64,000 bases of DNA, from contig CAZFDM010000242.1 in the NCBI GenBank assembly GCA_964517975.1, positions 143 to 64,142 on the forward strand, given 5' to 3'. The stretch is from an uncultured Syntrophaceae bacterium (GTDB lineage: Bacteria > Desulfobacterota > BSN033 > UBA1163). The notes under the pieces are model-generated. The model made no database searches, was not told where the DNA came from, and worked only from the letters and a program-made list of their open reading frames with translations. The translations under genes were made by a program, and so were the position numbers. How positions within the stretch are numbered: position 1 is the stretch's first letter; each line of letters begins with the position of its first letter. Positions 1 through 64,000 of the stretch are shown here, one piece after another.

Positions 1-12
1 CCATAGTGGTTC

Positions 13-35
13 AAGACCATAATCCGTAATCAAAT
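13..35. repeat. Left terminal inverted repeat of the IS element
   Basis: 23-bp exact match to the reverse complement of 1780-1802. Confidence 0.7.
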
Positions 36-278
36 ATTTGAACTCTGGGGATGAAGTTCATTTTAAAGGTAATTGAGTGGGGGTATTAAGATAAAGGGAG
101 GATATTTACACCAGAGAGGCCTGCCTGCGCAGGCAAGGATCTGACTTGGTCAGAAAAAATGGATGAGAAAGTATAAAAAGTTTGCTAAATGTTTTTCTTT
201 TGAAATTTTTAAGGACACTTTTCCTTTCGACTGTAGTAGGCAGAATTTGTATGGGATGGGTTTGGATGAAAAAGGCAC

Positions 279-1721
279 TCAGGCGGAAGAGAAGAGGAGG
301 AGTTTTTGTCGAGCTTCCTTATAGATCAGGAAATGGGGATGATTCTGGGTGATCTTGAGAAAGAGTTTTCGGGCGTGTTCAACGACTCTTCCTGCAAGGT
401 TGAGGAGGTGGAATCTCAGGGCCTTGAGGCGCAGAGGCCACCAGCTCTGGGGCAAGGCTTCTCTTTTGAGGATCGAAAGGAGGTTGTAGGCCAGGGTATT
501 GAGTCTCCACCAGGCCGCATTGACAAAGAAGTATTTCGAGGGCAATACTCCCGCAGCCAGATCATTCTTCATCACATCATGGATCTTTTCAATGGTTCCA
601 CAGCGTTCTCTCTGCCACCGAAGCAATCTCTCCCCATCCCAACTCCACATGTTGGTGACGACCGAAAAATAATGATAAGGATTGCCATCCCGGAAGAGTT
701 CCCCCTGGGAAGGGCGGATTCGGATGGCGAGGTAGCGATCCGGTTTCATCGTCTTTTTCCTGGAAGGTTTGCTGGGAACAAACTCTACCTCTGCCCACTC
801 TTTTCGTCCTTCGATCAACCCTTGATCCGTGATCTTTCGCAGAGGTTTCCAGGCCTCCTCAGGAAGGGCTTCAATGGCTGCCCTAAGCTCCTCAGTCATC
901 TCAGCACTAATGGCATATTCGATTCGGGGCCTTTCAGAAATCTCTTGACGACACCAATCCAGAAACTCATGGACATAGGCTGCGGAGTCCGAACGAAATC
1001 TGACCAGACGAACAGTGGGAGGAAGAGCAGCAATGGCCTCCTTGGCTACTCTCAAGATATCCATCCGAGCCGGAACATTGCCATCCCGAAACTCATCAGC
1101 CACAATCAAATCCTGCTCCACCCAATAAGCGGTCATAGGCTGATAACCCTTCTCTCCAAGATAAGTGAAAAAGGCCTCCTCCTTCTGGGATGGGATGATC
1201 ACCGCATCCAGATCAATCGTGGCCTTCCAGGGGCCTTCCTTTCGAGTCGCCTTCCGAATCAAATCCTTTTGAACCTCTCTAAGCCCCTTCAACTCTGCCG
1301 TCTCCTCAGGAATAAAGGCCTTCTCAGGAAGTCTCCCCGAAAGGAGCTTCTCATCATGAAAGGCATGGAGAAACCAACGGGCAGCCTCTGGAGAGGGAAC
1401 GTGCAACCCCAACTTCTTCAACCCCTCATCTTCTCTGAGAAGATCCAAATCCTCCACACACTCTCCTCCCGAAGCAAAAAGGGAGATAAAAGATTCAATA
1501 TAGTCAGCTTCCTGATATTTTCCTTCCTTCTGAAGAATACAGAGATGCTTCTTTATCGATTGAGGAAGGCCCAAAGCCCGAAAAGTCTCCATCACCAATG
1601 GAAGACCCGCAAAGGAGGTAAGAAGTGATTTGGATGAATTCTCAATTAACTGGAAAGGAAGAATCCCTTGTGCTATACTCATCTTACACCTCCTGGGTGA
1701 AAAGCCGGTTGTTGCACCCAA
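279..1721 (-). CDS. DDE-type transposase (IS4/IS1380-like family)
   Basis: 480-aa ORF flanked by terminal inverted repeats; the overlapping 440-aa plus-strand ORF is an antisense shadow. Confidence 0.75.
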   Translation of the reverse strand: MGATTGFSPRRCKMSIAQGILPFQLIENSSKSLLTSFAGLPLVMETFRALGLPQSIKKHLCILQKEGKYQEADYIESFISLFASGGECVEDLDLLREDEGLKKLGLHVPSPEAARWFLHAFHDEKLLSGRLPEKAFIPEETAELKGLREVQKDLIRKATRKEGPWKATIDLDAVIIPSQKEEAFFTYLGEKGYQPMTAYWVEQDLIVADEFRDGNVPARMDILRVAKEAIAALPPTVRLVRFRSDSAAYVHEFLDWCRQEISERPRIEYAISAEMTEELRAAIEALPEEAWKPLRKITDQGLIEGRKEWAEVEFVPSKPSRKKTMKPDRYLAIRIRPSQGELFRDGNPYHYFSVVTNMWSWDGERLLRWQRERCGTIEKIHDVMKNDLAAGVLPSKYFFVNAAWWRLNTLAYNLLSILKREALPQSWWPLRLKALRFHLLNLAGRVVEHARKLFLKITQNHPHFLIYKEARQKLLLFSSA

Positions 1722-1779
1722 CCGCTCTTCACGTAGTATTTATGCTAATCCTAGGAGGTGTTTTTGTTTTTTTCAAGAG

Positions 1780-1802
1780 ATTTGATTACGGATTATGGTC
1801 TT
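1780..1802. repeat. Right terminal inverted repeat of the IS element
   Basis: Reverse complement of 13-35. Confidence 0.7.
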
Positions 1803-1944
1803 TTCTTCTCAAGTTCCCTTCCTTGCTCCTCCGATCCATCTCTTTTCCCATTCCAAAATAGATTTTTTCCCATCTTCTGGAATTACTTTTCAGATATTAA
1901 GGTAAAGGGTTAAATAAACTCCTTTAGAGTAAATCCACTCAAGA

Positions 1945-2355
1945 TTAATAACAGGGCCTAAATTTTGGTAAACTAAACTCCTCGGTGATGTCCTCCCATG
2001 TTACCTCTACGGGCATCTCACATGTGACCTCATCAGGCTGGCAACCCACGATGTTTGTGAGAAGGCGGGGTCCTTCTTCCAATTTCACAATGGCCACCAC
2101 ATAGGGAAGCTCATTCTCAAATCCGGGGTGATAGGCAACATGATACACTGCATAGGTATAAACACGGCCTTTTCCTTCTGAGACGATCCATTCCGTCTCC
2201 CTCGAAAAACATAGAGGGCAAAAGAGAGAAGCGGGCCAGCGGACATGGCCGCACGATTGACATCTCTGAAATCTCAATTGATGGACTTTGCAGCCAGCCC
2301 AAAAATCTTTATTGTCATCATTTACATTGGGAAGCGGTTTGTTATATTTACTCAT
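1945..2355 (-). CDS. DUF35 family Zn-ribbon/OB-fold protein, the usual partner of SCP2-type thiolases
   Basis: CxxC...CxxC zinc-ribbon (RCQSCGHVRWPASLFCPLC) followed by an OB-fold-like C-terminus; immediately downstream of the thiolase gene. Confidence 0.75.
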   Translation of the reverse strand: MSKYNKPLPNVNDDNKDFWAGCKVHQLRFQRCQSCGHVRWPASLFCPLCFSRETEWIVSEGKGRVYTYAVYHVAYHPGFENELPYVVAIVKLEEGPRLLTNIVGCQPDEVTCEMPVEVTWEDITEEFSLPKFRPCY

Positions 2356-3519
2356 TTACGACCTCCTGAGGATAATACAGCTATGGGTTTGAAGGATTCC
2401 CCCATTATCACTGCAAAGAATGATCTCTGGAGTCTTTGTTTTTGTGGGTGGTCCAAGTTGTCTCTCGCCACATCGACCCATTAACTGCATCGCTCCTTCG
2501 GATAGTGGAGTAAGACCCATATAGTAGGCTTCGGAGAGTAGACCCCCAGAGGTATTGACCGGCATTCTTCCGCCAGGTTCGATGGTGCCGTTTTTGAACC
2601 AATCTTCACCCTCGCCCGGCTCAAAAAAACCATAATCCTGCAACGTGATTTCAACGGTGTAAGTAAAGCAGTCATAGATCTCACAGGCATCGATATCCTT
2701 TAAGGTAATGCCCGCCATCTTTAATGCCATCTCCCCTGCCTTTTTAGCTCCTGTTGGACCAGCCAGGTAGGTGGCCTGGTGGACTTCAGAGGATGGGTTA
2801 TGTTGTCCCATCCCCATGATTAAAACAGGAGGATGTCTCAAATCGCGTGCCCTTTCAGCGGAAGTGATGATGATTGCCCTTCCCCCATCCGTGATCAAAC
2901 AATTATCAAGAAGACGAAAGGGTTCAACAATCCACCTGGCCTTGTAGTACTCTTCAAAGTTCAACGGGCGGTTATACATGGTGGCGGCGGGGTTAAGATT
3001 AGCCCATTTTCTCTGTCCCACAGCGATATGTTTCCAAGTCTCTGGACCTGTTTGGAAGGTATGCATGGCTCTTCGCGCAGCCAATGCATAACCCCCAACG
3101 GCTCCGAAATGGCCAAATACCGCATCATCGGCAGTCATTTCCAAAAGCATCCGCTTCATGCTATCACTCGAAGAGGCATTATGGCCATAGGATAAAAGGA
3201 CATACTTGCAAAGACCTGCCTCGAGCACGCCAACTGCGTGCTGAAGGTGGCTTCTGGATCAATTAGCATCCTGGCTCATATAGGTCGGAGAAAGTCCCAG
3301 ATACTGAGCCACCAAATAAGGAGTGACAAGGGCCTCATTGGATCCAGGGGGAAACACCCGATAGCAGATGAGCCCGTCAATCTCTTCTCTTCGGAGACCC
3401 GCATCAGCGATGGCATTGACGCACGCCTCCAGATGAAAACTCAGCGAGGTTCGACCGGGAACATGCCCCTGAGGGGTATAGCCTATTCCGACAATGGCAT
3501 ACTTATCCCTTAAGCTCAT
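2356..3519 (-). CDS. SCP2/archaeal-type thiolase with an in-frame TGA (3259-3261) at the catalytic nucleophile position; putative selenocysteine thiolase
   Basis: ORFs 3259..3561 and 2356..3228 are in the same frame, separated only by TGA. The context N-[TGA]-SRSHLQHAVGVLEAGLCKYVLL aligns with the thiolase C-x-S-G...A-I...G..DVVL active-site block. Start at M(SLRDKY) 3519 has a GGAGGAG RBS. Total 387 aa with U87. Confidence 0.6.
3224..3242 (-). promoter_or_regulatory. Candidate bacterial SECIS hairpin 16 nt downstream of the thiolase UGA
   Basis: mRNA AGCACGC-AGUUG-GCGUGCU: 7-bp stem with GUU in the apical loop. Similar GGU/GUU-loop hairpins follow the UGA of grdB (61342-61356) and prx. Confidence 0.45.
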
Positions 3520-3554
3520 TGAAACTCCTCCATTAACATAATAAGTATTACCTT

Positions 3555-4844
3555 TTAACATCGCGAATGTTTAACAACAAATTCAAGGGTCCCAGCTCGT
3601 TCCATCAGGGTGGGGATATGAACAAAGGTTGAACAATTATCCCTAAATGTTTCAAATTGAACCTCCTTACCATGGACAATGGTGCTTTTGATCGTAGTCT
3701 GTCGCATCCGCAAGCAAAGAGCAAATTCCATAGGAAGGTCCCACCCAAAATATCGAACTCTTGCGATGGTTGTTTCAGGATCCAACATTTCACGTTGGGG
3801 AAGATTAAAATTATTTCTTTCATTCCATATTCTGATTCTTGACGCCCGACGTTCCTTTATATTTATCCCTAAGGGTCTGATAGAAATGCGGAAATCGCCA
3901 TGAAGGATATTGGTAGGATAACCTTTATCTTTCTCCCAGGGTAATCGGGTGCATCCTATTTTTAAAAGAGCTTTGCAAGGTGCCAAACCACTCAAAGCAA
4001 TATCATCAGCCCGTGATAATACATAGTGATTAGTCTCGATCCCAAAGACCAATGTATGCCACTTCAGGTAAGCAGGCCCACATGTATAATTCGTATAATG
4101 ATCTTCTTCAGGAATATAATAATGATCATAGAAATCCTGCATGTGGAGCAAGAACACCTTCTCTTTTAAATATGTCCAGGGCATATGTCCTATCTCTGTG
4201 TCACCGAAGTAATAGGTAGCCAAATCCTCAAGCGTATGAATTTCATAAGGCCAACCTTCCAACTCTGCAGCCTTCTGTATTTCTCGTGCAACACATTGAT
4301 GAATCTGTTCATCTACGGCCCACTTAGCGGGATTGGCCGGGATGATCACCTCCATATCCCCTCGATCATATTTTGAGCCTGAAGTTTTGCCGAGGCTGTG
4401 AAAATCTATCATCATATCGGGCGGGAATGATTTAAAAAGTCCTCCCAAAACGAGACGTTCAGTCTTTGTAAGACTCGTCATCGAAGATCGAAACTCATTC
4501 GAAACAAATCCTTCCGGATTCACGACAGGTATGATGATGACAAGTTGTGTCTTTCTTATCTCCTCTGCATCATCCTTAGATAAGTATTGAATGACCTCAG
4601 GTCCCACCACACGGGTTCCTAACTCCTGGCCGTGCCTTCCTAAAGTAATCACAGCAATCTGCTTATCATCATTGGAAATGTCCTTATCTGTGATAAAGAC
4701 CGCTCGAATCTCCCAACCATCAGGAGACCGACCAATGACTTCTTTGTGCGCAATATTTCTATTTTGGGCAACCCAATCATCCAACCACTGATAGATTTCT
4801 CTCAACCCTTCTTCTCCCATTGGAATATGATCAAATGCTGCCAT
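3555..4844 (-). CDS. M14-family zinc carboxypeptidase-like protein
   Basis: HGQE (HxxE) zinc motif, VVNPEGF motif, ~430 aa. Confidence 0.5.
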   Translation of the reverse strand: MAAFDHIPMGEEGLREIYQWLDDWVAQNRNIAHKEVIGRSPDGWEIRAVFITDKDISNDDKQIAVITLGRHGQELGTRVVGPEVIQYLSKDDAEEIRKTQLVIIIPVVNPEGFVSNEFRSSMTSLTKTERLVLGGLFKSFPPDMMIDFHSLGKTSGSKYDRGDMEVIIPANPAKWAVDEQIHQCVAREIQKAAELEGWPYEIHTLEDLATYYFGDTEIGHMPWTYLKEKVFLLHMQDFYDHYYIPEEDHYTNYTCGPAYLKWHTLVFGIETNHYVLSRADDIALSGLAPCKALLKIGCTRLPWEKDKGYPTNILHGDFRISIRPLGINIKERRASRIRIWNERNNFNLPQREMLDPETTIARVRYFGWDLPMEFALCLRMRQTTIKSTIVHGKEVQFETFRDNCSTFVHIPTLMERAGTLEFVVKHSRC

Positions 4845-4899
4845 TTCTATCCTCTCTTTCTAAAATGGCTATTCTTTTGTTTAATGGCTTCGTCACTAT

Positions 4900-5676
4900 C
4901 TATTTCCCTTTCCAAATGGGTTTTCTTTTTTCCATAAAGGCATGGATCCCTTCGTGGGCGTCCTCACTAGTGGACAACCTGGTCATAATCTCACTATTGA
5001 GAATAAATCTCTGACGGAAGGGCATATCGATCATCTGGTAATAGAAATTCTTCCCCATCCGGATGGCCACAGGGCTTTTATCAATTAGTTTTTGAGCAAA
5101 GGCGATGGTTTCCTCCTCTAACTTTTCTGCCGGAACCACTTTATTAACCAGACCCAATCGCTCCGCTTCTTTCGCATCAATCATATCACCACTCAAAAGC
5201 ATCTCCAGAGTCTTTTTCTTGCCAAGGCCATAACTTATCGGGATGATAGGCCCCGTGCAGAGCAATCCAACGTTAATAGCCGTTGTCCCAAGTTTAGCGT
5301 CTTCAGCCATAATGGCAAAGTCCGCAGCGGCCACCAGTCCCGCGCCATTTGCCACTGCATATCCATGGACCATAGCAATCACCGGTTTCTCCATAGAAGC
5401 AATGGTAAAGTGCATCTGGTCCATAAGGGTAAACCATCGATGGTACTCTAACGATGTCTTTCCGTGAAACTCACTTACATCGATCCCCGTTGAAAAGACC
5501 TTACCTGCTCCTTTGATAATGACGACTCGAACCTCTCCGTCTTCATCCAATTGGCGCAATCCAGTATTCAGTTCCTCGGCCAATCGAGTATTGAAGGTAT
5601 TAAACTTTTGTGGTCGATTTAATGTAATGATCCCGATCTTTTCTTTTTTATCTACTAAAATGGTCTCAAAAGACAT
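4900..5676 (-). CDS. Enoyl-CoA hydratase/isomerase (crotonase family)
   Basis: Crotonase-fold motifs (IIKGAGKVFSTGIDV, oxyanion-hole Gly residues), 258 aa. Confidence 0.85.
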   Translation of the reverse strand: MSFETILVDKKEKIGIITLNRPQKFNTFNTRLAEELNTGLRQLDEDGEVRVVIIKGAGKVFSTGIDVSEFHGKTSLEYHRWFTLMDQMHFTIASMEKPVIAMVHGYAVANGAGLVAAADFAIMAEDAKLGTTAINVGLLCTGPIIPISYGLGKKKTLEMLLSGDMIDAKEAERLGLVNKVVPAEKLEEETIAFAQKLIDKSPVAIRMGKNFYYQMIDMPFRQRFILNSEIMTRLSTSEDAHEGIHAFMEKRKPIWKGK

Positions 5677-5804
5677 ATAAACCTCCTTTCCGATTCTCGA
5701 TTAGAAATTGCTTAACTTTTTTGCCTTTTCCTTTTGACATCCTCTTTTTTTTTTGCTAACTTTAATATTGAAGAAATCCTCAAACATGAAAGGGGAGAAA
5801 TATT

Positions 5805-6008
5805 ATGCACAAGATTATCGAAGCAATATATGAAAATGGTGTTTTAAAGCCATTAACAGCACTGGAATTAAAGGAGCATGAAAAAGTTGAAATCATCATT
5901 AAAGAAAAAACCAGTCCGGCAAAGATGAGCCAGGGAATTGTTAAAGGAAATCCTAAAGTCATCGAGGATGTTGCCCTAAACCCCCAATACAGTTGTCTGG
6001 AGGAATAA
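5805..6008 (+). CDS. DUF104-type antitoxin
   Basis: 67 aa, MHKIIEAIYENGVLKPL N-terminus typical of AF2212/DUF104 antitoxins; directly upstream of the PIN gene. Confidence 0.5.
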   Translation: MHKIIEAIYENGVLKPLTALELKEHEKVEIIIKEKTSPAKMSQGIVKGNPKVIEDVALNPQYSCLEE

Positions 6009-6509
6009 TTGATTTTGTCAGAGATCGTAGATAATGCAGAAGTATTTATAGATTCAAATATTTTCATTTATCATTTCTCAAGATTTGAAAAGTTTGCAGA
6101 TGCTTGCTTTCATTTTTTTCAAAGAATCGAAGAGGGTAGCATCAGCGGTTATACCTCCGTACTTGTTCTCGCTGAAGTCCTCCACCGGTTAATGATAATT
6201 GAAGCTTCAGAAAAGTTTGGGTTTTTACCTAAAGAGGTTACAAAATATCTTAAAGCGAATCCTGACAAAATAGCCTCTCTCACTGACCATCTTGATTCAA
6301 TTTCTTATATTGATAAACTTGGCATCTCCATCCTAACAGTGAGCCTCAAAGACATTAAGTTGAGTTCTGAATTTAAAAGGAAATTTATGCTATTTACTAA
6401 TGATGCCATAAATCTTGCTATAATGAAAAATAACAACATTGCTCATCTTGCCTCTAATGACAGTGACTTTGAGAAGGTTGACTTCCTAACCCTATATAAA
6501 CCGCAATAA
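6009..6509 (+). CDS. PIN-domain toxin (VapC-like)
   Basis: FIDSNIFIY acidic-residue PIN signature, 166 aa, directly follows the antitoxin; the only plus-strand gene pair in the window. Confidence 0.65.
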   Translation: MILSEIVDNAEVFIDSNIFIYHFSRFEKFADACFHFFQRIEEGSISGYTSVLVLAEVLHRLMIIEASEKFGFLPKEVTKYLKANPDKIASLTDHLDSISYIDKLGISILTVSLKDIKLSSEFKRKFMLFTNDAINLAIMKNNNIAHLASNDSDFEKVDFLTLYKPQ

Positions 6510-6522
6510 AAACTCATCCTGT

Positions 6523-7545
6523 TTATCCCTTCCCAAAAGGACACACTGGAAAATGACAGGGGTCACAATTTTGGCAAAATCCTCCATGGCCCAGTAGACC
6601 AATTTCTTTTCGAGTGGGCATTTCACCAGCCAATATTCTTGGGAAGATTATATCAAATAATGTCGTCTTATGATGAAATACACAGGCCGGAAGACCCAAT
6701 ATTGGTTTACCCTCAAAGATTCCATAAAGAAACATTGCCCCTGGAAGAACTGGGGTGCCATAAAAAATTATCTTTACACCTGCTTTTTTGATTCCTGCCC
6801 GGGTCACATCATCAGGGTCAACAGAGAGCCCTCCTGTGACCAAGGCGAGATCGATAGTGGAATCTTTGAATTTCAATAGGGCTTGTGAAATCTTATAGAT
6901 GTCATCTGGGACTACGATTTTTTTCACCACCTTTGAGCCATAATTTGAGATCTTTTTGCCGATATTATCGTCAAATCCGTTTTTGATTCTACCATAAAAG
7001 ATTTCATTTCCTGTGATGATCACTCCAACATTGAGTCTCCGATAAGGAAGAACTTCAATGACAGGCCCATATTTTTCACACCAATTTTCAACCTTTTCAA
7101 TCTCAACTTCTGGAGCAGTAAGAGAAATAATTCGGGTTGCCCCAACAGCCATCCCTGAAGAGCAGGGAGTATATCGATGGAGGGTTGAGAGAATGATATT
7201 TTTCGAAAGGTTAATTCGATGAAGAAGCGACAGGTTGATTTTTAAAACTCCGTTGATCTGTGAATAGAAGGTAACTTTCCCTTCAGAAGGTCCAGTGATT
7301 GTGATGTTCCTTCCAGAGAAAGCCTTCCCCAATCGAATCGCTGCATCATCCTCGTGGAGGGTTCCTGGTTTGAGATCCATCACATAGATATGTTCTTTGC
7401 CAACCTTTAAGAATTCAGGGATATCTTCTTTTTTTATTCTGTGGCCTCTTTTGAATCGAGCCCCCTTATATTTCCCAGGAATAATCTGGGTCACATCGTG
7501 ACCAAGGACCATGCCAATAGCATCTTCTATTTTGATCTTTTTCAT
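6523..7545 (-). CDS. Molybdopterin-binding (MoCF-biosynthesis, MogA/MoeA-like) domain protein with a Cys-rich C-terminus
   Basis: LVTGGLSVDPDDVT matches the GGTG..D.T motif; C-terminal CQNCDPCHFPVCPFG. Confidence 0.45.
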   Translation of the reverse strand: MKKIKIEDAIGMVLGHDVTQIIPGKYKGARFKRGHRIKKEDIPEFLKVGKEHIYVMDLKPGTLHEDDAAIRLGKAFSGRNITITGPSEGKVTFYSQINGVLKINLSLLHRINLSKNIILSTLHRYTPCSSGMAVGATRIISLTAPEVEIEKVENWCEKYGPVIEVLPYRRLNVGVIITGNEIFYGRIKNGFDDNIGKKISNYGSKVVKKIVVPDDIYKISQALLKFKDSTIDLALVTGGLSVDPDDVTRAGIKKAGVKIIFYGTPVLPGAMFLYGIFEGKPILGLPACVFHHKTTLFDIIFPRILAGEMPTRKEIGLLGHGGFCQNCDPCHFPVCPFGKG

Positions 7546-7601
7546 TTAATATCCCTTCATTTTTACCTTCTCCCCAAGGAATGAATATAAAATGAGGAGG
7601 G

Positions 7602-7904
7602 TTAAATATCTGTGGCAACTAAATCAGTTAAATCTCTTTCCTTTAAAATGCTCCTCTTCCATTTTTCAATCGATGGGATGATATAAGGCAAAAGCCTCAT
7701 GGAATAGTAAGGAGGGAGCAAGGGTAATCCCACGAGATCCCCAAACACTACCAGCATAAAAAGGTGGTCTAAACTGGCTCTCTCCTTTCTCAATTCGAGA
7801 TCCATCTCGTGGACCGTCATTCCGTAGAGAATCTCCCTTAAAATTTTTGGAGATCTTTTCAACCGATCCATTAGAAATAAAAGAAATCCTTTTCGATAAA
7901 TCAT
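7602..7904 (-). CDS. Hypothetical protein downstream of feoB
   Basis: 100-aa ORF, no recognisable motif. Confidence 0.25.
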   Translation of the reverse strand: MIYRKGFLLFLMDRLKRSPKILREILYGMTVHEMDLELRKERASLDHLFMLVVFGDLVGLPLLPPYYSMRLLPYIIPSIEKWKRSILKERDLTDLVATDI

Positions 7905-7910
7905 TTCTAA

Positions 7911-9824
7911 TCACCAAATAAATACCCCTAAAAAGAGTCGAGTGATGAAGGCTAAGAGAATGGCCACAGAAAGAGTAAAAAGGATTGCCAGAAAAGCACC
8001 TTTCTTCCCGATCTCTTTCCAAAGGGCTGCAATCGTAGCCAAACAGGGAATATAGAAAGTAACAAAGATAGTAAAGACCATGATTTGAGTTTTTGTCATT
8101 ACTGTAAGAACCTGGGTGGTTCCTAAAGCCTGGGTCAGCATGATCATGGACAGTTCTTTTCTTAAGAGACCAAAGATGAGGGTCGTCCCCACAGAAACCG
8201 GCAGGCCAAGAATGCGGGTAAGAGGAGATAAAAACCAGTTAATATTTTTTTCAACGCCTCCATACTCCATCAGGGCAAGCAGAGCACTTCCGATAATCAG
8301 GAGAGGCCAAGCGATAACGATAAATTCTCTTATTCGATACCAGGATTTCTTTAATATATTTTGAAAAGGGGGGAATTGGTAAACAGGGATTTCGAGAATC
8401 AATCCAAGACTCCCGGGTTCTGGATAGAGAGAAGAGAGAATCTTCCCAGAAATAGCCACCACAAGGAGGTTAAGAGCAAATATTGTCAGAGCAGCATTAG
8501 GGTTGATAAAAAATGCAACCAGGCCGAAGATGATGGTAATTCGAGCAGAACATGGAATCATCGTGGAGAGAATAGAAACAATAAATCTGTGTTGGGGAAA
8601 TTCAAGGATTCGCGTGGCCATCACTGCAGGAACACTGCATCCATATCCGAGAATAAAAGGAATGACCGACTTGCCATGAAGACCGATCCGGTGCATGAAG
8701 ATATCCATCAGAAAAGCCACCCTTGGGAGATATCCAATGTCTTCAAGAATGGAGAGTCCAATGAGGAACGGAACAAGGTAAGGAAGGACGATAGCGATTC
8801 CTCCTGCAATTCCTTGAAGGACTCCCTTTAAGAGGAAGAAAGATAAACTTCCTTTTCCCCAAAAAATCTCGAGCCCTTCTATCCATCGCTCAAAGAACTC
8901 CATCAGGGGCTTTTCTATGTAACCTCCTATTCCAAAGATGAAGTTGAAGAAACCATAAAAAACCAAAGCCAGAATTACATATCCAAAGAATTTATGCATC
9001 ACTATCTGATCAACATTGCTGCGGATATCTCTTTTAGGAGGGTGGAGAATCGTTGTGACTTGCTCAAAAAGGTTCATAGAGAGGGCATGACGTTCAGAAG
9101 AAATGACCTGGTCAGAAGGAACCCCATGGGCCTGTTCTAATTTCTCCTGAAACGGCCTAATCTGGTCAAAAGAATTTCTGACTTCCTTGATGAAAATGGG
9201 ATCATTTTCGAGAAGTCGAAGGACAAGAAAGCGAGAAGGGACCTTTTCTCGAATTTTTTGTTGATCCGAAATGACGACCAGTTGATCAATGATGTCTTCA
9301 ATGTCTTTGCTGAATTTCAGATTTTTACCTACTCTCTTTTTTTCAAAAACCTCTATCGCCCCATTAAACAACTCTTTGAGCCCCTTTCCCGTTTTTGCAA
9401 TCGTGGGGATCACGGGGATTCCAAGAATTTCTGAAAGTTTCTTCTCATTAATCTGAATTCCCTTTCTCCGAGCCTCATCCATCATATTCAGGCAAAGAAC
9501 CATCGGGACTTCGAGCTCAAGAAGTTGAAGCGTCAGTTCCAAACTTCGACCTAATAGCGAAGCATCGATGACATTAATAATCACATCAACTTCTCCCGAT
9601 AGGAGATGATTTCGAGCCTCCGATTCAGCTGGATCCCCAGAGGTGAGAGAGTAGGTGCCTGGAAGATCGATACAATGGCATGTATGCCCGTTGATATGAA
9701 TATTAGTCTCTGTATATTTTACAGTGGTTCCAGGGAAGTTGGAGGTAATGGCCTGATAACCTGCAATATGATTGAAAATCGTACTTTTCCCACAATTTGG
9801 CTGGCCACCAAGAGCAATTCTCAT
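7911..9824 (-). CDS. feoB: Ferrous iron transporter FeoB
   Basis: N-terminal G-domain GGQPNCGKST, polytopic membrane C-terminus, 637 aa. Confidence 0.9.
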   Translation of the reverse strand: MRIALGGQPNCGKSTIFNHIAGYQAITSNFPGTTVKYTETNIHINGHTCHCIDLPGTYSLTSGDPAESEARNHLLSGEVDVIINVIDASLLGRSLELTLQLLELEVPMVLCLNMMDEARRKGIQINEKKLSEILGIPVIPTIAKTGKGLKELFNGAIEVFEKKRVGKNLKFSKDIEDIIDQLVVISDQQKIREKVPSRFLVLRLLENDPIFIKEVRNSFDQIRPFQEKLEQAHGVPSDQVISSERHALSMNLFEQVTTILHPPKRDIRSNVDQIVMHKFFGYVILALVFYGFFNFIFGIGGYIEKPLMEFFERWIEGLEIFWGKGSLSFFLLKGVLQGIAGGIAIVLPYLVPFLIGLSILEDIGYLPRVAFLMDIFMHRIGLHGKSVIPFILGYGCSVPAVMATRILEFPQHRFIVSILSTMIPCSARITIIFGLVAFFINPNAALTIFALNLLVVAISGKILSSLYPEPGSLGLILEIPVYQFPPFQNILKKSWYRIREFIVIAWPLLIIGSALLALMEYGGVEKNINWFLSPLTRILGLPVSVGTTLIFGLLRKELSMIMLTQALGTTQVLTVMTKTQIMVFTIFVTFYIPCLATIAALWKEIGKKGAFLAILFTLSVAILLAFITRLFLGVFIW

Positions 9825-10051
9825 TCGATCTTCTCTACCACGATTCGAGAGGCAATCCCTCTACCAAGGGCCACTTGGCTTCCATGAACTTCAATCAGAA
9901 TGGGACCCCGGAGGACCCCAAACCTTAATATAGTAATGATATCGCCTGGGTGGATACCCATTTGACCGAGACGCTGTCTTATCCCTTGCCCTCCCTGGAT
10001 ATCGATTACCTTCGCTTTTTTATTTTCAAAAATCTTATCCAGAGTGGTCAT
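9821..10051 (-). CDS. feoA: Ferrous iron transport protein FeoA
   Basis: 76-aa SH3-like protein overlapping the feoB start. Confidence 0.8.
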   Translation of the reverse strand: MTTLDKIFENKKAKVIDIQGGQGIRQRLGQMGIHPGDIITILRFGVLRGPILIEVHGSQVALGRGIASRIVVEKIE

Positions 10052-10476
10052 GGTTCTTCCTTCCCCCTAAGTATTGCCCTGATTCCTTTGATGATTCTTT
10101 GGCATAGAGCAACGTCCTTATCTGGCAATTCGCTACATACCCCTATTGCCCCAATCACATGGCCATCAAGCCAGATAGGAGCCCCTCCAGGGATAGGGGT
10201 CAACCGGTCATTCCAATTCTGAGTATTAAAGCCAAACCCAGGCGCCTTGGGATTACCAAAGACAGAGATTTCAGAGCTGGGGCGACGAAAAACAGCGGCA
10301 GTCCATGCTTTATCCCTTGCTATTTCTGCAGTGGGGATAGGAGCCTCGTCCATACGGTGAAGCGCCACCAGCCAGCCGTTTTCGTCAACAATGGCAATGC
10401 TGCAACCTATACCTTTCCCTTTCGCTATCTTGATTCCTGTTTGAAGTAATTTTTTGGCCATCTCTAAATTCATCAT
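10048..10476 (-). CDS. GlcG/HbpS-like (DUF336) heme-binding family protein
   Basis: DUF336 pattern (IAIVDENGWLVALHRMDEA...AWTA); paralog of 10665..11111. Confidence 0.7.
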   Translation of the reverse strand: MMNLEMAKKLLQTGIKIAKGKGIGCSIAIVDENGWLVALHRMDEAPIPTAEIARDKAWTAAVFRRPSSEISVFGNPKAPGFGFNTQNWNDRLTPIPGGAPIWLDGHVIGAIGVCSELPDKDVALCQRIIKGIRAILRGKEEP

Positions 10477-10664
10477 CGTGGGTAATCTCCTCTTTAAGAT
10501 TTACCTAAGACCGTAAGGGTTTGTTCTAACGGCAACGGTAACGATGCCTGTATCGTCTATATAAAGCTATGGTTATCGTGTTTAATTATTTTAAACATAA
10601 CTGTTACCGAATGACGAAACTGGCTTCGTAACCTTAAACAATAATCCTCTACCAATTTTCATTA

Positions 10665-11111
10665 TCATTCATAAAGTGCGGTCACACCAGCCTGGCTGAC
10701 GGTCGTGTCGCTGATGTCTCCTGTCCCTGCTGGAACTCCGCTACAACCAATGGCGCCAATAATCTCATTTTCATCGTTTGTGATTGGAATTCCTCCAGGG
10801 ATGAAACAAAGTCGTCCCTTCCCCCTGCCGATCATTCCCATGGCATGGTCACCCAAAAGTCTCCCGATGTTACGAGGGTCGAGCCATCGAGACCCCATCA
10901 GGGTAGGCATTTTAAAAGCCACGGAGGTCCATGCTTTCTCAATCGCAATATCTGTGGTAGCCATGCCAGCTCCGTCCATCCGATGGACAGCGATGACGGT
11001 GCCAGACTTATCTACCACAGCGATGCTGCATGGGAACCCTGCGATCTCTCTGGCCCACCTCTCGGCTGCCTCAAGCATCTTCAATGCCATCTCCAGAGTT
11101 AATTCTTTCAT
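10665..11111 (-). CDS. GlcG/HbpS-like (DUF336) family protein
   Basis: CSIAVVDKSGTVIAVHRMDGAG...AWTSVAF. Confidence 0.7.
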   Translation of the reverse strand: MKELTLEMALKMLEAAERWAREIAGFPCSIAVVDKSGTVIAVHRMDGAGMATTDIAIEKAWTSVAFKMPTLMGSRWLDPRNIGRLLGDHAMGMIGRGKGRLCFIPGGIPITNDENEIIGAIGCSGVPAGTGDISDTTVSQAGVTALYE

Positions 11112-11187
11112 ATATCACCCTCCTCCTACCTTCTACCCTGCCCTTCCGCTTTGCTCAGCTGAGGTATAGGGTATAAATTGGAATGAC

Positions 11188-11556
11188 CTATTTATCCAAA
11201 AGATCATCAGTGGCTATGACGTCAGCACCCGTGTTGAGTAAATTTTTAAAAATGACCTGGCCTCCTTTTATGGGCGGTTTCACCCTCAGATGGGTGAGGG
11301 CTTTTGCCGCCTCCTTCATTTTTGTTTTAAGGATAGGTCTGTTTGACCTTACAGGAAGAAGTGGCCGAGGGGTATTTTCGGTAAGAAGAGTGGTAGTAAA
11401 AACCCTGACTGGGTTTTGGTACTCTTCCATCACAAACTGACGCCCTTCTTTACATCTATAGGCTTCAATTTTAGTGACCCTTCCCCGAGTATCCACATGG
11501 AGAGTAGTCTCACAGCCCATAGGGCAACCCACACAGATAATCTTTTCCTTATTCAT
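11188..11556 (-). CDS. DUF1667 domain protein, partner of GlpA-like oxidoreductases
   Basis: CVGCPMGCE...YRCKEGRQF motif; third gene of the conserved trio. Confidence 0.65.
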   Translation of the reverse strand: MNKEKIICVGCPMGCETTLHVDTRGRVTKIEAYRCKEGRQFVMEEYQNPVRVFTTTLLTENTPRPLLPVRSNRPILKTKMKEAAKALTHLRVKPPIKGGQVIFKNLLNTGADVIATDDLLDK

Positions 11557-12811
11557 GTTTCCCTGCCTTTTCACATCTGATGATCAACTCATTGGTCTTT
11601 CCAACCAATGGCTCCAATTGATTTTTTGAGAGAGTGACCTTGATCATTTCACTGGGTTTTACGATCCTTAGCTTCTGAGAATAAATTTCTCCTACCTTCA
11701 ACTGAACCCCCTCCTTCAACTCCTTGACTCGGATATAAAGGGAGGTATCATCCTGTCCACTGATGATCTGTGGGACAATGGATCGAATGTTCCTCCCAGG
11801 GCGAAGGGTCAATCGGGGTTTCTTTTCAAAGGTTTCCCTTTTGGCATACCTCGCAGCCCAGGTCCCGGCTATCTCGGCCTCCCAAGAAACATGGTCCACC
11901 AAATCATGAACATGAACCACATTTCCTCCTGCGAAGATCCCGGCTACGCTGGTTTCCCTTTGCTCATCGACCACGGGCCCCCCGGTCAACGGATCAAGTT
12001 CTACCCCTGCCATCTTTGAAAGCTCATTTTCAGGAATCAAGCCAACTGAAAGAAGCATCGTATCGCACTCTATGATCTGTTCAGTGGATGGAATGGGGTT
12101 TTTATCTTGATCTACTTTAGCGATCGTAACGGCCTCAATCCGCTCTTCACCGTGGATCTGGGTAACGGTATGCTCCAAAAGCAATGGAATATGAAAATCA
12201 TGGAGACACTGAACCTCGTTTCTGATAAGTCCTCCTACATAGGGAAGGATTTCGACCACTGCTTTCACCTCTGCTCCTTCCAAAGTGAGCCTCCGAGCCA
12301 TGATCAAACCAATATCTCCAGAACCCAAAATGACCACTCTCTTTCCTGGAATGAATCCTTCCACATTGACAAACCTTTGAGCAGTTCCCGCAGTGAAGAT
12401 CCCGGCAGGGCGTGTCCCGGGAATACGTAACTGCCCCCGGGTTCGCTCCCGACAACCCATGGCCAGAACAATAGACTTAGGTTTGAGACCAATGGGCCCT
12501 TCACGCTTATTGATGGCCATCAGCTCTCGGTCTGGAGAGATATGGGTTACCATGGTCTCCAGCAATACTTCAATTCCTAAATCCTTAATCTTCTCAACAA
12601 ATCGACGACCGTATTCGGGCCCTGTGAGGTCCTGGCCGAAGTAGAAGAGGCCAAATCCATTATGAATACACTGGTGAAGAAGGCCGCCGAGCTGTTCTTG
12701 ACGTTCAAAGATGAGGACACGCTCCGCTCCTTCTTCTTTTGCCTTAATCGCAGCAGCCATTCCCGCTGGGCCAGAACCAATCACCGCTATATCAATTTCT
12801 GAAAGTCTCAT
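11549..12811 (-). CDS. NAD(P)/FAD-dependent oxidoreductase (pyridine-nucleotide-disulfide oxidoreductase fold)
   Basis: Two Rossmann GxGxxG motifs (VIGSGPAG, ILGSGDIG). Confidence 0.8.
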   Translation of the reverse strand: MRLSEIDIAVIGSGPAGMAAAIKAKEEGAERVLIFERQEQLGGLLHQCIHNGFGLFYFGQDLTGPEYGRRFVEKIKDLGIEVLLETMVTHISPDRELMAINKREGPIGLKPKSIVLAMGCRERTRGQLRIPGTRPAGIFTAGTAQRFVNVEGFIPGKRVVILGSGDIGLIMARRLTLEGAEVKAVVEILPYVGGLIRNEVQCLHDFHIPLLLEHTVTQIHGEERIEAVTIAKVDQDKNPIPSTEQIIECDTMLLSVGLIPENELSKMAGVELDPLTGGPVVDEQRETSVAGIFAGGNVVHVHDLVDHVSWEAEIAGTWAARYAKRETFEKKPRLTLRPGRNIRSIVPQIISGQDDTSLYIRVKELKEGVQLKVGEIYSQKLRIVKPSEMIKVTLSKNQLEPLVGKTNELIIRCEKAGKHE

Positions 12812-14280
12812 GGCTGTACCTCGATTAATTCTTTGGATTTATAAAGCAATAAACGAGAGTCTCGACCTTTCTTGGTAATCTTTTCCTCAGGAAGGTTAAG
12901 TTCCCCCGCCAATATCTTCATCACACGGGGTGAACAGAATCCCCCCTGACATCTTCCCATTCCAGCCCTAGTTCTGAATTTGACTCCATCGAGGGTCGTT
13001 GCCCCTCTTCGAATCGCCTCAACGATTTCCCCCTCTGTCACCGTCTCACAACGACAAACCACGTGGCCATATCGAGGATCCTTCTCAATCCATTCCCTCT
13101 GTTGAGCCTCAGAAAGTTTAGAAAAGACAAGTGGAGCTTTTCTGAAGGGGTCAAAGGTTGGATTCTTCTCTAATCTTAACCCTTCCTGTTGGAGCAATTC
13201 TACCACTTTCTTTCCCGTTGAAGGAGCAGCGCTTACTCCTGGATAACCCATACAGACGTTAATCAAACGAGGAACTTTACGAGAGGCCTGAACGACACAC
13301 TCATGCCAGCCCAGTTCCCAGTTTCGAAACATAAGGAATCCACTAAAAGAATGGATGATATCCTTTTCAGAGATGTCAGGAATGATGCGACGAACATTTT
13401 TTAAAGCGATCTCCATCACTCTTCTCGTTGTTGAGGTATCCCCCTGAGGAGCCAGTTGCATGGTCGTTCCAAAGAAAATATTCCCGTGCACACTTGGCGT
13501 GATGATATTCATCTGCCCTGGCGCTTCGGGTCGGGTATGGATTTCATGTTGAATCAATCCTCTCAGATTTTTATCCAAAATGCTAACAAATCCTCTAATC
13601 GGGTAGAGAACAAAATCATCGGCTTTGAGTAAACGAGCAACCCGAGCCGTTGAGGTTCCCGAGGCATTCACAATAAATCGGCACTGAATCCTCCCCTGGC
13701 TCGTCTCTACCTCAAAGGAATCGGTCCTCTGGAAGATATTTAAAAGTTCCGTCTCTCTCCGCACCTTCACTCCATTTTGTGCAGCATTCTCGATGAGACC
13801 GAAAGTAAGCCTAACAGGATCGACAATGGCAATATTTGGATCCAAAAGGGCACCGATGGCCTCTCGAGTCACATTCGGTTCCATCCGTCTAAGTGTATCC
13901 CGATCAATGAATTCATGGGGAGGAAGTCCAATTTTTTCTGCCCTCGATTTTAATTTTTGGAATTTGGCGAATTCCTCGTTGTTTCGAATAAGGGCAAGCT
14001 CTCCGACCCGTTCAAAAGGAACATCAAGTTCTTGGCATAGAGGTTCCATTAGAGGAATGCTCTCCCAAACGAGCTTGCTACGGAGATATTCGGGTCGAAA
14101 CTCTAAGGCATCTCCTCCCTGGCAGACAATGCACATATTGGCCTTGGTACTCCCCCAGCCAAAATCAGCCTCCTTCTCGACCAACATTACGTCTGTCTTA
14201 TAACGAGAGAGTTCTCTTGCTACCGCCGCACCTAAAACGCCCCCACCAATGATCAACACTTCAGTTTCTAATCTCTCCAT
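12808..14280 (-). CDS. FAD-dependent oxidoreductase, GlpA-like, with C-terminal BFD-like [2Fe-2S] domain
   Basis: IIGGGVLGAA FAD motif at a likely internal start (MERLETEV); C-terminal CRCETVT...CQGGFC. Confidence 0.8.
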   Translation of the reverse strand: MERLETEVLIIGGGVLGAAVARELSRYKTDVMLVEKEADFGWGSTKANMCIVCQGGDALEFRPEYLRSKLVWESIPLMEPLCQELDVPFERVGELALIRNNEEFAKFQKLKSRAEKIGLPPHEFIDRDTLRRMEPNVTREAIGALLDPNIAIVDPVRLTFGLIENAAQNGVKVRRETELLNIFQRTDSFEVETSQGRIQCRFIVNASGTSTARVARLLKADDFVLYPIRGFVSILDKNLRGLIQHEIHTRPEAPGQMNIITPSVHGNIFFGTTMQLAPQGDTSTTRRVMEIALKNVRRIIPDISEKDIIHSFSGFLMFRNWELGWHECVVQASRKVPRLINVCMGYPGVSAAPSTGKKVVELLQQEGLRLEKNPTFDPFRKAPLVFSKLSEAQQREWIEKDPRYGHVVCRCETVTEGEIVEAIRRGATTLDGVKFRTRAGMGRCQGGFCSPRVMKILAGELNLPEEKITKKGRDSRLLLYKSKELIEVQP

Positions 14281-14360
14281 TTTAGAATTTTCTCCTCTTG
14301 ACCTAAGCTTCTGCTCTTTCCCCAATTTTCCCCATGAAACATCTTTTTTTAAAATTCTTC

Positions 14361-14573
14361 TTATAGCATTCGAATCGCTCCCAGAGGACAAGATTCAGCG
14401 CACTTCCCACACTCCTGACAGAAGCCCTGAATCGGATAAGGGAACTCATACGCTTCCAATTGTTTCCATAAGTTATCAGGACATACCCCGATAACGAGGC
14501 ATATACCCCCCTCACAGTTTTTGGGATTGCATCTCTTATAATCTATTGCCACCTTTAGTTTGACATCTAACAT
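14361..14573 (-). CDS. Small Cys-rich 4Fe-4S ferredoxin-like protein
   Basis: 70 aa with CxxCxxCxxxCP plus an atypical C-x4-C-x4-C-x5-CP block; close paralog at 24433..24645. Confidence 0.45.
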   Translation of the reverse strand: MLDVKLKVAIDYKRCNPKNCEGGICLVIGVCPDNLWKQLEAYEFPYPIQGFCQECGKCAESCPLGAIRML

Positions 14574-14630
14574 TTTTCCAAATCTACCTATTAAATGAAA
14601 CCTACCTTAAAAGCCCCGACACCTAACCTG

Positions 14631-14963
14631 TTATTTAATAGATTCCTCAATCATCGATCTCAATCGAGATTTAGAAACAACCCCTACAATTTGATTAACA
14701 GCCTTACCATCTTTGAAAAGAATGAGTGTTGGGATCCCCCTGATCCCATAGGTAGAGGGGGTCTGGGGGTTTTCGTCCACATTCATTTTTCCTACCTTTA
14801 TTCTCCCGCTGTATTCTTTCGCCAATTCCTCAACAGTGGGTGCAATTGATAGGCAGGGGCCACACCAGGGAGCCCAGAAATCTACCAGAACCGGCAGATC
14901 AGATTGGAGAACTTCTTTGTTGAATTTTCCATCGGTGAAATGATATAGAACGTCTTTATCCAT
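14631..14963 (-). CDS. trxA: Thioredoxin
   Basis: WCGPC active site, 110 aa. Confidence 0.9.
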
Positions 14964-15073
14964 ACTTCCTCCTTATGAAATTTTTTGATTGAAATCCAAA
15001 CGCGTTAAAATATCCAAAAGAATTTCTTCTTAAGAATTATAGCGACACGTTCATTCAGCCTTGAATTATACCC

Positions 15074-15796
15074 TTATGTCTTAATGAATGTTAAAAGTTT
15101 CACTCCAGTAACCTCTTTGAAGGTGGCGCCCTCGCTGATGGAACGAATCAATCGATCTGGATCAATGATCTTTGAACCGCAAACCGCATTGATGCCGTAA
15201 TCAAAAAGAATCGGAGAGAGAGGAGAAGTGGGGCCGATCAAAATCACGTAGGCTTTTTTACAGAGTTTCAAAAGTCCTTCCAGGGTATGGTTAATAAAGG
15301 AGGTTCCTGTAATCCCAACCACATCACAGTCTGGCAAAATTCTATCTGCCTCAATGGCTGGCAAATCTCCTTCTCGGAGCCTTTGTTCAAGAACCCAAAG
15401 ATTTTTGATCTTTTCCCTCAATTTTGGAATCCAGGGAAAGTGTCCTACCACGGCTACTTTTCTCCCCTCTCCTTTCTCAAGAATGAGATCAAAGGCATTC
15501 TTCTCTATACACCTTGATTCATCAACATCTATCAGGGAATTAATGGTAGCCATCCCAATGGAAGCTTCGAGAAGACTATTGGATTTTGCATATTCCGCAA
15601 GTTCGAGGGCCGTCTTCTGGGTCAACCTTCCGACATCTCTAACCCCTTTTTCGTGAGAGGGGCCTTCCTCCCTAAACGTTGAGGAGATACCGCAATGTTT
15701 GCTCACCACAGCGGTCCAGAAGACGCAGGTATGGACACTCCTGACTGGAAAATCCATTCCTTTAAGGTTCTGGATAAGATCGTCGAGTATCCTCAT
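15074..15796 (-). CDS. DUF364/DUF4213-like Rossmann-fold protein
   Basis: 240 aa, weak resemblance only. Confidence 0.35.
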   Translation of the reverse strand: MRILDDLIQNLKGMDFPVRSVHTCVFWTAVVSKHCGISSTFREEGPSHEKGVRDVGRLTQKTALELAEYAKSNSLLEASIGMATINSLIDVDESRCIEKNAFDLILEKGEGRKVAVVGHFPWIPKLREKIKNLWVLEQRLREGDLPAIEADRILPDCDVVGITGTSFINHTLEGLLKLCKKAYVILIGPTSPLSPILFDYGINAVCGSKIIDPDRLIRSISEGATFKEVTGVKLLTFIKT

Positions 15797-16455
15797 ATCT
15801 CATGCTCAATAAGAAACTCCCTTTTCTCACCATAGACCAGTTTCGATTTACCAGTGGGACTCAACTCTCCCAAAATATTTTTGAACTTCTTTCCTAAAAC
15901 AGTCTCTTCCTCCCTAAGGAATTTCTTGGCATCGCTTGAGCCCAGAAAGAGAAGTCGGATATAGAAAAAGAACTTAGCGATGAACTTCTTGGGTATCGCA
16001 TGCTCCATCAAACAAAATCTTCCTCCTTCCTTAAGGACTCTTGCGACCTCCTCAATGGCCATCATCCGTTCTGTCCCTTTCAATTCATAGAAGGCATGAG
16101 AGCACGTCACCCCATGAAAGGATGAGTTCTTAAAAGGTAATTGGCTTGCATTCCCTTGAATGGGGGAGAAATGTTTCAGATGTTGACCAGAGGCCTTTTG
16201 CTTGGCCTTCTCAAGCATTCCCCGAGAAAAATCGAGCCCAACGACCAAGCCCCCTTCTTCAACTCTTTTCCCTAATTCTACTGCTACCGAGCCAGTTCCA
16301 GTGCAGAGGTCTAAAGCCCTATCTCCTTTTGACAGGTTTGCTTTTTCTGCAATATATTTCCTGAGGGAGCCCTCTACATCTTTCGAATGCAATCGAATGA
16401 CCAGATCATAGACCTTCGAAAAAAGATCATAGTATTTTTGTCTCAGCGAACTCAT
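15793..16455 (-). CDS. Class I SAM-dependent methyltransferase
   Basis: LDLCTGTGSVAVEL motif I. Confidence 0.75.
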   Translation of the reverse strand: MSSLRQKYYDLFSKVYDLVIRLHSKDVEGSLRKYIAEKANLSKGDRALDLCTGTGSVAVELGKRVEEGGLVVGLDFSRGMLEKAKQKASGQHLKHFSPIQGNASQLPFKNSSFHGVTCSHAFYELKGTERMMAIEEVARVLKEGGRFCLMEHAIPKKFIAKFFFYIRLLFLGSSDAKKFLREEETVLGKKFKNILGELSPTGKSKLVYGEKREFLIEHEI

Positions 16456-16469
16456 GGTATGTTCTACTG

Positions 16470-17537
16470 CTATCCTGACTTCGATTCTTGGAAGGGGGCC
16501 AAAATGGCCCTGGTAATGTCTTGGGAACCAACACCAGGGGATTGGATTCCTCTCTTCTCGTAAAAGTCCTCCACCTTTTCTTGGAGATGGCTTTCTTCGA
16601 GAGAAGTCTTTTCAAGTGAGTCCTCCAATCCAGTCAATTCCTCTTTTGGAAAGAACGTAAAATCGCCGGAAATACTGATCTCTTCAATCCTATTTTCAAA
16701 GATCTCTTCAGCCGTCCGGATCAACCCCCCTTTGGCCTTATGAAGGCCAAATAGGAGTTCTACCCCTTCCTTAATCTTTACTCCTTTAGAGGTCTTGGGA
16801 GTTTTTTTATAAAGAAATTCCTCAGAGGTCATCCAAGATTCTAATCGTTTCATCTCCGTTACGATTTCCTGAGTTAAGGAGGCAGGCTTCAGAGGACCCA
16901 ACCGCTTCTGAAATTGTTCCTTAAGAACTTTAATGATCTCTTCCCTTGGGGGAATTATTCCCAACTCTCGCTTCATCGTGGTTAAATTTTCTTCCATTGT
17001 TTTAAAAACCTTATCCCTAAATTTTTCGTTCGGAACCTTTAAGATCTTACTCATGACCCTAAAATCAAAATCCAGAAGGATTCCTCCCACAAACACCATA
17101 CACTCTCCAATATTTCCTCCCCCCTCCCCTGCGATCTTTTTCCCCTCTTTGGTCACAATATCGTTTACACTTCGATACTCCGCTGAAATTCCAAAGGCTC
17201 GATAGGTCTCCACAGGGGCTTCCGAAAACCATGGGAATATTTTATGGATGGCCCTGGGAAATTTGGGATTCTCCCTTTTCCAGATGAGTTGGTAAAAGAT
17301 TTGATTCTCATCCAAATAGGTTGCTCCTCCCCCCACCTCTCGACGCATATAGGGAAGACCCATTTCTCGACAGCAAGAAAGGTCTACTTCCTGCTCTGCA
17401 TCTTGGAAATATCCAATGCTTACCAGAGGCGTTTTGGGGGAGACAAGAACAAGGGCTTCGATGCCCATTCGAGCCAAGGCATGAAAGATAAGCATGGATT
17501 GCTGTCCAGGAAGTCTACCTAAATCAAAGAAAAACAT
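16470..17537 (-). CDS. Lipoate--protein ligase family protein (LplA-like)
   Basis: BPL/LplA catalytic-domain pattern, 355 aa. Confidence 0.7.
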   Translation of the reverse strand: MFFFDLGRLPGQQSMLIFHALARMGIEALVLVSPKTPLVSIGYFQDAEQEVDLSCCREMGLPYMRREVGGGATYLDENQIFYQLIWKRENPKFPRAIHKIFPWFSEAPVETYRAFGISAEYRSVNDIVTKEGKKIAGEGGGNIGECMVFVGGILLDFDFRVMSKILKVPNEKFRDKVFKTMEENLTTMKRELGIIPPREEIIKVLKEQFQKRLGPLKPASLTQEIVTEMKRLESWMTSEEFLYKKTPKTSKGVKIKEGVELLFGLHKAKGGLIRTAEEIFENRIEEISISGDFTFFPKEELTGLEDSLEKTSLEESHLQEKVEDFYEKRGIQSPGVGSQDITRAILAPFQESKSG

Positions 17538-17548
17538 CTGGTCTCTCT

Positions 17549-18019
17549 TTATTCGCGCAATGTGGCAATCAATCTTTTGGGTTTCAAGAAAAGATCTATG
17601 GCTTCGGAAACATTCTTTACAATAATATCCGCATTCTTCATTGCAGAGGCTGACAATCCTTCATCCCCTATCACCGCAATTCCCAGGGCAGCCTCTTTCA
17701 GAATGAGGAGATCATTGTTCCCATTTCCAATGGCCACAGTATTCTCAAGGTTTAAATTTTTTATGAATTCAAATTTTCCTTTTCCGCTACTATCATATTC
17801 AACCGTAATGAGGTTGATATTCATTTCCTTGACTTCTTCTTGAGCGGTTTCCTGAGTATCAGCCGTTAAAACGAACACCTTAGCCTCATTAGATAATAAT
17901 TTTATTTTTTCTTTCACTTCAATTGGAATCTTCCCATCAGTAGCAATGGTACCATTAAAATCAAAGACTATATTTTCAATATCTAAATCTCCCCAGCCTG
18001 GAATATTAATGCGGATCAT
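17549..18019 (-). CDS. HAD-family hydrolase
   Basis: FDFNGTI (DxxGT) and GNGNND motifs. Confidence 0.65.
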   Translation of the reverse strand: MIRINIPGWGDLDIENIVFDFNGTIATDGKIPIEVKEKIKLLSNEAKVFVLTADTQETAQEEVKEMNINLITVEYDSSGKGKFEFIKNLNLENTVAIGNGNNDLLILKEAALGIAVIGDEGLSASAMKNADIIVKNVSEAIDLFLKPKRLIATLRE

Positions 18020-18028
18020 CTCTCCCCC

Positions 18029-18868
18029 TCAAACCTCCAGAATACTCCCAACACATCCGTAAAAAAACCTGTCTCCAAATTCCTGATGGAGTCGAAAGGC
18101 CGCCCTCATACCCGTGCAGTGAGACACACCAATCTTATCAATATCTATTTTCTTAAGAAATTTTATCGACTCCTCCAACTGCTCAGAGGTCAAAAAGTCT
18201 AAGTGAGTCCCACCCAGGATAGCATAAAATTTCTCTTTCCTCATTTTATTGATCACGTGGTGAATGATATTGATCATTCCTGAATGGGCACAGCCGAGAA
18301 TCAGAACCATTCCTTTATCTGTATTTAGAATAAGAGATTGATCATCCAAAAAAAGATCCTGAGTGATCTTACCTTCCGTTTCACTGAAGAGTCTTGGGTC
18401 AGGTTTTTCAAAACTTGTTTGCCTTGGCACCTCCCCTGTCAAGAAGAGCCCCCTCTCTAACTCTACAAAATCTGTATTAAAAACAAAATTGGCTCCCAAG
18501 GATTCCAAATATCTCTCTTTATAACGAATGCCTACGAAACGTTTAGTTTCCCTGCCACCTTCTCTGAGGATTGCAATCCTCTCTAAGAATACATGCGGGT
18601 GGGCATGGACATCCACTTGTCCTTTCAATTTGAGTACTTCCGAAAGCCCCCCTGTGTGATCATAATGACCATGGCTTAGAAATATTTTTCTAATACTTCT
18701 CAAATCCTTATCCAGAGTGAGGCTATTTGCTATTATGGAACGGCCACTCCCCGTATCGAAAAGATAATTTCCATTACTTGTTTCAATAAAAGCAGAAAAA
18801 CCATGTTCACCTGTTCCAATCAATTTGCCAATCAGATTTTCACATAGTATGGTTATCCTTATCTTCAT
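18029..18868 (-). CDS. Metallo-beta-lactamase-fold metallo-hydrolase
   Basis: HGHYDHTGG motif. Confidence 0.75.
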   Translation of the reverse strand: MKIRITILCENLIGKLIGTGEHGFSAFIETSNGNYLFDTGSGRSIIANSLTLDKDLRSIRKIFLSHGHYDHTGGLSEVLKLKGQVDVHAHPHVFLERIAILREGGRETKRFVGIRYKERYLESLGANFVFNTDFVELERGLFLTGEVPRQTSFEKPDPRLFSETEGKITQDLFLDDQSLILNTDKGMVLILGCAHSGMINIIHHVINKMRKEKFYAILGGTHLDFLTSEQLEESIKFLKKIDIDKIGVSHCTGMRAAFRLHQEFGDRFFYGCVGSILEV

Positions 18869-18880
18869 TAGAAAGTCTCC

Positions 18881-19315
18881 TTAATCTTCGATTATTTTAA
18901 TCGGGTCTCCTATTTTTACTTCTCCACTTTCTATAACCTTACAAAAAATACCTTCCTTGGGTAGGATAGAATATCCCTGATAATTGTAGGTGTGGGCTTG
19001 AGATGGATCTTTACCAATTTGAATGACTTTAAGTTCTGCATCGCCAATCTTTAGCCTCGAACCAATAGGTAAAGAAATTAAATCTATTCCTTCAGTCGTA
19101 ATGTTCTCGGCAAACGCTCCAGACTCGGCAAAAATTCCTGTTTCTTGATTGAGTCTAAGGATACTTTCAATAGCGAGAAGGCTCACCTCTTTCTCTGTCC
19201 CTGCATGGGAATCTCCCACCAACCCGTATCCTCTCTTTAAGAAACCCCTTCCTACATTTCTCTTGGAATCAATCTTTCTCTGGCTTATACAGACACCTAC
19301 AACTCTACCCACCAT
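18881..19315 (-). CDS. MOSC domain protein
   Basis: MOSC-like beta-barrel pattern; the ORF-track N-terminal extension overlaps the ferredoxin gene, so start taken at MVGRVVGV. Confidence 0.55.
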   Translation of the reverse strand: MVGRVVGVCISQRKIDSKRNVGRGFLKRGYGLVGDSHAGTEKEVSLLAIESILRLNQETGIFAESGAFAENITTEGIDLISLPIGSRLKIGDAELKVIQIGKDPSQAHTYNYQGYSILPKEGIFCKVIESGEVKIGDPIKIIED

Positions 19316-19316
19316 T

Positions 19317-19493
19317 CTAAGCCCCTTCACGAATAGCCTCTTCAGGACATTCTTCAATACAAGTCCCACAATCCACACAGGCCTCTTCATCTACCCTTGC
19401 CTTCCCATCTTCCACTTTAATCGCTTCTACTGGACAACCTTCTTCACATGTCCCACAACCTGTACACTTCTCTTGATCAATTATGACCGCCAT
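19317..19493 (-). CDS. 2x[4Fe-4S] ferredoxin, 58 aa (absent from the ORF track, below the 60-aa cutoff)
   Basis: Hand translation: [58 protein letters not shown]. Confidence 0.7.
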
Positions 19494-19770
19494 ATTCTTC
19501 CTCTTTTTGAATTTTTAATTTTTTATATTCACCAATAATCCCATTGGCACAGAAAATCCCGCCAAAAAATAAAATGGATCCTGCAATCAGAAAAAGCCAT
19601 ACAAAAATCCCAACCCCAATAAAAATAACAGCGAGCAAGGATACAATATAACCGATGATAGGATAAAGAATCCCGTATCTCCTGGGTTGTTTCCAAATGG
19701 GTTCCCAATCAAATTCAATCACCTCATATTTAAAGTGTTTCTGGATTTCCCCAAATATTCTCCGGTCCAT
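19477..19770 (-). CDS. Small predicted membrane protein
   Basis: Two hydrophobic helices. Confidence 0.3.
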
Positions 19771-19778
19771 CCGTCTAA

Positions 19779-21146
19779 CTATCCTTTTATTTTTTTAACA
19801 GCTTGCTCGGCTGCAATTAAAATTGGGTCTAAAGGTGCTGAGAAAGGAGGCGCATAGGCAAAATCGAGTTTCGAAATCTCATCGATCGTCATCTTTTGAT
19901 GTAAGGCTACTGCCAATGCATTGATCCTCCTCGCCACCCCCTCCTGGCCTGCCATCTGAGCTCCTAATAGTCTTCCATTTCTCCGATCAAAGACTAACTT
20001 AATGAGCATTCTTTTTGATCCAGGCATATATCCCACTTTTGATTCAGCCTCAATTGTCTGTGAATCAACATCGAAGCCATATCGTTTGGCAACTTGAAAG
20101 CCTAAACCTGTAAAGGCGACTTCCAATTCAAATACTTTGAAAGCAGCCGACCCCACCACTCCATTAAATGTAACCTTACCCCCCGCAGCATTTTCGCCCG
20201 CAACCCTTCCTTGTTTATTGGCAATATCTCCCAAGGGGGTGTGGACCCAATCTTGACTTATTAGATTAAAGACTTCACAACAATCTCCTGCTGTATAGAT
20301 ATCTTTCAGATTTGTCTCTTGGGAAAAATCTGTTCTTATCGCTCCGGTCTTTCCAAGCTCAACCCCTGCCTCTCGGGCAATTTCAACATTAGGCACTACG
20401 CCGATAGCCATCAGGACCATATCTGTAGGATATTCTCCTTTTGTGGTCTCAATAGAAGTCACCTCTCCCTGGCCATTTAGATGAAAGGCTATGGGTTCTT
20501 GGTTGGGGAGAAAGTGGACTCCATTTTCTTGAAGTTCCTTCAATATCCTTTCTGAGATCTCCCTTTCAAGATTTCCTGCCGGCAAATCCCTGCGACAGAA
20601 TAAAAATGTTTCTATTTCTCTGTATCTAAAGGCTTCACACATCTCAAGGCCAATAAACCCTCCTCCAAGGACGGAAACCCGTTTGGGTCTTTTCTCATCT
20701 ACATAGGTTTTGATACGTATCCCATCCTGAAGATCCTTCAGGGTGAAAATGTTCATGGCATTGCTTCCAGGAAGGTTGAGACGTCTGGATCGGGCACCAG
20801 TGGCAATGATGAGTCTGTCGTAAGAAACCCATTGGGTTTCTGATTTTGATAAATTCACAACTTCGATCTTTTTTACCTCTGGATCAATCTTCGTGACACG
20901 GTGTTCCGTCAGGACATCGATATTCTGCATCTCTTTAAATTGTTGAGGAGTTCGAACCACCAATCTTTTTTGATCTTTTACTACATCTCCGATGTAGTAG
21001 GGGGTCTCTCAGGAACCATAGGAGATGAATCTTCCCTGCTCAAACATAGTAACTTCGAGCTCAGGATTAACTCGTTTTGCCCTTGCTGCTGCGCTCGGAC
21101 CTGCTGCGGAACCACCGATGATAAGGAGTTTCTCTTTCTTTCCCAT
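19779..21146 (-). CDS. CoA-disulfide reductase/NADH oxidase-family flavoprotein with Sec (TGA 21009-21011) replacing the redox-active Cys
   Basis: The ORF track starts at TTG 20963. Hand translation of the upstream sequence gives MGKKEKLLIIGGSAAGPSAAARAKR...FISYGS-U-ETPYYIGDVV, matching the SF(A)NC-ALPYYIG active-site block. ATG at 21146 has an AGGAGA RBS. Perfect 9-bp hairpin 9 nt after the UGA. Confidence 0.65.
20979..20999 (-). promoter_or_regulatory. Candidate SECIS hairpin of the Nox-like selenoprotein gene
   Basis: tactacatc-tcc-gatgtagta perfect palindrome starting 9 nt 3' of the UGA. Confidence 0.4.
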
Positions 21147-21164
21147 CTTCTTTTCTCCTAAAAG

Positions 21165-21611
21165 TCAACTTTTAACTTTAGAGGCTTTCTGACAGGCCTC
21201 GCAAATTCCAAATACGTGAATGGAGATATTATCCGCTTTAAAAACTTTTCCCTTGACCAATTCCGACTTCAAATTTTTAATACTCCCAAATGTAAAATCC
21301 ATGATTTTTCCACAACGTTGGCACACCAGATGACCATGATCTTTTTTACGAGAGGTGGGTTCATAGTAAAAAGAATTTTTCTTTATGTCCAATTTCTCGA
21401 TGAGATGATATTTTTGAAAGAGTTTCAAAGTCCGATAAATCGTGGGCCGGGAGACTTTCGCCCCTTTGCGATTAAGACGCAAGAACAGTTTTTCGGCGTT
21501 GAAATGATCCTGGAGACCCTCAAGTTCTCTAAGAATCGTTTCCCTTTCCTTGGTACTTTTTAGTCCTCTTGATCCTAAAACATCTTTGAGCTGTATAGCT
21601 TGTCTGTCCAT
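21165..21611 (-). CDS. Fur-family transcriptional regulator (PerR-like)
   Basis: Fur fold with CxxC...CxxC and HxH metal sites; sits between the prx and nox-like genes. Confidence 0.85.
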   Translation of the reverse strand: MDRQAIQLKDVLGSRGLKSTKERETILRELEGLQDHFNAEKLFLRLNRKGAKVSRPTIYRTLKLFQKYHLIEKLDIKKNSFYYEPTSRKKDHGHLVCQRCGKIMDFTFGSIKNLKSELVKGKVFKADNISIHVFGICEACQKASKVKS

Positions 21612-21678
21612 GTTACCTCAATCCCCCTCACCCTTCCCCTCTCCCCGGTGGAGAGAGGGAGGGAGTAAGGGGATAGTG

Positions 21679-22281
21679 TTAAAAAGCCATCTCCGGTTTC
21701 CAGACCTTCCACACCTTTCCTACCAGGTCTGGACCAGGTTTTAACGTGGGCTTGCCTGGCTGCCATCCGGAAGGCATGACCTCGCCCGTTGCACGCACAT
21801 GCTGAAAAGCCTTAACCTGCCGGATCAGTTCGGGAACGTTCCTCCCGACCGGCGGAGCGACGGTCTCCATCGCCTGGATGACCCCGTCCGGGTCGATCAA
21901 AAAACGGCCCCGAATATTTACCCCTGCTTCTTCATCGTAGACACCGTAAGCACTTCCGATACGGCCTCCCGCATCTGAGAGCATGGGAAAGGGGACTCCA
22001 CCTTTCACCATCTTCGAGAGTTCTTCCTCCTGCCAGATCTTGTGGGTAAAGCGACTGTCTATGCTGCACGAGAGAACTTCTACCTCAAGCGATTTTAGCT
22101 CTTCGTATTTGGCGGCAACTGCCGACAGTTCTGTGGGTCAAACGAATGTGAAATCACCAGGATAAAAACAGAGGATTACCCACTTTCCTCTGTAATCTGA
22201 AAGTTTGATGTTCTTAAAACCTCCATCCACATAAGCACTTGCCTCAAAATCGGGCGCTGGTTTTCCAACTTGGGCTATCAT
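21679..22281 (-). CDS. Peroxiredoxin (AhpC/Prx) with Sec at the peroxidatic position (TGA 22138-22140)
   Basis: ORFs 22138..22386 and 21679..22011 are in frame. The junction reads [13 protein letters not shown], cf. FTFVCPTE. Start at [12 protein letters not shown] has an AGGAGAGGAGGG RBS. Confidence 0.8.
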
Positions 22282-22744
22282 TTTAAATCCCTCCTCTCCT
22301 ATTGGACTTGTTTTAATGGCTTCTGGGGTTGTTGGTAAAATTGGTCCCTTTGCCGGTTTCACACACCCATCCACTGCTTCGACCATAATGACTCCCTTCC
22401 TTCCTTATTAGAATTTTAGAATTTGAATCTCAATCTCAATAAACTCCCAAACGAAAAATTACCGCTGTAGTTTAACAAACACTTATAACTTAACGAAAAT
22501 GAACCCACTCCCTGGGCTAAAGCTCAGGGTTTCAGACCTGTGGCATGTCTGACATAAACTTCGACCATTCCAGACATGCCGGAAAAGGCTTCCGCTTCGC
22601 TCCGAAAGGATGCCATTCATCCCCAGGCTTAAAAGCCTAGGGTTTTCTGGCATGGTTTATAAATAGACTTCTAAAATCAACAATTTCTATTTTCCTGTGA
22701 ATGCAGGAATCCAGTAAAAGTTCTTTGAAATTAAAAAATTCTGG

Positions 22745-22764
22745 ATGCCTGCTTTCCCAGGCAT
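22745..22764 (-). terminator. Candidate intrinsic terminator after the MBL-hydrolase gene
   Basis: atgcctg-ctttcc-caggcat hairpin followed on the minus transcript by a U-rich run. Confidence 0.35.
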
Positions 22765-22809
22765 AAAAATTTTAAACTACAGTAATTTTAACTTTCAATC
22801 AATTTTTAA

Positions 22810-23829
22810 CTAAAAAACAACCTCATCGCCATTGCCAACATAAAGATCGCTACGACTCCCGTATTTTGCTGTCCCCTTCACTACAGGGATATTCGCCGCG
22901 ATCATCTTTTGAACAGTAATTAACCCGGTACAATGGTTGGCTGCTACCTTCTTCAATTTTATCGCCTCGAGCCCTGTAATCACACCGTCCATTTTTGGAT
23001 CCCACTGTTCAACGGGGGCGATATGAAGGCCTCCATAAAGTCCATAAGGCTTTTCTCCCCCCTTAATATTTTCCATCCCAAATTTCATCAAATTCAAAAC
23101 ACCCATGTGACAACAACCAGTAACCGTAACCAGTCCTTTATCCTTAACATTGAAAAAGAGACAATGTTCTCCTTGAACACGAACCAGGATGGGTATATCG
23201 AAGGTCACTGAGGCACAACCTGGAAAGAGTTTATGGATTTTACCGGGTTCAAGTTCTACAAGTTCTCCTTTGTATCCACATTGTTGGATCAGTACCTTCC
23301 CTTCGGGATAATATCGGTTAGATATCATCATCTTAATATTGGGACGATATTTAACCGTAACAGGCAATCCCCAGAAGTGATCAAAATGCTCATGCGAAAC
23401 ATAAAGGAATTCTATATCCCCTTTTCGGAGCATATCGTCAATCCCTTCTCGCTGAAAGGAATATTCCATCCAAGCAAGGTTCCAACCTGTATCCAATAGA
23501 AATCTTCTCCAAGTCCCATTTAATGCCTCCACCTCGATGAGGGCACTATATCCACCGGAATTTTTAGGGTGCCATGGAATACTATATTGGTTAGCAGATA
23601 CACCTCCAGCGCCCATGATATCTTTCATTAGTTGAGCATTATCGAACCAACTCGTCTCAGTAATACAGCGGATTTTAAGACTTTTACATTCTCCAATATC
23701 TGTTCTTTCTGAAGCCCATCCTCTCGTGATAGAATTGTCTATTAAAGTGGATGCATATAAAGAGGTCCCTCCAATAGCTAACCCTTTCAAAAACTCTCTT
23801 CGATTCATTTCTTTTAACATAACTCCCAC
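22810..23829 (-). CDS. TAT-secreted metallo-beta-lactamase-fold hydrolase
   Basis: RREFLKGLAIGG twin-arginine signal; HEHFDHFWG motif. Confidence 0.7.
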   Translation of the reverse strand: MGVMLKEMNRREFLKGLAIGGTSLYASTLIDNSITRGWASERTDIGECKSLKIRCITETSWFDNAQLMKDIMGAGGVSANQYSIPWHPKNSGGYSALIEVEALNGTWRRFLLDTGWNLAWMEYSFQREGIDDMLRKGDIEFLYVSHEHFDHFWGLPVTVKYRPNIKMMISNRYYPEGKVLIQQCGYKGELVELEPGKIHKLFPGCASVTFDIPILVRVQGEHCLFFNVKDKGLVTVTGCCHMGVLNLMKFGMENIKGGEKPYGLYGGLHIAPVEQWDPKMDGVITGLEAIKLKKVAANHCTGLITVQKMIAANIPVVKGTAKYGSRSDLYVGNGDEVVF

Positions 23830-24117
23830 CTCCTTCGTGAATTAGGTTTGAGGGTTAAGGTTTAAGGCAAAAGACTCACCCCTAAGCCTGCCTATTATAA
23901 CCCATGGCCATACTTGCTTCATAACCTTCACTTGAATACCATTTCAGATGATTCATCTCCTCCTTTCATACACCCTGACGGATTCTTTTCTTAAAAATGA
24001 ATGATGAGAGGGTATAGAGTAAAAAACGAACCCAGTTGAATTCATAAATCCAAGTAAAATTGGATGATATCATTCATCCGCTTCGACCCTAATGACATGG
24101 CATAGACTATTTTTCTT

Positions 24118-24375
24118 CTATCCCTCACCAAGGAGGACAACTTTCTTTAACCCCGGGATTACTTTTTTTGGATGATATTCCAATAGTTCAATGACTATCT
24201 CTTTGGTTATACGGGTTCTATCAACATGGCATGCAGAGGGGTTTGAAAGCGGTGGGTAATACGTAAATGTCACTACTCCCTCATCGATATCCTTTAACAG
24301 AACATCGGCTCCTCCGAGACTCGGCTTTATCATGGGCAATATGTTTCTTATCTTCTCATTCAATTCTTGTCCCAT
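24118..24375 (-). CDS. Small NifU/Nfu-like C-terminal-domain protein
   Basis: Weak Nfu-like pattern (PSLGGADVLLKDIDEGVV...ACH). Confidence 0.3.
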   Translation of the reverse strand: MGQELNEKIRNILPMIKPSLGGADVLLKDIDEGVVTFTYYPPLSNPSACHVDRTRITKEIVIELLEYHPKKVIPGLKKVVLLGEG

Positions 24376-24432
24376 TTAAACTGTCACCAATAAATTTTGC
24401 TAATGTTTTTTTCTCATCTCTTATAAAGGCCT

Positions 24433-24645
24433 TTAAAGCATACTTATCGCCTTCAATAAACAGGCATCCAAACACTTACCACATTCCTGACAAAAACCGG
24501 CAACGGGGTATGGGTAATCATAGGGTTCTATTTGTTTGATGAGTTTAGTGGGGCAGGCCTCAAGAGCAGCACAAATCCCCTTTGCACATTTCCGGGGATC
24601 ACACCTTTTATAATCTATTGCTACTTTTACTTTTCCCTCGGGCAT
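24433..24645 (-). CDS. Small Cys-rich 4Fe-4S ferredoxin-like protein (paralog of 14361..14573)
   Basis: Same VAIDYKRC.P..C...C....CP...FCQECGKC...C layout. Confidence 0.45.
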   Translation of the reverse strand: MPEGKVKVAIDYKRCDPRKCAKGICAALEACPTKLIKQIEPYDYPYPVAGFCQECGKCLDACLLKAISML

Positions 24646-25041
24646 ATTTTTTTATCATTATCTTGATCAAAATATATCTCATCACTTTCAAACGTACTTT
24701 GATTCACCACCGAGATGAGTAAATTTTAAATGTTTTCTTAGATGTCTTCACCTCTTTTTAATAAGGGCCTCCCCCCTTTCAATCGCGAGAGGTGATGGAT
24801 GATCTAAATTCCAATCTGAGGTGCCGCTAACCCTATTCCTTTATTCGCATACATAACTTCTGCCATGCGATCAGCTATATCTTTAATTTTACCATCAATA
24901 TTCTCAATGGTTTTGGCTTTCTTCCTTAAAATTGGATCTGGATAAATCCGAATCTTATCCATTCTTTTTTGTCCTCTGAGTCTTTATCTGATGCGAGATC
25001 ATCGACAAATTGACCCAAATGAATTCTTTCATTCCCCATAT

Positions 25042-25323
25042 TTATTCAATGATTCTCAAACAGTTTAATGTGCCGAATGGGTTTTCGATAAAGGAGGAGC
25101 AATCGGGATCATTTTGCCAATGCCCATCCACAAGGAATCGGTACTCGTATCGACCAGGACCTAATGGAAGTGAAATCTTCCAGACCCCCTCCTTGTCTTG
25201 TTTCAAAGGATGCGAAGACAAATTCCACTGATTGAAATTCCCGGCTATAAATACGCTCTTTGCCTGGGGCGCAAATAAACTGAACTCTGTTTTCATTAAC
25301 TTCGGTTTTCTCTTGGTTACCAT
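25042..25323 (-). CDS. CBM48/glycogen-binding-like domain protein
   Basis: WKISLPLGPGRYEYRFLVDGHW pattern. Confidence 0.45.
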   Translation of the reverse strand: MVTKRKPKLMKTEFSLFAPQAKSVFIAGNFNQWNLSSHPLKQDKEGVWKISLPLGPGRYEYRFLVDGHWQNDPDCSSFIENPFGTLNCLRIIE

Positions 25324-25341
25324 GATCTACCTCCTTTTAAT

Positions 25342-26178
25342 TTACATTGATCCCTCTATCAGAATGATTTTCCCTACACCAGCCTTAATAAAATTTTCTC
25401 TATATTCCCTCTTAAACATCGCCATAGCCCTGTCACCCGTGCAGTGGCAGGGTGCTACCTTTTGGATTCCCATCCTTAGAAACGTATCAATAATTCCTTT
25501 GATCTCCCTTTCCCCTGCTGAAGAGAGATGCCATCCACCTATCGCCATATAAATATTCTCCCTTGTGATCGTCTTTGCTTTTATAATAATCTCGATGATT
25601 CCCGGATGGGCGCAACCTGTTATCAGGATCATCCCTTTCGAAGTTTTGATGATAAGGGACTGCTCTTTTATTCCGTAATCCATCTCGCCGGTCGAATAAA
25701 TCCCTCGATCAATTTCTAAAGAAGCATCGACTCTTACCACTTCGCCTCCATACTTTTTTACCCTCTGTTCAAATTCCTCCGGAAATGATGCCAGAATATA
25801 TACCTTCAAGGGTGACCTTTCTCGTAATAGACTCCAGAGCCCCCCTGTATGGTCTCCATGAATATGGGACAATACGGCCATGTCAATAATTTTGGGGTCT
25901 TTGTTTAAAACCCTCATGTTGTAAAGGAGAATCTCTCCGTCTCCTCCTGTATCGAAAAGGATCGTCTTCTCCCAAAGCTCTATCAAGCACGAGAAGCCCC
26001 ACGATGATTTCAACCGGTAATCATAGGGATTGTTATCGTAAAGGATAGTAAATTTACCCTGAGACCTTTCAGATTCAGGGTAAACAGGGTTTCCCAGACC
26101 CTGGTCGTATAAAAGCAAACCGACCAGCAGGGATAGAAAAGAGAGTTTGATCAAATTTAACAATAAAAACTTAACCAC
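25342..26178 (-). CDS. Secreted metallo-beta-lactamase-fold hydrolase
   Basis: Signal peptide; HIHGDHTGG motif. Confidence 0.7.
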   Translation of the reverse strand: MVKFLLLNLIKLSFLSLLVGLLLYDQGLGNPVYPESERSQGKFTILYDNNPYDYRLKSSWGFSCLIELWEKTILFDTGGDGEILLYNMRVLNKDPKIIDMAVLSHIHGDHTGGLWSLLRERSPLKVYILASFPEEFEQRVKKYGGEVVRVDASLEIDRGIYSTGEMDYGIKEQSLIIKTSKGMILITGCAHPGIIEIIIKAKTITRENIYMAIGGWHLSSAGEREIKGIIDTFLRMGIQKVAPCHCTGDRAMAMFKREYRENFIKAGVGKIILIEGSM

Positions 26179-26179
26179 T

Positions 26180-26608
26180 TTAAATGATCCTCACCCGCAA
26201 TAGGATTTCTTCATCCCTTGATTCATTTAAGACAACTCTTAGTAGGGTTCCTGGTTTTACGCCACGGGGTATTTGGACAAGAAATTTCTTCTGTTCTCCT
26301 ATCGAGTCAATAATAATTTGTTTTTCGGCTCCCCAATAGGCTTCCGTTGGTGTAAGTGGAAGCTCATGAATCTCATCTACTTCTTCTCTTTCCGAAAAAT
26401 CCTTCAGAGATTCTTGAAAGAATGCTCCTCTAAAAAAATTGGCTCTCCTCCGGCCACAACCCCTCCCTCTCCTTCCACAGAAGAACCCACGAAAAGAACG
26501 GTTTTCGAATCCAAACCCGAATTCTCTGAAGAGTTCTTCGAGATTGAGGTCGCTGAAGATATCCTCTGTGGTATATCTACGCTTGAACGCGCTGACCAAA
26601 CTGATCAT
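26180..26608 (-). CDS. G/F-rich continuation of the J-domain gene in a different frame (frameshift or overlap)
   Basis: [23 protein letters not shown]-rich segment; overlaps the J-domain ORF by 32 nt. Confidence 0.35.
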
Positions 26609-26804
26609 ACTCTTTCCTTTTTTCCGGATCGCTCAAAACAGCATGGGCTTCGCCTATTTCCTTAAATCTCTCTTCACTTTTTGGATCACCAGGGTTATGA
26701 TCGGGATGGTACTTCAACGCCAATTTTCTGTAAGCCCTTTTAATCTCATCCTCAGATGCATTTCGATTGAGACCCAAAATCTGGTAATAATCTTTCTGAA
26801 GCAC
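26577..26804 (-). CDS. J-domain (DnaJ-like) protein, N-terminal part
   Basis: YYQILG...HPD J-domain. Confidence 0.7.
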
Positions 26805-26847
26805 TCTTAAACTCCCTCAAGAGGTCCACGACCCCCTAATTGATCCC

Positions 26848-27033
26848 TCAGGTGGATCCGGTTGAACATCCTTCAGAGAATTTGGCAGAGCCTGAGCTAA
26901 AAAGGGATAAAACCCTCTGGGGCCTTTCGGCTTGACACCTGGGACACCGAAGATGACTGCTTTCTTCGTTCATCTTTTGCAATATTTCGAATCTTTCCCC
27001 ACATTTTTGACATTCATACTCATAGATTGGCAT
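26848..27033 (-). CDS. FmdB-family zinc-ribbon protein
   Basis: MPIYEYECQKCG...CPRC. Confidence 0.65.
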   Translation of the reverse strand: MPIYEYECQKCGERFEILQKMNEESSHLRCPRCQAERPQRVLSLFSSGSAKFSEGCSTGST

Positions 27034-27038
27034 TAGGA

Positions 27039-27332
27039 CTATCCCCCCTTTATTTCTTCAAGATCTCCTTTTTCAAATAATGGTTCTTCTATATCTAAAA
27101 CCTTCAAGGGACTTTTGCCGGTAAAGAGTTTGATGATTTTCCCGATGGTGTAAGCATTTCCTCTAAGCATCAGCTTGCAGTTTTTGAAACTGCATCCAGA
27201 AACTTCTGTTTCTCCCTTTTCAAGGATGATGATGCAATTTTCAAAATCGCAGTGAATAAAAGACTTTCCATCCAGTTCAACCTTCTCGTTAAAAAATTTG
27301 GAATTTTTGTATCGAATTTTGTAGTCTTCCAT
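27039..27332 (-). CDS. Hypothetical protein
   Basis: 97-aa ORF. Confidence 0.3.
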   Translation of the reverse strand: MEDYKIRYKNSKFFNEKVELDGKSFIHCDFENCIIILEKGETEVSGCSFKNCKLMLRGNAYTIGKIIKLFTGKSPLKVLDIEEPLFEKGDLEEIKGG

Positions 27333-27381
27333 TATTGTTTAATTCCCTGCTTATCCAGATAGTTTTTTCATCTTTTCAAAA

Positions 27382-27855
27382 TCACTGAACACCCTTTAAC
27401 TTTTTCTCCCTTTTACCATAGACTTTTGAAAAATCCGTCCCTTTTATCCATCCAATCCTGACGTTCGTTTTTGAATCAATTTCTGGCAGATAGGGTTTGA
27501 TATCAATGAGAGGTGTCCCTTCCAATGCATCTAACCCTTTTACCTTCAATTTATTTCCATCTCTATCAATCAATTCAACGACAGAAAAGCCCAAAGCGTT
27601 TGGTCTATTTGGGGACCGGGTGGCAAACACACCATGTTGCTCAGAATCCCAGGGGGTCTTAACCAATAGATCAAAGTCTTTAGACTGGTGCAACCAATAT
27701 AGGATAATTAAATGGGAAAACCCATCGATATCCTTTAAACCCTCTGCATATTGTTCTGATACTTCAATCCAGCAAATTTCCTCTTCCCCTTGAGGTGGAC
27801 ATTCCTTTTTATTTTTATAGGGCGAATGGATGATTCCAATGGGTCTGAAATTCAT
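27382..27855 (-). CDS. TsaA/YaeB (TrmO) family tRNA methyltransferase
   Basis: IGIIHSPY...ATRSPNRPN...DIKPY pattern. Confidence 0.75.
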   Translation of the reverse strand: MNFRPIGIIHSPYKNKKECPPQGEEEICWIEVSEQYAEGLKDIDGFSHLIILYWLHQSKDFDLLVKTPWDSEQHGVFATRSPNRPNALGFSVVELIDRDGNKLKVKGLDALEGTPLIDIKPYLPEIDSKTNVRIGWIKGTDFSKVYGKREKKLKGVQ

Positions 27856-27887
27856 ATCCTCTTTCTCCCTTAAAACAAATCCTCATC

Positions 27888-28130
27888 TCAATCTCTTCTA
27901 CAACTGCCCCCTGTGGAACAGGGTGGGGTGGAACAACGTTCTTCTCTTCCGCAACAGGTACGTCCAGGGTCTCTCTTCTCACCCTTCAGGGAATGAGTGA
28001 CGGAAAGCATTTTTTCTAAATGCGAGCTTCCACACTGTTTACAGGTTAAGGTATCACCTTTCGAACTGATCCCCACTAAAAACTCAGAAATGGTGCCACA
28101 ATTGTTACAACGATATTCATAAATGGGCAT
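27888..28130 (-). CDS. FmdB-family zinc-ribbon protein (paralog)
   Basis: MPIYEYRCNNCG...CKQCG. Confidence 0.65.
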   Translation of the reverse strand: MPIYEYRCNNCGTISEFLVGISSKGDTLTCKQCGSSHLEKMLSVTHSLKGEKRDPGRTCCGREERCSTPPCSTGGSCRRD

Positions 28131-28185
28131 TCTTAATCCTCCTTATATCAAAGAATATTCTATCAAACAATATCTTGTACCCCTC

Positions 28186-28461
28186 TTATCCCTCCACTAC
28201 CATCTTATAACTCACCTTACCTTCTTCTGGATAGATAAGGAATTTAACCTCTTTTCCCTTTATAAGATATCTTTCGTATTGGCTTCGAAGATAACCAAAA
28301 TCAGTTGATTCCAGAAACAGCCTTAACACTTCAAGCCTTTCCCCAAGCTCTTCGTCCAAACTCCCTTTTTTAAGAAGGAGGTTAAGGGCTCGCTCGTATT
28401 CTTTTTTTGACAATGTTTCAATACAATGGGATAAATTGGGTTTTAGTTCAATAAGGACCAT
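28186..28461 (-). CDS. Hypothetical protein
   Basis: 91-aa ORF. Confidence 0.3.
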   Translation of the reverse strand: MVLIELKPNLSHCIETLSKKEYERALNLLLKKGSLDEELGERLEVLRLFLESTDFGYLRSQYERYLIKGKEVKFLIYPEEGKVSYKMVVEG

Positions 28462-28540
28462 TTTTATCCAGTATCTAAATTTTTCAAACCATTGGGCTGG
28501 GCAGGGGTGGAACCTTTATCCTACTTACAGGTGAGATACT

Positions 28541-29263
28541 TTATCTCCTGAGTTCATGTCTCCCAGTTTTGACCTCAAAATACTTATCATTCGGGAGGTG
28601 GGCAAACACCGAAGCACCAATACACGGGACGACATATTTGATTGGCCACTCCGCCCCAATGATATTAAAAAATTCCAGACAAGAAGAGCATACACGCAAA
28701 CTATCCGCAATAGAGTATGGTGCTACTACCCCATTGAGGTTTACAAAAAATTTTGGTTCAAGGAAATTGGCATGATTTGCTGAATGGCTGGTAAAGAGTT
28801 TATTGAAATCAAAAGGTTCATCTGACCGACGGCGCTCAAACCAAGTCTGATAAAAATCCTTTTCTATTGCCTCAACATTTTCCCAAACACTTGGTTTCTT
28901 TTGTTGATATTTCTCTGATTTAATTAATTGAGTGATTTCTTCAGGAGATGGAAGCCGATCTGGTTTAAAATTTGACTCCGTAATAATGATCGGGTTTCCA
29001 ACATCTAAATATTCCAGAGATGTATTGCTGACAATTAGGGACTTCCCTGCCTTTTCGGATTCCCAGTACCAGGATGTTCTCCTTTTACAAAACCCATACC
29101 AGGCTGGAGGAGGTAAATACGTAACTTTCCATGAAGTTCTCAAAACTCGGCATGGAATCCGAGCTTCATCCTTCAGTTCAATCCCTTCCTTTTCACAACT
29201 TTTTTTGACCCTTTCCAGCTCTCCAGAATTCACCCAATAGCAAAATTTTTGGTAAGCCATCAT
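28541..29263 (-). CDS. Hypothetical protein
   Basis: 240-aa ORF, no recognisable family. Confidence 0.35.
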   Translation of the reverse strand: MMAYQKFCYWVNSGELERVKKSCEKEGIELKDEARIPCRVLRTSWKVTYLPPPAWYGFCKRRTSWYWESEKAGKSLIVSNTSLEYLDVGNPIIITESNFKPDRLPSPEEITQLIKSEKYQQKKPSVWENVEAIEKDFYQTWFERRRSDEPFDFNKLFTSHSANHANFLEPKFFVNLNGVVAPYSIADSLRVCSSCLEFFNIIGAEWPIKYVVPCIGASVFAHLPNDKYFEVKTGRHELRR

Positions 29264-29311
29264 CCCTCCATCGTGTCCGTGCCCGTTCTACGTGTCCGTC
29301 AAACTTATAAT

Positions 29312-30190
29312 CTATTGAGTTAAGACAGTTTCCATTTGTTCCCACATTCGCTGAATGATCCTTTGAACCTCATTACAGGGATAATCCATAACAGTCTTCC
29401 TATTTACCAGAGCCTCGACCACTTTAGGTTCGTAGGGGATTTTTCCGAGGAGTTGAGAGCCGTTCTTCTCACAATAGAAAGATATCTTATCAGAGTTTTC
29501 AAGGTTCAAATCGAATTTATTGATGCAGACCATCGAGGGAATTTTGAAATGATCGGAGAGTTTCAAGATTCTCTCCAGATCGTGGATTCCTGAAAGGGTG
29601 GGTTCGGTGACGGCTAAAACCACGTTGACCCCCGTTATGGATGCAGTGACAGGGCATCCGATGCCTGGGGGGCCATCAATCAGGATTAAATTTAGATTCT
29701 TCTCTTTTGCAATCTCTGTAGCCTGCTTTCTCACAACGGTCACGAGTTTTCCTGAGTTCTCTTCCCCAATCCCCAACCGTGCATGGACAAAGGGGCCATA
29801 AGGTGTTTCAGAGACAAACCAATCTCCTGAAAATGCCTCCTCCATCATAATGGCATTTTCGGGACAAACATGTAAACAAAACCCGCAGCCCTCACATGAG
29901 ATATAATTTACCACTCCGTTATCGATCGCATTAAAGCGGCAAACCTCTGTACAGATGCCGCATTGGGTACATTTATCTAAATCTACGTGAGGAGATCTTT
30001 TGCCAAAATATTTTTCCTGTTTCAGTACCCTGGGGCGGAGCAAAAGGTGGAGGTCAGCGGCATCCACATCGCAATCCACCATGACTTTATTTTTTGCTAA
30101 AGCTGCAAAGGCAGCGGCAATGGTGGTTTTCCCTGTTCCACCCTTCCCACTCACGATGGCCAATTGTTTAATCTCTTTGCTCATAACCAA
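29312..30190 (-). CDS. MinD/ParA-type P-loop ATPase with inserted 2x[4Fe-4S] ferredoxin domain
   Basis: GKGGTGKTT Walker A; two CxxCxxCxxxCP motifs. Confidence 0.8.
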   Translation of the reverse strand: MVMSKEIKQLAIVSGKGGTGKTTIAAAFAALAKNKVMVDCDVDAADLHLLLRPRVLKQEKYFGKRSPHVDLDKCTQCGICTEVCRFNAIDNGVVNYISCEGCGFCLHVCPENAIMMEEAFSGDWFVSETPYGPFVHARLGIGEENSGKLVTVVRKQATEIAKEKNLNLILIDGPPGIGCPVTASITGVNVVLAVTEPTLSGIHDLERILKLSDHFKIPSMVCINKFDLNLENSDKISFYCEKNGSQLLGKIPYEPKVVEALVNRKTVMDYPCNEVQRIIQRMWEQMETVLTQ

Positions 30191-30212
30191 GTCTAAACAT
30201 TTGAGTTTAAGA

Positions 30213-30656
30213 TTATAAATTCTTTTTCTCTTTATAATTTGCGATAGCCTGGTGAAGCCCTCTTATCGCCAGCAAAGAACAATGAGCCTTCCTTGCGGGG
30301 ATTCCACCAGCCGCTTTGATCACATCATTATCTGTAAGTTGTAACGCCTCATCCAGTGTCTTCCCGATGGCCAGCTCCGTGGCAATACTGGAGGTGGAAA
30401 TGGCACCAGGACATCCCTGGGTTAAAAATTTAAAAGCAGATATCCTCCCGTCTTCCACTTTGAGATAAACCCTGATGAAATCTCCACAGGAAGGATCTCC
30501 AACTACTGCTACAGCGTCAGGGTTCTCAATTTCTCCCACATTCCTCGGGTGCAGGAAATGATCAATCAATGTATCGTTATAAACGAGATAACCCACATCT
30601 TCGTCCAAACTCTCTTCGGTGGGCAGATAGGGTTCATTTTCTTTGACTTGACTCAT
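30213..30656 (-). CDS. IscU/NifU-N-terminal-type Fe-S cluster scaffold
   Basis: GDPSCGD...GCPGA...HCSLL conserved Cys triad. Confidence 0.85.
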   Translation of the reverse strand: MSQVKENEPYLPTEESLDEDVGYLVYNDTLIDHFLHPRNVGEIENPDAVAVVGDPSCGDFIRVYLKVEDGRISAFKFLTQGCPGAISTSSIATELAIGKTLDEALQLTDNDVIKAAGGIPARKAHCSLLAIRGLHQAIANYKEKKNL

Positions 30657-31488
30657 AGAATTCCTCCACCTTTTTAAAGAGACTTAAAAATTGAGGAATA
30701 TAGGAAGAATTTTCAACAACAATGGGAATCCCCTTTGAATACGACTCCGCTATTTGCCGATCCATTGGAATCTCCATGAGGATGGGAATATGTTTCGATT
30801 GGCAATAATCCCAGACCTCCCGATCTCCAACATTCGCCTTATTAATAACCACTCCCTTTGGAATTCCTAACTTCTCCAGCATCCCCACTGCCAACTCCAG
30901 GTCATTCAGCCCAAAAATTGTTGGTTCGGTAACAAGAATGCAAAAGTCACTTCCCTTTACCGTTTCAATGACCGGACAAGCTGTTCCTGGAGGGGCATCA
31001 AGAATAACGATTTTGTCCCGCTGAATCTTTTCTTTAACCTTTCGAATCAGTGGAGATGCCATAGGTTCTCCCACATTAAGAACTCCATTAACAAAAGGAA
31101 TCCCATCTGAACTTCCTTCCTGGACAATCCCAATTTCCTTCTCCACTTCAAAAATAGCCTTTTCAGGGCATAGATAAGAACAGGCCCCACAACCGTGACA
31201 GAGCTCATCAAAGACCAATACAGTTTTTAGAATGACAGCAATTGCATGATATTCACAGACCTGAGCACATCTGCTACAGGAAGAGCACCTTGTTTCATCA
31301 ATTCGGGGAACTGGAATTCCCATGGAGGTAACCTGGTGGATGGTGGGGGATAGAAACAGGTGGGAATTCGGTTCCTCCACATCGCAGTCAATCAATTGGA
31401 CAGTCCCTTTGGGGAGCGAAAGGGCTAAATTAACAGCGATAGTGGTCTTTCCAGTCCCCCCTTTTCCGCTTGCTATGGAAATGATCAT
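30634..31488 (-). CDS. MinD/ParA-type P-loop ATPase with 4Fe-4S ferredoxin insert (paralog)
   Basis: GKGGTGKTT; CSSCSRCAQVCE and CHGCGACSYLCP. Confidence 0.8.
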   Translation of the reverse strand: MIISIASGKGGTGKTTIAVNLALSLPKGTVQLIDCDVEEPNSHLFLSPTIHQVTSMGIPVPRIDETRCSSCSRCAQVCEYHAIAVILKTVLVFDELCHGCGACSYLCPEKAIFEVEKEIGIVQEGSSDGIPFVNGVLNVGEPMASPLIRKVKEKIQRDKIVILDAPPGTACPVIETVKGSDFCILVTEPTIFGLNDLELAVGMLEKLGIPKGVVINKANVGDREVWDYCQSKHIPILMEIPMDRQIAESYSKGIPIVVENSSYIPQFLSLFKKVEEFYESSQRK

Positions 31489-31521
31489 GGTCTTTATAGG
31501 TTTCTCTCAAGTAGAAATTTC

Positions 31522-32484
31522 TTAATTGATTTTGACATTCTCGTAATAGCAACGATGCTCATATATTCGGTACCGGATTGCCCCTGTTTTTATAAGATGA
31601 CCTAAGTGTTTCACAACCTCATCCATATGGAGTCCAAGAGCCTTAGAAATATCTTCCGTTGTGCAGGGTCTCCTTCTAATCAAATTAAGGATCTCTGTGT
31701 CCTTTACGGAATTAAATTCCTCTCCCAGAGGGGCGGCAAATTCAGTAATAATCTCTGCTTTATCTCCAAGTTTTTCCCCTATCTCTTCAAGTTGAGTGGT
31801 CGTTAAGGGATAAGCAAATTCCTCAGCAGGAGGCCTGATGGGTGTGTTCAATTGAACCCTATCGGGCTGGATCCTCTCGATGACCTTCTTGAGTCTATCA
31901 ATCTCTTCTCCTTCATCATTGATTCCCCTGCAAAAAACCACCTCAAGCCATATCTGACCTCGATACTCTTTTCGAAATTGAATTAGACCCGATATGATTT
32001 CGCTTATTTTTAACGATGGATGTGGCCTATTGATATGTTCAAAAACGGTTGGAGTAATCGCATCCAGAGAAGGAAGAACAACATCCGCCTCAACCAAATC
32101 TTTTCTGACTTCTTCAAAAGAGAGTAAAGATCCATTCGTTAGAACCGCCAAAGGAATGGCAGTCAAATGCTTGATGGTGTGGATGATCTCTCCAATATTT
32201 TGATTGAGCGTGGGCTCCCCTGACCCGGAAAGCGTAATATAATCTGGCTTCTTTTCTGAGGAGGATAAAGTGAGATCCAGTTCCCTCTGGACTTCTTCAG
32301 TTGATACATAAGATTTTCGAAGGGTTGTTTTAAAAGTGGTCCTTTCCAGATCACAATAGATACAATCAAAGGTGCAGGTCTTATATGGGACAAGATCAAC
32401 TCCCAAAGACCTTCCCAGCCTTCTTGAGGGGACAGGGCCAAAGATATATTTTTGATCAGTCAGTTTTTTACCCATGCCTATCAA
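31522..32484 (-). CDS. Radical SAM protein
   Basis: CTFDCIYC (CxxxCxxC) motif, 320 aa. Confidence 0.8.
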   Translation of the reverse strand: MIGMGKKLTDQKYIFGPVPSRRLGRSLGVDLVPYKTCTFDCIYCDLERTTFKTTLRKSYVSTEEVQRELDLTLSSSEKKPDYITLSGSGEPTLNQNIGEIIHTIKHLTAIPLAVLTNGSLLSFEEVRKDLVEADVVLPSLDAITPTVFEHINRPHPSLKISEIISGLIQFRKEYRGQIWLEVVFCRGINDEGEEIDRLKKVIERIQPDRVQLNTPIRPPAEEFAYPLTTTQLEEIGEKLGDKAEIITEFAAPLGEEFNSVKDTEILNLIRRRPCTTEDISKALGLHMDEVVKHLGHLIKTGAIRYRIYEHRCYYENVKIN

Positions 32485-32699
32485 TGCTCGGTTTTCTCAA
32501 ATTCTTGAAGCAATCTCTTCTGATCGACACCAAACAGAATACAAGCCATCCCGAGTGTCTGGATTTTAAAGCCTGCTCTTTTCAGGCAATGCCCCCCAAA
32601 ATATCTTTCCATGACCTTAGACATCTGGGGATATTGCCTTAGAATACCCCCAATCAATTTATTTTCTAAAGAGGAACCCTTAAACGAAAACGATGTCAT
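32481..32699 (-). CDS. DUF1858-like small protein
   Basis: 72 aa, weak resemblance. Confidence 0.4.
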   Translation of the reverse strand: MTSFSFKGSSLENKLIGGILRQYPQMSKVMERYFGGHCLKRAGFKIQTLGMACILFGVDQKRLLQEFEKTEH

Positions 32700-33148
32700 T
32701 TCTCCGCCCCTTGATTAACCATTCTTTTCATGATCCTATATTTTCCTTCTGCACTTGCCACCCTCTTCCCATCCACCAAAGCCTTCCCTTCTAAGAGGAA
32801 CATTTCATGGATTTGGTCAACAATCCTCGCTTCTAACTTCACAACTGTTCCTGTTCGAATGGGAGTGGAATACTTGATCGACAACCTTCCCGTGAGGGCA
32901 GGGATATCCTTCATTAAGAGACAGTGGGTCATCGCAGAATCCAACAGGGTTGCGATGATTCCTCCGTGAATGATGCCTGAATAGCCTTCATACTTCGGGT
33001 CTGCAAAGAAACTTCCGAAGACAGCCCCATCTTCATGTTTGTAAAACTTGAGACCTAAACCCATTCCATCATTTGAGCCACAGGCAAAACAATTCCTATG
33101 GAGATTGGTTTCTACTTCCTCTTTTTCAACGATCAACATTTCATTCAT
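32696..33148 (-). CDS. PaaI-family hotdog-fold thioesterase
   Basis: HGGIIATLLDSAM motif. Confidence 0.75.
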   Translation of the reverse strand: MNEMLIVEKEEVETNLHRNCFACGSNDGMGLGLKFYKHEDGAVFGSFFADPKYEGYSGIIHGGIIATLLDSAMTHCLLMKDIPALTGRLSIKYSTPIRTGTVVKLEARIVDQIHEMFLLEGKALVDGKRVASAEGKYRIMKRMVNQGAEK

Positions 33149-33194
33149 GGAATCCCTAATTTTCTAAACCAGATCCGCTTTCCTATCACATAAG

Positions 33195-33425
33195 CTATTT
33201 TCTCGTCATTGTTGCACCACATTTGGGGCACTTCATAGAGTAGCAGGGTATTCCAGCTTCATGATCAGCAGTCGTTCCGCATTTAGGACAAATGCATTCT
33301 CCACCAGGACCTGCGCCAGCTCTTGAGCCTCCCATCCTTCCCCTACGGGAGCCACCCATTCCTGCACCTCTACCTGTCCCTGGACCACTCCCCCAGGGAG
33401 GACCTGTTCTATCACCTCTTGGCAT
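33195..33425 (-). CDS. DUF5320 family protein
   Basis: [17 protein letters not shown]-terminal signature, Gly/Arg-rich, C-terminal Cys pairs. Confidence 0.55.
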
Positions 33426-33522
33426 ATTAATGACCTCCTTTTTTCATGTAAGGGCTTATGGGGATTGGATGTCCAATCCCCATGGGCTCCATCATCGTCC
33501 CCATGCAACCACTTGCACTTTA

Positions 33523-33786
33523 TTACCACCAACGACGGAACCCGCGCCCGCCACCAAATACCCTTCCACGACCTCCACCCCACGGAAGCCCTCCACGGCC
33601 TGCCCCAAAGACAGGACCATAAAACGGCCGACCATAGAATGGGTACATGCCAGTAGGTGGATAATAAGGTGCCCGGAAGCCATAACCATAAGGTCTGTAT
33701 GGAATCGCACAGAAACCTCTACCTCCACCCGTCATTGGACCCAGACCCATTGGTCCTGTTCCATCAAATCCTGGCATAAAAAACAC
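33523..33786 (-). CDS. DUF5320 family protein
   Basis: MPGFDGTGPMGLGPMTGGGRGFCA signature; Gly/Pro/Tyr/Arg-rich. Confidence 0.55.
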   Translation of the reverse strand: MFFMPGFDGTGPMGLGPMTGGGRGFCAIPYRPYGYGFRAPYYPPTGMYPFYGRPFYGPVFGAGRGGLPWGGGRGRVFGGGRGFRRWW

Positions 33787-33806
33787 CTCCTTTCCATTGG
33801 GGGATA

Positions 33807-33830
33807 CGTGATTCGTGACTCGTGATTCGT
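33807..33830 (-). promoter_or_regulatory. Tandem heptad CACGNNN repeats in the 5' leader of a DUF5320 gene
   Basis: Minus strand GAATCACGAGTCACGAATCACG immediately upstream of the AGGAGG RBS. More GTGA/TCAC half-sites up to 33870, including a partial Rex-like TTGTGAA-N4-.CAC. Confidence 0.35.
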
Positions 33831-33870
33831 TAAATGCATTCTGAGTGACGATTCACAACCAAAGTCACAA

Positions 33871-34119
33871 TTATTTTTTCAACTCTTCGAGCCTCTTTTC
33901 AATCTGATTCAACTCTTCTCGAAGGAAATTGGCTTCTTCTTCAAGAAACCGAATCTCATCTTCCTTTGTAGGAGGTCCCCAAGGAGGAACAGGTGCTCCA
34001 TAGCCCCATGGATTACACCGCCACCCTCTACCAAACCCATAAGGGTAACGTCTCCATCCCATAGGTCCCATACCATATGGCATAATCATCCCTCCTTTCA
34101 ATGCCGTGATTCGTGTCAC
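33871..34119 (-). CDS. DUF5320 family protein with C-terminal coiled-coil
   Basis: PYGMGPMGWRR...EEEANFLREELNQIEKRLEELKK. Confidence 0.55.
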   Translation of the reverse strand: MTRITALKGGMIMPYGMGPMGWRRYPYGFGRGWRCNPWGYGAPVPPWGPPTKEDEIRFLEEEANFLREELNQIEKRLEELKK

Positions 34120-34132
34120 GTGTTTCGTGTCC
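34105..34132 (-). promoter_or_regulatory. Second copy of the CACGNNN heptad repeats in a DUF5320 5' leader
   Basis: Minus strand GACACGAAACACGTGACACGAATCACGG upstream of the GGAGGG RBS. Confidence 0.35.
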
Positions 34133-34137
34133 GACTT

Positions 34138-34536
34138 TCAAGATCCTCTACGACCACCCATGCCCCGGCCACCTCCCATGCCAAAGTGGGGAGGAACCGT
34201 AGCACCACTGGCTTCCTTCAGAGTTCCTGATTTGAAGGCTTCGACCACCTCTTTTATTGTCCCACCAGGAACGAGGTAGACTTTGATTCCGGATGCCGAA
34301 AGAGCAGAAGCAGCATTTGGTCCAAGATTGCCAGTAATCAAAGCCTTTGCCCCTTTCTGCACAATAAGTTGAGCGGCCTGAACCCCAGCCCCTCCCATGG
34401 CCATCAAGCCTTCATTCTCGAGGGCTTCAAATTCCATTGTCTCTGGGTCAACAAAAATAAAATACTGGCATCTTCCAAATCGTGGGTCGATCGGGGAATT
34501 AAGATCTTTCCCTGTAGAACTGACAGCAATCTTCAT
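34138..34536 (-). CDS. NifX/NafY-like dinitrogenase FeMo-cofactor-binding family protein with Gly/Arg-rich tail
   Basis: MKIAVSS...DPRFGRCQYF pattern; start ATG overlaps the upstream stop. Confidence 0.7.
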   Translation of the reverse strand: MKIAVSSTGKDLNSPIDPRFGRCQYFIFVDPETMEFEALENEGLMAMGGAGVQAAQLIVQKGAKALITGNLGPNAASALSASGIKVYLVPGGTIKEVVEAFKSGTLKEASGATVPPHFGMGGGRGMGGRRGS

Positions 34537-34922
34537 CGTCCCTCCTCTCCGCATCCGTGCTCATGTCCATGGTGCTCACAAGCAACCACTCCTTGAATTT
34601 CTCCTTTAAGATAAGCCTCGACAACGTCCTTCACTTTTCCTTGGACTCCTGTCGCCACATCAATCCCAAATTGCGTGAAAAAGTCTATAGCCCTTGGTCC
34701 CATTCCACCCGCAATCATCACATTCGCCTTTTTTGAATGGATAAACTGGGGAATGACTCCAGGTTGATGGTTTGGATAGTAAGGGTTCTTTACCACCTCA
34801 AAACTAAGAATTCGGTCTCCCTCTACATTTACAAAGGTATAGAAGGGACACCTACCAAAATGGGCACTGAGGTATCCCTCAAGGCCTGAACCATCTTCAG
34901 AAGCCAATGCAATTCTCTTCAT
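34533..34922 (-). CDS. NifX/NafY-like family protein with His/Cys-rich C-terminus
   Basis: MKRIALASEDGSGLEGYLSAHFGRCPFY; C-terminal CEHHGHEHGCGEEG. Confidence 0.7.
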   Translation of the reverse strand: MKRIALASEDGSGLEGYLSAHFGRCPFYTFVNVEGDRILSFEVVKNPYYPNHQPGVIPQFIHSKKANVMIAGGMGPRAIDFFTQFGIDVATGVQGKVKDVVEAYLKGEIQGVVACEHHGHEHGCGEEGR

Positions 34923-35863
34923 CTCTTTACCTCCCCTTTGAAATGATATGGAAATTTCTCTCTTTCCATTTGTTTCTCTATTTCCTTAAGACCTACATAT
35001 TGTTTACAACGTTGTGCTATCTCCCTAAATGCTTTGGTCACCTCAGATTCAGGATGGGCCATCACAAAGGGCATTCCTCTGTCACAATCGTTGACCATTT
35101 CAGGGTCAATGGGAATTCTTCCCAAGAACGGAACCCTCATATCGTGTGCTGCTTTTTCACCGCCACCTTTCTTAAAAAGAGAAATCTCTTTATGACAGTA
35201 AGGGCAAATCAATCCGCTCATATTCTCCACAATACCAATTACAGGAATACCAAGTATCCCACTAAATGTGACAGCCTTTCTCGAATCAAGTAGCGCCACA
35301 TCCTGAGGAGTAGTTACAATGATGGAGCCATCCACATTCTTAATGAGATGGGCTACGCTGAGCGGTTCATCCCCTGTCCCTGGAGGAAGATCGATGATAA
35401 GGAAATCAAGATATCCCCACTCCACTTCTCCCAGAAATTGACTGATAGCACTATGTTTAAGCGGACCTCTCCAGATCACTGGATGATCCCTATCCCCAAT
35501 AAAAAAGGCCATAGAGATAACTTTTAAATTTGGGAAAACATCTACCGGGGTCATCCCTTTATTCGACCCTTCGACCATTCTGGATTCGATTCCCAACATT
35601 TTAGGGATATTGGGGCCATGAATATCAGCATCAAGAAGTCCAACTTCAAAACCATCTAATGCAAGACTAACGGCTATATTCGTAGCCACCGTGCTTTTCC
35701 CCACTCCTCCTTTCCCACTCATCACCATCATCCGATATTTAATGTAAGAAAGTTTTGACTTCAGTCTTTCCTGAGTATGGGCTTCTTTTTCTTGCTGACT
35801 GCAAGAACTGGACTGATTACAAGTTTCACAGATTGTATCTTTGTCACATTTTTCTTTAGTCAT
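34919..35863 (-). CDS. Mrp/NBP35/ApbC-family Fe-S cluster carrier ATPase with Cys-rich N-terminus
   Basis: GKGGVGKST Walker A, CPYC motif, N-terminal CDKDTICETCNQSSSC. Confidence 0.85.
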   Translation of the reverse strand: MTKEKCDKDTICETCNQSSSCSQQEKEAHTQERLKSKLSYIKYRMMVMSGKGGVGKSTVATNIAVSLALDGFEVGLLDADIHGPNIPKMLGIESRMVEGSNKGMTPVDVFPNLKVISMAFFIGDRDHPVIWRGPLKHSAISQFLGEVEWGYLDFLIIDLPPGTGDEPLSVAHLIKNVDGSIIVTTPQDVALLDSRKAVTFSGILGIPVIGIVENMSGLICPYCHKEISLFKKGGGEKAAHDMRVPFLGRIPIDPEMVNDCDRGMPFVMAHPESEVTKAFREIAQRCKQYVGLKEIEKQMEREKFPYHFKGEVKR

Positions 35864-36247
35864 CTATATTCTCCTCCTTCCACGAAATCCCCTTCTCCAA
35901 CCACAAAGACCTCTCCCTCCCCTCTTCTCACAGCAAAAGCCCGAACGGAGTCTTCCTCTCATGAAGAGATCAAAAGCCACCTCAGCTTCTCCCATCACAT
36001 CATGAACGACGTCAACTCCTTTATTCCCAAGTTGACGCAAAGAGAATTCATCGATTCCCCCACAGATGACCTTATCCACCCCATTTGAAGTGATCTGATC
36101 CAAACGCTGGGTAAGATTTAGATTAGCCGTTGGTATCTTCTCCTTACCTATGACCTCGCCATTCTTTACCTCGATGACCCACACCTCTGGGGAGAAATCA
36201 AACCGGGGTGAAATACGATCTCCAAAAATAGAAATAGCAACCTTCAT
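35864..36247 (-). CDS. NifX/NafY-like family protein with Arg/Gly-rich tail
   Basis: MKVAISIFGDRISPRFDFSPEVWVIEV. Confidence 0.65.
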   Translation of the reverse strand: MKVAISIFGDRISPRFDFSPEVWVIEVKNGEVIGKEKIPTANLNLTQRLDQITSNGVDKVICGGIDEFSLRQLGNKGVDVVHDVMGEAEVAFDLFMRGRLRSGFCCEKRGGRGLCGWRRGFRGRRRI

Positions 36248-36262
36248 TCTATTATCAAGATT

Positions 36263-36278
36263 AGCAAAATGAATGCCA
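36263..36278 (-). promoter_or_regulatory. Candidate sigma-54 (-24/-12) promoter facing the nifX-like/mrp/DUF5320 gene block
   Basis: Minus strand TGGCAT-N5-TTGCT with exact GG-N10-GC spacing. Only about 16 nt from the ATG, so either a near-leaderless transcript or the start codon is misplaced. Confidence 0.4.
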
Positions 36279-36374
36279 GGGAGTAAAAAGGGGGATAAAT
36301 GATAAAAAATTAAGTAGTTTTGAGAAGTTCCATTGTTATGGAATTAAAAGGGATGCTGGATTGGATTAAAAAGA

Positions 36375-36422
36375 AATGTTTCAATTTGAAACATATGAAA
36401 CATATAGTTTCATTATTGAAAC
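36375..36422. promoter_or_regulatory. Cluster of TGTTTCA/TGAAACA palindromes (candidate upstream activator sites)
   Basis: atgtttcaa-tt-tgaaacat (perfect 9-bp IR) followed by atgaaac-atata-gtttcat and a further tgaaact; lies between the sigma-54 activator gene and the sigma-54 promoter. Confidence 0.4.
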
Positions 36423-36425
36423 TAT

Positions 36426-37763
36426 TTACATTAATCCATATCTTTTTATCTTCCTCCAAAGGGTTGCCCTACTTATACCCAATTCATGGGCTGTTTTTAT
36501 CCGATTGCCTTTGTTTTTTTCTAAAATCTTTTTCACTATTTCTGCCTCAGCCTTTTTAAAAGGAGGGGGTTCTTCTAACGGAGTGGTGGAATCCTTGTTC
36601 TCTTCCTTCATTATCACTTCCTTAGGCAAGCAGTCCACATCAATCTTATTCCCATCACATAGGACGAAGGCATGTTCTATGATGTTTTCGAGTTCCCTGA
36701 CATTTCCAGGAAAGTCATATTTCAAAAGCAATCGGAAAGCCTGATCGGATAACCCTGTGATCTGTTTTCCCATTTTGGCATTAAACTTTTGAATGAATGC
36801 ATCGATCAGCAAAGGAATATCTTCCCTTCTTTGTGAAAGGGGAGGAAGTTCGATTTTTACCACATTAAGGCGATAGAAGAGGTCATCTCTGAATTTTCCT
36901 TCATTAACCAGCCTTGAGAGGTCTTTATTTGTTGCTGCAATGATTCGAACATCAGTTTTTCTTGGACTGTTTGAACCCAAGGGTTCATACTCTTTCTCCT
37001 GGAGAACACGAAGGAGTTTAACTTGAAGCGCAGGGGACATATCCCCCACCTCATCCAAAAAGATTGTCCCTCCATTGGCAATGGCAAATCTTCCAGGCTT
37101 ATCTTTCTTAGCATCGGTAAAGGCTCCCTTAACGTATCCAAAAAGCTCGGATTCGAGCAAGGTGTCGGGAAGGGCACCACAATTGACCTTGATAAAAGGC
37201 TTATCTTTCCTACGACTCAGATGATGAATGGCCTTTGCAAAAAGTTCTTTGCCCGTCCCACTGGCCCCTTGAATTAAGACAGAGCTATCGCTCTCCGCTA
37301 CATTGGGAAGAATGTTAAAAATATCATGAATCAAGTGATTTTTGCTGATGATATCACCAAGTGTATATTTTTGAGAGAGTTCCTTTTTAAGCTCTTCAAT
37401 CGTAGAGAGGTCTCTAAAGGTTTCCACTCCTCCAATAATCTGCCCTTTCTCATTCTTTAATACGGCAGTGCTAATACTGATGGGGACTTTTTGGCCTCCT
37501 TTCTTTAAGATGGTAGCAGGAAGGTTGATAATCTCCTTCTTTGTTTTGAGGGTTTCTTTCAGGGCACACCGGGTTTGGCAAATATCGGCTCTGAAGACAT
37601 CAAAGCAGTATCGGCCGACAGCCTCCCTACTGGAGAACCCAGTGATTTCTTCTCCGGCTTTATTTATAAAAGTAATCTTGCCCTCATTGTCGGTGGTGAA
37701 AACCCCATCTGCAATGCTGTTAAGGATGACATTAAAAAATTGATTAGGCTTCTTTTTTTCCAT
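36426..37763 (-). CDS. Sigma-54-dependent transcriptional activator with PAS sensor, AAA+ and Fis-type HTH domains
   Basis: PAS N-terminus, GESGTGKE Walker A, C-terminal HTH (ELGISRATLWRKIKRYG). Confidence 0.9.
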   Translation of the reverse strand: MEKKKPNQFFNVILNSIADGVFTTDNEGKITFINKAGEEITGFSSREAVGRYCFDVFRADICQTRCALKETLKTKKEIINLPATILKKGGQKVPISISTAVLKNEKGQIIGGVETFRDLSTIEELKKELSQKYTLGDIISKNHLIHDIFNILPNVAESDSSVLIQGASGTGKELFAKAIHHLSRRKDKPFIKVNCGALPDTLLESELFGYVKGAFTDAKKDKPGRFAIANGGTIFLDEVGDMSPALQVKLLRVLQEKEYEPLGSNSPRKTDVRIIAATNKDLSRLVNEGKFRDDLFYRLNVVKIELPPLSQRREDIPLLIDAFIQKFNAKMGKQITGLSDQAFRLLLKYDFPGNVRELENIIEHAFVLCDGNKIDVDCLPKEVIMKEENKDSTTPLEEPPPFKKAEAEIVKKILEKNKGNRIKTAHELGISRATLWRKIKRYGLM

Positions 37764-37882
37764 ATTTAAATTTTAACATAATGTTCATTAAGCATAAAGA
37801 ATAAACTGGATTTCTGTTTTGCCCGGAATGACAAACCCTATTTAGAGTTTTGTAAATGGGGAGATAATTCTTAGAGAAAATC

Positions 37883-38413
37883 TTATCCAAGTGAGGGGAA
37901 ATAATTTTTAAGGAGATCCCGAAGGGGTTTTTCTTCTCGAAAGACTTCTCCAATCAAAATTTCACGGATGATTCCTTGACGATCGATAAGAAAATTCGTA
38001 GGAATAGCATAAACGCCATACTTTTTGGCCACTGCCCCATCCGAATCCAGAGGCACAGGAAAGGTAATATCAAGTTGCGCGGTAAAGGCCAAAGCCACTT
38101 GGGCACTCTGCTTGACATTAAAGGCTAACACTAAAAACCCTTCTTTATTCAATTTACGATAATATTTATCGATAATCGGCATCTCGTACCGGCAGTAAGG
38201 ACACCAGTCTGCCCAGAATCTCAAAAGCACAATTTTCCCTCTGAGTTTATCCAGGGTCCAATGTTTCCCTTCAAGATCCTGGCAATTAAAATCAGGAGCA
38301 GGATTTCCCAATTTTGGAAGAGCAGATTTTTCTGTTTTTTCCTTACAGGCGAAGACTATGAGGGAAAAAAGAAGCCCAATAAAAAGAAACCTCAAGAACT
38401 TTAATTTCACCAT
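37883..38413 (-). CDS. TlpA/ResA-like periplasmic thiol:disulfide oxidoreductase
   Basis: Signal peptide; WADWCPYC redoxin motif. Confidence 0.8.
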   Translation of the reverse strand: MVKLKFLRFLFIGLLFSLIVFACKEKTEKSALPKLGNPAPDFNCQDLEGKHWTLDKLRGKIVLLRFWADWCPYCRYEMPIIDKYYRKLNKEGFLVLAFNVKQSAQVALAFTAQLDITFPVPLDSDGAVAKKYGVYAIPTNFLIDRQGIIREILIGEVFREEKPLRDLLKNYFPSLG

Positions 38414-39222
38414 TTAGGCTTCAAATCCTCTAACTTGGGTGGAACCCAATCCTCGGGGATACAACATCCCAACGGTTTGAGCAATTCTTCATGTAAAACT
38501 ACATGACCTGTTTGTGTATCCACAAAGACAGCCCATCCACCAACGACTGAAGCTGGATGGAGAGCTTCCTGGGGGAAAAAATTAAAGGCATATACTCGAT
38601 AATAGTCAATCGAACTTTTCTTTTTAACAGGATAGATGAGGACACTTTCAGCCAGAAGGATACATCTTAGTTTTTTAAAATCTTTAATTTGTGCCTGGCC
38701 AATCCTCAGTGCTTCCTCATGGCTTACCTTAGAGGTAAGCGGTGCTTTGACATGGGGATAAAGCAAGGCACCAAGAGATTTTATTCGTCCTTGAGAATCT
38801 ATAGAGTATCCAAGTGAAGATTCATAAATAATTATGCCATGAAAGGTTTGCCAGTAACTCACATACCAGGTATCGGATATTTTCTCAGCTCCTTTAAGCC
38901 TTAATTGGTCAGGTTCAATTTGGAGTAAGGATTTATATTTATTGACAAGAAGAGGACCAGTATGGGTAATCTCTTTTCGTGATAATTTTGAAATATTTCT
39001 TATCTCAAGGAGGTTTGATTCTATTGCACGAATGACCAAAGGAGATTTAGTAAGGGAATCCCATTGGATAGATAGTTTTTGGCCTTTAAAATTAAGGAGT
39101 TGATCGCCTGGTCTTCCCTGGCCCCATAATTCAAGAGTTTTAAGAAATATAAGTAGGGAAAGAAAAACTGTTAGGATCAGGGGAAAATACTTGGCTATTT
39201 GTGAAATCCTCGGGATTAACAA
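38407..39222 (-). CDS. Exported hypothetical protein
   Basis: N-terminal signal/anchor; no family recognised. Confidence 0.35.
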   Translation of the reverse strand: MLIPRISQIAKYFPLILTVFLSLLIFLKTLELWGQGRPGDQLLNFKGQKLSIQWDSLTKSPLVIRAIESNLLEIRNISKLSRKEITHTGPLLVNKYKSLLQIEPDQLRLKGAEKISDTWYVSYWQTFHGIIIYESSLGYSIDSQGRIKSLGALLYPHVKAPLTSKVSHEEALRIGQAQIKDFKKLRCILLAESVLIYPVKKKSSIDYYRVYAFNFFPQEALHPASVVGGWAVFVDTQTGHVVLHEELLKPLGCCIPEDWVPPKLEDLKPKW

Positions 39223-39224
39223 AT

Positions 39225-39926
39225 TTATACCTTGACACTTAAATAACGCTCCTGAATATCGATTGCCTTTTCCAGGGCAGAAGGGGTTCCTTCGTAAACA
39301 ACCGACCCTTTTTCCATAATATAGACGTTTTGGCAGATATCCTTAATGGCCTTCAAATTTTGTTCTACCAAGAGAATCGTAGTCCCTTTTTCATTGATTG
39401 ATTTTACGGTTTGGGCAATCAACTTGACCAATAAAGGCATTAACCCCTCCGTGGGTTCATCCATCAACATTAATTTGGGTTTAGTGATCAGAGCCCTTCC
39501 CACCGCAAGCATTTGCTGTTCGCCACCAGAAAGAGTCCCTGCCTTCTGCTTGAGCCTCTCCTTTAGTCTTGGAAAATATTCAAATATTTCCTCAAGGACT
39601 TTTTTATCTATCTCCCCTTTAACCACTGGAATCTTCAGGTTCTCCATGACAGTAAGTTTAGGAAAGAGATGGCGCCCCTGAGGCATGTAGGAAATCCCCA
39701 TACGAGGAATCTGATAAGGTGGCAATTCTGTTAGGTTTATATCATAAAAATGGACCGTGCCACTTTTCCGAGGAACAAGACCCATAATTGATTTCAGAGT
39801 GGTTGTCTTCCCCACACCATTTCTACCAATCAGGCCGACGAGTCTCCCTTCGTCTACCGTAAGGGAAGTATTGTGCAATACCTGACAATCTCCATAACTA
39901 CAATTGAGATCCCTCATCTTCAACAT
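39225..39926 (-). CDS. livF: Branched-chain amino acid ABC transporter ATP-binding protein (LivF-like)
   Basis: Walker A GRNGVGKTT, LSGGEQQ signature; start taken at MLKMRDLN. Confidence 0.85.
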   Translation of the reverse strand: MLKMRDLNCSYGDCQVLHNTSLTVDEGRLVGLIGRNGVGKTTTLKSIMGLVPRKSGTVHFYDINLTELPPYQIPRMGISYMPQGRHLFPKLTVMENLKIPVVKGEIDKKVLEEIFEYFPRLKERLKQKAGTLSGGEQQMLAVGRALITKPKLMLMDEPTEGLMPLLVKLIAQTVKSINEKGTTILLVEQNLKAIKDICQNVYIMEKGSVVYEGTPSALEKAIDIQERYLSVKV

Positions 39927-39927
39927 C

Positions 39928-40677
39928 TTATGTCCCCAAATATACTTTTTTGACCTCTTCGTTTTTTTTAATCTCCTCCGGAGGTCCCTCTGCAATGATG
40001 GAGCCATAATGGAGTACAGAAATATTGTCTGCCAACTCCATCACCACTTCCATATCATGCTCCACCAAAATAATGGATTGCCCAGAAAGCATCTCCCTCA
40101 TCTTCCTGACCAGTGCCAGGGATTCCTGACTGTTAAGACCTGCTGTGGGTTCATCAAGTAAAAGTAGATCTGGATCCGTGCTTAAAGCGATCCCCATCTC
40201 GAGGATGCGCTGTTCACCATAGGACAACTCGGAACAGACCAAATGGGCTTTATCCTTCAGTCCTGTCAATTCCAACATGGACTCTGTCCTCTCTTTCACA
40301 TCCTTCCACTTTAATGCATGGACAAATGGGTTGAAGAATCTCTTTCTTGATTGAACGGCAGTCCATATATTCTCATAAACGGTCAAACCAGAAAATAGAC
40401 TTGTGATCTGAAGTGTTCGAGCAATTCCAATATGAGAGATTCGATGTGGGCTGAGATTGGTAATTTCCTCTCCTTTATAGAAGATGTGTCCACTTGTTAC
40501 GGGAAGTGTCCCATTGATCAGGTTGAGTAATGTCGTCTTCCCTGCTCCATTGGGACCGATCAAAGCACGAAGCTCTCCTTTGCTTACAGAAAGATTGACC
40601 TTATTGACTGCTAATAATCCACCAAAAGATTTATTAACCTCTTTTAACTCAAGAATTACTTCACTTGTCTTAGACAA
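39928..40677 (-). CDS. livG: Branched-chain amino acid ABC transporter ATP-binding protein (LivG-like)
   Basis: GPNGAGKTT, LSYGEQR. Confidence 0.85.
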   Translation of the reverse strand: MSKTSEVILELKEVNKSFGGLLAVNKVNLSVSKGELRALIGPNGAGKTTLLNLINGTLPVTSGHIFYKGEEITNLSPHRISHIGIARTLQITSLFSGLTVYENIWTAVQSRKRFFNPFVHALKWKDVKERTESMLELTGLKDKAHLVCSELSYGEQRILEMGIALSTDPDLLLLDEPTAGLNSQESLALVRKMREMLSGQSIILVEHDMEVVMELADNISVLHYGSIIAEGPPEEIKKNEEVKKVYLGT

Positions 40678-40681
40678 TCGT

Positions 40682-41638
40682 TTATCCCCTCTTAACTCTC
40701 AGTCTGAAAAGTCCTATTAATCCCTTAGGAGCCATCAATACCATGATGACCAATACAATCCCTACCACCAGATCGGTGGCCATCAGAATATCAACCAGAT
40801 AATGTTCTAAGGACATGACAATACCAGCCCCTAAGACAGGGCCTATCAAGGTCCCCATCCCTCCAACAATCGTATAAACCACTGCATGTCCTGAAACCGA
40901 CCAGTGAAGATAACCTGCGCAGGCATATTTGAGGGTAATGCTGTAAAGTCCCCCTGCCAAACCACTTAAACCCCCTGCAATAATAAAGGCAATGAGTTTA
41001 TACCGCTGGACATTGTAACCGATGAGACGAGCCCGCTCCTCATTTTCTCTAATGGAGATAAATATTTTTCCTAATGGAGACTGGACCATCCTTCTCAAAA
41101 ATAGAAAGCAGATGGTGACAATCGCTAATACAAAATAGTAGTTACCCTTAATATCTACTAAGTTTATTTGAAATAATCCAAGGCGGAAAGGACGAGGAGA
41201 GAAGGTCAACCCATCCGACCCACCTGTAAAAGAGGTCCAGGTCTCTCCAATGATATTCCCAATAATCGCAAAGATGACGGTAATGATAACAAAATGGATT
41301 CCCGTCAATCTCACTGAAAAATACCCTACAAACCAGGCAAAAAGTATAGGGATGACAATGGAGAGAAGAAGACTCAATTCAGTATTAAAACCATATTTCC
41401 TCACAAGGATTGTAACGGTATAACTCCCTAAACCAAAAAAGAGGGCCTGACCAAAACTTAAAAGCCCAGTGTAGCCAAAGATCAGGTCAAAAGAGATGGC
41501 AAATAAGATCCAAACAAAAAGTTCTGTTAAAAAGGTTTGGTAGAAGCGACTTGCAAAAAATGGAATAATAGCAAACACCAATAAGACAAGTCCAAAGATT
41601 AAGGGGAAACTGATATTTTTTATTCTGGAAAAGGACAT
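40682..41638 (-). CDS. livM: Branched-chain amino acid ABC transporter permease (LivM-like)
   Basis: 318-aa polytopic permease. Confidence 0.85.
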   Translation of the reverse strand: MSFSRIKNISFPLIFGLVLLVFAIIPFFASRFYQTFLTELFVWILFAISFDLIFGYTGLLSFGQALFFGLGSYTVTILVRKYGFNTELSLLLSIVIPILFAWFVGYFSVRLTGIHFVIITVIFAIIGNIIGETWTSFTGGSDGLTFSPRPFRLGLFQINLVDIKGNYYFVLAIVTICFLFLRRMVQSPLGKIFISIRENEERARLIGYNVQRYKLIAFIIAGGLSGLAGGLYSITLKYACAGYLHWSVSGHAVVYTIVGGMGTLIGPVLGAGIVMSLEHYLVDILMATDLVVGIVLVIMVLMAPKGLIGLFRLRVKRG

Positions 41639-41651
41639 GCTCTATTCTACC

Positions 41652-42503
41652 TTATTCTCCAAATAACCCCTGGGGCTTTACCAATAAGACAATGATCATA
41701 AATGCCATAGCGAAGACTGTAGCAATCGAAGGAGGAACAAAGAGAGCTCCAACCCCCTGGATCAAAGAGATCATAATTGCAGCAAGCACAGAACCTTCGA
41801 GATTCCCCATCCCTCCCACAATGACGATAATAAAGGCCATGATCAGAACCTCACGACCCATCATAAATTCAACAGACACAATGGGAGCTGCCAATATCCC
41901 TGAAAAGGCAGCCAAGGCAGAGCCCAGAACAAAAGTCCACATATAGACTTTATTCACTGGAATTCCTAAGCCCACAGCCATCTCTCGATCTTGGACGACA
42001 GCCCTTATCCAGAGTCCATACTTCGTTTTTCTTAGAAAAAACCATAGACCAATCATCATTGCAATAGAGATTAAAGCAATGACAATTCGTATGGAGGGAT
42101 ATTGTAAATCGAAGATCGGGAAACGATAGGTGATAGGTGGAGAGATCCTTCTCGGTGAACCCCCAAAGATAATCAAGACCAGATGTTGGATGGTAAGCAT
42201 GATCCCAAAAGTGCAGATAATTGTTGTGATGGGTTTATCTTCAATCGTCCTAATCAAACCTCTTTCTATAATTAGACCGATTAGACCAACAAAGAGGGGG
42301 GCGATGATTAAGGCGATCCAAAAACTTCCCGTAAACTCAATTAAATACCAGGCCACTACAGCCCCTAACATATAGAGAGCTCCGTGGGCCATGTTAATGA
42401 TATGAAGGAGGCCGCAGATCATGTTTAACCCCAGGGCGATAAGGGCCATGATCAACCCCCAAACAATTCCATTCAAAATGGCAACTGTCAATTGGGAAAG
42501 CAC
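41652..42503 (-). CDS. livH: Branched-chain amino acid ABC transporter permease (LivH-like)
   Basis: 283-aa polytopic permease. Confidence 0.85.
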   Translation of the reverse strand: MLSQLTVAILNGIVWGLIMALIALGLNMICGLLHIINMAHGALYMLGAVVAWYLIEFTGSFWIALIIAPLFVGLIGLIIERGLIRTIEDKPITTIICTFGIMLTIQHLVLIIFGGSPRRISPPITYRFPIFDLQYPSIRIVIALISIAMMIGLWFFLRKTKYGLWIRAVVQDREMAVGLGIPVNKVYMWTFVLGSALAAFSGILAAPIVSVEFMMGREVLIMAFIIVIVGGMGNLEGSVLAAIMISLIQGVGALFVPPSIATVFAMAFMIIVLLVKPQGLFGE

Positions 42504-42651
42504 AAATCTTATCCTGTTGCAGTGTAGTAAATTTTTGTCATGTCAAACCCGATCTTTAATCGGGATAAACTCCAAAATAGATCCAGACCATACCCCTTTG
42601 CTCTTCCTCTCTCTCCCTAAGGAGAGGGGGTGAGGGATTAATTTTGAAATA

Positions 42652-42677
42652 GATCCCTTCCCCGAAGGGAAGGGATC
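42652..42677 (-). terminator. Strong hairpin just 3' of the substrate-binding-protein gene (intra-operon terminator or attenuator)
   Basis: gatcccttccc-cgaa-gggaagggatc perfect 11-bp stem, followed on the transcript by a U-rich stretch; a second ctctcc/ggagag hairpin at 42611-42626. Confidence 0.45.
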
Positions 42678-42695
42678 TTAGATACAAATATCTTT

Positions 42696-44018
42696 CTAAT
42701 AGGCTGCCTTTCTCAAATCAACTTCTGGTTCGTAGATCACCTTCTCTTTTGGGATACGCTGGAGGACCTTGAGTTTGAGATCAGGCTGTACCTGTGAAAT
42801 ATAAAAGTCTGAGAAACCTTGATGGTCTTCTTCCCTCATTAGTACTCCACCACCCAATGGGCACCATGGTCCTGGTTTTAAATTTAAACTACATATGGCC
42901 TTAATGAGGTCGGCATTCTTTTTCTTGTCCTTCCAACCCGTCTGCTCAATTCCCAACTTTATCATATAAGGATAGATCCACATCGAAAACATGTGGGAGC
43001 CTGCAATGGTCACTTTGGGATTCCCAATTTCTTTTCCATCAGCATCTACGCCACAGGCCTTTCGGTAAGCAATCTCATAAGGGTGTAGTTCTTTAGGAAC
43101 CTGGTCTAAGTGTCGTGGATGATATTCGATATAGTAGGCTCCAATGGATTCCTTTCCAACAACCTCCTGGCCAATTCCCTCTGTGCAGCAGATTACAGTA
43201 TACCTCTGAAGACGTTTATGAAGTCCTATCTCAACGGTCTGCCTCAGAACTCCCAATGCAGCAGAGCCTAAGAAGGCAGTAAATAGCACCTGGGTATCAG
43301 GGTCGACTTTCTGTAAATAGGGAATGAAATCTGCAGTGGCAGGTGGAGCCATAATATTTTGGACCTTTCCACCGGCAGCCACGACCCGGCTACCAAATTC
43401 TTTTGCCAGAGAGTGACCCCAGGCATAATCAGCAACCAGGAAAGTCCATTTCTTCCCGAGATTATCAAAACCAAATTTCCAACCCGCTATGGCTTGAGAT
43501 TTAGCATGGGAATGACAACGGATATAATAGGGAATGGCGTCTTTCCCAGTAAATTCATAAGTCATGGCTCCACCGCTGAAGAACGGGACTTTATACTCCA
43601 CGGCAAGAGGAAAACAGGCTTTATGGACTCCTGAATGGATTGAGCCCATAATAAAATCCACATTGTCTTCAAGGATCATTTTTTTAAACATGCTTGCCGC
43701 CCATTTCGGGTCGCATTTCGTATCATAATCAACCAGTTCAACTTTTCTTCCAGCGATCCCTCCCTCAGCATTTAATTTTGCTATGGCTGCCTTTCCCACC
43801 TTTCCTAACCAGTATCCATATTCGGTAGCAAAGACCGTATATTCGTTAAACATCCCAATCTTAATTGGGGGCTCAGCACCATAGGTAAATGGAACGGTCA
43901 ACCATGAACTGAGGCCCGCCCCTGCTACGCCCAGTGCAGTGGTTTTAATAAAATCACGACGTGAGACTTCTTTGTTTAAAATCCCCTTATTCTTCTTTTT
44001 TGTTTTTTTTGTTTCCAT
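42696..44018 (-). CDS. ABC transporter substrate-binding protein (LivK/amide family) with TAT-type signal
   Basis: RRDFIKTTALGVAGAG twin-arginine signal; type I periplasmic binding fold, 440 aa. Confidence 0.85.
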   Translation of the reverse strand: METKKTKKKNKGILNKEVSRRDFIKTTALGVAGAGLSSWLTVPFTYGAEPPIKIGMFNEYTVFATEYGYWLGKVGKAAIAKLNAEGGIAGRKVELVDYDTKCDPKWAASMFKKMILEDNVDFIMGSIHSGVHKACFPLAVEYKVPFFSGGAMTYEFTGKDAIPYYIRCHSHAKSQAIAGWKFGFDNLGKKWTFLVADYAWGHSLAKEFGSRVVAAGGKVQNIMAPPATADFIPYLQKVDPDTQVLFTAFLGSAALGVLRQTVEIGLHKRLQRYTVICCTEGIGQEVVGKESIGAYYIEYHPRHLDQVPKELHPYEIAYRKACGVDADGKEIGNPKVTIAGSHMFSMWIYPYMIKLGIEQTGWKDKKKNADLIKAICSLNLKPGPWCPLGGGVLMREEDHQGFSDFYISQVQPDLKLKVLQRIPKEKVIYEPEVDLRKAAY

Positions 44019-44132
44019 ATTCCCCTCCCAATTAATGTGATTGGTTAAACGTTAAACCATTAACCTCTCCCACCTTTAAAATCCCTTTTCACCTCCTTTC
44101 AATTAATTTCTTTTCAATTAAGAAACCTTTCC

Positions 44133-45443
44133 CTACAAAACCTTATCGATTAACTCCGTCAGGTCATAAAGTTTCATTTTGCTTCCAATCCCCTGGGATC
44201 CCTGGTTGAGATTGTAATGGCAGAATGGACAGATGGAAACCATATGCTCTGCGCCCGTTTCCATTCCCTCTTGTATTCGGAGGCCAGCATTTCTTTGAGC
44301 CCAGTCACTATATCCGGTCATAACGCCTCCTCCTCCCCCACAACAATATGAATTGGACTTTATCCTTCTCATCTCCCGAAAATCAATCCCTGGAATTGCC
44401 TTCAAAAGTTGCCTTGGAACCTCGTAGAGGCAATCCTTTTCATCCAGATTGATATAAGCCCCTGCCCAAAGTTGAGTCCCATCCTTGTCAATGATAAATT
44501 TGGTCAGGTGCCGGCCAGCGTGACAGGGATCATGATAGGTTACTTTCCAGGGTAAGGATTCTGAGAATTTTAACTGTCCAGTAGTCCATAGTTCGTATAG
44601 AAATTGTACGGTATGGATAACCCGAATCCCTTCCATCATCCTTCCATATTCTTCTGCCATTGGATAATCTTTCATAAATGCCCGATAGCAACCTGCACAA
44701 GAGGTCACAATGGTTTTAACCCCTTTTTCTTCATGTAACTTCCTAAACAATTCTAAGTTTGATTCAGCGACTCTTTTAAAAGCCTCTACATCTCCAAGTC
44801 TCATCGCTGTTGACCCACAACAGATCTCGCTTTCTCCTAAGATACCAAAGTCGAGTCCTAATTTTTGGAAGATGGATGCTGTGGCTTGAGGGACCACCCT
44901 TACCGGAACATTGTATCCCCCCGTACACCCAACGTAATATAAAATTGGAGCGGGTTCTTCCAGGATATTCTTGATGGGTTTGCCCTGTTTTTTGAAGGGT
45001 CTTGTCCAATCTAACCTCACTCGACGTGGCCCCTGATAAGGATTATCGTAACTACTCAGCGATTGAGCAATGACCTTTTGTTTGGGCATGGGACCTACCC
45101 CCTCACTCACTGCTCTTCGCCTCATTGCTTCGATAATCTCAGGAATGAAGGGTTTGTGGTCGAGCTGACACTGGCTTTGGCATCCACCACAGACATTGCA
45201 TTTATAAATTGCATCAAGGAGCGCTTCAGTCCATTTCAACTCCCCATTTAAAATCCCTCGAGCAAAAGCGATCTTTCCTTTCGAAGAGGAAAACCCTTCA
45301 AAACCAAATTCTTCCCCAGCAGGACAGATGGGATTGCTCACAGAGGGGGGACCGTATTCGTATGCCTCTTTGCAGGTCCCACAGGCGGTGCATCTCCAGA
45401 TAGCATCTTCTAATTCTTTAAGGTTGGGAATGTTCCATTTCAT
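44133..45443 (-). CDS. Fe-S oxidoreductase with two 4Fe-4S motifs and two CCG domains (GlcF/LutA/HdrD-like)
   Basis: CTACGTCKEAY, CNVCGGCQSQC, ICCG, YCCGGGGG. Confidence 0.8.
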   Translation of the reverse strand: MKWNIPNLKELEDAIWRCTACGTCKEAYEYGPPSVSNPICPAGEEFGFEGFSSSKGKIAFARGILNGELKWTEALLDAIYKCNVCGGCQSQCQLDHKPFIPEIIEAMRRRAVSEGVGPMPKQKVIAQSLSSYDNPYQGPRRVRLDWTRPFKKQGKPIKNILEEPAPILYYVGCTGGYNVPVRVVPQATASIFQKLGLDFGILGESEICCGSTAMRLGDVEAFKRVAESNLELFRKLHEEKGVKTIVTSCAGCYRAFMKDYPMAEEYGRMMEGIRVIHTVQFLYELWTTGQLKFSESLPWKVTYHDPCHAGRHLTKFIIDKDGTQLWAGAYINLDEKDCLYEVPRQLLKAIPGIDFREMRRIKSNSYCCGGGGGVMTGYSDWAQRNAGLRIQEGMETGAEHMVSICPFCHYNLNQGSQGIGSKMKLYDLTELIDKVL

Positions 45444-45592
45444 ATTAACCTCCTATAACTTAAGTCGCGGAATGATGGAATGATGGAACGGTAGGCTAAC
45501 CTTCCCATACCAGATTTCCATTATTCTGATTTTCCATTTCCGTCTTTTTCATAAATCCATTCTTCCAATGTTCCATTATTCCATTCTTCCTC

Positions 45593-47110
45593 TTAAATAC
45601 CTAACTTTCCAGGATTCATGATATCATTTGGATCTAAAAACTTTTTTAGCCGTCTCATCAGCATCAGGTATCCAGGATGTGCCCGCTTATTAATCTCCAC
45701 TGCAAAGTCAACAGGGGGTTTATAGGGCATCCCACCATTGTCCAAATCTACTTTTAAACACTCGACAATCGCACGCCTTGCATTCTCCGTCTCCTCAGGG
45801 CTCTTTTTGTTGAAAGGGGTCATAGCCCTTAGCATTCCATAATGGACACCCCGGTACATGCTCATTCTCACAGCAGGAGAGAGATTGTGATTGATCATGA
45901 TCTTTTTCCACTCCTTATAAATGGGAGCCCATCGGTTTGCAGGTGTAAAGGTCCCTGGCCAGGAGATTCCCGCCCCTGCCATTTTACAATAGTTTTTGGT
46001 CGAACCCACGATCTGACTTGGCAATTCTGTTCGAGCCCTGAGGGCCTCTTCGGGATAATGGGTCACCTTGATGCTTGTTCCCTTATTTTTCTCTTCATCC
46101 ACCACCTTTTCCCAGATCTCCTGCCTTGCCTCCTTCTCCTTTTCTGTAAAGGAGAAAGTGGTGGCATAACTGAACCATTCCGGTGCGTCATCGGGCTTGG
46201 GCTTGTAAGGATAGGGAATGGGAACCTGAGACAGCCACCAGGATACAGCGGTGAGATCATCACAGATCTCATAATTACTGAGGTTGAGCATATAGGAATA
46301 CATATCATCCACATTATCACAGGAAACTGTGAAGATTTTTAGGATCGGTGGGATATGATGAACAGCAATTCCAAGTTTGGTCACAACGCCTGTTGTTCCC
46401 AACCAGCCCTTAAAGAGACCATCCATCTGAGGCATTGGCAAACAACTATGCCAGGCCTCTGGGTTAATAGCGCAGGAACCAACGCGAACCAGCTCACCAG
46501 TTGGCAAGACCACCTCCATACTTGTGATCTCCTGGCTATTGAGTCCATATCGGGCATTCATATGTCCGATTCCATGGCATATCGCACATGAAGCCACCGA
46601 GGCAGAGGGTGGGCCTACTGGCCAACCGAATCGGAGTTTATACCTGTATAAAGCATCAGCGAGTTGACCATGGGAAACACCCGGTTCAATTACCGCATAT
46701 AAGGCCTCGGGATCGATCTTGATGATCTTATTCATCCTTTTTAAATCTAAGATTATTCCACCTCGTTCAGGGATGCAAAGCCCACCAATGTTCGTCCCTG
46801 CGGTATATGGTACCACTGGAATCTTCTCCTTATTAGCAAATCGGAGTAGTTTCTGAATCTCTTCCACGGTATGTGCCATGACCACATAATCGGGGAGTTT
46901 GGGTGTGACAAAGGACATATCATAGGAATATGCATAGAGGATGTGCTGATCTGCTGTGGCATTCTTTTCACCAACAATTGACCTCAATTCCTTTAAGATC
47001 CTCTCCTTCTTCTCCGATTTGATCGCTTTTGGCGATTTGACTGTTTTCTTCTTGGCTTTTTTTGTTGCTTTCAATTTAGACCTCCTTTCCAGAGAACCAT
47101 CATAGAACAA
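45593..47110 (-). CDS. FAD-linked oxidase (GlcD/D-lactate dehydrogenase-like) with Lys-rich N-terminal tail
   Basis: FAD_binding_4 pattern (IPVVPYTAGTNIGG). Confidence 0.8.
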   Translation of the reverse strand: MFYDGSLERRSKLKATKKAKKKTVKSPKAIKSEKKERILKELRSIVGEKNATADQHILYAYSYDMSFVTPKLPDYVVMAHTVEEIQKLLRFANKEKIPVVPYTAGTNIGGLCIPERGGIILDLKRMNKIIKIDPEALYAVIEPGVSHGQLADALYRYKLRFGWPVGPPSASVASCAICHGIGHMNARYGLNSQEITSMEVVLPTGELVRVGSCAINPEAWHSCLPMPQMDGLFKGWLGTTGVVTKLGIAVHHIPPILKIFTVSCDNVDDMYSYMLNLSNYEICDDLTAVSWWLSQVPIPYPYKPKPDDAPEWFSYATTFSFTEKEKEARQEIWEKVVDEEKNKGTSIKVTHYPEEALRARTELPSQIVGSTKNYCKMAGAGISWPGTFTPANRWAPIYKEWKKIMINHNLSPAVRMSMYRGVHYGMLRAMTPFNKKSPEETENARRAIVECLKVDLDNGGMPYKPPVDFAVEINKRAHPGYLMLMRRLKKFLDPNDIMNPGKLGI

Positions 47111-47176
47111 CAGGATTTAAAAATCAATTTTTAAGGTTCCCCAGTTTTTTAAAAATTCATTTTCAAAAAAATCCCT

Positions 47177-48214
47177 TTAGTTAAGTTTTCCATATTTTTG
47201 GGCAGCCTTTATCAAGGTTTCCATATTTTCCTTTGGTACGACGGGCCAGAGGTCACATCCTGGCCAGATGGCATTGACACCTCCCTCCACTGCCTCTTTC
47301 ACTGCCCTTTCTACATCTTGGGGCTTACCTTGGGTTAACACACCAAAGGGATCGATTTCTCCAAAGATCAATACCTCTGGACCCAATTTTTCCCTACTCT
47401 CGGCCACTCTGTTCTTCTTCTCCACACTGATCGCATCTGCTCCGCATAGGGCCATCTGGTCGATGATTGCATTGGTATCGCCACAGATATGCAGGATCTT
47501 AGGGGATTCGATTTCATCAAAGATTCGTTTCAGATGGGGTCGGACAAGGGACTCAAACATGCGCGGACTCAGAATATCAGGTCCAGCACCCATCTCTCGG
47601 ACAGTGATATAGTCCGCTCCGGCCTTTTTATAAATCTTTACAATTTGAACAAGAACTTCCGCCAGTTGACCAAGTTTTTGACTCACCAACTCCCTCTTTT
47701 TAAAGGCTGATTTCGCAAGGTTTGAAAGATCGACCAACTGTCCTGCCAAGGTATAAGGTCCCAGAACCCAAGAACCAATGACTATCTGATCGCCAACCTC
47801 CTCCTTCAACAAGCGAATCGCTTCTGTGACTATTGGAAGCCTTCCAGCCTTCTCCAAATCAGGTGGGATTTGGATCTCGAGCCCTTCTATTGTCTCTGAA
47901 GGATGCTCCATAATGGTCGGATAGAGGATATCGGATTGGTGGGCATAGTAATTGACTTTACTCCCCAGGACTTCGGCCTCAACACCCATATCGAAGGGAA
48001 CGACTGCACAGGGAAACCCAAACAGTTGATAGGTTGAGGCAGCCATCTTTGCCATCTTTTGGGCATCCATATGAATCTCTGGAAATTTCCACCCATATTT
48101 TTCCAGGCCATGAATGGTAATATTTCCCATGCCACTGAAGAGGGGAATCATATCTAACTTTTCTTTCCCTAAGAGTTTAAGGACCTGCTGTCTTGGACTT
48201 AAATCGGTTGCCAT
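47177..48214 (-). CDS. Uroporphyrinogen-decarboxylase-like methyltransferase (MtaA/CmuA family)
   Basis: URO-D-fold pattern; C-terminal WPGCDLWPVVPKENMETLIKAA zinc-ligand block; start taken at MATDLSPRQQ. Confidence 0.7.
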   Translation of the reverse strand: MATDLSPRQQVLKLLGKEKLDMIPLFSGMGNITIHGLEKYGWKFPEIHMDAQKMAKMAASTYQLFGFPCAVVPFDMGVEAEVLGSKVNYYAHQSDILYPTIMEHPSETIEGLEIQIPPDLEKAGRLPIVTEAIRLLKEEVGDQIVIGSWVLGPYTLAGQLVDLSNLAKSAFKKRELVSQKLGQLAEVLVQIVKIYKKAGADYITVREMGAGPDILSPRMFESLVRPHLKRIFDEIESPKILHICGDTNAIIDQMALCGADAISVEKKNRVAESREKLGPEVLIFGEIDPFGVLTQGKPQDVERAVKEAVEGGVNAIWPGCDLWPVVPKENMETLIKAAQKYGKLN

Positions 48215-48215
48215 G

Positions 48216-49163
48216 TCATCTTTCTCCTTTTTCTTTTTCAAATTGTTTAACCACATCAGGGAAGAGAAGGTTTAACGGGTGATTCTCATGGGGTAAAACC
48301 CCCGCTTCCCCATAAGCTAGGGCGGCCATCATGCTGCTTGCTGCAGCCACGGCTGAAAAAACCCTAGTTGTACCTGTTAAAGGCCCATAGAAAAGGAAAT
48401 CGCTTGCCAGTGCTGAGATGGCATGGACCCCTGCATCGATCGCTGGGAATTTATTTCTCTCCTTCTCACCTGCTGACTTCCTCCACATATAAGTCCCATT
48501 GGAAGGAGCGAATCCAACTGGAAGACCAAATTCCTTTTTGATAAGATAATTAGCCATTAAAGAAAAGGTAGTGGCAGGTAGATTCATCACAGCAGTATCA
48601 ACGAGTATGCTCTCAAAATTCCCTTTCTCCACAAGAGGAAGCAAGGCCTTCAGGGACTTGACCCTACCAGTGGGCGTCTTATCCTCTATATCGAAGACCT
48701 GAACGACCACATGCTTGATGCCAAGTTCTTTGAGTTCAGAGACCTGACCATTAATATCCTCATCCCAGGGGGTAATGCTATTATAAAGAGCCCTGTTTTG
48801 TAACCCTTTCTTTGCAATATAGCGGGCTCCTGCCAGCCTTGTCTTCTGCTGCCAGATATCAATGGCAAAGGGTATCTCCGTAACGCTAACAAAAAAATCG
48901 ATATAATTTTTTATCTCCTCCTCAGAATTGGCCACCAATGCAATTAGACCAGGAATCCCTGTCTGACGAGAAATCTCTTCCAGTTCATGGATTCGTTCTT
49001 CAGCCACCTTTCGGTTAAACTTTCCAGATTTTCTGTCTTCTAAGATGAGATCTCCTTTTTGAAACATATTTCCAATCAAAAGCGGAGGGTTCTCTCCCAA
49101 CTGACCACCCACTTTTGCTCCACCAATATTGAATACCTTTTGCTCCAAAGAATATCTTAACAT
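48216..49163 (-). CDS. MtrH-like pterin-binding methyltransferase (corrinoid:tetrahydrofolate type)
   Basis: 315-aa TIM-barrel-like MtrH/DHPS family resemblance. Confidence 0.55.
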   Translation of the reverse strand: MLRYSLEQKVFNIGGAKVGGQLGENPPLLIGNMFQKGDLILEDRKSGKFNRKVAEERIHELEEISRQTGIPGLIALVANSEEEIKNYIDFFVSVTEIPFAIDIWQQKTRLAGARYIAKKGLQNRALYNSITPWDEDINGQVSELKELGIKHVVVQVFDIEDKTPTGRVKSLKALLPLVEKGNFESILVDTAVMNLPATTFSLMANYLIKKEFGLPVGFAPSNGTYMWRKSAGEKERNKFPAIDAGVHAISALASDFLFYGPLTGTTRVFSAVAAASSMMAALAYGEAGVLPHENHPLNLLFPDVVKQFEKEKGER

Positions 49164-49224
49164 TAAAAAACCCCTTTCTTCCCATCCTCCCTTCCCCCTT
49201 CAAAAGAGGAGGGAGGATGTATCT

Positions 49225-52200
49225 TTATTTCTTTTCAGGAAGCAGATGCTCGAGATGTGGAAACTTATCCTTCATATGAGGAATCCACATGGCCTGGGCA
49301 AAAATTTTATCGAATCCTGGCTCCAGGGTGAGTTCTAAATATTCTACCCTCCGTGCAATCCAATCCGCCTCTTTCCTCTTGTCCACATTGAGAAGGGCCA
49401 TACGGGCTCCATCGCCAGCCGCATTTCCTACAGAATAGACATTCTTCGGATCACAGTCAGGGAAAAGCCCTAAAAGTGCGGCTGATGTCTTATCAATATA
49501 ACTTCCAAATGCCCCTGCTAAGATGACTTTGTCTATCTTTTCTACACCCAGAGCCCGCATCATAATCTTGGCCCCTGCATACATGGCTCCTTTGGCCAGT
49601 TGAATCGCCCTGATATCATCCTGACATATCACAATATCCTGCCCAATCGATGTTTCGTTGGCCCAGGCAATGACAAATTCGGGTTGACCATTGACCTCAC
49701 GATATCGAGGAGTGTTAAGATTCTTATTAAAACGGCCCGTCTTATCGATAATCCCTGCAAGGAAAAGTTGAGGGACGATATCAATAATCCCTGAACCACA
49801 GATGCCTTTCGCGCCCACCTCTTCTAATTCTGTATTCCACCCCTCCTTATCGATCACCTTGAAGCGGACTTCTTTGGTCTCAGGATCGATCTCAATCTTC
49901 TCAATCGCCCCAGGAGCAGCCCGCATACCGAATCTAATCTCCGCTCCCTCAAAGGCAGGACCTGTGGCACAGGAAGAGGAGATAAGTTTTTGTCTATTCC
50001 CAAGGACAAGTTCTCCATTGGTGCCGATGTCAATGATCAATTCAATGCTATCCTGGTTGTAAGGTTCCTCAGCAATCAGGACCCCCACATTGTCTGCTCC
50101 GACAAAACCTGCCTCAATGGGAAGCACATGGACATAGGCCCCTGGTGCAATTTTAATCCCAATATCCCTTGATATCTTTGCCTCTGGCCTTCCCTTCTCA
50201 GCATAAACACTGCAGTTAAGACATCTCTTTGATTCTTCGATGGCAATCTCCACCCGATCGGCAAACCCCAATTCGACTTCCTCAAAACCCGTTCTTTTTT
50301 CAGGCTCAATAAGAAATAGGGGTTTACGCTCCTCTTTTTCAATTCCCTCCTTTGGAACGTCTTCAATCTTCTTCTTCTTGGCAGGCCTCCCTTTGACCAG
50401 ATCCACTCCTGAGAGATAGAGTTCAATTGAGATGGCCCCCTCTTGCCCAGCACTTACAGCAGAAATCACATCGGCTGGACCTAAGACCGCATCCCCTCCA
50501 GCAAATACCCCATCTATATTTGTCTTCAACGTAATTGGATCTACTAAAATAGTCCCAGATTTCGTGTACTGAAGTTCATTGACAAACATCCTTTGGTCTA
50601 TAGCCTGACCTACAGCAATGATGAGTTGGTCCACATCGATATGAAAATCTGACCCTTGGATGGGGATAGGAGTGGGTCGACCACTTTCATCGGGCTCTCC
50701 AAGTTCCATCCGGATACATTGAATCCCGTTGAGTTTCCCATCATTGGCCAGGGCCATGATCGGAGATGCCAGGAAATGAAACTTCACCCCTTCCTTTTCA
50801 GCCTCTGAAATCTCGGTTCTGATGGCAGGCATCTCATTTTGGGAACGACGATAGATAATCAAAACTTCCTCTGCTCCAAGACGTCTGGCCACTCGGGCAG
50901 CGTCGATGGCAGCGTTACCGCCACCCACTACAGCCACCCTTCTACCCACCTCAACCTTCTCCCCAGAATTTACCTTTTTCAAAAATTCAAGCCCATGGAT
51001 CACTCCTTTTGACTCTTCATTGGGAATACCCATCCTCTGGCTCTTCCAAGCGCCGGTTGCTAAAAAGATTGCCTTATATCCCTGATCGAAAACCTCTTTG
51101 AGGCTTTGCACAGGATGATTGGTCTTTATCTCCACACCCAACTCTTCTATGTAACCAATCTCCTCGTCCAGAACCTCCTTCGGAAGCCTGTAGTCGGGGA
51201 TGCCATACCGAAGCATTCCTCCAGGCTTAGGAGCGGACTCAAAGACTGTAACAGGATAGCCCCTTCTCACGAGTTCATAGGCGCAGGAGAGCCCTGCTGG
51301 TCCTGAACCGATAATGGCAATTCTTTCTTCCTTCGTCTTCTCAATGGGCGCTGCCCTCTTTCTACCATTTCTTAATTCATGGTCTGCTACAAACCGATGA
51401 AGTGCTCGAATGGAAAGAGGCTGATCTACCTTTCCTCTCTCGCATTCAACCTCGCATGGATGAGTGCAGACACGACCGCATACTCCAGGGAAAGGCATTG
51501 CCCTTCTAATCTCTTCAAGGGCTTCCTCAAACTTTCCCTGAGCAATGTAATATAAAAAGTCTTGGCCACTGATTCCTGCAGGGCAGGCGACTTGACAGGG
51601 GGGGTATCCTCCAATTTCAACCGTTACTGCTTCAGGAAGTAGTTTGAGTCCCCAATCACGGGCTTTAATATCTAAGGAATGATGGAGTGAGGGGGCGAAA
51701 GGTGCACGTCCAATATTTCGAGGATCGATGTTGAGAAAGAGATGGTGCATACAGGTATTGCCAACAATGGTCATATCCAGAATGTCTGTCCTTTTTATTC
51801 CCGCAATAGCAGTGGCCTCCTCAACAATTCCATTCAACCCATCCAGAATGGCCTGGTTCATATGCTCAAGACCATCAGGGTTTGTCATGGTATAACTGAT
51901 TCGGGACATTACATCCTCGCCATAAATGACTTGAGGATTCATCATGGAGGCAGTAGCTACCAACTTCCCATTGGTGAGATCGCAGAGATAACCGGCAACT
52001 GTTGTCGTTCCTACATCCACAGCCAAACCAAAAGCCCTTTTAACATTCCCAGGTTCAACTTTGATCACCTCTCGGTCATGCCAGACAGAAACCGTAACCT
52101 TCCAATCGCCTTGACGCACAACCTCCTGGAGGGTGACCAAAACCTGATAGTCGATGGTTAGGTTTTTCAGTCCATATTGCTTTTCAAGTTCTGTCGTCAA

Positions 52201-52674
52201 ACGTTCCCAATCTCCCCTTGTATCTTCTAAGGTTGCCTTTGGTAATTCTACATAATATTTTTTGACTGCAGGTTTGAGTTCGATATTAATCTCTTTGGCT
52301 GCCTTTCGAACCACCTGTTTTCCCATTCGGCTCTCTTCAGGGACAAAGACGATGATATCATCCAAGATCTGAGCCTGACAGGCTAATCGGTAGCCCCCGC
52401 GTTCTTGCTGAAGGCTGAAAAATTTTCTCTCTGTTTGGCTCATGGGAGAGAGGTGATCGAGACTTGATTCCACCCCATACTTTTCAAAGATTCCCTGCTC
52501 TACCCTCACCTTACACTTCCCACAGATGGCCTTCTCACCACATATCCCCTCAATATCCACTCCAAGTGCAATCGAAGCCTCTTTAAGGGTCTTCCCCTTA
52601 GGGATAAAACCTCTTCGACCTGAAGGTTGAAAGATGACCATGCATTTTTCAGAGGTCTCTTTCTTGCCTGCCAT
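49225..52674 (-). CDS. Reductive activator of corrinoid proteins (RACo-like: 2Fe-2S ferredoxin plus ASKHA/DUF4445) with an inserted GltD-like NAD(P)H/FAD/Fe-S oxidoreductase module
   Basis: N-terminal plant-type ferredoxin (CGEKAICGKCKV). ASKHA start LAVDVGTTTVAGYL. Inserted CPAGISGQD...CGRVCTHPCEVEC, IIGSGPAGLSCAYEL and VAVVGGGNAAIDAA Rossmann motifs. ASKHA resumes at IDIGTNGELVLGN...ICGSGIIDIV. Single 1149-aa ORF with no internal stops. Confidence 0.7.
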   Translation of the reverse strand: MAGKKETSEKCMVIFQPSGRRGFIPKGKTLKEASIALGVDIEGICGEKAICGKCKVRVEQGIFEKYGVESSLDHLSPMSQTERKFFSLQQERGGYRLACQAQILDDIIVFVPEESRMGKQVVRKAAKEINIELKPAVKKYYVELPKATLEDTRGDWERLTTELEKQYGLKNLTIDYQVLVTLQEVVRQGDWKVTVSVWHDREVIKVEPGNVKRAFGLAVDVGTTTVAGYLCDLTNGKLVATASMMNPQVIYGEDVMSRISYTMTNPDGLEHMNQAILDGLNGIVEEATAIAGIKRTDILDMTIVGNTCMHHLFLNIDPRNIGRAPFAPSLHHSLDIKARDWGLKLLPEAVTVEIGGYPPCQVACPAGISGQDFLYYIAQGKFEEALEEIRRAMPFPGVCGRVCTHPCEVECERGKVDQPLSIRALHRFVADHELRNGRKRAAPIEKTKEERIAIIGSGPAGLSCAYELVRRGYPVTVFESAPKPGGMLRYGIPDYRLPKEVLDEEIGYIEELGVEIKTNHPVQSLKEVFDQGYKAIFLATGAWKSQRMGIPNEESKGVIHGLEFLKKVNSGEKVEVGRRVAVVGGGNAAIDAARVARRLGAEEVLIIYRRSQNEMPAIRTEISEAEKEGVKFHFLASPIMALANDGKLNGIQCIRMELGEPDESGRPTPIPIQGSDFHIDVDQLIIAVGQAIDQRMFVNELQYTKSGTILVDPITLKTNIDGVFAGGDAVLGPADVISAVSAGQEGAISIELYLSGVDLVKGRPAKKKKIEDVPKEGIEKEERKPLFLIEPEKRTGFEEVELGFADRVEIAIEESKRCLNCSVYAEKGRPEAKISRDIGIKIAPGAYVHVLPIEAGFVGADNVGVLIAEEPYNQDSIELIIDIGTNGELVLGNRQKLISSSCATGPAFEGAEIRFGMRAAPGAIEKIEIDPETKEVRFKVIDKEGWNTELEEVGAKGICGSGIIDIVPQLFLAGIIDKTGRFNKNLNTPRYREVNGQPEFVIAWANETSIGQDIVICQDDIRAIQLAKGAMYAGAKIMMRALGVEKIDKVILAGAFGSYIDKTSAALLGLFPDCDPKNVYSVGNAAGDGARMALLNVDKRKEADWIARRVEYLELTLEPGFDKIFAQAMWIPHMKDKFPHLEHLLPEKK

Positions 52675-52693
52675 AAATTACTTCCCTTCTATT

Positions 52694-53527
52694 CTATGGG
52701 TTAGATTCAACTTCTTTCGGCTCTAATTCATCTCGCTTAAGAGCTCCATCCATTAGTTTATCTTGAGAGATGGTAGATTGGACTGCTTGATGAGAGGAAT
52801 CCTTCCTCTCCATCATGCTTGGATCAAACGGCTTGGTTCCACTTAGTTTTGCCAATTCATAACCCACTTCTATCAGATCGTTGGTCACTTCACGTCTTGC
52901 CCCATCGGCATCCCCCTGTTTTAGACATTCAAGGATGGCCCTGTGTGCCTTTTCAACTTTGAGGTAAAATTCTGGTCCTAATTTCAATTGGAATTTTATA
53001 TCATTTAAGATGTTATCAATAAAGTCCATGATGAGAATCAGGATTGGGTTCTCTGTCATTCGGGCAAGGAATCGATGAAACCCAATCTCTCTCGAAATAA
53101 CTGTTTGTTGGGAGCCGATATCTTCAGAAATCATCTTCTCCAATTTTTCAATATCCTCAGGTTTGATTCGTGAGGCTGCGAGTTGTGCAATGTGAGGCTC
53201 AAGGAAGTAGCGAATCATCGTAATGTCTTTGACAGAAACAGTCTTAAAATGAAGAAAGTTGATTATGCTGTGGATGGTGGTCTTCATATCGACTTCTGCA
53301 ATGAAGACCCCACCTGACATCCCTTTCCGTATCTCCACTAATCCCATCCCTTCAAGCACCCTTAATGCCTCCCGGAGGGTTGCCTTGCTCACAGCAAACT
53401 CACTCATGAGTTCTTTCTCGGAGGCTACCCTGTCCCCAGGTTTAAACTGGCCTGAAAGAACAGCATTTCTGATCTGTTCAACAATCTGGTCAGAAATCTT
53501 CTGGACTTTGTTAGCAGTCTGAAACAA
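52694..53527 (-). CDS. GntR/FadR-family transcriptional regulator
   Basis: N-terminal GntR wHTH (SEKELMSEFAVSKATLREALRVLEGMGLV) plus FCD-like C-terminus. Confidence 0.85.
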   Translation of the reverse strand: MFQTANKVQKISDQIVEQIRNAVLSGQFKPGDRVASEKELMSEFAVSKATLREALRVLEGMGLVEIRKGMSGGVFIAEVDMKTTIHSIINFLHFKTVSVKDITMIRYFLEPHIAQLAASRIKPEDIEKLEKMISEDIGSQQTVISREIGFHRFLARMTENPILILIMDFIDNILNDIKFQLKLGPEFYLKVEKAHRAILECLKQGDADGARREVTNDLIEVGYELAKLSGTKPFDPSMMERKDSSHQAVQSTISQDKLMDGALKRDELEPKEVESNP

Positions 53528-53714
53528 GGATGAATCTCACTATTTTGTAATTATTTAGGAGGTAGCGAAGTTATATTAAACAAAGTTAGAGGGAGATGTC
53601 AAGAAAAATGTCATAAATATTATAATAATATATAAAAAATAAATTACCTTTTAAAATCAAACAATTAGGTTATATTGAGTCCAACCATTTATTTCTTTAA
53701 AAATTACCTCTTTC

Positions 53715-54395
53715 TTATTTTTTCATCTCTTCTTCTTTTAGCATTTTTAAAAGTCTTATTGCTTCATCTACTGCAGTGCCTGCATTTTTGGCATATCCGT
53801 CTGCACCATATTTTTCTGCAATCTCGGGATTGAGAGGAGCCCCTCCCAACATGATCCTGACCTTTGGATTCTTAGCCCTTAACTTCTTTATAACCTCTGG
53901 CATGGAAAGCATACTGGTTGTCATCAATGCTGATATTCCAACGATATCGGAGTCTGTCCTAATCTGCTCCTCCACAAATTTATCTAAAGGAACATCTTTC
54001 CCCAAATCGTATACATTCCATCCTGCAACCTCAAACATCATCTTCACTAAGTTCTTCCCAATGTCGTGCACATCGCCCTCTACCACACCAAGGACAATCG
54101 AACCTTTGACCTCTGACTTTCTACCCGAGGCCTCAATGGCTGGTTTTAAAATATCTAAACCCGCATAGAGGGCATCTGCACACATCAGAAGTTCTGGAAC
54201 AAAATACTCTTTATTATTATACTTCTCCCCTGCCTCCATCATCCCCTCAGCCAGACCTTCCATTGTGGCCACAAATGGGTCTACACCCTCTTCCAACGCA
54301 ATCTTGGCCCACTTCTTAGCCTCCTCCTCTTCGAAATAGGCCACTGCATCATGTAACCCCTTAAGAATCTCCTTCGTCCTTTCTTCGGTTGCCAT
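53715..54395 (-). CDS. Corrinoid (B12-binding) protein of a methyltransferase system
   Basis: B12-binding DxHxxG motif (EGDVHDIGKN), 4-helix cap plus Rossmann; start taken at MATEERTKEIL. Confidence 0.85.
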   Translation of the reverse strand: MATEERTKEILKGLHDAVAYFEEEEAKKWAKIALEEGVDPFVATMEGLAEGMMEAGEKYNNKEYFVPELLMCADALYAGLDILKPAIEASGRKSEVKGSIVLGVVEGDVHDIGKNLVKMMFEVAGWNVYDLGKDVPLDKFVEEQIRTDSDIVGISALMTTSMLSMPEVIKKLRAKNPKVRIMLGGAPLNPEIAEKYGADGYAKNAGTAVDEAIRLLKMLKEEEMKK

Positions 54396-54436
54396 AAAGT
54401 TACTCCTCCTATCTCTGGATTGTAAACTTGATAGAA

Positions 54437-54763
54437 TCAAATGACAAAATCTCGAGCTGCTTTAATCATGGCCCTCATGTTCTCCGCCGGAGTCATCCCA
54501 GGAATGTTTCAACCGCCACGAAGAAGAAGACATCCATCCTTCCCTGCTTTCTGCAAGGTCTCTTTGGATTTTTCTTCAACCTCCTTGGGTTCACCCATTG
54601 CTAATAAGGTTGTATCAATATTTCCCATCAAACAAAATTTTGGCCCTAATATCTTTCTGGCCTCTTCAAAATCAACCTTACTGTCGAGACTTAAACCATC
54701 CACCCCTGTTTGAGCCATCAATTCAAGTCGGTCAGTAATATTTCCACCCTCAACACTCTCCAA
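54437..54763 (-). pseudogene. C-terminal remnant of an MtaA/URO-D-family methyltransferase paralog with in-frame TGA at the zinc-ligand Cys position
   Basis: Reads ...GPKFCLMGNIDT...KDGCLLLRGG-[TGA]-NIPGMTPAENMRAMIKAARDFVI, cf. WPGCDLWPVVPKENMETLIKAA in 47177..48214. A stop lies immediately upstream of the first codon, so about 250 aa of N-terminus are missing. Confidence 0.5.
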
Positions 54764-54875
54764 CTATTCAAAAAACTCTTATTATCTTCAATCTGTTGGA
54801 TATCCATCATTTCATACGACATATCAATTTGTCAAGAGGCCATCACGAGAGTTCTGAAAAAGCTCATTTTTTTAT

Positions 54876-55175
54876 GGTAGGGTAAGGTTTAAAACCCTTT
54901 GAATGCGGTCATTTATAATTTTAATTTTCTCACAATTTCTTTTAAATAAAATAAGTCTTTTCAGGGAATTAGATGTTATTGCTTAATCTTTATCGGTATT
55001 CGCACGCCCGATACGGACGGCCGGATACCGATAATAACTATATTTGTAGGGTAAGGGCTTGACCCTTACCTAAATTAATCCGTAGGGTAAGGGTTTATCC
55101 CTTACCGAGAAGTGGTAAGCCACAAGGACTTACCCTACAAAAAACCAACCCATAAAGGATTACCCTACAAATTTT
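54876..55175. repeat. Dense cluster of a 12-bp GTAGGGTAAGGG motif in both orientations, plus nested palindromes
   Basis: Direct copies at 54876, 55046, 55082; reverse copies (CCCTTACC, CTTACCCTAC, ATTACCCTAC) at 55058-55175; 9-bp inverted repeat tatcggtat/ataccgata at 54991-55033. Confidence 0.5.
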
Positions 55176-55309
55176 CTTAAAACGATTGTAAGCCAATAAA
55201 AAAGGCCCTATGGGGGTCGCTCATTCCCCCATAAAGTCTTAGAGATATCTTTAACGTGTAACCCTTCAAGGTAAATTCTCAATACGTTAAGGTACTGAGT
55301 ATCCCTAAA

Positions 55310-56764
55310 TTAGGCATGGGCAGAAGAATGGGAGTTGGCTTCAAGAATAAAAGATAGCCCATCCGAGAGTTGGGACATCCTTCCTAAAAACAGGCTACCT
55401 TTTCCAACGAACATCGCCCTCTTTATCTTCCCTTGCCTCATTGCTCGAATTGCATGGCCTATGTATGGCACCGCAGAGGGGATGTGGCCTTGTGTCGGAC
55501 AATATCCTAACATTCCCTTCTCTCTAACCCACTTATCGAGCTCCGTCTTATCAATCTCTTTGTTCATAGCCGCAAGAGAAGCCATGATTTTATAATTGGT
55601 TGCAGGAGTATCTCCAGCGCCAGCGGGAAGAGTAATTTCTGGATTATGTAACTCTGTGGAAAACTTATCAATATCCTTCATCTTCATTCCGAGTCTTTTT
55701 AGAGGTTTCAAAATTAGGGAACTCAGGATGGCTTGTTGAGGTGAACCCGCACCCACATCATGTTTACCTATAGAATCCAGACGAATCCGTGGACTTATAC
55801 CGTCATCCTTCGTAATCAATATGGCCATTCCAGCAAGAATATCCTCCAGAATCGGCATGTTATGTTTCAAATGGGCTGCAGACTTCATGCCTGCCTTAGC
55901 CAGACATCCTCCACCAGCCACGATTACATTTTTAAAGATTCCAGATTCAACTAAGGCCGCTCCATCCATGATTGCGTGATTGGGACCCACGCAGAATGCC
56001 CGAACATCATGACCTGTGGCATTGACACAACCTGCCATCTCAGCATAGGCTTTTGCTAAACTTCCACCTCCTCGATTGTACCTGTCTCCAACAGCAGTCT
56101 CTGTACAATCGAGAACAAATTCTACTTCGGTTGGATCCATATTCGCTAATTTTAAAAGATGTAGGATAGCCAAGACCCCAGAAGCCTTCGCGGTCAAGTT
56201 CTCCAGTAGAACTTGTGCCTTTAATGTATCGTCTCTTTCATGATCGCGTCTAAATGAGCCAATAAGCTTCCCATCATAAAAAATTGGTAGGGCATCTCCT
56301 TTTTCAATAATCTCCGTTATTTTCTCAATCGATTTCCCCTGACCCAGTTTCTTGATCCATGCCTCGCTTACAAAAGGATGAGAGGAAAACTTATCCTTGA
56401 TCTGCTCAATAAATTGAGGTTCCAGCCAGAACAGGTCAAAGTCATCGGCCGCTTTCATCCAACCATAAAATTCATCTTCTGGCATGATCTCCCCAAAGGG
56501 TCCATTCCGCTTTCCTTCTGGAAGCAGATGTTCATACCAGGGCTTGGGCACATTGTACAAAACCTCTGGCTCCATATTCCCAATATATACCTGATGGGGA
56601 ACATATCTGAGGGCTTCATCGTAACTCCTTAAATGATTGTATAATTGTTCTTTGACCTGAGGGTTGTCCTCAATATCTCGAGTAGGTTTGGATCCATATT
56701 GAACTAAGTCAGGGACATGGACAATGATATAACTGGCTTCTGGAATTACTACAGACATGATCAA
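55310..56764 (-). CDS. Glycine/betaine/sarcosine reductase component C subunit (GrdC-like)
   Basis: Recalled similarity to GrdC (VYIGN..PE.L...P.PWY, FGEIMP.DEF, FDLFWLE); operon context with grdA and thioredoxin. Confidence 0.55.
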   Translation of the reverse strand: MIMSVVIPEASYIIVHVPDLVQYGSKPTRDIEDNPQVKEQLYNHLRSYDEALRYVPHQVYIGNMEPEVLYNVPKPWYEHLLPEGKRNGPFGEIMPEDEFYGWMKAADDFDLFWLEPQFIEQIKDKFSSHPFVSEAWIKKLGQGKSIEKITEIIEKGDALPIFYDGKLIGSFRRDHERDDTLKAQVLLENLTAKASGVLAILHLLKLANMDPTEVEFVLDCTETAVGDRYNRGGGSLAKAYAEMAGCVNATGHDVRAFCVGPNHAIMDGAALVESGIFKNVIVAGGGCLAKAGMKSAAHLKHNMPILEDILAGMAILITKDDGISPRIRLDSIGKHDVGAGSPQQAILSSLILKPLKRLGMKMKDIDKFSTELHNPEITLPAGAGDTPATNYKIMASLAAMNKEIDKTELDKWVREKGMLGYCPTQGHIPSAVPYIGHAIRAMRQGKIKRAMFVGKGSLFLGRMSQLSDGLSFILEANSHSSAHA

Positions 56765-56782
56765 AAAATCTCCTTTCTCTAT

Positions 56783-57106
56783 TTAATCAACGATCTTCTT
56801 TACCGCCTCTTCAATTTCTTCAATTTTAAGGTTGTTTCCACTCAAACGATCCACCTCTTTCCCACCTTTATAGAGGAGAAATGTAGGTAATCCTAAAACT
56901 TTTAGGGTTAAACAGAGCCGTCTGTTTTTTGAAGCATCGACCTTTGTAATCTTCAATCTTTTTCCAAATTTTTCTTCTAACTTCTCTACCTGAGGTATTA
57001 GGGCCAAACAAGGAGCACATTGAGGCCCCCAAAAATCGACCAAAACAGGAATTTCTGACTCCACGACCTCTTTTTCAAAATTATCTGCATTAACCTCGCT
57101 CACCAT
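56783..57106 (-). CDS. Grd-associated thioredoxin with atypical CAPC active site
   Basis: WGPQCAPC motif; thioredoxin fold; located between grdA and grdC-like. Confidence 0.8.
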   Translation of the reverse strand: MVSEVNADNFEKEVVESEIPVLVDFWGPQCAPCLALIPQVEKLEEKFGKRLKITKVDASKNRRLCLTLKVLGLPTFLLYKGGKEVDRLSGNNLKIEEIEEAVKKIVD

Positions 57107-57255
57107 TGAATCCTCCTCTTTGGTAAAAATATTAACTTCCCTCTGAAAGTTGAATTCAGTGGTCAATAGACCTTTGAAGAGTTTTGATCACCCTATGGAG
57201 ACACTTTCATTGAAAAGTGCTCAAAAACAGCCTATTTCCTTCTAATAAAGGATTT

Positions 57256-57756
57256 TTAAGCATTCGATAAACACTTCTTTCGAAGTGCCTTGAGTTCTTG
57301 ACTTATTTTCTCAATCTTTTCCGGCTCAATTGCCATCGCCCAAATGCCTACTTGTTCTTCATAGACATCCTCAGGGATTGCGTCTCGAACCTCAGGCTCC
57401 AGGATATGATAAACAGGGAGTCCCAACGAGACTCCTGCCAATGGTCCAGAAAAAGAAGGATCTCCAGTAGTCACGGTTTCTGCTGTAATCATCACTCCAT
57501 CCAGATCGCTTGCACCAAGGACTACAATGATATCATCCTTAGGGATATTATCCTTTTGGGCTCTTTCCGCAATACTCTTCACCTGACCTTGATTTTCTGG
57601 ATCCATTGTTCCTGCAGCCGTTCAGACAAAACACTCTGTTACCTTAAAGGCGACATTGGCACCTGCTGCTTCAAGACATGTAGCAATGGCAGGACCTTGA
57701 ACTCCATCCCGCTCACCAATGATGATGGCTGTTTTGCCTTTGAGCCAATTATCCAT
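57256..57756 (-). CDS. grdA: Glycine reductase complex selenoprotein A (GrdA), Sec at TGA 57622-57624
   Basis: Hand translation upstream of the ORF-track start gives [56 protein letters not shown], the canonical CFVUTAAG motif. C-terminal half matches GrdA ([26 protein letters not shown]). GGGAGG RBS. Confidence 0.85.
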
Positions 57757-57797
57757 ATCTTCACACCTCCCTTTCTTCTACTTCTTAAATTTATTTT

Positions 57798-59765
57798 CTA
57801 AACTAACAACCTAAATTTTGTATGAGGAAAAGAAGACATCTTCAGGAATATTAATAACGCAATGAAGACAATAATGGCCCCTACAGTAGCTTGCCATTTG
57901 GGATACAATAATAGGACCCCAATGGCAAAAACTAAAATTCTCTGGTAAATTGACAATCTCCCGTAGAAAAAAAGCCATCCTTCCATCGATGATCCCAAAA
58001 AGACAGCACCTGGGATGGCTGTAATCACTGCTAATACGACATCCCATAATGGCCCTATCATAATTAAAGCAGGATTGATAGCGAAGAAGAAAGGTACGAT
58101 ATATTTGGCTGACCCCAACTTCATCGATTGATATCCTGTAGCCATTGGATTTCCTCCAGCAATGGCTGCAGCTGTAATTGATCCCAAGGCCACAGGTGGA
58201 GTGATGTAGGAAAGAGCACCCCAATAGAGTACAAATAGATGACAGGCCATTGGATTCAATCCTATTTTAACGAGAGCAGGAACCATGACAATTGCCAAAA
58301 AGACATAACATGCAGTGACAGTCATCCCCATCCCTAAGATAAAACTGGTGAGGGCTCCTAAGAAGAGGAGAAGTAGATAATTATCTCCCGCTAAGATGAC
58401 AAGCTCTCTTGAGAAGGAGTTGGCCACACCAGTCCCAGAAAGGGATCCAACGATCAAACCGACCCCTGCCAAAATGGCAGTTATCTGGGCCATGAGTTTG
58501 CCTGATTCGAAAAGGAAGTCCACTATTTTCCTCCAAGTAAGCCGTGTACTCTTACGGATCATAGCACAGCCAAAGAGGAATACCATGGTGTAGAAGGGGG
58601 CCCACGATTCCATCCTCACATAGAAGAGGATAAAGGTTAATAGGATAATTGAGCCGAAAAAGAACCATCCCTCTTTTAATGTCTTCCAGAAATTGGGTAA
58701 ATCTTTTCTTGGTAATCCTACCAAATTTGATTTGGCTGCATAGGCATCTACCTGGGTATAAAGAGTGATATAGTAAAGAACAGCAGGAAAGAATGCTGAG
58801 AGGATTACCTTAGAATATGGTACAGCTAAAAATGAAGCGATCAAGAACCCCGCCGCTCCCATAATGGGTGGTGTAATCGTCCCTCCTGTAGAAGCACAGG
58901 CTTCCACCGCACCAGCAAAGTTTGGGGTATAGCCTGTCTTCTTCATTGCAGGGATGGTGACCGAACCGGTAGTGACAACATTGGAAATCACACTTCCACT
59001 GAGCATGGCCATAAAAGCGCTCGATAGGACTGCGACCTTTGCTGCCCCTCCTCTGGTATGGCCTAAAACCGAGAGGGCGAAGTCCATGAAGAATTTACCT
59101 CCCCCAGAGGTCACAAGGGCTACACCAAAAATGATGAAACCTGCCAACAGTTCACCTACGACTTTAGTCGGAATACCAATGATACTCTCTACCCCCATTG
59201 CATGGTAACGGGCGGCCTGCGAAAAGGTAAAGGGATTTCCCCAAAATAATCCAGGAAGAAACTCACCATAAAGAGGATAAAAAGAAAAGATGGCACAGAT
59301 GACGAAAAGAATATTTCCTCCTGCTCGTCTGACCCCCTCGAGCGCAATAAACCATAAGATAAAACTCGCGACGGTTGGAATCAGGGGTGCTTGGAACTCC
59401 CATCCTTTTGTTAAGATGTCGTAGGCATGAAAGGCAAGGTAAAGATTAGTCATTACACAGAGGATAAAGAGTAACCAATCGTACCAAATTACCCGACCTT
59501 TGCTTTTTTCAGTTGAAGGATAAAGAAGAAAGGTCAAGGATAAGAAGGTGGCTAATAGATAGTAAAAGTAGGCAGTCCCGATAGGCATAAAACCTGCTAA
59601 TTGCAAATGAAATAGTTGGTTGATAATAATGATTAGTCCAATCCCGGATAAGGCTACACAAATAGTATAGATAAAGGTTCCTACTCGGGATTTTTCATCT
59701 ATTATTTTCCTCTCTTGGGGAAGGGCCAAATTTTCATGCATATCAGGTTTTCTCCTAATAAACAA
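57798..59765 (-). CDS. TRAP transporter fused permease (TAXI-associated)
   Basis: 655-aa polytopic membrane protein adjacent to the TAXI receptor gene. Confidence 0.8.
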   Translation of the reverse strand: MFIRRKPDMHENLALPQERKIIDEKSRVGTFIYTICVALSGIGLIIIINQLFHLQLAGFMPIGTAYFYYLLATFLSLTFLLYPSTEKSKGRVIWYDWLLFILCVMTNLYLAFHAYDILTKGWEFQAPLIPTVASFILWFIALEGVRRAGGNILFVICAIFSFYPLYGEFLPGLFWGNPFTFSQAARYHAMGVESIIGIPTKVVGELLAGFIIFGVALVTSGGGKFFMDFALSVLGHTRGGAAKVAVLSSAFMAMLSGSVISNVVTTGSVTIPAMKKTGYTPNFAGAVEACASTGGTITPPIMGAAGFLIASFLAVPYSKVILSAFFPAVLYYITLYTQVDAYAAKSNLVGLPRKDLPNFWKTLKEGWFFFGSIILLTFILFYVRMESWAPFYTMVFLFGCAMIRKSTRLTWRKIVDFLFESGKLMAQITAILAGVGLIVGSLSGTGVANSFSRELVILAGDNYLLLLFLGALTSFILGMGMTVTACYVFLAIVMVPALVKIGLNPMACHLFVLYWGALSYITPPVALGSITAAAIAGGNPMATGYQSMKLGSAKYIVPFFFAINPALIMIGPLWDVVLAVITAIPGAVFLGSSMEGWLFFYGRLSIYQRILVFAIGVLLLYPKWQATVGAIIVFIALLIFLKMSSFPHTKFRLLV

Positions 59766-59825
59766 GAGGTGGGTCCCCTCTTTATTTTGAAGGGGACCCT
59801 ATCATTTAATTTTTCATCTCACTGA

Positions 59826-60980
59826 CTAATCCTGTGGGACCTCTTCCCTTATTTTCATCCATAGGGCTTCAAAATCTTTTGATTCCAATTTTTGAGCCCT
59901 TCCCATGGCAATAGCCTTTGCCCATGCCTTTTCTAAATTCTTTATACGTTTTACATACTTATCGTTCCAGGCCTGGTATTCTGGGGTCCATATCCCTTTC
60001 TCTTTAAAATATTTTATTGCTCCTTCATGAAAAGGGGCATCGACAGGTGGTACTCCAGCCTGGTCGATACGCCACCAAGGCATGGTTGGGTGCGCTTTTT
60101 CATAGAGTGGGAAGGTTTCATCCAAAGCCTTTGTTAAATTATAGACATAATCAAAAGAGGTATCTGCATAGACCGTTCCGATAGGATATCGGTATTGAAC
60201 CAGTTGGGCTGGATTATCCTTTGAGAGTCCTGCCCCAACTGTTTCTGTGAAAGGTTTTAAATAGGGTGCTATTTTCAACATTCTCTTCCAACCCTCTTTG
60301 TCCTCAGGAGGAAAGGGGGGATAATGAACACCTTTTGGAGTACTTGCCAATTCATAAATAAGACTTGCAGTGGTCGTCCCGCAGATCGCATCGACTTGTC
60401 CAGCGATCAAACCCTTTGCAGTGGCGGCATAACTTGGAAATTCTACCTTCTTCACATCATCCCAAGTCAGATTGGCAAAAGCCAGATAAGCCTCCATCTT
60501 TACATTTAGAGATGGATTTCCAGGAATCCAAGAAACCCTTTTCCCCTTGAGGTCTCTTAATGTTTTAATCCCACTTTCTTTGGTGGTAATAACAGCGTGG
60601 GCAGTGGGAAGGGCGAGTATAACTCTCAGATCTTGGGGACCCCATTCGTAAGTAGCGAAGTCATAAACCCCCTCGGCGGCAAAGTGTGCTTCTGTGGCTA
60701 ACCATGCCACCTCAACCCTTTTTGTTTTTAGGGGCATGATTCTTCCAATTGAGGTTCCTGAAGGCATCAACCGAACCCTGATTCCATACTTCTTAAGCAA
60801 GGCATCAGCCATTGCCGAGGCATGAACGTAACCAGTGGAACCTACATCATAGCAACTCCACAAGAGAGTTTCTGGGAGTTTGACTGAGCTCACGGTCTGG
60901 GCCGAACCATTGATACTTAGAAATACAAGAGCAAAGATTAGGATAATAAAGATTAAACATTTTTTAATTATAAACCTCAT
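59826..60980 (-). CDS. TAXI-family TRAP transporter solute receptor
   Basis: Signal peptide plus periplasmic binding fold, 384 aa. Confidence 0.75.
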   Translation of the reverse strand: MRFIIKKCLIFIILIFALVFLSINGSAQTVSSVKLPETLLWSCYDVGSTGYVHASAMADALLKKYGIRVRLMPSGTSIGRIMPLKTKRVEVAWLATEAHFAAEGVYDFATYEWGPQDLRVILALPTAHAVITTKESGIKTLRDLKGKRVSWIPGNPSLNVKMEAYLAFANLTWDDVKKVEFPSYAATAKGLIAGQVDAICGTTTASLIYELASTPKGVHYPPFPPEDKEGWKRMLKIAPYLKPFTETVGAGLSKDNPAQLVQYRYPIGTVYADTSFDYVYNLTKALDETFPLYEKAHPTMPWWRIDQAGVPPVDAPFHEGAIKYFKEKGIWTPEYQAWNDKYVKRIKNLEKAWAKAIAMGRAQKLESKDFEALWMKIREEVPQD

Positions 60981-61134
60981 ATGACCCTCCTTTCAGATAA
61001 TATTTGGTTTTTCATCCAAAATTATGAAAAATTAAATCACCTCCTTTCTCATAAAGTTGAAGATCCCATTTCTTTAATTAAGTGATGGATAAAGATTACT
61101 GCATTCCTTCTAAGGTAAAGATGGTTGGTCTACT

Positions 61135-62460
61135 TACCTCTGTTTGGAGTATTTCTAAAGCCCGCAATACATACTTTCGGCGCAAGGCCTTTTCTTGATC
61201 TTTAGTTAAAACGGAATTTCCAACCACGCAGGTAATACTTTGCCCCTGCAAGATTCGATTAACTCCAACCATTTGGGCTACATTCGGAACTGCAGTAATT
61301 TGAACAACAGGGATACCTCTCTTCTCAATTCTTGATGCGATCGTTGCACCGCAACGAGTGCTGGAGCCTCAGGTTGAGGTGAGAATAACAGCATTAATTC
61401 CTCCCCGCCTCTTGATCTCCTCTCCCATCTCCTCCCCCATTTCAGCACATCTTCTCGAGATGGTGGCATTGCCGGAGGTAGAGAAAAACGATGGATGGAG
61501 TTTTCCGATCTTCCCCTCTTTCATAAGTTCACGCATCACATCTACTGGAACCAGTCGATTTGGATCTCTCAAGACATGCACTGGGAAATAACCTGTATGG
61601 GCGATCTCGTAATTAGAGGAGTCGTAATTCTCTGGGAGAAAAGTATCTATATCATAAATAGCCCAACGGAGATTTCCCCTCCCACTCAATCCATGAGGGT
61701 TCCCTCTGGGGACCAATCCCCCATCACTAATCAGGACAATTTCACAGGTGCGAAGATCCTTGAGGGGTGGAGGAGGCTCCACTCTTTCAAACTTTGGAAG
61801 AATGACCTCGCTCTCAAAGGGGTCTCCCTTAATCTTGGCCAGTAGCTTATCGACACTTCTTCGGGCAGCTGTTTTATCCGTATACTCATTTCTAAGAAGG
61901 TATCGAGTAAAATAATGAAATTCCTCAGGTTTCGGGAGATTCTCCCTGGAGACCAGATAAACTCCTTTCTCTCCAGATATTAGTTGAAAGGCAAGTTTAA
62001 CCATTCGCTCTATGCTGATTGCCATATCCCTTGCGCTGTTTCCAGTCTTACAGATATAGGCATATTTTCGATACATCTCCACGCCAGGATTTTCTTCATG
62101 CATCCCTGTAATCGCTGGGATGCCAAGTTTTTCACCGACTATCTTACAAATCGCGCCACAGGCCACTCCATACCTTCCCGCTGCAAAGGCTGGGCCTGCA
62201 AAAAAGAGGTCAGGTTGATAGGGCTCAATCAATTTCAGGCCTTCTTCTGAAACGAGTTCAGGATTTTTTGAAAAGGTGTTATCCCCGCAGATGAGCGTCG
62301 CTATTACATTGGCTTTATCCCCCAATACTTTTTGTAAAACAGCCCCAGGACCTATTGGGCCTGCCATTACTATAAAACCAATATCTGCTTTTTCCTCACC
62401 CCCCACTTGACCAAAAAATTGATTTAGGTAATGGACCACTTTCAATTTTTTTTGTACCAT
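61135..62460 (-). CDS. grdB: Glycine/sarcosine/betaine reductase component B beta-type selenoprotein (GrdB/GrdF/GrdH family), Sec at TGA 61369-61371
   Basis: MVQKKLKVVHYLNQFFGQ N-terminus. ORF-track stop after ...GINAVILTST is followed in frame by U-GSSTRCGATIASRIEKRGIPVV...ALEILQTR, cf. GrdB ILTSTUGTCTRCGAT. cgttgc-acc-gcaacg hairpin 12 nt after the UGA. Confidence 0.85.
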
Positions 62461-62485
62461 CTAAACCCTCCAATAGAGCTTCGCC

Positions 62486-63778
62486 CTAATATTCTTTCAC
62501 AATGATATTGGCTCCTCCAAGGTGATCATGCACTCCAGCGATTAAAAATTGTTCAACATCAATGACAGGGTCACCAGCATGTTGCTCAATGGGATCTGGA
62601 CAATAGATTTTCGTATCGGCGGTCCCTCCTAAAAATCTCACTGCGTCTAAAGGAACCTTAATCCTTTCCATGGTGGCTCCAACAGTAATAATCAGGTCCA
62701 CTGCTTCTGTGTTGAAGAGTAAGGTTTCTGCAAGTGTTCCATAACTAATCAAGGGCTGGATAAAGATGGCAGTTTTGACTCCAAGCTTCTCACACTCTTC
62801 TGCCACCATTGCCAAATCAACATGGGGCAATCCTCCATGAATTTTTGTGAGAACCACACCATCTGCACCTAATACATTTTTTATCAGATTAGAAGCCATT
62901 ACTGCCTGCCTTTTTCTGGGGATGGGCTCCATATTGGCCACTCCACACACAACCCCAGCAAAGATCAGATCTTTGCCATGCCGGCTGTAAAGTTCTTTAA
63001 TAACTCCATGGTTTTGGATCGTATAAGTGTCGAGGGCTCGAATGGTATGAGCCCCAACTACCCCTCCATCCAAGACCTCATTGGGATGAAGAATGGTGGG
63101 TGTCAGGTTTCGGACATCTGATCCATAAAAACAGGGATCAGATACTCCGAGATGATCGTGCTGAGGGCTATAAAGTTGGTAGTAATAAGCGATTCGGGGA
63201 AGGTCCGATTTTGTAAAGAGTTTTGGGATATCCAACTCATATATCTCCACTTCATCCACTGGATGTCCTTCTGCACATCGGGCAAGATAGACCGCTGTCT
63301 TTAAACCCGCGATCTTTACAGCATCTTCAAAATCGCGATCCTCTATATCTTCTGAAATAGTTGGGGAGATGTGGACATGGTGCATCTTTCCATATCGACT
63401 TATTTCTGGAATAAGACCCGACATATCCAGAAGGGCCGAGTATTTCCGATTCGTAAATGGATTCGAAACCAGCACGCTGACTCCTCGTAAGGACCTGGTA
63501 CGTCCACTCCCGGCAACTTGCAATCTGCCAATGAAACCCGGAAAGTCCGCCTCGACCTTATCGATCTTACAACGAGGTTGAACCACATCCATGAGATTGA
63601 CAATACGCACCCTTTCCCCAGGATGAATTAGATTGATATCAACCGATTTAATTCGCCTATCCTGGAGGAGAATTTCTTTTAACTCTTTAAGATGGACGTA
63701 TAAAACTCTATCCTTTGCGTAGGTCTTAGACCCTGGATGGACATCTTTAATATCAATCGATTCAATCTCAAGTCTCAT
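62486..63778 (-). CDS. grdE: Glycine/sarcosine/betaine reductase component B alpha-type proprotein (GrdE/GrdG/GrdI family)
   Basis: MRLEIESIDIKDVHPGSKTYAKDRVLYVHLKEL N-terminus typical of GrdE-type proproteins; directly upstream of grdB. Confidence 0.7.
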   Translation of the reverse strand: MRLEIESIDIKDVHPGSKTYAKDRVLYVHLKELKEILLQDRRIKSVDINLIHPGERVRIVNLMDVVQPRCKIDKVEADFPGFIGRLQVAGSGRTRSLRGVSVLVSNPFTNRKYSALLDMSGLIPEISRYGKMHHVHISPTISEDIEDRDFEDAVKIAGLKTAVYLARCAEGHPVDEVEIYELDIPKLFTKSDLPRIAYYYQLYSPQHDHLGVSDPCFYGSDVRNLTPTILHPNEVLDGGVVGAHTIRALDTYTIQNHGVIKELYSRHGKDLIFAGVVCGVANMEPIPRKRQAVMASNLIKNVLGADGVVLTKIHGGLPHVDLAMVAEECEKLGVKTAIFIQPLISYGTLAETLLFNTEAVDLIITVGATMERIKVPLDAVRFLGGTADTKIYCPDPIEQHAGDPVIDVEQFLIAGVHDHLGGANIIVKEY

Positions 63779-63885
63779 ATCAACCTCTTTTTCTTTGAGA
63801 GAAAGAATTGGTATAACGCTTGTTTAAGCCCTTTTGCGAATGGGTTCAAATTCTTTTCTTTCTGAGTGATTATCCAAATCGTCAT

Positions 63886-64000
63886 TTATGAAGAGCCTCC
63901 CATGATAAAGGGAGATTCCATCTTTAAAAGGGCATCAGAGATCTCCCTTCCGGTTTGGATGAGGATGGGAGCTATATTTTTCTCCAACTCACTCCGGCTA
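63886..64000 (-). CDS. 3' end of an unidentified gene running off the window edge
   Basis: Open frame ...ELEKNIAPILIQTGREISDALLKMESPFIMGGSS ending at TAA 63886-63888. Confidence 0.3.
   Translation of the reverse strand, partial: SRSELEKNIAPILIQTGREISDALLKMESPFIMGGSS

Follow-up and report, generated by a model that had tools for sequence, protein, structure and literature searches.

A probable selenocysteine codon at the nucleophile position of a thiolase-fold protein from anaerobic bacteria

Gene content of the locus

The 64-kb stretch of DNA analysed here (the window, taken at its full length) carries a gene of 387 codons with a single in-frame TGA (codon 87, at 3261–3259 in minus-strand reading), together with the genes and RNA features listed in Table 1. 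Direct reading of the minus strand places the start at the ATG at 3519 and the stop at a TAA (2358–2356), and this start is supported by homologues with N termini at the equivalent place (MSLRDKYA or MNLKDKYA). The initial annotation had proposed that two ORFs (3259..3561 and 2356..3228) share a reading frame and are parted by a TGA, which the minus-strand reading confirmed; the residues around the predicted selenocysteine (Sec, U) are DAN-U-SRSHLQHAVGVLEAGLCKYVLL. In a Pfam search of the coding sequence (CDS), Thiolase_C_1 matched with E = 4.8e-38 and the N-terminal domain did not reach Thiolase_N; NCBIfam has no dedicated model for the family, and none of its models reached its cutoff. Public gene calls cut the gene into a piece of 86–100 amino acids and a piece of about 267 amino acids, and the top-scoring entry in a 50%-identity representative library is a truncated fragment.

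Table 1. Genes and RNA features of the window that bear on the thiolase-fold gene
Feature	Position	Strand	Evidence or remarks
DDE transposase	1721..279		IS element
DUF35 partner	1945..2355	−	Pfam OB_ChsH2_C 6.5e-22, zf-ChsH2 8.6e-11
Predicted Sec-containing thiolase-fold protein, CDS	2356..3519	−	387 codons, U87; translation
Lower helices extending from the apical hairpin	3209..3256	−	MFE −22 kcal/mol, z −2.87; not conserved among orthologues
Putative bSECIS apical stem-loop AGCACGC-AGUUG-GCGUGCU	3224..3242	−	5-nt loop on a 7-bp stem; loop positions 2–3 always G and U
Predicted UGA selenocysteine codon (codon 87)	3259..3261	−	Thiolase nucleophile column
Ribosome-binding site GGAGGAG	3525..3531	−	5 nt 5′ of ATG 3519; read from sequence
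M14 carboxypeptidase-like gene	3555..4844	−	Pfam Peptidase_M14 2.5e-11, N-terminal match only
Enoyl-CoA hydratase (crotonase) gene	4900..5676	−	Pfam ECH_1 8.3e-57
CoADR/Nox-like gene	TGA 21011		SYGSUETP; TGA at known Sec position
Prx gene	TGA 22140		FTFVUPTE; TGA at known Sec position
GrdA gene	TGA 57624		CFVUTAAG; TGA at known Sec position
GrdB gene	TGA 61371		LTSTUGSSTRCG; TGA at known Sec position

The DUF35 protein is free-standing (136 amino acids) and combines a C4 zinc ribbon (CxxC-x10-CxxC) with an OB fold; the ATG of its gene (2355) abuts the stop codon of the thiolase-like gene. This gene is next downstream on the same strand in 144 of 162 related loci and is the only consistently linked neighbour, with no other conserved pathway context in neighbour clustering of the 162 loci or in Pfam searches of the neighbours in two isolates. 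Linkage to the M14-like gene upstream (12/162 loci, L163 and L164 having the same order) and to the enoyl-CoA hydratase gene (13/162) is restricted to the closest relatives. Neighbours are otherwise variable and unrelated to steroid catabolism (162 loci; two isolates), and the clustering placed neither HMG-CoA synthase nor bbs genes near the gene. The order in the window, hydratase and then the gene with no dehydrogenase near, would also fit a hydratase/aldolase pair. Both the DUF35 partner and the adjoining IS element had been recognized in the initial annotation.

Recurrence of the TGA codon and selenocysteine decoding

The protein is 70–83% identical over its full length to its 120 closest full-length homologues, and the column of codon 87 holds Cys in all 120. 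A genome search with a degenerate DNA pattern, in which TGA was fixed at codon 87, recovered 82 species-level genome loci where about 2 were expected; nearly all belong to Thermodesulfobacteriota. Two cultured isolates are among them, Desulfatibacillum alkenivorans DSM 16219 (NZ_FQZU01000013.1) and Desulfatitalea alkaliphila M08but. Frames are intact in 81 of the 82, with at least 86 codons upstream (contig permitting) and about 300 downstream. Among 79 metagenomic relatives found by searching with a Cys form, 60 have TGA, with open frames on both sides of it, and 19 have TGY. Genomes and metagenomes together supply more than 140 further bacterial sequences with the Sec form. Sec and Cys forms are intermixed on the tree (at least 19 changes), and Cys forms are up to 92% identical to Sec forms. 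The match of the TGA to an all-Cys column and its recovery in 82 loci instead of about 2 indicate more than chance, and orthologues carry either TGA or Cys at this column, the check that the initial annotation had suggested.

The four recognized selenoprotein genes named in that annotation (prx, nox-like, grdA and grdB) were all found in the window, each with TGA where Sec is known to occur, indicating that the host decodes UGA as Sec. TGA is also an ordinary stop for other genes in the window, so UGA has not been reassigned. Within the 64-kb window, no selA, selB, selC or selD gene was found (including by motif searches for SelA, SelB and SelD) and a tRNA scan detected nothing, tRNA-Sec included; the four standard selenoprotein genes imply that the Sec machinery is probably present in the genome.

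A constrained hairpin downstream of the TGA

A hairpin starts 16 nt 3′ of the UGA and its apical loop begins at 23 nt; the 7-bp stem and AGUUG loop described in the initial annotation are as stated there. The published bSECIS model specifies an apical loop of 3–9 nt, a stem of 4–16 bp and a UGA-to-loop distance of 16–37 nt, with G within the first two loop positions and a minimum free energy (MFE) of ≤ −7.5 kcal/mol (PMC13188914). Applied directly to the hairpin, without bSECISearch, these criteria agree with it on four of four counts (loop AGUUG, 7 bp, 23 nt, −19.1 kcal/mol). The element has the core GCACGC-NGUNG-GCGYGC, in which the loop G and U are unchanged throughout, and the Prx gene of the window has a similar apex (CGGC-AGUU-GCCG).

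Synonymous entropy across 122 Sec forms (7-codon windows) reaches the minimum of the whole gene at codons 93–99 (0.47 versus a mean of 1.26 ± 0.39 bits), and every one of the seven lowest-entropy windows overlaps the hairpin; Cys forms show no synonymous constraint across this region. Gly97 is encoded by GGC in 125/125 Sec forms versus 0/8 distant Cys forms (Fisher p = 5e-13, for sequences that are phylogenetically non-independent), and paired cells amount to 90.7% in the hairpin register versus 14–58% in slid registers. Neither alignment analysis nor RNAalifold found covariation in the hairpin, the stem being kept by identity; the RNAalifold consensus retains only three G-C pairs, and 44 of 112 sequences have A·C at the middle pair. 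Given that there are no compensatory changes, the RNA evidence is one of sequence constraint, not of covariation. As judged from these sequence comparisons, the hairpin RNA is under selection independent of the protein, synonymous sites being constrained only within the hairpin and only among Sec forms. The extended fold around the hairpin, which also speaks against chance, is equalled by 5 of 200 shuffles (z = −2.87); its lower stems vary among orthologues, and the consensus consists of the apical pairs alone. An Rfam scan of the 64-kb window gave no matches, with no Rfam bacterial SECIS family at gathering score.

Fold and active site

In the thiolase/condensing-enzyme superfamily, the acyl-accepting nucleophile is a Cys between strand N-β3 and helix N-α3. 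The structure model (pTM 0.84; Foldseek TM 0.73–0.80 versus thiolases) places residue 87 between strand 80–83 and helix 91–101, and Sec/Cys87 aligns to the Cys of 'EAACAS' in the Pyrococcus furiosus thiolase 7yvy. By sequence and in the model, the protein has a thiolase fold (two α-β-α-β-α halves), and the alignment shows the predicted Sec at the superfamily nucleophile position between N-β3 and N-α3, upholding the earlier claim that UGA replaces the nucleophile Cys. The best sequence match in the PDB is 4u4e (E = 4e-63, 34% identity), and querying the PDB with just the N-terminal domain yielded nothing beyond the full-length alignments. Among 124 diverse relatives, Cys occupies the nucleophile column only in this family, and nearly all the others are without a nucleophile.

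The remainder of the active site departs from that of thiolases. All 120 homologues have YDCF, which keeps the acid/base Cys283 and replaces His with Tyr281, and 'SEAYYMG' aligns to 'ARGHPVG' of 7yvy, placing Tyr336 at the position of the catalytic His of GHP; YDCF (with Y281 and C283), N322 and Y336 are invariant among the homologues. Set against the published motif definitions for SCP2-type thiolases, which include an HDCF loop (PMC12329534), the label 'SCP2-type thiolase' given in the initial annotation holds for the fold, the nucleophile position and the Cys of xDCF, and fails for YDCF in place of HDCF and for Tyr in place of the GHP His, residues that the Ltp2/Sal retro-aldolases and the trypanosomatid SCP2-thiolase-like proteins have. 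Several features speak against a thiolase mechanism: Tyr stands at each catalytic His position, as it does in the Ltp2 aldolase; the solved structures closest to the protein either belong to aldolases or have no nucleophile; and neither Thiolase_N nor any NCBIfam model was reached.

Proposed catalysis and alternative readings

On sequence evidence, we consider it very probable that the gene truly encodes Sec and that this residue takes the nucleophile position in an enzyme of the thiolase fold. The product would be a single 387-residue thiolase-fold selenoprotein: following known bacterial Sec decoding, UGA codon 87 would be read as Sec, with the stem-loop inside the CDS serving as the SECIS element that recruits SelB carrying Sec-tRNA(Sec). 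By analogy, its partner would be the small zinc-ribbon/OB DUF35 protein encoded directly downstream; precedents for such pairing are BbsAB, the archaeal thiolase complex, PhlABC, and the Ltp2 and Sal complexes. The Sec87 selenolate would attack the carbonyl of an acyl- or 3-oxoacyl-CoA to leave the enzyme acylated as a selenoester, the Cys of the invariant YDCF (Cys283) would protonate or deprotonate the acetyl-CoA enolate, and CoA would resolve the selenoester. The family may dispense with the Cys-activating His (here Tyr) because Sec is already ionized at neutral pH. We lean slightly towards such covalent thiolase chemistry via an acyl-selenoester at Sec87.

It is possible, if rather unlikely, that the protein is a genuine selenoprotein but works as Ltp2 and Sal do, as a retro-aldolase or lyase in which Tyr281 is the base and the acid is either Cys283 or Tyr336. 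In that case Sec87 would bind the substrate or aldehyde product, serve as a general acid/base or form a selenenylsulfide switch with Cys283. Ltp2 (6ok1) and Sal (9myr) are indeed the closest solved structures after 4u4e, the nucleophile is missing from nearly all diverse relatives, and in the window an enoyl-CoA hydratase gene precedes the gene with no dehydrogenase near, although that linkage holds in just 13 of the 162 loci. The characterized aldolases of the clade, however, have Gly or another non-nucleophile at the position, which according to Rolfe et al. rules out thiolysis, whereas several hundred sequences of this family invariably have Cys or Sec there—the hallmark that separates the family from its relatives—and a residue that exchanges only between Cys and Sec is typically a catalytic nucleophile or has a redox role.

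We regard it as very improbable that UGA is not read as Sec, either ending translation at 86 residues (with or without re-initiation) or being read through as Cys or Trp. Gene callers yield exactly two such fragments, but a split there would sever the N-terminal thiolase domain and remove its conserved active-site residue, and the TGA is followed by no ribosome-binding site or conserved start, the first in-frame start being a GTG within the hairpin arm. That the TGA is fixed exactly on the Cys column, that a hairpin fitting the SECIS model accompanies it in an organism with four standard selenoprotein genes, and that UGA ends ordinary genes of the window and is not reassigned all argue for Sec insertion at codon 87.

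Just as doubtful is the idea that coding for the conserved peptide QHAVGVL produces the hairpin incidentally, with no SECIS role. Every stem position is conserved by identity, covariation is absent and some Cys forms have the hairpin too; yet third positions are frozen solely inside the hairpin and solely in Sec forms, and Val96, the source of the GU in the loop, is invariant in Sec forms and L, I or V in Cys forms. In distant Cys forms the hairpin is lacking: the peptide encoded is similar, yet 2–4 of the 7 pairs form, and the Cys forms that retain it are those 88–92% identical to Sec forms, as expected of recent conversions. A pseudogene, its TGA being a nonsense mutation or a sequencing or assembly error, is scarcely credible: the TGA is one base from TGC or TGT, the IS element lies 220 bp 3′ of the cassette and the related locus L002 is truly decayed, but the TGA is shared by 82 species-level genomes, independent of one another, and by 60 metagenome contigs, the frames being intact apart from it, the identical sequence was retrieved from at least four independent samples, the homologue alignment shows strong protein conservation both N- and C-terminal of the TGA, and a dedicated constrained RNA element lies 3′ of it.

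Novelty and implications

The initial annotation did not count thiolases among the canonical selenoprotein families, in keeping with the 119-family inventory of May 2026, in which a thiolase-fold family is missing (PMC13188914, whole of Table 1). Nor is a thiolase-fold selenoprotein mentioned in the other sources covered, namely PMC9312934, Haft's preprint, the surveys of Olavius, GOS and Sargasso, the papers on deep-Sep and BSepDB, and a deltaproteobacterial study with its supplements. Whether the protein is the first natural member of the thiolase/condensing-enzyme superfamily to use Sec as covalent nucleophile, with an acyl-selenoester for C–C cleavage or formation, is in our judgement evenly balanced. 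To our knowledge, nearly all known selenoproteins are oxidoreductases. If the proposal is true, it would represent a non-redox use of selenium, and Sec at the acyl-accepting position would widen selenium biochemistry to acyl transfer and C–C bonds through a natural selenoester; Sec may also free the family from the need for a Cys-activating His.

The family is common (at least 80 species-level genomes and most close metagenomic relatives) and, on the same proposal, would be widespread in anaerobic degraders of fatty acids, hydrocarbons and aromatic compounds (Syntrophales and Desulfobacterales), masked by split gene calls. Because of these split calls, metabolic reconstructions of syntrophic and sulfate-reducing degraders miss or mis-score the enzyme. 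The many close Cys relatives constitute a natural experiment for direct comparison of Sec and Cys nucleophile kinetics, and the presence of the gene in two cultured strains makes the prediction directly testable.

Comparison with known systems

SCP2- and archaeal-type thiolases were represented by the Leishmania mexicana SCP2-thiolase (3zbg), the P. furiosus thiolase (7yvy), the Methanothermococcus thermolithotrophicus thiolase/HMGCS/DUF35 complex (6esq) and BbsAB (7pxp). The protein resembles them in fold, in its occupied nucleophile position, in the Cys of the xDCF loop and in the Asn of N-x-x-GG; BbsAB and the archaeal complex likewise have their DUF35 zinc-ribbon/OB protein as a separate subunit. 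It differs in having Sec for the nucleophile Cys, YDCF for HDCF and Tyr for the GHP His, in an identity of just 18–23% and in lacking adjacent HMG-CoA synthase or bbs genes.

Ltp2 and Sal are the closest characterized structures (E = 1e-50 and 4e-47, respectively; 29–31% identity). In these enzymes, the base is the Tyr of a YDxF/Y motif and the acid is Tyr344 (Ltp2) or Cys304 (Sal), and Gly at the nucleophile position of Sal makes thiolysis impossible (PMC12329534). The present protein shares the Tyr of YDxF, a Tyr at the Ltp2 Tyr344 column, a Cys at the Sal Cys304 column and a DUF35 association (a bound domain in Ltp2 and Sal; here suggested by gene linkage). Unlike Sal, it invariantly has Cys or Sec, not Gly, at the nucleophile position; unlike both, its DUF35 protein is free-standing and not fused to a MaoC hydratase, there is no steroid-catabolic cluster and the hosts are strict anaerobes. 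The 'putative thiolase' of Sphaerobacter thermophilus (4u4e) is closest by sequence but has no nucleophile Cys ('AVGGSS'), and the trypanosomatid SCP2-thiolase-like proteins (SLPs; 5ab4-7) have YDCF in common but likewise lack that Cys.

Hartmanis and Stadtman reportedly described, in 1982, a selenium-containing thiolase from Clostridium kluyveri; its selenium is said to be non-specific selenomethionine and not a UGA-encoded active-site Sec. Like recognized bacterial selenoproteins such as Prx, GrdA/GrdB, SelD and CoADR-like proteins, the family has UGA at a catalytic Cys position, Cys homologues and an in-ORF bSECIS-type element with G in the first two loop positions, 16–37 nt after the UGA, and it is enriched in Thermodesulfobacteriota. 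What sets it apart from them is its fold and presumed chemistry, which would be acyl transfer or C–C cleavage and not thiol-redox.

Selenocysteine codon at a conserved cysteine column

The frame of the thiolase-like gene is interrupted only by the TGA at codon 87, and re-reading of the minus strand reproduced all coordinates and sequence details of the initial annotation, which had proposed that this TGA encodes selenocysteine (Sec). Queried against 5.8 billion proteins, the joined sequence had thousands of homologues; the 120 top-ranked ones were full-length (68–83% identity), and every one of them carried Cys at the TGA column, within 'DANCSRSHLQHA'. Because truncated gene calls would rank beneath full-length homologues, we searched DNA directly with a degenerate 39-bit pattern back-translated from [D/E]-A-N-TGA-[A/S]-R-x-[H/Q]-[L/V/I]-x-[H/N]-A (chance expectation, ~2 matches in 1.2 x 10^12 positions). 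This recovered 82 loci (contigs, one genome per species), almost all from Thermodesulfobacteriota (Syntrophales, Smithella, Desulfobacterales, Desulfatiglandales and Desulfomonilia), including the cultured strains Desulfatibacillum alkenivorans DSM 16219 and Desulfatitalea alkaliphila M08but. All 82 are orthologous and, save for one decayed copy, the frame is open on either side of the TGA, with ~300 codons downstream. Scanning metagenomes with a Cys-form protein as query gave 79 usable relatives (60 TGA, 10 TGC and 9 TGT). When 257 distinct proteins were placed on a neighbour-joining tree, Sec forms (TGA at this column) and Cys forms (TGC or TGT) were interspersed with at least 19 state changes, and Cys forms were up to 92% identical to Sec forms, the pattern by which Sec/Cys families are usually recognized. 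The recurrence of TGA, the intact frames and this interspersion rule out a pseudogene or sequencing error as its source. The selenoprotein interpretation is strongly supported, and codon 87 is very probably decoded as Sec.

The decayed copy (L002; DSBG01000137.1, around 3350-4300) has a frameshift after '...AIVVTTL' and an internal deletion that takes most of the C-terminal domain, ahead of the DUF35 gene. One Sec form among the 82 loci (L069; CAZAQM010000051.1), with a variant hairpin (CCACGC-UGUGA-GCGUGC) and 'ANUAR', lies in a metagenome-assembled genome (MAG) labelled Dethiobacter, a Firmicute, and could reflect horizontal transfer or a binning error. Three MAGs each hold two Sec-form copies on different contigs (L049/L057 in JAGGSD01, L021/L072 in JAFDAS01 and L040/L076 in JAWOFF01), so the family is multi-copy in some genomes.

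The four recognized selenoprotein genes reported earlier in the window are real, each with TGA at the known Sec position. The comparable hairpins ascribed to them, with G in the first loop positions, follow the TGA in GrdB, peroxiredoxin (Prx) and the CoADR/Nox-like gene; GrdA is the exception, with a weak fold. The apex of the Prx SECIS (CGGC-AGUU-GCCG) is similar to that of the thiolase-like gene. Ordinary genes in the window also end in TGA, indicating that the codon is not reassigned in this organism. No Sec-machinery genes or tRNA-Sec were found within the 64 kb. A 5'-truncated UroD/MtaA-like methyltransferase remnant (54437-54763, minus strand; about 107 codons) has an in-frame TGA at 54511, in '...DGCLLLRGG*NIPGMTPAENMRAMIKAA', where this family has a Zn-ligand Cys. 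Coding sequence is absent upstream and the RNA following the TGA folds only weakly (-9.1 kcal/mol); the remnant may be a relic of a further Sec gene.

Features of the thiolase-like locus and selenoprotein genes in the window
Feature	Position	Strand	Remarks
Thiolase-like Sec gene	ATG 3519 to TAA 2358-2356	minus	387 codons, single in-frame TGA
In-frame TGA, codon 87	3261-3259	minus	read from sequence
GGAGGAG before ATG of Sec gene	3531-3525	minus	read from sequence
Hairpin AGCACGC-AGUUG-GCGUGCU	3242-3224	minus	16 nt 3' of TGA
DUF35 gene, 136 residues	start 2355	minus	directly after Sec-gene stop; zf-ChsH2 + OB_ChsH2_C (Pfam)
DDE transposase (DDE_Tnp_1_4) of IS	279-1721	minus	beyond DUF35 gene
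M14-like protein, 429 aa	3555-4844	minus	between hydratase and Sec gene
GrdB	61096-62460	minus	TGA 61371, known Sec position
GrdA	57256-57777	minus	TGA 57624, known Sec position
Peroxiredoxin (Prx)	21679-22404	minus	TGA 22140, known Sec position
CoADR/Nox-like flavoprotein	19779-21164	minus	TGA 21011, known Sec position

Synonymous constraint on the downstream hairpin

The predicted SECIS-type hairpin is present. The published bSECIS model comprises a stem of 4-16 bp capped by a loop of 3-9 nt, G within the first two loop positions, a UGA-to-loop distance of 16-37 nt and a minimum free energy of <= -7.5 kcal/mol (PMC13188914); the window hairpin (5-nt loop AGUUG, 7 bp, 23 nt from UGA to loop, -19.1 kcal/mol) agrees in all four respects, and the 53-nt fold around it reaches -22 kcal/mol (z = -2.87). 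The core GCACGC-NGUNG-GCGYGC, with invariant loop G and U, keeps a fixed register in 126 distinct Sec-form sequences. No covariation was detected in the Sec-form alignment, in which RNAalifold retains just three apical G-C pairs and 68 sequences have A-U, 44 A.C, as the middle stem pair; support for the hairpin therefore comes from synonymous-site constraint. Across 122 Sec-form genes, third-position synonymous entropy averaged 1.26 +/- 0.39 bits; codons 93-99 formed the lowest 7-codon window gene-wide (0.47 bits, as against 1.0-1.85 bits for the same codons in Cys forms), and all seven lowest-entropy windows overlap the hairpin. The Gly97 codon is GGC in 125/125 Sec forms versus 0/8 distant Cys forms, a comparison of related sequences for which p-values overstate independence. 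All Sec forms have Val96, the source of the loop GU, where Cys forms have L/I/V, and distant Cys forms have 2-4 of the seven stem pairs. The complete 7-bp hairpin persists in Cys forms that share 88-92% identity with Sec forms (L083, L084, L088, L120, L123-L125, L128 and L129), as recent conversion would predict; judged by their sequences, they seem to have switched recently from Sec to Cys (or the reverse), the SECIS being a relic or already in place.

A two-gene cassette

The DUF35 gene and IS element noted beside the Sec gene were both confirmed. DUF35 lies directly downstream on the same strand in 144 of 162 loci and no other consistently linked gene was found among their neighbours, so the conserved unit is a two-gene cassette. 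A hydratase (in the window, an enoyl-CoA hydratase gene upstream on the same strand) and the M14-like gene are linked in 13 and 12 loci, respectively, in the closest relatives only, and the two cultured isolates have groESL, a response regulator and an acyl-CoA ligase as neighbours; such variable context gives no reading of substrate. The Peptidase_M14 match of the M14-like protein is confined to its first ~110 residues (E 2.5e-11), and it sits beside CoA-ester enzymes. The IS flanking the cassette has an identical position on an independent contig (L163), and a small gene pair (5805-6509, plus strand) may be a putative antitoxin/PIN-toxin module.

Annotation and novelty

The 'selenium thiolase' of C. 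kluyveri reportedly contained selenomethionine, and no other earlier enzyme is known to have been so described. Public gene calls split the Sec gene into an 86- or 100-residue and a 267-residue ORF (the window's own sequence in public records; L163-L166), and one such 267-aa C-terminal piece (P0121) scores highest in a 50%-identity protein library; Sec forms are thus systematically mis-annotated as fragments. A thiolase-fold family is absent from the 119-family table of a May 2026 review (PMC13188914), a 2022 review (PMC9312934), the Sargasso, GOS and Olavius surveys, Haft's preprint, deep-Sep, the BSepDB main text and a deltaproteobacterial study with its supplements. This agrees with the initial annotation, for which thiolases were not known among the canonical selenoprotein families, and no paper in the literature searched joined 'selenoester' with 'thiolase'; an unnoticed listing is possible in BSepDB Table S2, Haft & Tolstoy, Peng 2016 or Deng et al., which lay outside the comparison. 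By this comparison, the gene represents a new selenoprotein family, with a fold and a proposed chemistry that had no earlier association with Sec.

Fold, active site and proposed mechanism

The protein matched Thiolase_C_1 in Pfam and no NCBIfam model at cutoff (best, PRK06158; 283 bits versus 421). The top PDB sequence match was a Sphaerobacter putative thiolase (4u4e, E 4e-63), followed by the steroid side-chain retro-aldolases Ltp2 (6ok1, 1.6e-50) and Sal (9myr, 4e-47), and then by true thiolases (P. furiosus 7yvy, BbsB, the archaeal thiolase of 6esq and SCP2 thiolases) and PhlC acyltransferases; Foldseek matches to the predicted structure of a Cys-form homologue (pTM 0.84) came in the same order. 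In the alignment with 7yvy, Sec87 falls on the Cys of 'EAACAS', and in the model it lies between strand 80-83 and helix 91-101, a junction that holds the nucleophile across the thiolase superfamily. The conserved Sec codon, followed by a constrained hairpin, falls at the nucleophile position of a thiolase-fold, DUF35-partnered protein. Cys/Sec87, Y281-D-C283-F, N322 and Tyr336 are invariant in the 120 homologues, and the Tyr336 column corresponds to Ltp2 Tyr344 and the His of the thiolase GHP motif. Of 124 full-length and diverse relatives in the 50%-identity library (E < 1e-41), only three have Cys at the nucleophile column, all members of this family; the others have S/T/A/G/V there and nearly all have YDxF/Y, making Cys/Sec the family's hallmark within a large nucleophile-less thiolase-like clade.

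Sec would be inserted at codon 87 in a SelB-dependent manner. By analogy with BbsAB, 6esq, PhlABC, Ltp2 and Sal, the protein probably forms a heteromeric complex with DUF35. We lean slightly towards covalent thiolase-type chemistry at Sec87, in which its selenolate would form an acyl-selenoester, Cys283 would handle the enolate proton and CoA would release the acyl group; this selenoester mechanism is plausible but unproven. Sec is ionized at neutral pH, which makes loss of the activating His chemically plausible, although Cys forms also lack that His. An aldolase-like or other role for Sec87 is possible but less likely.

SCP2 thiolases combine a nucleophile Cys with HDCF, SCP2-thiolase-like proteins have YDCF and no nucleophile, Sal has Gly at the nucleophile position and Y302-D-C304-Y (Tyr as base, Cys as acid), and Ltp2 has Y294-DHF with Tyr344 (Rolfe et al. 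2025, PMC12329534). The initial label of SCP2-type thiolase is thus borne out in fold, nucleophile Cys/Sec and acid/base Cys and departs at both His, and it stays plausible but short of proven. Like SCP2 thiolases, the family retains the Cys pair (Cys/Sec87 and C283), with Tyr281 and Tyr336 in place of both thiolase His residues; in contrast to Sal, it has Cys/Sec rather than Gly at the nucleophile position.

Follow-up and report, generated by a model that had tools for sequence, protein, structure and literature searches.

The locus at 29312-37763 of the window (the whole 64-kb stretch of DNA analysed) is best explained as an extended, redox-gated ORP system, which would store, assemble and deliver iron-sulfide or Fe-S clusters using ATP, and we give this reading a probability of roughly 0.6. 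Judged from sequence, its core is the ORP ('orange protein') system, known from anaerobes though poorly understood and represented by DVU2103-2109 of Desulfovibrio vulgaris, where it has been under study since 2011; this identity rests on profiles, motifs and published features. An OrpR-type activator, a sigma-54 promoter, tandem palindromes, two 2x[4Fe-4S] MinD-type ATPases, MrpORP (split here) and an ORP-like NifX-fold protein are all shared with D. vulgaris, and the core of the cluster is therefore not uncharacterised, as an earlier sequence-only reading had described it. The new part is the extension of the ORP core by accessory genes in a long one-operon form. In this uncultured, Syntrophaceae-like bacterium of the Thermodesulfobacteriota the locus forms a single sigma-54 operon, whereas the Desulfovibrio ORP genes form two divergent operons. 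In transcription order, the features are:

36426..37763, minus: OrpR-type sigma-54 enhancer-binding protein (PAS, AAA+ and Fis-type HTH domains by Pfam)
36378..36422, no strand: upstream activating sequence (UAS) of overlapping palindromes, the sole such palindromes in the window
36263..36278, minus: sigma-54 -24/-12 element TGGCAT-N5-TTGCT, unique in the window
35864..36247, minus: NifX1, NifX-fold (Di-Nase, PF02579, 27.6 bits) protein with cationic Arg/Gly/Cys tail
34919..35863, minus: Mrp/NBP35 Fe-S carrier ATPase, P-loop half of a split MrpORP (Orp9; NF041136)
34533..34922, minus: NifX2, NifX-fold, CEHHGHEHGC tail, Di-Nase half of the split MrpORP (MrpORP profile 78 bits)
34138..34536, minus: NifX3, ORP/Orp8-like NifX-fold protein with GMGGGRGMGGRRGS tail (PDB match 2WFB)
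33871..34083, minus: DUF5320 a, Trp/Gly/Arg/Pro-rich segment and C-terminal coiled coil (PF17253, 44.1 bits)
33523..33777, minus: DUF5320 b, MPGFDGTGPMGLGPMTGGGRGFC motif followed by Gly/Arg/aromatic repeats (PF17253, 27.8 bits)
33195..33425, minus: DUF5320 c, MPRGDxTGP motif, Gly/Arg linker and Cys6-His knuckle (PF17253, 19.4 bits)
32696..33148, minus: hotdog-fold thioesterase-like protein (4HBT, 32.9 bits)
32481..32699, minus: DUF1858-like small protein with two Cys (PF08984, 26.9 bits, below cut-off)
31522..32475, minus: radical SAM enzyme with C-terminal winged helix (CxxxCxxC at residues 34-41)
30634..31488, minus: MinD-type ATPase 1 with inserted 2x[4Fe-4S] ferredoxin domain (Orp3/Orp4-like)
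30213..30656, minus: IscU/NifU-N Fe-S scaffold, Cys 57, 82 and 126 (NifU_N 125 bits, TIGR03419 149 bits)
29312..30184, minus: MinD-type ATPase 2 (MinD2) with 2x[4Fe-4S], paralogue of ATPase 1
28541..29263, minus: 240-aa conserved protein, 3' of MinD2

All 15 minus-strand ORFs proposed for 29312-37763 were found at their coordinates, and some domain calls are amended below. The 3' limit at 29312 is arbitrary. The 240-aa gene, which lies beyond it and gave no match in Pfam and NCBIfam searches, follows MinD2 in Syntrophaceae-type relatives with contigs long enough (L001-L003, L008, L009, L012, L013, L016, L017 and L019) and is absent from at least L010. Co-directionality is uninformative here because 39 of the 40 window ORFs of at least 180 aa are on the minus strand, and the remaining ~54 kb of the window holds no second copy of any cluster family. 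Synteny was examined in DUF5320-anchored loci from 80 species-level genomes (about 15 phyla), with percentages taken from the 57 loci of at least 10 kb. This comparison, proposed beforehand for DUF5320 with NifX-like, Mrp and MinD-4Fe4S genes, favours linkage: NifX-like genes are present in 93% of these loci, MinD-Fer4 in 81%, IscU in 63%, D5320c in 60%, Mrp in 53% and radical SAM in 37%. The partner genes share the DUF5320 strand in nearly all loci, the MinD-Fer4 copy number is exactly two in 43 of the 57, and gene order is identical in L001-L003, L005 and L007-L019. A real conserved functional unit under sigma-54 control is supported.

The regulatory region has several ORP features. First, the activator carries the motif C53-x-D55-x6-C62-x3-C66, equal to C52, E54, C61 and C65 of DvH OrpR, which are the proposed ligands of a redox-sensing [4Fe-4S] cluster; D. 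vulgaris OrpR has been characterised as a [4Fe-4S] redox sensor, and OrpR is confined to delta-proteobacteria, syntrophs included (PMC8359166). The Cys motif is kept in the window's own activator and in 15/15 full-length OrpR-like ORFs of related loci, and it is missing from both (two) unrelated enhancer-binding proteins there; against NCBIfam models, the activator attained no equivalog cut-off. Second, the palindromes noted earlier are confirmed. Three of them (GTTTCA-N4-TGAAAC, TGAAAC-N5-GTTTCA and GTTTCA-N3-TGAAAC) overlap within 36378-36422, the whole-window set of TGAAAC/GTTTCA palindromes (expected 0.04 and 0.00). In relatives, palindromes stand in the equivalent place, immediately 3' of the orpR stop codon, and their two half-sites change together in symmetric fashion (GTTGCA/TGCAAC in L003, L010, L017, L045 and L077); against the ORP reading, the window palindromes differ in sequence from the DvH site GGGCGYRTTTTGCGCCC. 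Third, the proposed sigma-54 promoter holds as well, since TGGCATTCATTTTGCT is the sole TGGYAY-N5-TTGCW match in 64 kb (0.21 expected) and 15 of 16 related loci have such an element ahead of their first NifX-like gene, mostly 12-29 nt from the ATG; in the window it ends 15 nt upstream of the NifX1 ATG. The tandem GTTTCA-N4-TGAAAC palindromes, which precede the -24/-12 promoter by about 100-145 bp, are the predicted binding sites of the activator; no IHF consensus site was found in the UAS-to-promoter interval, a further point against the ORP reading. As in D. vulgaris, expression of the operon would be expected only when the redox potential is low.

Three NifX-like (Nitro_FeMo-Co) proteins are encoded in the cluster. 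Their tails had been described as His/Cys (NifX2) and Gly/Arg (NifX3), which is correct, and NifX1 has to be added as Arg/Gly-tailed. NifX1, whose pI is 9.55 and whose last 40 residues include 4 Cys and 20% Gly, qualifies for the IssA clade as defined by Vaccaro et al. and has a weak PDB match to MJ0327. NifX3 (pI 8.82, 1 Cys, 25% Gly) falls within the IssX thresholds and matches Desulfovibrio gigas ORP (2WFB, E=7.7e-20), TM1290 and MTH1175, and about a third of its homologues elsewhere have a fused DUF5320 tail. Mrp, with Walker A GKGGVGKS, N-terminal Cys at residues 6, 12, 15 and 21, and CPYC, aligns to positions 2-257 of the 365 in the MrpORP profile (363 bits; ApbC 242 bits) and misses the equivalog cut-off of 450 because the protein is split. 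NifX2, whose gene overlaps the Mrp gene by 4 nt, covers positions 266-364 and has PDB matches to PH0822 and TM1816. In L068, Mrp and NifX2 form one protein as in DvH, in contrast to the split form of the window. MrpORP passes [4Fe-4S] clusters to Orp3/Orp4 (PMC6345978), and the earlier Fe-S/metal-cluster reading agrees with this transfer and with the synteny.

Both MinD-type ATPases have two CxxCxxCxxxC motifs each, and ATPase 1 has a deviant Walker A, GKGGTGKT. In D. vulgaris, the ORP protein and the two MinD-type ATPases assemble into one complex, and the original Desulfovibrio proposal was that the ATPases position the division septum or control cell shape. We consider this quite unlikely for the present locus. 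OrpR inactivation causes morphological defects and MrpORP is polar (PMC8359166, PMC6345978, PMC3897727), and among solved structures the ATPase domain is closest to archaeal MinD proteins (E about 1e-13). However, the ATPases bear ferredoxin inserts and have no linked MinC, MinE or Fts genes, and the conserved neighbours over ~15 phyla (IscU, Mrp, NifX-fold proteins, radical SAM and Cys-rich ribbons) all belong to metal/Fe-S handling; the shape defects could be an indirect result of Fe-S deficiency, and the ORP authors themselves termed the role 'still unclear'. The tail-like extra proteins also point to iron-sulfur handling, not cell division. IscU has no cysteine desulfurase partner in the window, and just one of the 80 DUF5320-anchored loci has such an enzyme encoded within 10 kb; because none is linked, the sulfur source would be sulfide rather than cysteine. 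Expression of orp drops upon H2S removal by sparging (PMC8359166), thiosulfate induces AF2380-2383, which are orp-like genes of Archaeoglobus (PMC4543118), and S0 induces IssA (PMC5524996).

The link to nitrogenase-type maturation (NifX/NafY, CooC) drawn earlier is analogy only, with no NifB-type match, nitrogenase or CO dehydrogenase (CODH) in the window; that the window has no nitrogenase had been stated correctly. A related possibility, which we regard as unlikely, is dedicated maturation or support for a complex Ni/Fe-S enzyme, notably Ni-CODH, with CooC-like ATPases and NifX-fold proteins carrying precursors. In seven related loci (L001, L002, L005, L011, L012, L017 and L035), CooS (TIGR01702, 623 bits) or CdhA and CdhB (1099 and 130 bits) are encoded inside the operon in the D5320c-DUF1858 interval, and in 7-8 loci the radical SAM gene is flanked by YqeB (Mo-cofactor maturation, 374 bits) and a MetV-like gene. 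Moreover, D. vulgaris cooS (DVU2098) is five locus tags from orp3 (DVU2103) (PMC3125180), and both the orp-like genes and cdhAB-2 of A. fulgidus respond to thiosulfate (PMC4543118). However, the 64-kb window contains no CODH, YqeB or MetV-like gene, CODH is within 10 kb in 0 of 54 non-Thermodesulfobacteriota loci, the slot is variable and occupied in the window by the thioesterase, and the CooC model is absent from the top NCBIfam matches of the ATPases. The occupant had been called a PaaI thioesterase; the specific model fails (TIGR02286, 21 bits vs a cut-off of 118.9), leaving the hotdog fold alone, and the gene is restricted to Thermodesulfobacteriota loci (0/35 elsewhere). The DUF1858 call likewise falls below its cut-off (26.9 vs 32.2), and the same protein gives 22 bits with TIGR03980, 'hybrid cluster protein-associated redox disulfide domain'. 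It is lineage-specific.

The radical SAM enzyme has neither a SPASM domain nor auxiliary cluster Cys, matched no NifB-type model and has no solved relative found; its best NCBIfam matches, MoaA and a tungsten-cofactor maturase, are weak (55 vs a cut-off of 284 bits). Orthologues 75-98% identical are present in Thermodesulfobacteriota MAGs, and in other phyla a homologous radical SAM core comes after IscU. These matches and the YqeB of relatives would fit the handling of thiomolybdate, thiotungstate or Mo-Cu-S, for detoxification or cofactor supply, which we judge very unlikely. In its native form, the Desulfovibrio ORP protein carries a Mo-Cu-S cluster instead of iron sulfide, which counts against the iron-sulfide reading; purified ORP contains [S2MoS2CuS2MoS2], the closest match of NifX3 is D. 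gigas ORP, which binds Mo-Cu, and the tails are Met-rich, with GMGR repeats. Met-rich motifs suit soft metals, e.g. Cu(I). Nevertheless, the cluster has no molybdate transporter or Moco genes, Mrp and IscU indicate Fe-S, and the radical SAM scores are far under the cut-offs.

Three tandem DUF5320 proteins had been proposed, and the first two score as such, while the third is below the Pfam cut-off (19.4 vs 27). The start of DUF5320 a was set from a Shine-Dalgarno sequence and the conserved MP start. DUF5320 b (859 homologues; G 31%, P 14%, R 12%, aromatic 24%, pI 10.67) is predicted to be disordered, with an AlphaFold2 pLDDT of 48.9 and without secondary structure. Its composition and pI match the described thioferrate-binding tail of Pyrococcus IssA, a comparison using published criteria, composition and pI. 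DUF5320 c is really the DUF5320 N-terminal motif plus a Cys6-His zinc-ribbon/rubredoxin-like knuckle with invariant C44, C46, C49 and C61; AlphaFold2 gives residues 1-42 as disordered and 43-76 a pLDDT of about 80, and its fold matches are zinc ribbons or rubredoxins throughout, none significant. It belongs to an unannotated family (1873 representatives), none of its 840 homologues having a name or Pfam domain. The RGG-like tails, earlier regarded as unusual for bacteria, are not unusual here, as such tails are the hallmark of IssA-type proteins (PMC5524996) and at least 458 species-level genome loci contain DUF5320. A NifX domain and PF17253 occur in a single protein in 7 of 8 tested loci, one archaeon among them, and NifX is fused to the D5320c module in P0400 and P0452. 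The small Gly/Arg-rich proteins resemble the tails of a protein that stores iron sulfide, in detachable form. Against a storage tail, the N-terminal motif MPxxDGTGPxGxGPxTGRG, which is strongly conserved, suggests that DUF5320 makes a specific contact with another protein rather than acting by electrostatics alone. The same 'leader-like' motif and the conserved Cys of the three tandem small genes could also make them RiPP-like substrates of the radical SAM enzyme, whose winged helix could recognise peptides. This is most improbable, as the enzyme occurs in just 37% of DUF5320 loci vs 93% for NifX and has no SPASM domain or auxiliary cluster Cys, neither protease nor exporter is linked, and DUF5320 is found fused to NifX, DUF134 and FeS domains.

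In the extended ORP system as we see it, the NifX-fold and three DUF5320 proteins would hold anionic iron-sulfide or metal-sulfide species, with disordered, cationic DUF5320 (rich in Gly, Arg, Met and aromatic residues) acting as a tail in trans, like IssA with thioferrate. Mrp and IscU may build [4Fe-4S] clusters from the stored pool and hand them on, and the MinD-Fer4 heterodimer could couple ATP hydrolysis and low-potential electrons to store loading and unloading or to client insertion. Assignment to a known pathway with a known client enzyme had been named as evidence against the sequence-only reading, and half of this applies, in that the pathway can be named (ORP). A further point against the storage reading is that the D5320c module is also fused to a DUF134 DNA-binding domain, and from this fusion it might be a sensor module.

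The core of the cluster is very probably an orange protein (ORP) system of the Desulfovibrio vulgaris type, whose ORP complex and OrpR regulon comprise DVU2103-DVU2109 (Fievet 2011; PMC3897727; PMC6345978; PMC8359166). This assignment draws on several features taken together, namely the cysteine motif of the sigma-54 activator OrpR, the promoter with its palindromes, a pair of MinD-type ATPases with 2x[4Fe-4S] (MinD-Fer4), the matches to the MrpORP model, and the match to the structure 2WFB. The sequence-only reading had described an uncharacterised, fifteen-gene Fe-S-related cluster under sigma-54 control. Scans with Pfam and NCBIfam confirmed its contents as 15 tightly spaced genes on the minus strand (29312-37763), and the sigma-54 control was also upheld, while the term "uncharacterised" has to give way to a named and partly characterised system.

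Genes of the cluster in transcription order, with the next gene beyond it
Minus strand: gene 1, activator with PAS, sigma-54-interaction and Fis-HTH domains
35864-36247, minus strand: gene 2, NifX1, a NifX-fold protein (PF02579) with an Arg/Gly/Cys tail
Minus strand: gene 3, Mrp/NBP35 ATPase with N-terminal Cys x4 and a CPYC motif
34533-34922, minus strand: gene 4, NifX2, a NifX-fold protein with C-terminal end CEHHGHEHGCGEEGR, overlapping Mrp by 4 nt
34138-34536, minus strand: gene 5, NifX3, a NifX-fold protein with C-terminal end GMGGGRGMGGRRGS
33871-34083, 33523-33777 and 33195-33425, minus strand: three small DUF5320-type proteins (DUF5320a, DUF5320b, DUF5320c)
Minus strand, after the DUF5320 trio: hotdog-fold protein, then DUF1858-like protein
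Minus strand, after the DUF1858-like gene: radical SAM enzyme with a winged helix at its C-terminus
Minus strand, after the radical SAM gene: MinD1, MinD-type ATPase with the CxxCxxCxxxC motif twice
Minus strand, after MinD1: IscU, then MinD2, a second MinD-type ATPase with the same motifs
28541-29263: gene for a conserved 240-aa protein, next after MinD2

Intergenic spacing in the cluster ranges from -23 to 97 nt; its gaps contain no internal sigma-54 promoter (best match 8 of 11 positions), and terminator-like sites within it were not above chance. The block does lie on one strand, as first described, but co-directionality alone proves nothing, because 39 of the 40 window ORFs of at least 180 aa share the minus strand; GC skew is uniformly negative throughout the window. 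Nor does the cluster end at 29312, where it had been closed. The 240-aa gene follows, with small genes beyond; it also comes next after MinD2 in Syntrophaceae-type relatives with long enough contigs, and is absent in at least L010. By its homologues the source belongs to Thermodesulfobacteriota, near Syntrophaceae MAGs, and in close relatives (L001-L003, L005, L007-L019) the gene order is unchanged from the activator through the 240-aa gene. Directly downstream of the cluster are TrmO/TsaA-like and FmdB-type zinc-ribbon genes (27382-27855, 27888-28130, 26848-27033), which other phyla also have within the module or next to it (L028, L030, L045, L046, L067); in L028 a TrmO-like gene is placed between two MinD genes. 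Elsewhere, the window encodes a FeoB ferrous-iron transporter (7911-9824), a DUF364/DUF4213 "heavy-metal chelation" protein (15074-15796), and a corrinoid methyltransferase set (47177-52674) with a 1149-aa RACo-oxidoreductase fusion, an MtrH-like gene and a URO-D-like gene. Rfam at gathering thresholds gave no RNA family anywhere in the window.

Compared with the ORP system of D. vulgaris Hildenborough (DvH), the window shares a PAS/sigma-54 activator with the motif C-x-[DE]-x6-C-x3-C, a -24/-12 promoter preceded at a distance of about 100-145 bp by a putative palindromic upstream activating sequence (UAS), two MinD-type ATPases carrying 2x[4Fe-4S] motifs, a carrier of the Mrp type with N-terminal Cys x4 and CXXC, and several single-domain NifX-fold proteins, one of which is near ORP. 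NifX3 matched the D. gigas orange protein 2WFB with E=7.7e-20 over residues 7-117, as a single-domain Orp8-like protein, and MinD1 and MinD2 are paralogous (140 bits), each with two [4Fe-4S] ferredoxin motifs like Orp3 and Orp4. Mrp scored 363 bits on the MrpORP model and 242 on ApbC; the former match covers only positions 2-257 of the model (NF041136) and lies below its cut-off of 450. The next gene, NifX2, scored 78 bits on the Di-Nase part of the same model (positions 266-364). The MrpORP fusion is therefore missing in the window with both parts present, split into two overlapping genes where DvH has one, and the fused form is found in L068. The two systems differ in other respects as well. 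DvH has two divergent operons flanking the activator, an arrangement not found in the window, where every cluster gene lies downstream of the activator in a single co-directional operon. The window UAS is AT-rich, its first cistron is near-leaderless, and eight genes are added, encoding three DUF5320 proteins, a thioesterase, a DUF1858 protein, a radical SAM enzyme, IscU, and the 240-aa protein. The D. vulgaris-type ORP is a physical Orp3-Orp4-Orp8 complex with a Mo-Cu-S cluster in ORP. Handling of thiomolybdate or Mo-Cu seems a decidedly improbable role for the window system. Like the Nbp35/Cfd1 and ApbC/Mrp carriers, the window Mrp has a deviant Walker A, a CXXC bridging-cluster motif and, as in Nbp35, an N-terminal Cys cluster, but it stands in a dedicated operon with probable clients (MinD-Fer4) and storage-type proteins.

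The regulatory region agrees with this assignment in several details. The -24/-12 element TGGCATTCATTTTGCT (36263-36278, minus strand) is the sole TGGYAY-N5-TTGCW match in 64 kb, and 15 of 16 related loci have the same element ahead of their first NifX-like gene. Three palindromes of TGAAAC/GTTTCA half-sites all lie at 36378-36422, with none elsewhere in the window, and related loci carry tandem GTTTCA-N4-TGAAAC palindromes after the activator stop codon. In other lineages the half-sites vary symmetrically (GTTGCA/TGCAAC), a change that we would expect where an HTH protein binds as a dimer. These candidate OrpR sites of 16-17 bp are conserved in relatives and match those of DvH in size class and position, but their sequence differs from the GGGCGYRTTTTGCGCCC of DvH. 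Also different from DvH, the window has no recognisable IHF site, as no WATCARNNNNTTR match with up to one mismatch was found between UAS and promoter, a spacer of 70% A+T. The activator itself carries C53-x-D55-x6-C62-x3-C66, spaced like C52/E54/C61/C65 of the D. vulgaris OrpR, which are proposed ligands of a redox-sensing [4Fe-4S] cluster in a regulator active only at low potential (PMC8359166). No OrpR-specific NCBIfam model exists, and OrpR membership was judged by the PAS Cys triad (C52, C61, C65) plus Asp/Glu 54 (PMC8359166). The motif was kept in the window protein and in all 15 full-length OrpR-like ORFs of related loci, and was missing from the two unrelated sigma-54 enhancer-binding proteins of the same loci. 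OrpR is known from sulfate reducers and some syntrophs (PMC8359166).

Several observations concern neighbouring parts of this region. Only 15 nt separate the -12 element from the NifX1 ATG (36247-36278), with no Shine-Dalgarno site between, so that the first cistron of the sigma-54 transcript is expected to be leaderless or nearly so, with a predicted start of transcription no more than about 5 nt from that ATG; a spacing of 12-19 nt was also seen in 10 of 15 related loci. In L001 (2450-2818) and L002 (482-850), the activator slot holds only a 122-aa PAS protein that has no AAA+, HTH or Cys motif, and the sigma-54 element is retained there with a leader of about 100 nt. In phyla without OrpR, the regulator position is often taken by a DUF134 HTH gene, found in 29 of 86 loci at 0.3-1.5 kb upstream of DUF5320 (L018, L020, L040, L047 and 25 more). 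Certain DUF134 proteins also carry the DUF5320c module in the same chain, suggesting a regulator that senses a ligand.

[quoted passage not shown] DUF5320a (44.1) and DUF5320b (27.8) pass the gathering score of 27 for Pfam DUF5320 (PF17253), and DUF5320c falls below it at 19.4, so that only two of the three tandem DUF5320 genes first described are recognised at that threshold. DUF5320b is rich in Gly (31%), Pro (14%), Arg (12%), and aromatic residues (24%), and the AlphaFold2 prediction made from an 11-sequence alignment gave a pLDDT of 48.9 without secondary structure, indicating disorder. The IssA tail is described as disordered, Pro-rich at first and then cationic, aromatic and Gly-rich, with a pI of 10.7, and is proposed to wrap anionic thioferrate formed on the NifX-fold domain (PMC5524996). 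DUF5320b, with a predicted pI of 10.67, appears to match this description of IssA (PF2025) in composition and pI. Glycine/arginine tails had been thought unusual for bacteria, and IssA is a published precedent for them. Using the IssA criteria (IPR003731/PF02579, pI of at least 9, fewer than 5 Cys, at least 20% Gly in the last 40 residues; PMC5524996) and the IssX criteria (pI of at least 8, fewer than 10 Cys, at least 10% Gly), NifX1 classifies as IssA (pI 9.55, 4 Cys, 20% Gly), NifX3 as IssX only (pI 8.82, 1 Cys, 25% Gly), and NifX2 as neither (pI 6.14). Common to both systems is a NifX-fold (IPR003731) domain together with a cationic, disordered tail in which Gly, Arg and aromatics abound. 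Expression of IssA is tied to sulfidic, reducing conditions, as would be expected for the window operon. In contrast to IssA, the window tails in cis are short, about 15-25 residues, and most of this material is in separate DUF5320 proteins, some of which have a coiled coil or zinc ribbon not described for IssA in the text consulted. IssA binds thioferrate and assembles into nanoparticles.

The strongest support for the proposed connection between DUF5320 and the IssA tail comes from NifX-DUF5320 fusions. In about one-third of the NifX3-like ORFs of other loci, the NifX domain is extended by (GMGR)n repeats, then a Pro linker, then a coiled coil, and 7 of 8 fused proteins, an archaeal one among them, passed the Pfam thresholds for both PF02579 and PF17253. 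DUF5320c belongs to an unannotated family (840 unnamed homologues; 1873 representatives at E<=1e-3) and is predicted to combine a conserved but disordered MPRGDGTGP/Gly-Arg half with a Cys6-His knuckle of the zinc-ribbon or rubredoxin type, with the pattern MPRGDGTGP...GRMGGxRxGAGPxGxCxCPxCG...H...PCY...CPKCG (33195-33425; homologues P0241-P0508). Foldseek with the DUF5320c model gave zinc-ribbon and rubredoxin matches only, all of them non-significant. Elsewhere, the module is fused to NifX, DUF134 and the putative "FeS" domain PF04060. DUF5320 is named in just two papers of the literature collection searched, both on unrelated subjects.

Genomes were scanned with a DUF5320 alignment (A3) tighter than the first one (A2), which was too divergent. 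With one genome per species, at least 458 loci were confirmed and 80 retained, from Thermodesulfobacteriota, Chloroflexota, Omnitrophota, Clostridia, Thermotogota, Elusimicrobiota, Bipolaricaulota, Actinomycetota, Armatimonadota, Latescibacterota, methanogenic archaea, and others. The window proteins were then searched against six-frame ORFs of the DUF5320 loci, and shares were taken from the 57 loci of at least 10 kb.

Share of 57 DUF5320 loci with homologues of the window proteins
NifX-fold genes: 93%
MinD-Fer4 genes: 81%, with exactly two copies in 43 loci
IscU: 63%
Zinc-ribbon DUF5320c: 60%
Mrp: 53%
Radical SAM homologue: 37%

In these 57 loci the co-occurring families almost always share the strand of DUF5320, and shares are similar outside Thermodesulfobacteriota; OrpR, the hotdog protein, DUF1858 and the 240-aa protein were found in none of the loci outside that phylum. 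The rest of the window served as control, and upstream-versus-downstream counts were set aside as background, since gene order varies between phyla and makes them uninformative. The sequence-only reading had named a lack of linkage in other genomes as grounds for refuting it. Linkage is instead strong, because the families co-occur in the DUF5320 loci and have no second copies in the other ~54 kb of the window. Chance adjacency was rejected as the main explanation.

Possible clients of the system were considered from the genes that accompany it. For example, a Ni-CO dehydrogenase (CODH) lies between DUF5320c and DUF1858 in seven related loci, as CooS (623 bits) or CdhA/CdhB (1099 and 130 bits) (among them L001:6971-8944, L012:10659-12632, L017:5124-7097, L011:6054-8960, L005:5721-8648, L035:1846-3843), and D. 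vulgaris cooS (DVU2098) is five locus tags from orp3 (PMC3125180). CODH next to orp genes is thus a client lead, an association within one phylum in the data examined, and as in CooC/CODH maturation MinD-family ATPases stand beside the enzyme. However, the cluster ATPases are outside the CooC family, and neither the window nor the non-Thermodesulfobacteriota loci examined contain CooS or CdhA, so that a maturase for CODH or another complex cluster is an unlikely reading of the whole. In 7-8 loci the radical SAM gene is flanked by YqeB and by a gene resembling MetV, which are likewise not found in the window. The earlier suggestion of NifX/NafY-type cofactor maturation did not survive. As in the NifB/NifX/NafY and NifH systems, a radical SAM enzyme adjoins NifX-fold carriers and there are SIMIBI-class dimeric ATPases with Fe-S clusters, but these are MinD-type with ferredoxin inserts, not NifH. 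Nitrogenase-type maturation was rejected, since no NifB model is among the 20 NCBIfam matches of the radical SAM protein and, as had been stated at the outset, no nitrogenase is present, with no nitrogenase domain among the ~42 window proteins scanned. Of the only six Cys of the radical SAM protein, three make up its CxxxCxxC motif, and no related solved structure was found. A radical SAM peptide-modification (RiPP) system would account for small proteins beside such an enzyme; it was rejected as highly improbable, as the enzyme has no SPASM or auxiliary-cluster domain and co-occurs with DUF5320 in only 37% of loci.

We consider iron-sulfur storage and delivery to be the function of the cluster with a probability of about 0.5. 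OrpR turns orp on at low redox potential, and expression drops when H2S is removed by sparging (PMC8359166); MrpORP gives [4Fe-4S] clusters to Orp3 and Orp4, which co-purify with ORP (PMC6345978); orp-like genes of Archaeoglobus (AF2380-2383) are induced on thiosulfate (PMC4543118); and thioferrate stored by IssA can rebuild [4Fe-4S] ferredoxin (PMC5524996). For storage and delivery, an anionic iron-sulfide or metal-sulfide pool would be held by the NifX-fold proteins and DUF5320 tails. IscU may draw on sulfide rather than cysteine, because a desulfurase is absent within 10 kb in 79 of 80 DUF5320-anchored loci and absent in the window. IscU and Mrp would build clusters and hand them on, and the MinD-Fer4 heterodimer would couple ATP and electrons to loading, release or insertion. 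More tentatively, free-standing DUF5320 IssA-type tails (Gly/Arg/Met/aromatic-rich) may form, with a NifX-fold protein, the MinD-Fer4 pair, Mrp, IscU and radical SAM, a module found across bacterial and archaeal phyla that stores polymeric iron sulfide and mobilises it into [4Fe-4S] with the help of ATP and low-potential electrons. On that view, the ORP complex of Desulfovibrio would be a pared-down version of the module and not a cell-division device; cell division, the first proposal for ORP, is in our view improbable.

The finding is an extension of an already known system. Its apparent novelty lies in how large and how widespread the conserved module is, and in the connection between DUF5320 and the IssA tail. 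ORP function has been without agreement for fifteen years, and the comparison makes the ORP genes part of a larger module that is conserved across at least about 15 phyla and always has scaffold, carrier and IssA-like storage-type proteins. The question addressed is how strict anaerobes acquire, store and distribute Fe and S for their very large Fe-S proteomes, and DUF5320 and the unannotated zinc-ribbon family (~1,900 cluster representatives) gain a concrete, testable candidate role.

Two further elements were seen in the leaders and spacers of the operon. Heptad-spaced CACG repeats, 3-4 each, lie in the leaders of DUF5320a, DUF5320b and the 240-aa gene (34087-34137, 33778-33870, 29264-29311; for example GACACGA AACACGT GACACGA ATCACGG), with strong Shine-Dalgarno sites immediately downstream. 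The CACG background is 0.13 per 93 nt, the repeats are partly kept in L001, L003, L012 and L013, and they may serve as a binding element for protein or RNA. Between DUF5320b and DUF5320c, the spacer contains a perfect 10-bp hairpin, GGGGATTGGA-CA-TCCAATCCCC (~33455-33480, minus strand), which is kept in L013 and L016.

Follow-up and report, generated by a model that had tools for sequence, protein, structure and literature searches.

Comparison with related proteins and known structures confirmed that the gene at 49225..52674 encodes a real, conserved enzyme, predicted to be a corrinoid activase with a spliced-in NADPH/FAD/Fe-S reductase module. The gene lies in the window, the whole stretch of 64,000 nucleotides that was analysed, and is on the minus strand, as are all features described below. 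It starts with an ATG at 52674, 5' of which there is a purine-rich GGGAAG, and ends at 49225 with the stop codon included. The original prediction had reported a single ORF of 1149 aa with exactly this span, and we add the ATG start and the strand. The fusion was not described in the literature that we searched. We suggest that the protein is likely self-sufficient and NADPH-fed, and that it reductively activates the neighbouring corrinoid protein, which is of the MtaC type and belongs to an MtaA-like/MtrH-like methyl-transfer system.

The domains of the host protein mark it as a corrinoid activase of the RACo/RACE type, in which a [2Fe-2S] domain is followed by a linker and an ASKHA ATPase. 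The N-terminal [2Fe-2S] domain and RACo-type ASKHA domain proposed earlier were both recovered, as Fer2 and three RACo Pfam domains matched, and residues 5-321 and 333-623 of RACo (3ZYY) were co-linear with residues 12-329 and 838-1135 of the fused protein (E 1e-111). The plant-type [2Fe-2S] ferredoxin domain occupies residues 12-105 (52360..52641), taken from the point where the RACo alignment begins at its residue 5; the Fer2 match covers residues 25-102 (23.2 bits against a cut-off of 21), and the [2Fe-2S] ligands Cys45, 51, 54 and 99 are invariant in all 25 family members. The linker domain follows at residues 127-211 (52042..52296; RACo_linker, PF17650, 103 bits). Lobe I of the ASKHA domain runs from residue 215 to the insertion point at 340 (51655..52032) and was matched by Raco_middle at residues 215-350 (model positions 1-136 of 163; 181 bits in total over two stretches). 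The rest of the ATPase, residues 838-1141 (49252..50163), contains the RACo_C_ter match at 877-1141 (323 bits). The gathering cut-offs of these three models are about 27 bits, and the E-values of the domain matches of the fused activase, 1e-21 to 1e-97, are far beyond chance. Among the 25 members, D220, G222 and T225 of the DVGTTT phosphate-1 motif (220-225) are invariant while 223 and 224 vary between T and S, DIGTNGE (882-888) is fully invariant, and G1054, F1056 and G1057 are invariant in GAFGSY (1054-1059). With the cassette excluded, the activase part matched the RACo fold at TM 0.71-0.83.

Two narrower assignments were rejected. The protein is not AcsV, or RACo sensu stricto: it scored 458 bits with NF040756 against a cut-off of 800, its partner is of the MtaC type, and Ser398, the Co(II) ligand of RACo, aligns with Ala903. 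Because of this substitution and the sub-cut-off score, the details of partner recognition may differ from those of RACo. RamA (TIGR04270) was matched by the ASKHA part only, with 116 bits against a cut-off of 500, and the protein has an N-terminal [2Fe-2S] domain instead.

The original prediction placed an insert of about 450 aa in the ASKHA domain. The insertion stood but the size did not: the boundaries, set by alignment with close unfused relatives, fall between KARD340 and W341 and between D837 and I838, giving a cassette of 497 aa (residues 341-837; 50164..51654). The insertion point is in lobe I (Raco_middle), about 45 residues N-terminal to the DIGTNGE motif of lobe II. The unfused relatives measure 620-690 aa, in keeping with the earlier remark that ordinary RACo proteins are shorter, at about 600-650 aa.

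By its alignments the insert is a complete GltD/NfnB-like module predicted to bind NAD(P)H, FAD and two [4Fe-4S] clusters. It has an Fe-S subdomain at residues 357-440 (51355..51606), matched by Fer4_20 at 358-436 (75 bits), and FAD and NADPH Rossmann domains at 441-756 (50407..51354), matched by Pyr_redox_2 at 451-743 (123 bits). The GltD/NfnB hallmarks and two GxGxxG motifs claimed earlier could be located as CPAG at 364-367, CGRVCTHPCEVEC at 399-411, GSGPAG at 456 and GGGNAA at 584. The full module match rules out a standard RACo linker as the identity of this middle region. Similarity was strongest to StnC and to the NfnA subunits of NfnABC (E 1e-109 to 1e-128, compared to 1e-97 for NfnB). 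Residues 357-822 align end to end with StnC 101-566 and with NfnA of Nfn-ABC (9bov_A) 101-567, that is, over about 466 residues with 38-45% identity, a C-terminal CxxC segment included. The fold match was TM 0.75-0.78 with NfnB and TM 0.72-0.78 with NfnB/GltD/DPD-type folds overall. The names of these families nevertheless do not apply. PRK12771 (470 against 516), TIGR01316 (363 against 472) and TIGR01317 (193 against 448) all fell below their cut-offs, so glutamate synthase small subunit and PRK12771 were rejected as family names. The large subunit of the StnC or Bfu-type NfnA kind was rejected as well: the cassette matches, but Pfam found no NuoG/FdhF domain and Lys170 is replaced by His426. 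Cassettes of this type also occur in other hosts, with DHO_dh, HdrA/FlpD, CCG and Fer4 domains.

The cassette is, as the alignments indicate, circularly permuted in the form found in StnC and in NfnA of NfnABC. NfnB 46-461 aligns with residues 359-756 but NfnB 5-44 with residues 783-823, so that the first 45 or so residues of canonical NfnB/GltD have moved behind the Rossmann domains. This permuted segment (50206..50328; FEEVELGF...RCLNCS) contains Cys818 and Cys821. When the sequence was de-permuted, Fer4_20 model positions 3-111 were recovered with 94 bits, compared to 78 bits. Since the CxxC segment is at the C-terminal end, both ends of the cassette would meet at the predicted distal cluster; this exit cluster, built from both ends, would therefore lie about 15 residues from the ASKHA body.

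Eight ligand positions for the two predicted [4Fe-4S] clusters are present, namely seven invariant cysteines (360, 364, 403, 407, 411, 818 and 821) and the invariant His426. StnC C104, C108, C147, C151, C155 and K170 align with C360, C364, C403, C407, C411 and H426, and C818/C821 with the CxxC of NfnB and StnC. By analogy with StnC and with DPD, the FAD-proximal cluster would be held by Cys364, 403, 407 and His426 and the distal one by Cys360, 411, 818 and 821. The non-Cys ligand of the proximal cluster distinguishes the fused activases: it is His in all 101 fused sequences with the motif matched, Lys in 37 of 40 cassettes from other hosts as in StnC (the strictly conserved Lys170), and Glu in NfnB. 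R489, R496 and both dinucleotide motifs are also invariant in the fused family. YRRS at 608-611 aligns with the YRRT of NADPH-bound StnC and of NfnB, and this motif suggests NADPH specificity for the window protein. The family is split, however, into a YRR subfamily (NADPH-type), to which the window protein belongs, and a CLE subfamily, in which a non-NADPH-type motif, CLE with a 5-residue insertion, replaces YRR. Because the latter comprises at least 46 of 120 members (about 40%), NADPH specificity is not family-wide.

A sceptical view is that the protein is an ordinary activase with an external donor: either the cassette is an evolutionary passenger without activity, or the ORF arose as an artefact of assembly or annotation. 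An assembly chimera is excluded: the identical 1149-aa protein occurs on three independent metagenome contigs, the same architecture on at least 120 full-length clusters with 62-100% identity in several phyla, and there is no compositional (GC) break at the cassette junctions. The fused proteins form one clade nested among unfused activases, and the fusion had a single evolutionary origin. In one lineage (L008) the cassette core was secondarily lost in frame while an otherwise well-conserved activase was kept; the cassette is thus dispensable for the activase fold, as a passenger would be, and a remnant domain without function, FdhF-like, is also present in StnC (PMC10482914). Against a passenger, pairwise identity within the fused family is 59-72% in the cassette, well above the 43-52% of the two connecting stalks, and the seven cysteines, His426, both dinucleotide motifs, R489 and R496 do not vary. 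This conservation has already largely refuted both versions, and we regard them as scarcely tenable.

The surroundings of the gene are those of a corrinoid-dependent methyl-transfer system. The neighbouring corrinoid protein of the original prediction does exist: an MtaC/MtgC-type protein with a GDVHDIG (DxHxxG) motif is encoded at 53715..54440, with a likely ATG start at 54395 (226-241 aa), and a GntR/FCD-family regulator gene (52694..53527) lies between it and the activase. On the other side, family matches identified an MtrH-family methyltransferase (48216..49163), probably a methyl-corrinoid:tetrahydrofolate methyltransferase, and an MtaA/CmuA-family corrinoid methyltransferase of the URO-D fold (47177..48256). 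A corrinoid protein gene was found beside the fused gene in all nine related loci. MtrH occurs in seven of these and in the window, and an MtaA-like ortholog in eight and in the window; the exception for the latter is L006, where the contig stops at the gene. No second activase was found within the 64-kb window, but two of the nine loci (L084 and L086) carry an extra unfused RACo in the same cluster, so the fused form has not simply taken the place of the unfused one.

These extra activases bear on another possibility, that the cassette takes electrons from, or gives them to, some other partner, or acts as a redox sensor. It could pass electrons from ferredoxin to NAD(P)+, or serve an unfused activase or a CobA-type adenosyltransferase in trans, leaving its own [2Fe-2S] cluster unfed. 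A CobA/CobO/BtuR gene was present within 8 kb in four of the six loci looked up, and the same cassette serves diverse acceptors in its other hosts. However, an invariant [2Fe-2S] domain and ATPase are retained in the fused protein, no other activase was found in the window, and in eight of the nine related loci the fused gene lies immediately next to that of the corrinoid protein. Covalent insertion would also place the exit cluster at the ASKHA neck, and intramolecular transfer is the simplest account of this. We consider service to another partner unlikely.

In our preferred reading, that of a self-sufficient activase, the protein, with its flexibly tethered [2Fe-2S] domain and its ATPase, would act in the manner of its class, which binds the corrinoid protein in the Co(II) state and for which ATP makes the one-electron reduction to Co(I) feasible. 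The permuted GltD/NfnB-type cassette, which sits in a surface loop of ASKHA lobe I, would oxidise NADPH at its FAD and split the hydride into single electrons. These would pass through the proximal to the distal [4Fe-4S] cluster and then to the [2Fe-2S] cluster, or possibly straight to cobalt. The overall chain would run from NADPH to FAD, the two [4Fe-4S] clusters, the [2Fe-2S] cluster and an ATP-dependent step from Co(II) to Co(I). NADPH has a potential of about -320 mV. Activator [2Fe-2S] clusters were reported at -330 mV (PMC6739815) and -340 mV (PMC4934906). These potentials match NADPH, and neither the cofactor ligands nor the ATPase motifs vary. The best-supported mechanism therefore appears to be the one originally predicted, in which oxidation of NAD(P)H is coupled to ATP-dependent reactivation of Co(II) to Co(I); the electrons for repair are probably drawn directly from NADPH. 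From these data we infer which cofactors are bound, which way the electrons flow and what finally accepts them. In an AF2 model of the fused protein (pTM 0.48), the [2Fe-2S] domain and both junctions had pLDDT below 50.

More speculatively, the permuted cassette, with its His ligand, may join with the ASKHA ATPase in a one-polypeptide machine that raises an electron from the level of pyridine nucleotide (about -320 mV) to that of Co(I) (about -500 mV); in the extreme version the FAD would bifurcate, the [4Fe-4S] branch would lead directly to cobalt and ATP would be a gate. We think this very unlikely. As a flavin-based bifurcating activase, the protein would split NADPH electrons at the FAD, send one through the low-potential [4Fe-4S] branch straight to Co(II) at about -500 mV and the other to an acceptor of higher potential, such as the [2Fe-2S] cluster, and use ATP mainly for partner recognition and release. 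In favour, NfnB is a homologue of the cassette, and there the FAD bifurcates and the two [4Fe-4S] clusters are the low-potential branch; the added [2Fe-2S] in the same polypeptide loosely recalls NfnA. However, the closest cassettes, permuted and of the StnC type, hold a non-bifurcating FAD (PMC10482914), and the Glu ligand that is tied to the very low potential of the proximal cluster in NfnB is His here. The [2Fe-2S] cluster of RACo/AE, at -330 to -340 mV, is far too negative for the exergonic branch, and the ATPase motifs are all invariant. A bifurcating activase is thus highly improbable, and the route from NADPH through the cassette to the [2Fe-2S] cluster is still preferred.

RACE/RACo-type activators keep corrinoid methyltransferases active in acetogens, methanogens, organohalide respirers and demethylating anaerobes. 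They have been driven in vitro with Ti(III) citrate or Eu(II)-DTPA; no physiological reductant is known to have been established for their [2Fe-2S] cluster, and NADPH is not known as an established donor for the class. The conserved covalent fusion serves as a natural "Rosetta stone": it argues that a donor at the level of pyridine nucleotide suffices, in keeping with the cluster potentials measured at -330 to -340 mV. The fused activase also offers a one-protein system of NADPH, ATP and corrinoid protein in which the electron path could be traced without artificial reductants. In addition, the permuted GltD cassette of StnC/NfnABC appears as a portable plug-in that unrelated proteins can accept in their loops, because the two termini of the cassette themselves make up its exit cluster. 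The change from Lys to His and the YRR/CLE split are ready variables for tuning cluster potential and coenzyme preference.

Compared with known systems, the fused protein shares its [2Fe-2S] domain, RACo linker and ASKHA phosphate-binding motifs with RACo (AcsV, Carboxydothermus hydrogenoformans), AE/OdmC and RamQ, and like these it is encoded beside a corrinoid protein and its methyltransferases. Only the fused protein has 497 extra residues within ASKHA lobe I, and whereas known members need an external, still undefined reductant, it appears to carry its own. Its predicted partner is a small DxHxxG corrinoid protein, in contrast to the CoFeSP of RACo. In this it resembles RamA of methanogens, also an ATP-dependent ASKHA activase for MtaC/MtbC-type corrinoid proteins, but RamA, which is without a flavin module, carries two [4Fe-4S] clusters where the fused protein has its [2Fe-2S] domain. 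MTRR, or flavodoxin with NADPH:flavodoxin reductase, is a functional analogy only: there, NADPH is the electron source that rescues Co(II) cobalamin in the methyltransferase MetH, but MTRR has the unrelated diflavin-reductase fold, its pull comes from SAM-dependent methylation and not from ATP hydrolysis, and it is not fused to an ATPase. With NfnB/NfnL, GltD and the N-terminal module of DPD, the cassette has in common the fold, Rossmann domains for FAD and NADPH, the YRR motif for the 2'-phosphate and a predicted pair of [4Fe-4S] clusters. Closer still is the cassette of StnC (Sporomusa ovata StnABC, 8OH5), which likewise comes directly after a [2Fe-2S] domain and passes electrons from NADPH to a chain of Fe-S clusters. 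In StnC and Bfu-type NfnA (NfnABC, 9BOV, 9N5U) the host is a NuoG/FdhF-like scaffold, whereas here it is an ASKHA ATPase, without the partner subunits and the bifurcating FMN module of StnABC/NfnABC. Cryo-EM located FAD, NADPH and two [4Fe-4S] clusters in the StnC segment 101-566, from which electrons go on to further Fe-S clusters (PMC10482914).

The fused gene is located on the minus strand (49225..52674) and runs from ATG to stop. It is one frame of 1149 aa, as the original prediction had stated; the motifs quoted there (CPAG, CGRVCTHPCEVEC and two GxGxxG) were all found in it. Pfam placed Fer2 at residues 25-102, RACo_linker at 127-211, Raco_middle at 215-350, Fer4_20 at 358-436, Pyr_redox_2 at 451-743 and RACo_C_ter at 877-1141, the Raco_middle match covering only model positions 1-136 of 163 and then breaking off. 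The curated NCBIfam cut-offs were reached neither by the GltD-like model "PRK12771 NAD(P)-binding protein" over 351-822 nor by the activase model AcsV, which matched in two pieces; this is expected because the protein is a mosaic. RACo (3ZYY) was co-linear with the fused protein, its residues 5-321 corresponding to 12-329 and 333-623 to 838-1135. The edges of the insertion were sharp in an alignment with close relatives from genome loci that carry no cassette. These unfused activases read ...DIKARD|LGLKVxxGAYVHVLP across the site, and the fused protein reads ...DIKARD340-W341GLKLLPEAVTVEIGGYPPC... at the left junction and ...RCLNCSVYAEKGRPEAKISRD837-I838GIKIAPGAYVHVLP at the right, so that the insert comprises residues 341-837 (497 aa, nt 50164-51654). 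It lies past the DVGTTT phosphate-1 motif (220-225), and the DIGTNGE phosphate-2 motif (882-888) follows ~45 residues beyond its end; the ASKHA domain is thus interrupted as claimed, inside lobe I. Both junctions bear the pentapeptide xGxKx, in ARD-WGLKL (residues 338-346, nt ~51637-51663) and SRD-IGIKI (835-843, nt ~50146-50172), with a DNA identity of just 12/27, and once in the unfused relatives (ARD-LGLKV). This doubling may be a target-site-like duplication that the insertion event produced at the junctions. An AF2 model built on a 25-sequence family alignment bore out the predicted folds, though not how the domains are arranged: its pTM was 0.48, and pLDDT was < 50 in the [2Fe-2S] domain and at both junctions.

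That the middle region is a standard RACo linker was rejected, since the linker maps to 127-211 and both the Pfam domains and the alignment with StnC, NfnA and NfnB identify the middle as a GltD-type module. Residues 357-822 aligned end to end with residues 101-567 of three cryo-EM proteins (E 1e-109 to 1e-128), namely StnC of the Sporomusa ovata StnABC transhydrogenase (8OH5), NfnA as the large subunit of Caldicellulosiruptor Nfn-ABC (9BOV) and NfnA of Thermococcus sibiricus NfnABC (9N5U). In StnC, aa 102-565 form a GltD/NfnB-like domain with FAD, NADPH and two [4Fe-4S] clusters (C7 and C6), which directly follows the [2Fe-2S] domain and passes NADPH electrons to a chain of Fe-S clusters (PMC10482914). 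A rival explanation for the cassette is electron bifurcation, beside which stands the report that the flavin of the homologous StnC domain is non-bifurcating (PMC10482914).

HMMER aligned NfnB (4YLF_B) with the fused protein in two pieces of swapped order, NfnB 46-461 matching 359-756 and NfnB 5-44 (NFEEV...RCLQC) matching 783-823. When residues 775-822 were joined ahead of 357-760, the join had the canonical CX2CX4CX3C spacing and the Fer4_20 match, before at 78 bits over model positions 30-111, rose to 94 bits over 3-111. By these sequence comparisons the cassette is a circularly permuted GltD module, an arrangement in which its N- and C-termini would meet at one Fe-S site. We tentatively assigned its cysteines from the StnC alignment and from the ligand sets of DPD. 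The predicted ligands are Cys818, Cys821, Cys360 and Cys411 for the distal (exit) cluster and Cys364, Cys403, Cys407 and His426 for the FAD-proximal cluster, and the exit cluster would then be separated from the ASKHA body by just ~15 residues along each connecting strand. The nearest cassettes outside the family (55-60% identity) sit in unrelated hosts, following a DHO_dh domain, beside dicluster ferredoxins, within an HdrA-like/FlpD protein or together with a CCG domain, and by this sequence distribution the GltD-type cassette is a portable module. No redox module was found among eight domain-scanned over-length RACo-like representatives, whose extra regions were partial URO-D, cNMP-binding or had no Pfam match. 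Other RACo-family fusions were seen in the protein-cluster representatives P0132, P0144, P0145 and P0187 (850-910 aa) and P0122 (784 aa), some with a C-terminal partial URO-D (methyltransferase-like) region and one with a C-terminal cNMP-binding region.

The frame could also be an artefact, and an assembly chimera had been named as one such case. It was rejected because the identical protein recurs in an unchanged gene neighbourhood on three independent JGI metagenome contigs, because GC stayed at 0.45-0.50 through both junctions with no break, and because at least 120 clusters, formed at 90% identity, turned up in a word-indexed search; their proteins are 1136-1188 aa long and ~100% covered, save for three truncated entries of 1013-1118 aa. 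The fusion is therefore real. The cluster labels include Deltaproteobacteria, Chloroflexi/Chloroflexota and Peptococcaceae, and the species-level genome collection added MAGs of Syntrophales, Desulfobacteraceae, Dehalococcoidia and Thermodesulfobacteriota, the closest genome being from Syntrophales (82% identity). When 1.84 billion representatives were searched exhaustively with HMMER, every match to the complete architecture fell into one 50%-identity cluster (P0023), after which the score fell from 2177 to 820 bits and the next match was RACo-only; no second, independent occurrence of the fusion was found among these representatives. In a neighbour-joining tree of the RACo-only columns, all the fused proteins grouped in a single clade, which lies within unfused activases of the Dehalococcoidales type. 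Inside this clade was an activase of Deltaproteobacteria bacterium UBA5758 (L008:4946-7108) in which residues ~374-835 are missing in frame. It retains degenerate remnants of the insert on either side (WGLRIPPEAESVEV... and ...SQIRSAGIKI), its two halves share 68% and 79% identity with the window's protein, and judged by its sequence it is a natural cassette-deletion variant. Together, the sequences suggest that the cassette was gained once, later reached several phyla and was secondarily lost at least once.

The cassette might also be an inert passenger, an improbable rival reading for which the deletion in UBA5758 speaks and against which the residues retained in other members speak. In 25 family members (62-100% identity), the four [2Fe-2S] cysteines, the seven cassette cysteines and His426, the glycine cores of both dinucleotide motifs (G456/G458/G461 and G584-G586), R489 and R496, and the core ASKHA residues (D220/G222/T225, D882-E888 and G1054/F1056/G1057) were all invariant. 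R496 falls in the column of StnC R239, near the flavin. Pairwise identity within the family was 72% in the Fe-S subdomain, 59% in the Rossmann part and 43-52% in the two connecting stalks, a pattern indicating purifying selection on the cassette and none on the linkers. The His426 column aligns with Lys170 of StnC and a Glu of NfnB, and Lys170 is strictly conserved and essential by mutation in StnC (PMC10482914). All 101 fused sequences in which the motif was matched had His at this position, and 37 of 40 cassettes from other hosts had Lys at that ligand position; His426 is thus a family-specific feature. The same applies to the NAD(P)H 2'-site, which at residues 584-617 of the family alignment (A1) splits the sequences into two subfamilies. 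At least 62 of 120, the window's protein included, read GGGNAA...YRRS...EMPA like NADPH-bound StnC and NfnB, and at least 46 of 120 read GGGSVA...CLE[ST] with five extra residues. A Glu closing the second Rossmann beta-strand is the textbook mark of NADH preference, and a coenzyme switch between NADPH-like and NADH-like forms within the fused family is possible.

Read from upstream to downstream on the minus strand of the window, the neighbourhood begins with a Grd reductase set of the sarcosine/betaine type, which includes two selenoproteins with an in-frame UGA, one GrdB/GrdF-like (61051-62460, TST*GSSTRCG) and one GrdA-like (57256-57765, ECFV*TAAG), together with a GrdG-like gene (62486-63778), GrdC (55310-56764) and a thioredoxin (56783-57166). 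A TRAP DctM transporter (57798-59765) and, after it, an MtaC/MtgC-type corrinoid protein with DxHxxG were found there as well, then a GntR regulator between the corrinoid protein and the fused activase, and downstream an MtrH-family and an MtaA/CmuA-family methyltransferase. By sequence, the Grd, thioredoxin and TRAP genes together make up a reductase cluster for sarcosine or betaine, and the genes for corrinoid methyl transfer follow directly downstream. Further along are a GlcD-like flavoprotein (FAD_binding_4/FAD-oxidase_C, 45593-47110, minus), a CCG/Fer4_8 protein (44133-45443, minus) and a Peripla_BP_6 ABC transporter (39225-44018, minus); the flavoprotein/CCG pair and the transporter recur by the fused activase in three relatives (L087-L089) and may belong to the same substrate pathway. 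In the nine other fused loci, a corrinoid protein always adjoined the fused gene (directly upstream in eight), an orthologous MtaA-like gene was present in eight and MtrH in seven; the locus lacking the MtaA-like gene (L006) is on a contig ending at the fused gene. A CobA/CobO/BtuR-type cob(I)alamin adenosyltransferase (PF02572) lay within 8 kb of the fused gene in four of six loci looked up (L084, L085, L087 and L088), and none was seen among the annotated window ORFs. At the left end of the window is a DDE transposase (DDE_Tnp_1_4, 279-1721, minus), and a 440-aa opposite-strand ORF fully overlapping it is probably spurious.

On the sequence relationships, we consider it likely that the host part works as a RACE-type activator and that the cassette supplies it with electrons from NADPH for Co(II). 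The host part would recognise the Co(II) corrinoid protein, as RACE activators do, and carry out an ATP-dependent one-electron reduction. The electrons would pass from NADPH through FAD, the proximal His-ligated [4Fe-4S] cluster, the distal [4Fe-4S] cluster and the [2Fe-2S] cluster to Co(II). The [2Fe-2S] domain of RACE proteins is on a flexible tether (PMC7317905), so it could shuttle between the exit cluster of the cassette and the corrinoid. The energetics fit, the [2Fe-2S] potentials of -330 mV in AE, the activase of O-demethylases (PMC6739815), and -340 mV in RACo (PMC4934906) being close to that of NADPH. In the O-demethylase system, ATP lifts the Co(II)/Co(I) couple from ~-530 to -250 mV (PMC6739815). 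No second activase was found within the 64-kb window. Two relatives, one a Peptococcaceae MAG and one another MAG, have an additional, phylogenetically distant, unfused RACo-type activase encoded within the cluster of the fused gene (L084:12639-14612 and L086:13241-15247). This extra activase is the main gap in the simple model, and the rival proposals to be considered beside it are that the cassette transfers electrons in trans or has a sensing role. Direct electron supply within the fused protein is the reading we prefer.

By every sequence criterion tested, the fused protein belongs among the RACE/RACo activases. However, it scored under the AcsV cut-off, has a different partner and carries Ala in place of Ser398, and because of these differences it is not AcsV/RACo sensu stricto. 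The cassette is homologous to that of StnC/NfnA and would work alike, but the fused protein lacks a NuoG/FdhF scaffold and its Lys170 position is taken by His, which places it outside those families. Methionine synthase is reactivated in an NADPH-dependent manner via MTRR or flavodoxin, with SAM. The fused activase would be a functional parallel to this reactivation, although its parts are unrelated and ATP is used instead of SAM. The sequences are already public under automatic names ("DUF4445 family/NADPH-dependent glutamate synthase", "ASKHA domain-containing protein" and "FAD-dependent oxidoreductase"), and no description of the architecture was found in the open-access full-text literature. 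The fusion is not categorically new, yet it is mechanistically informative.
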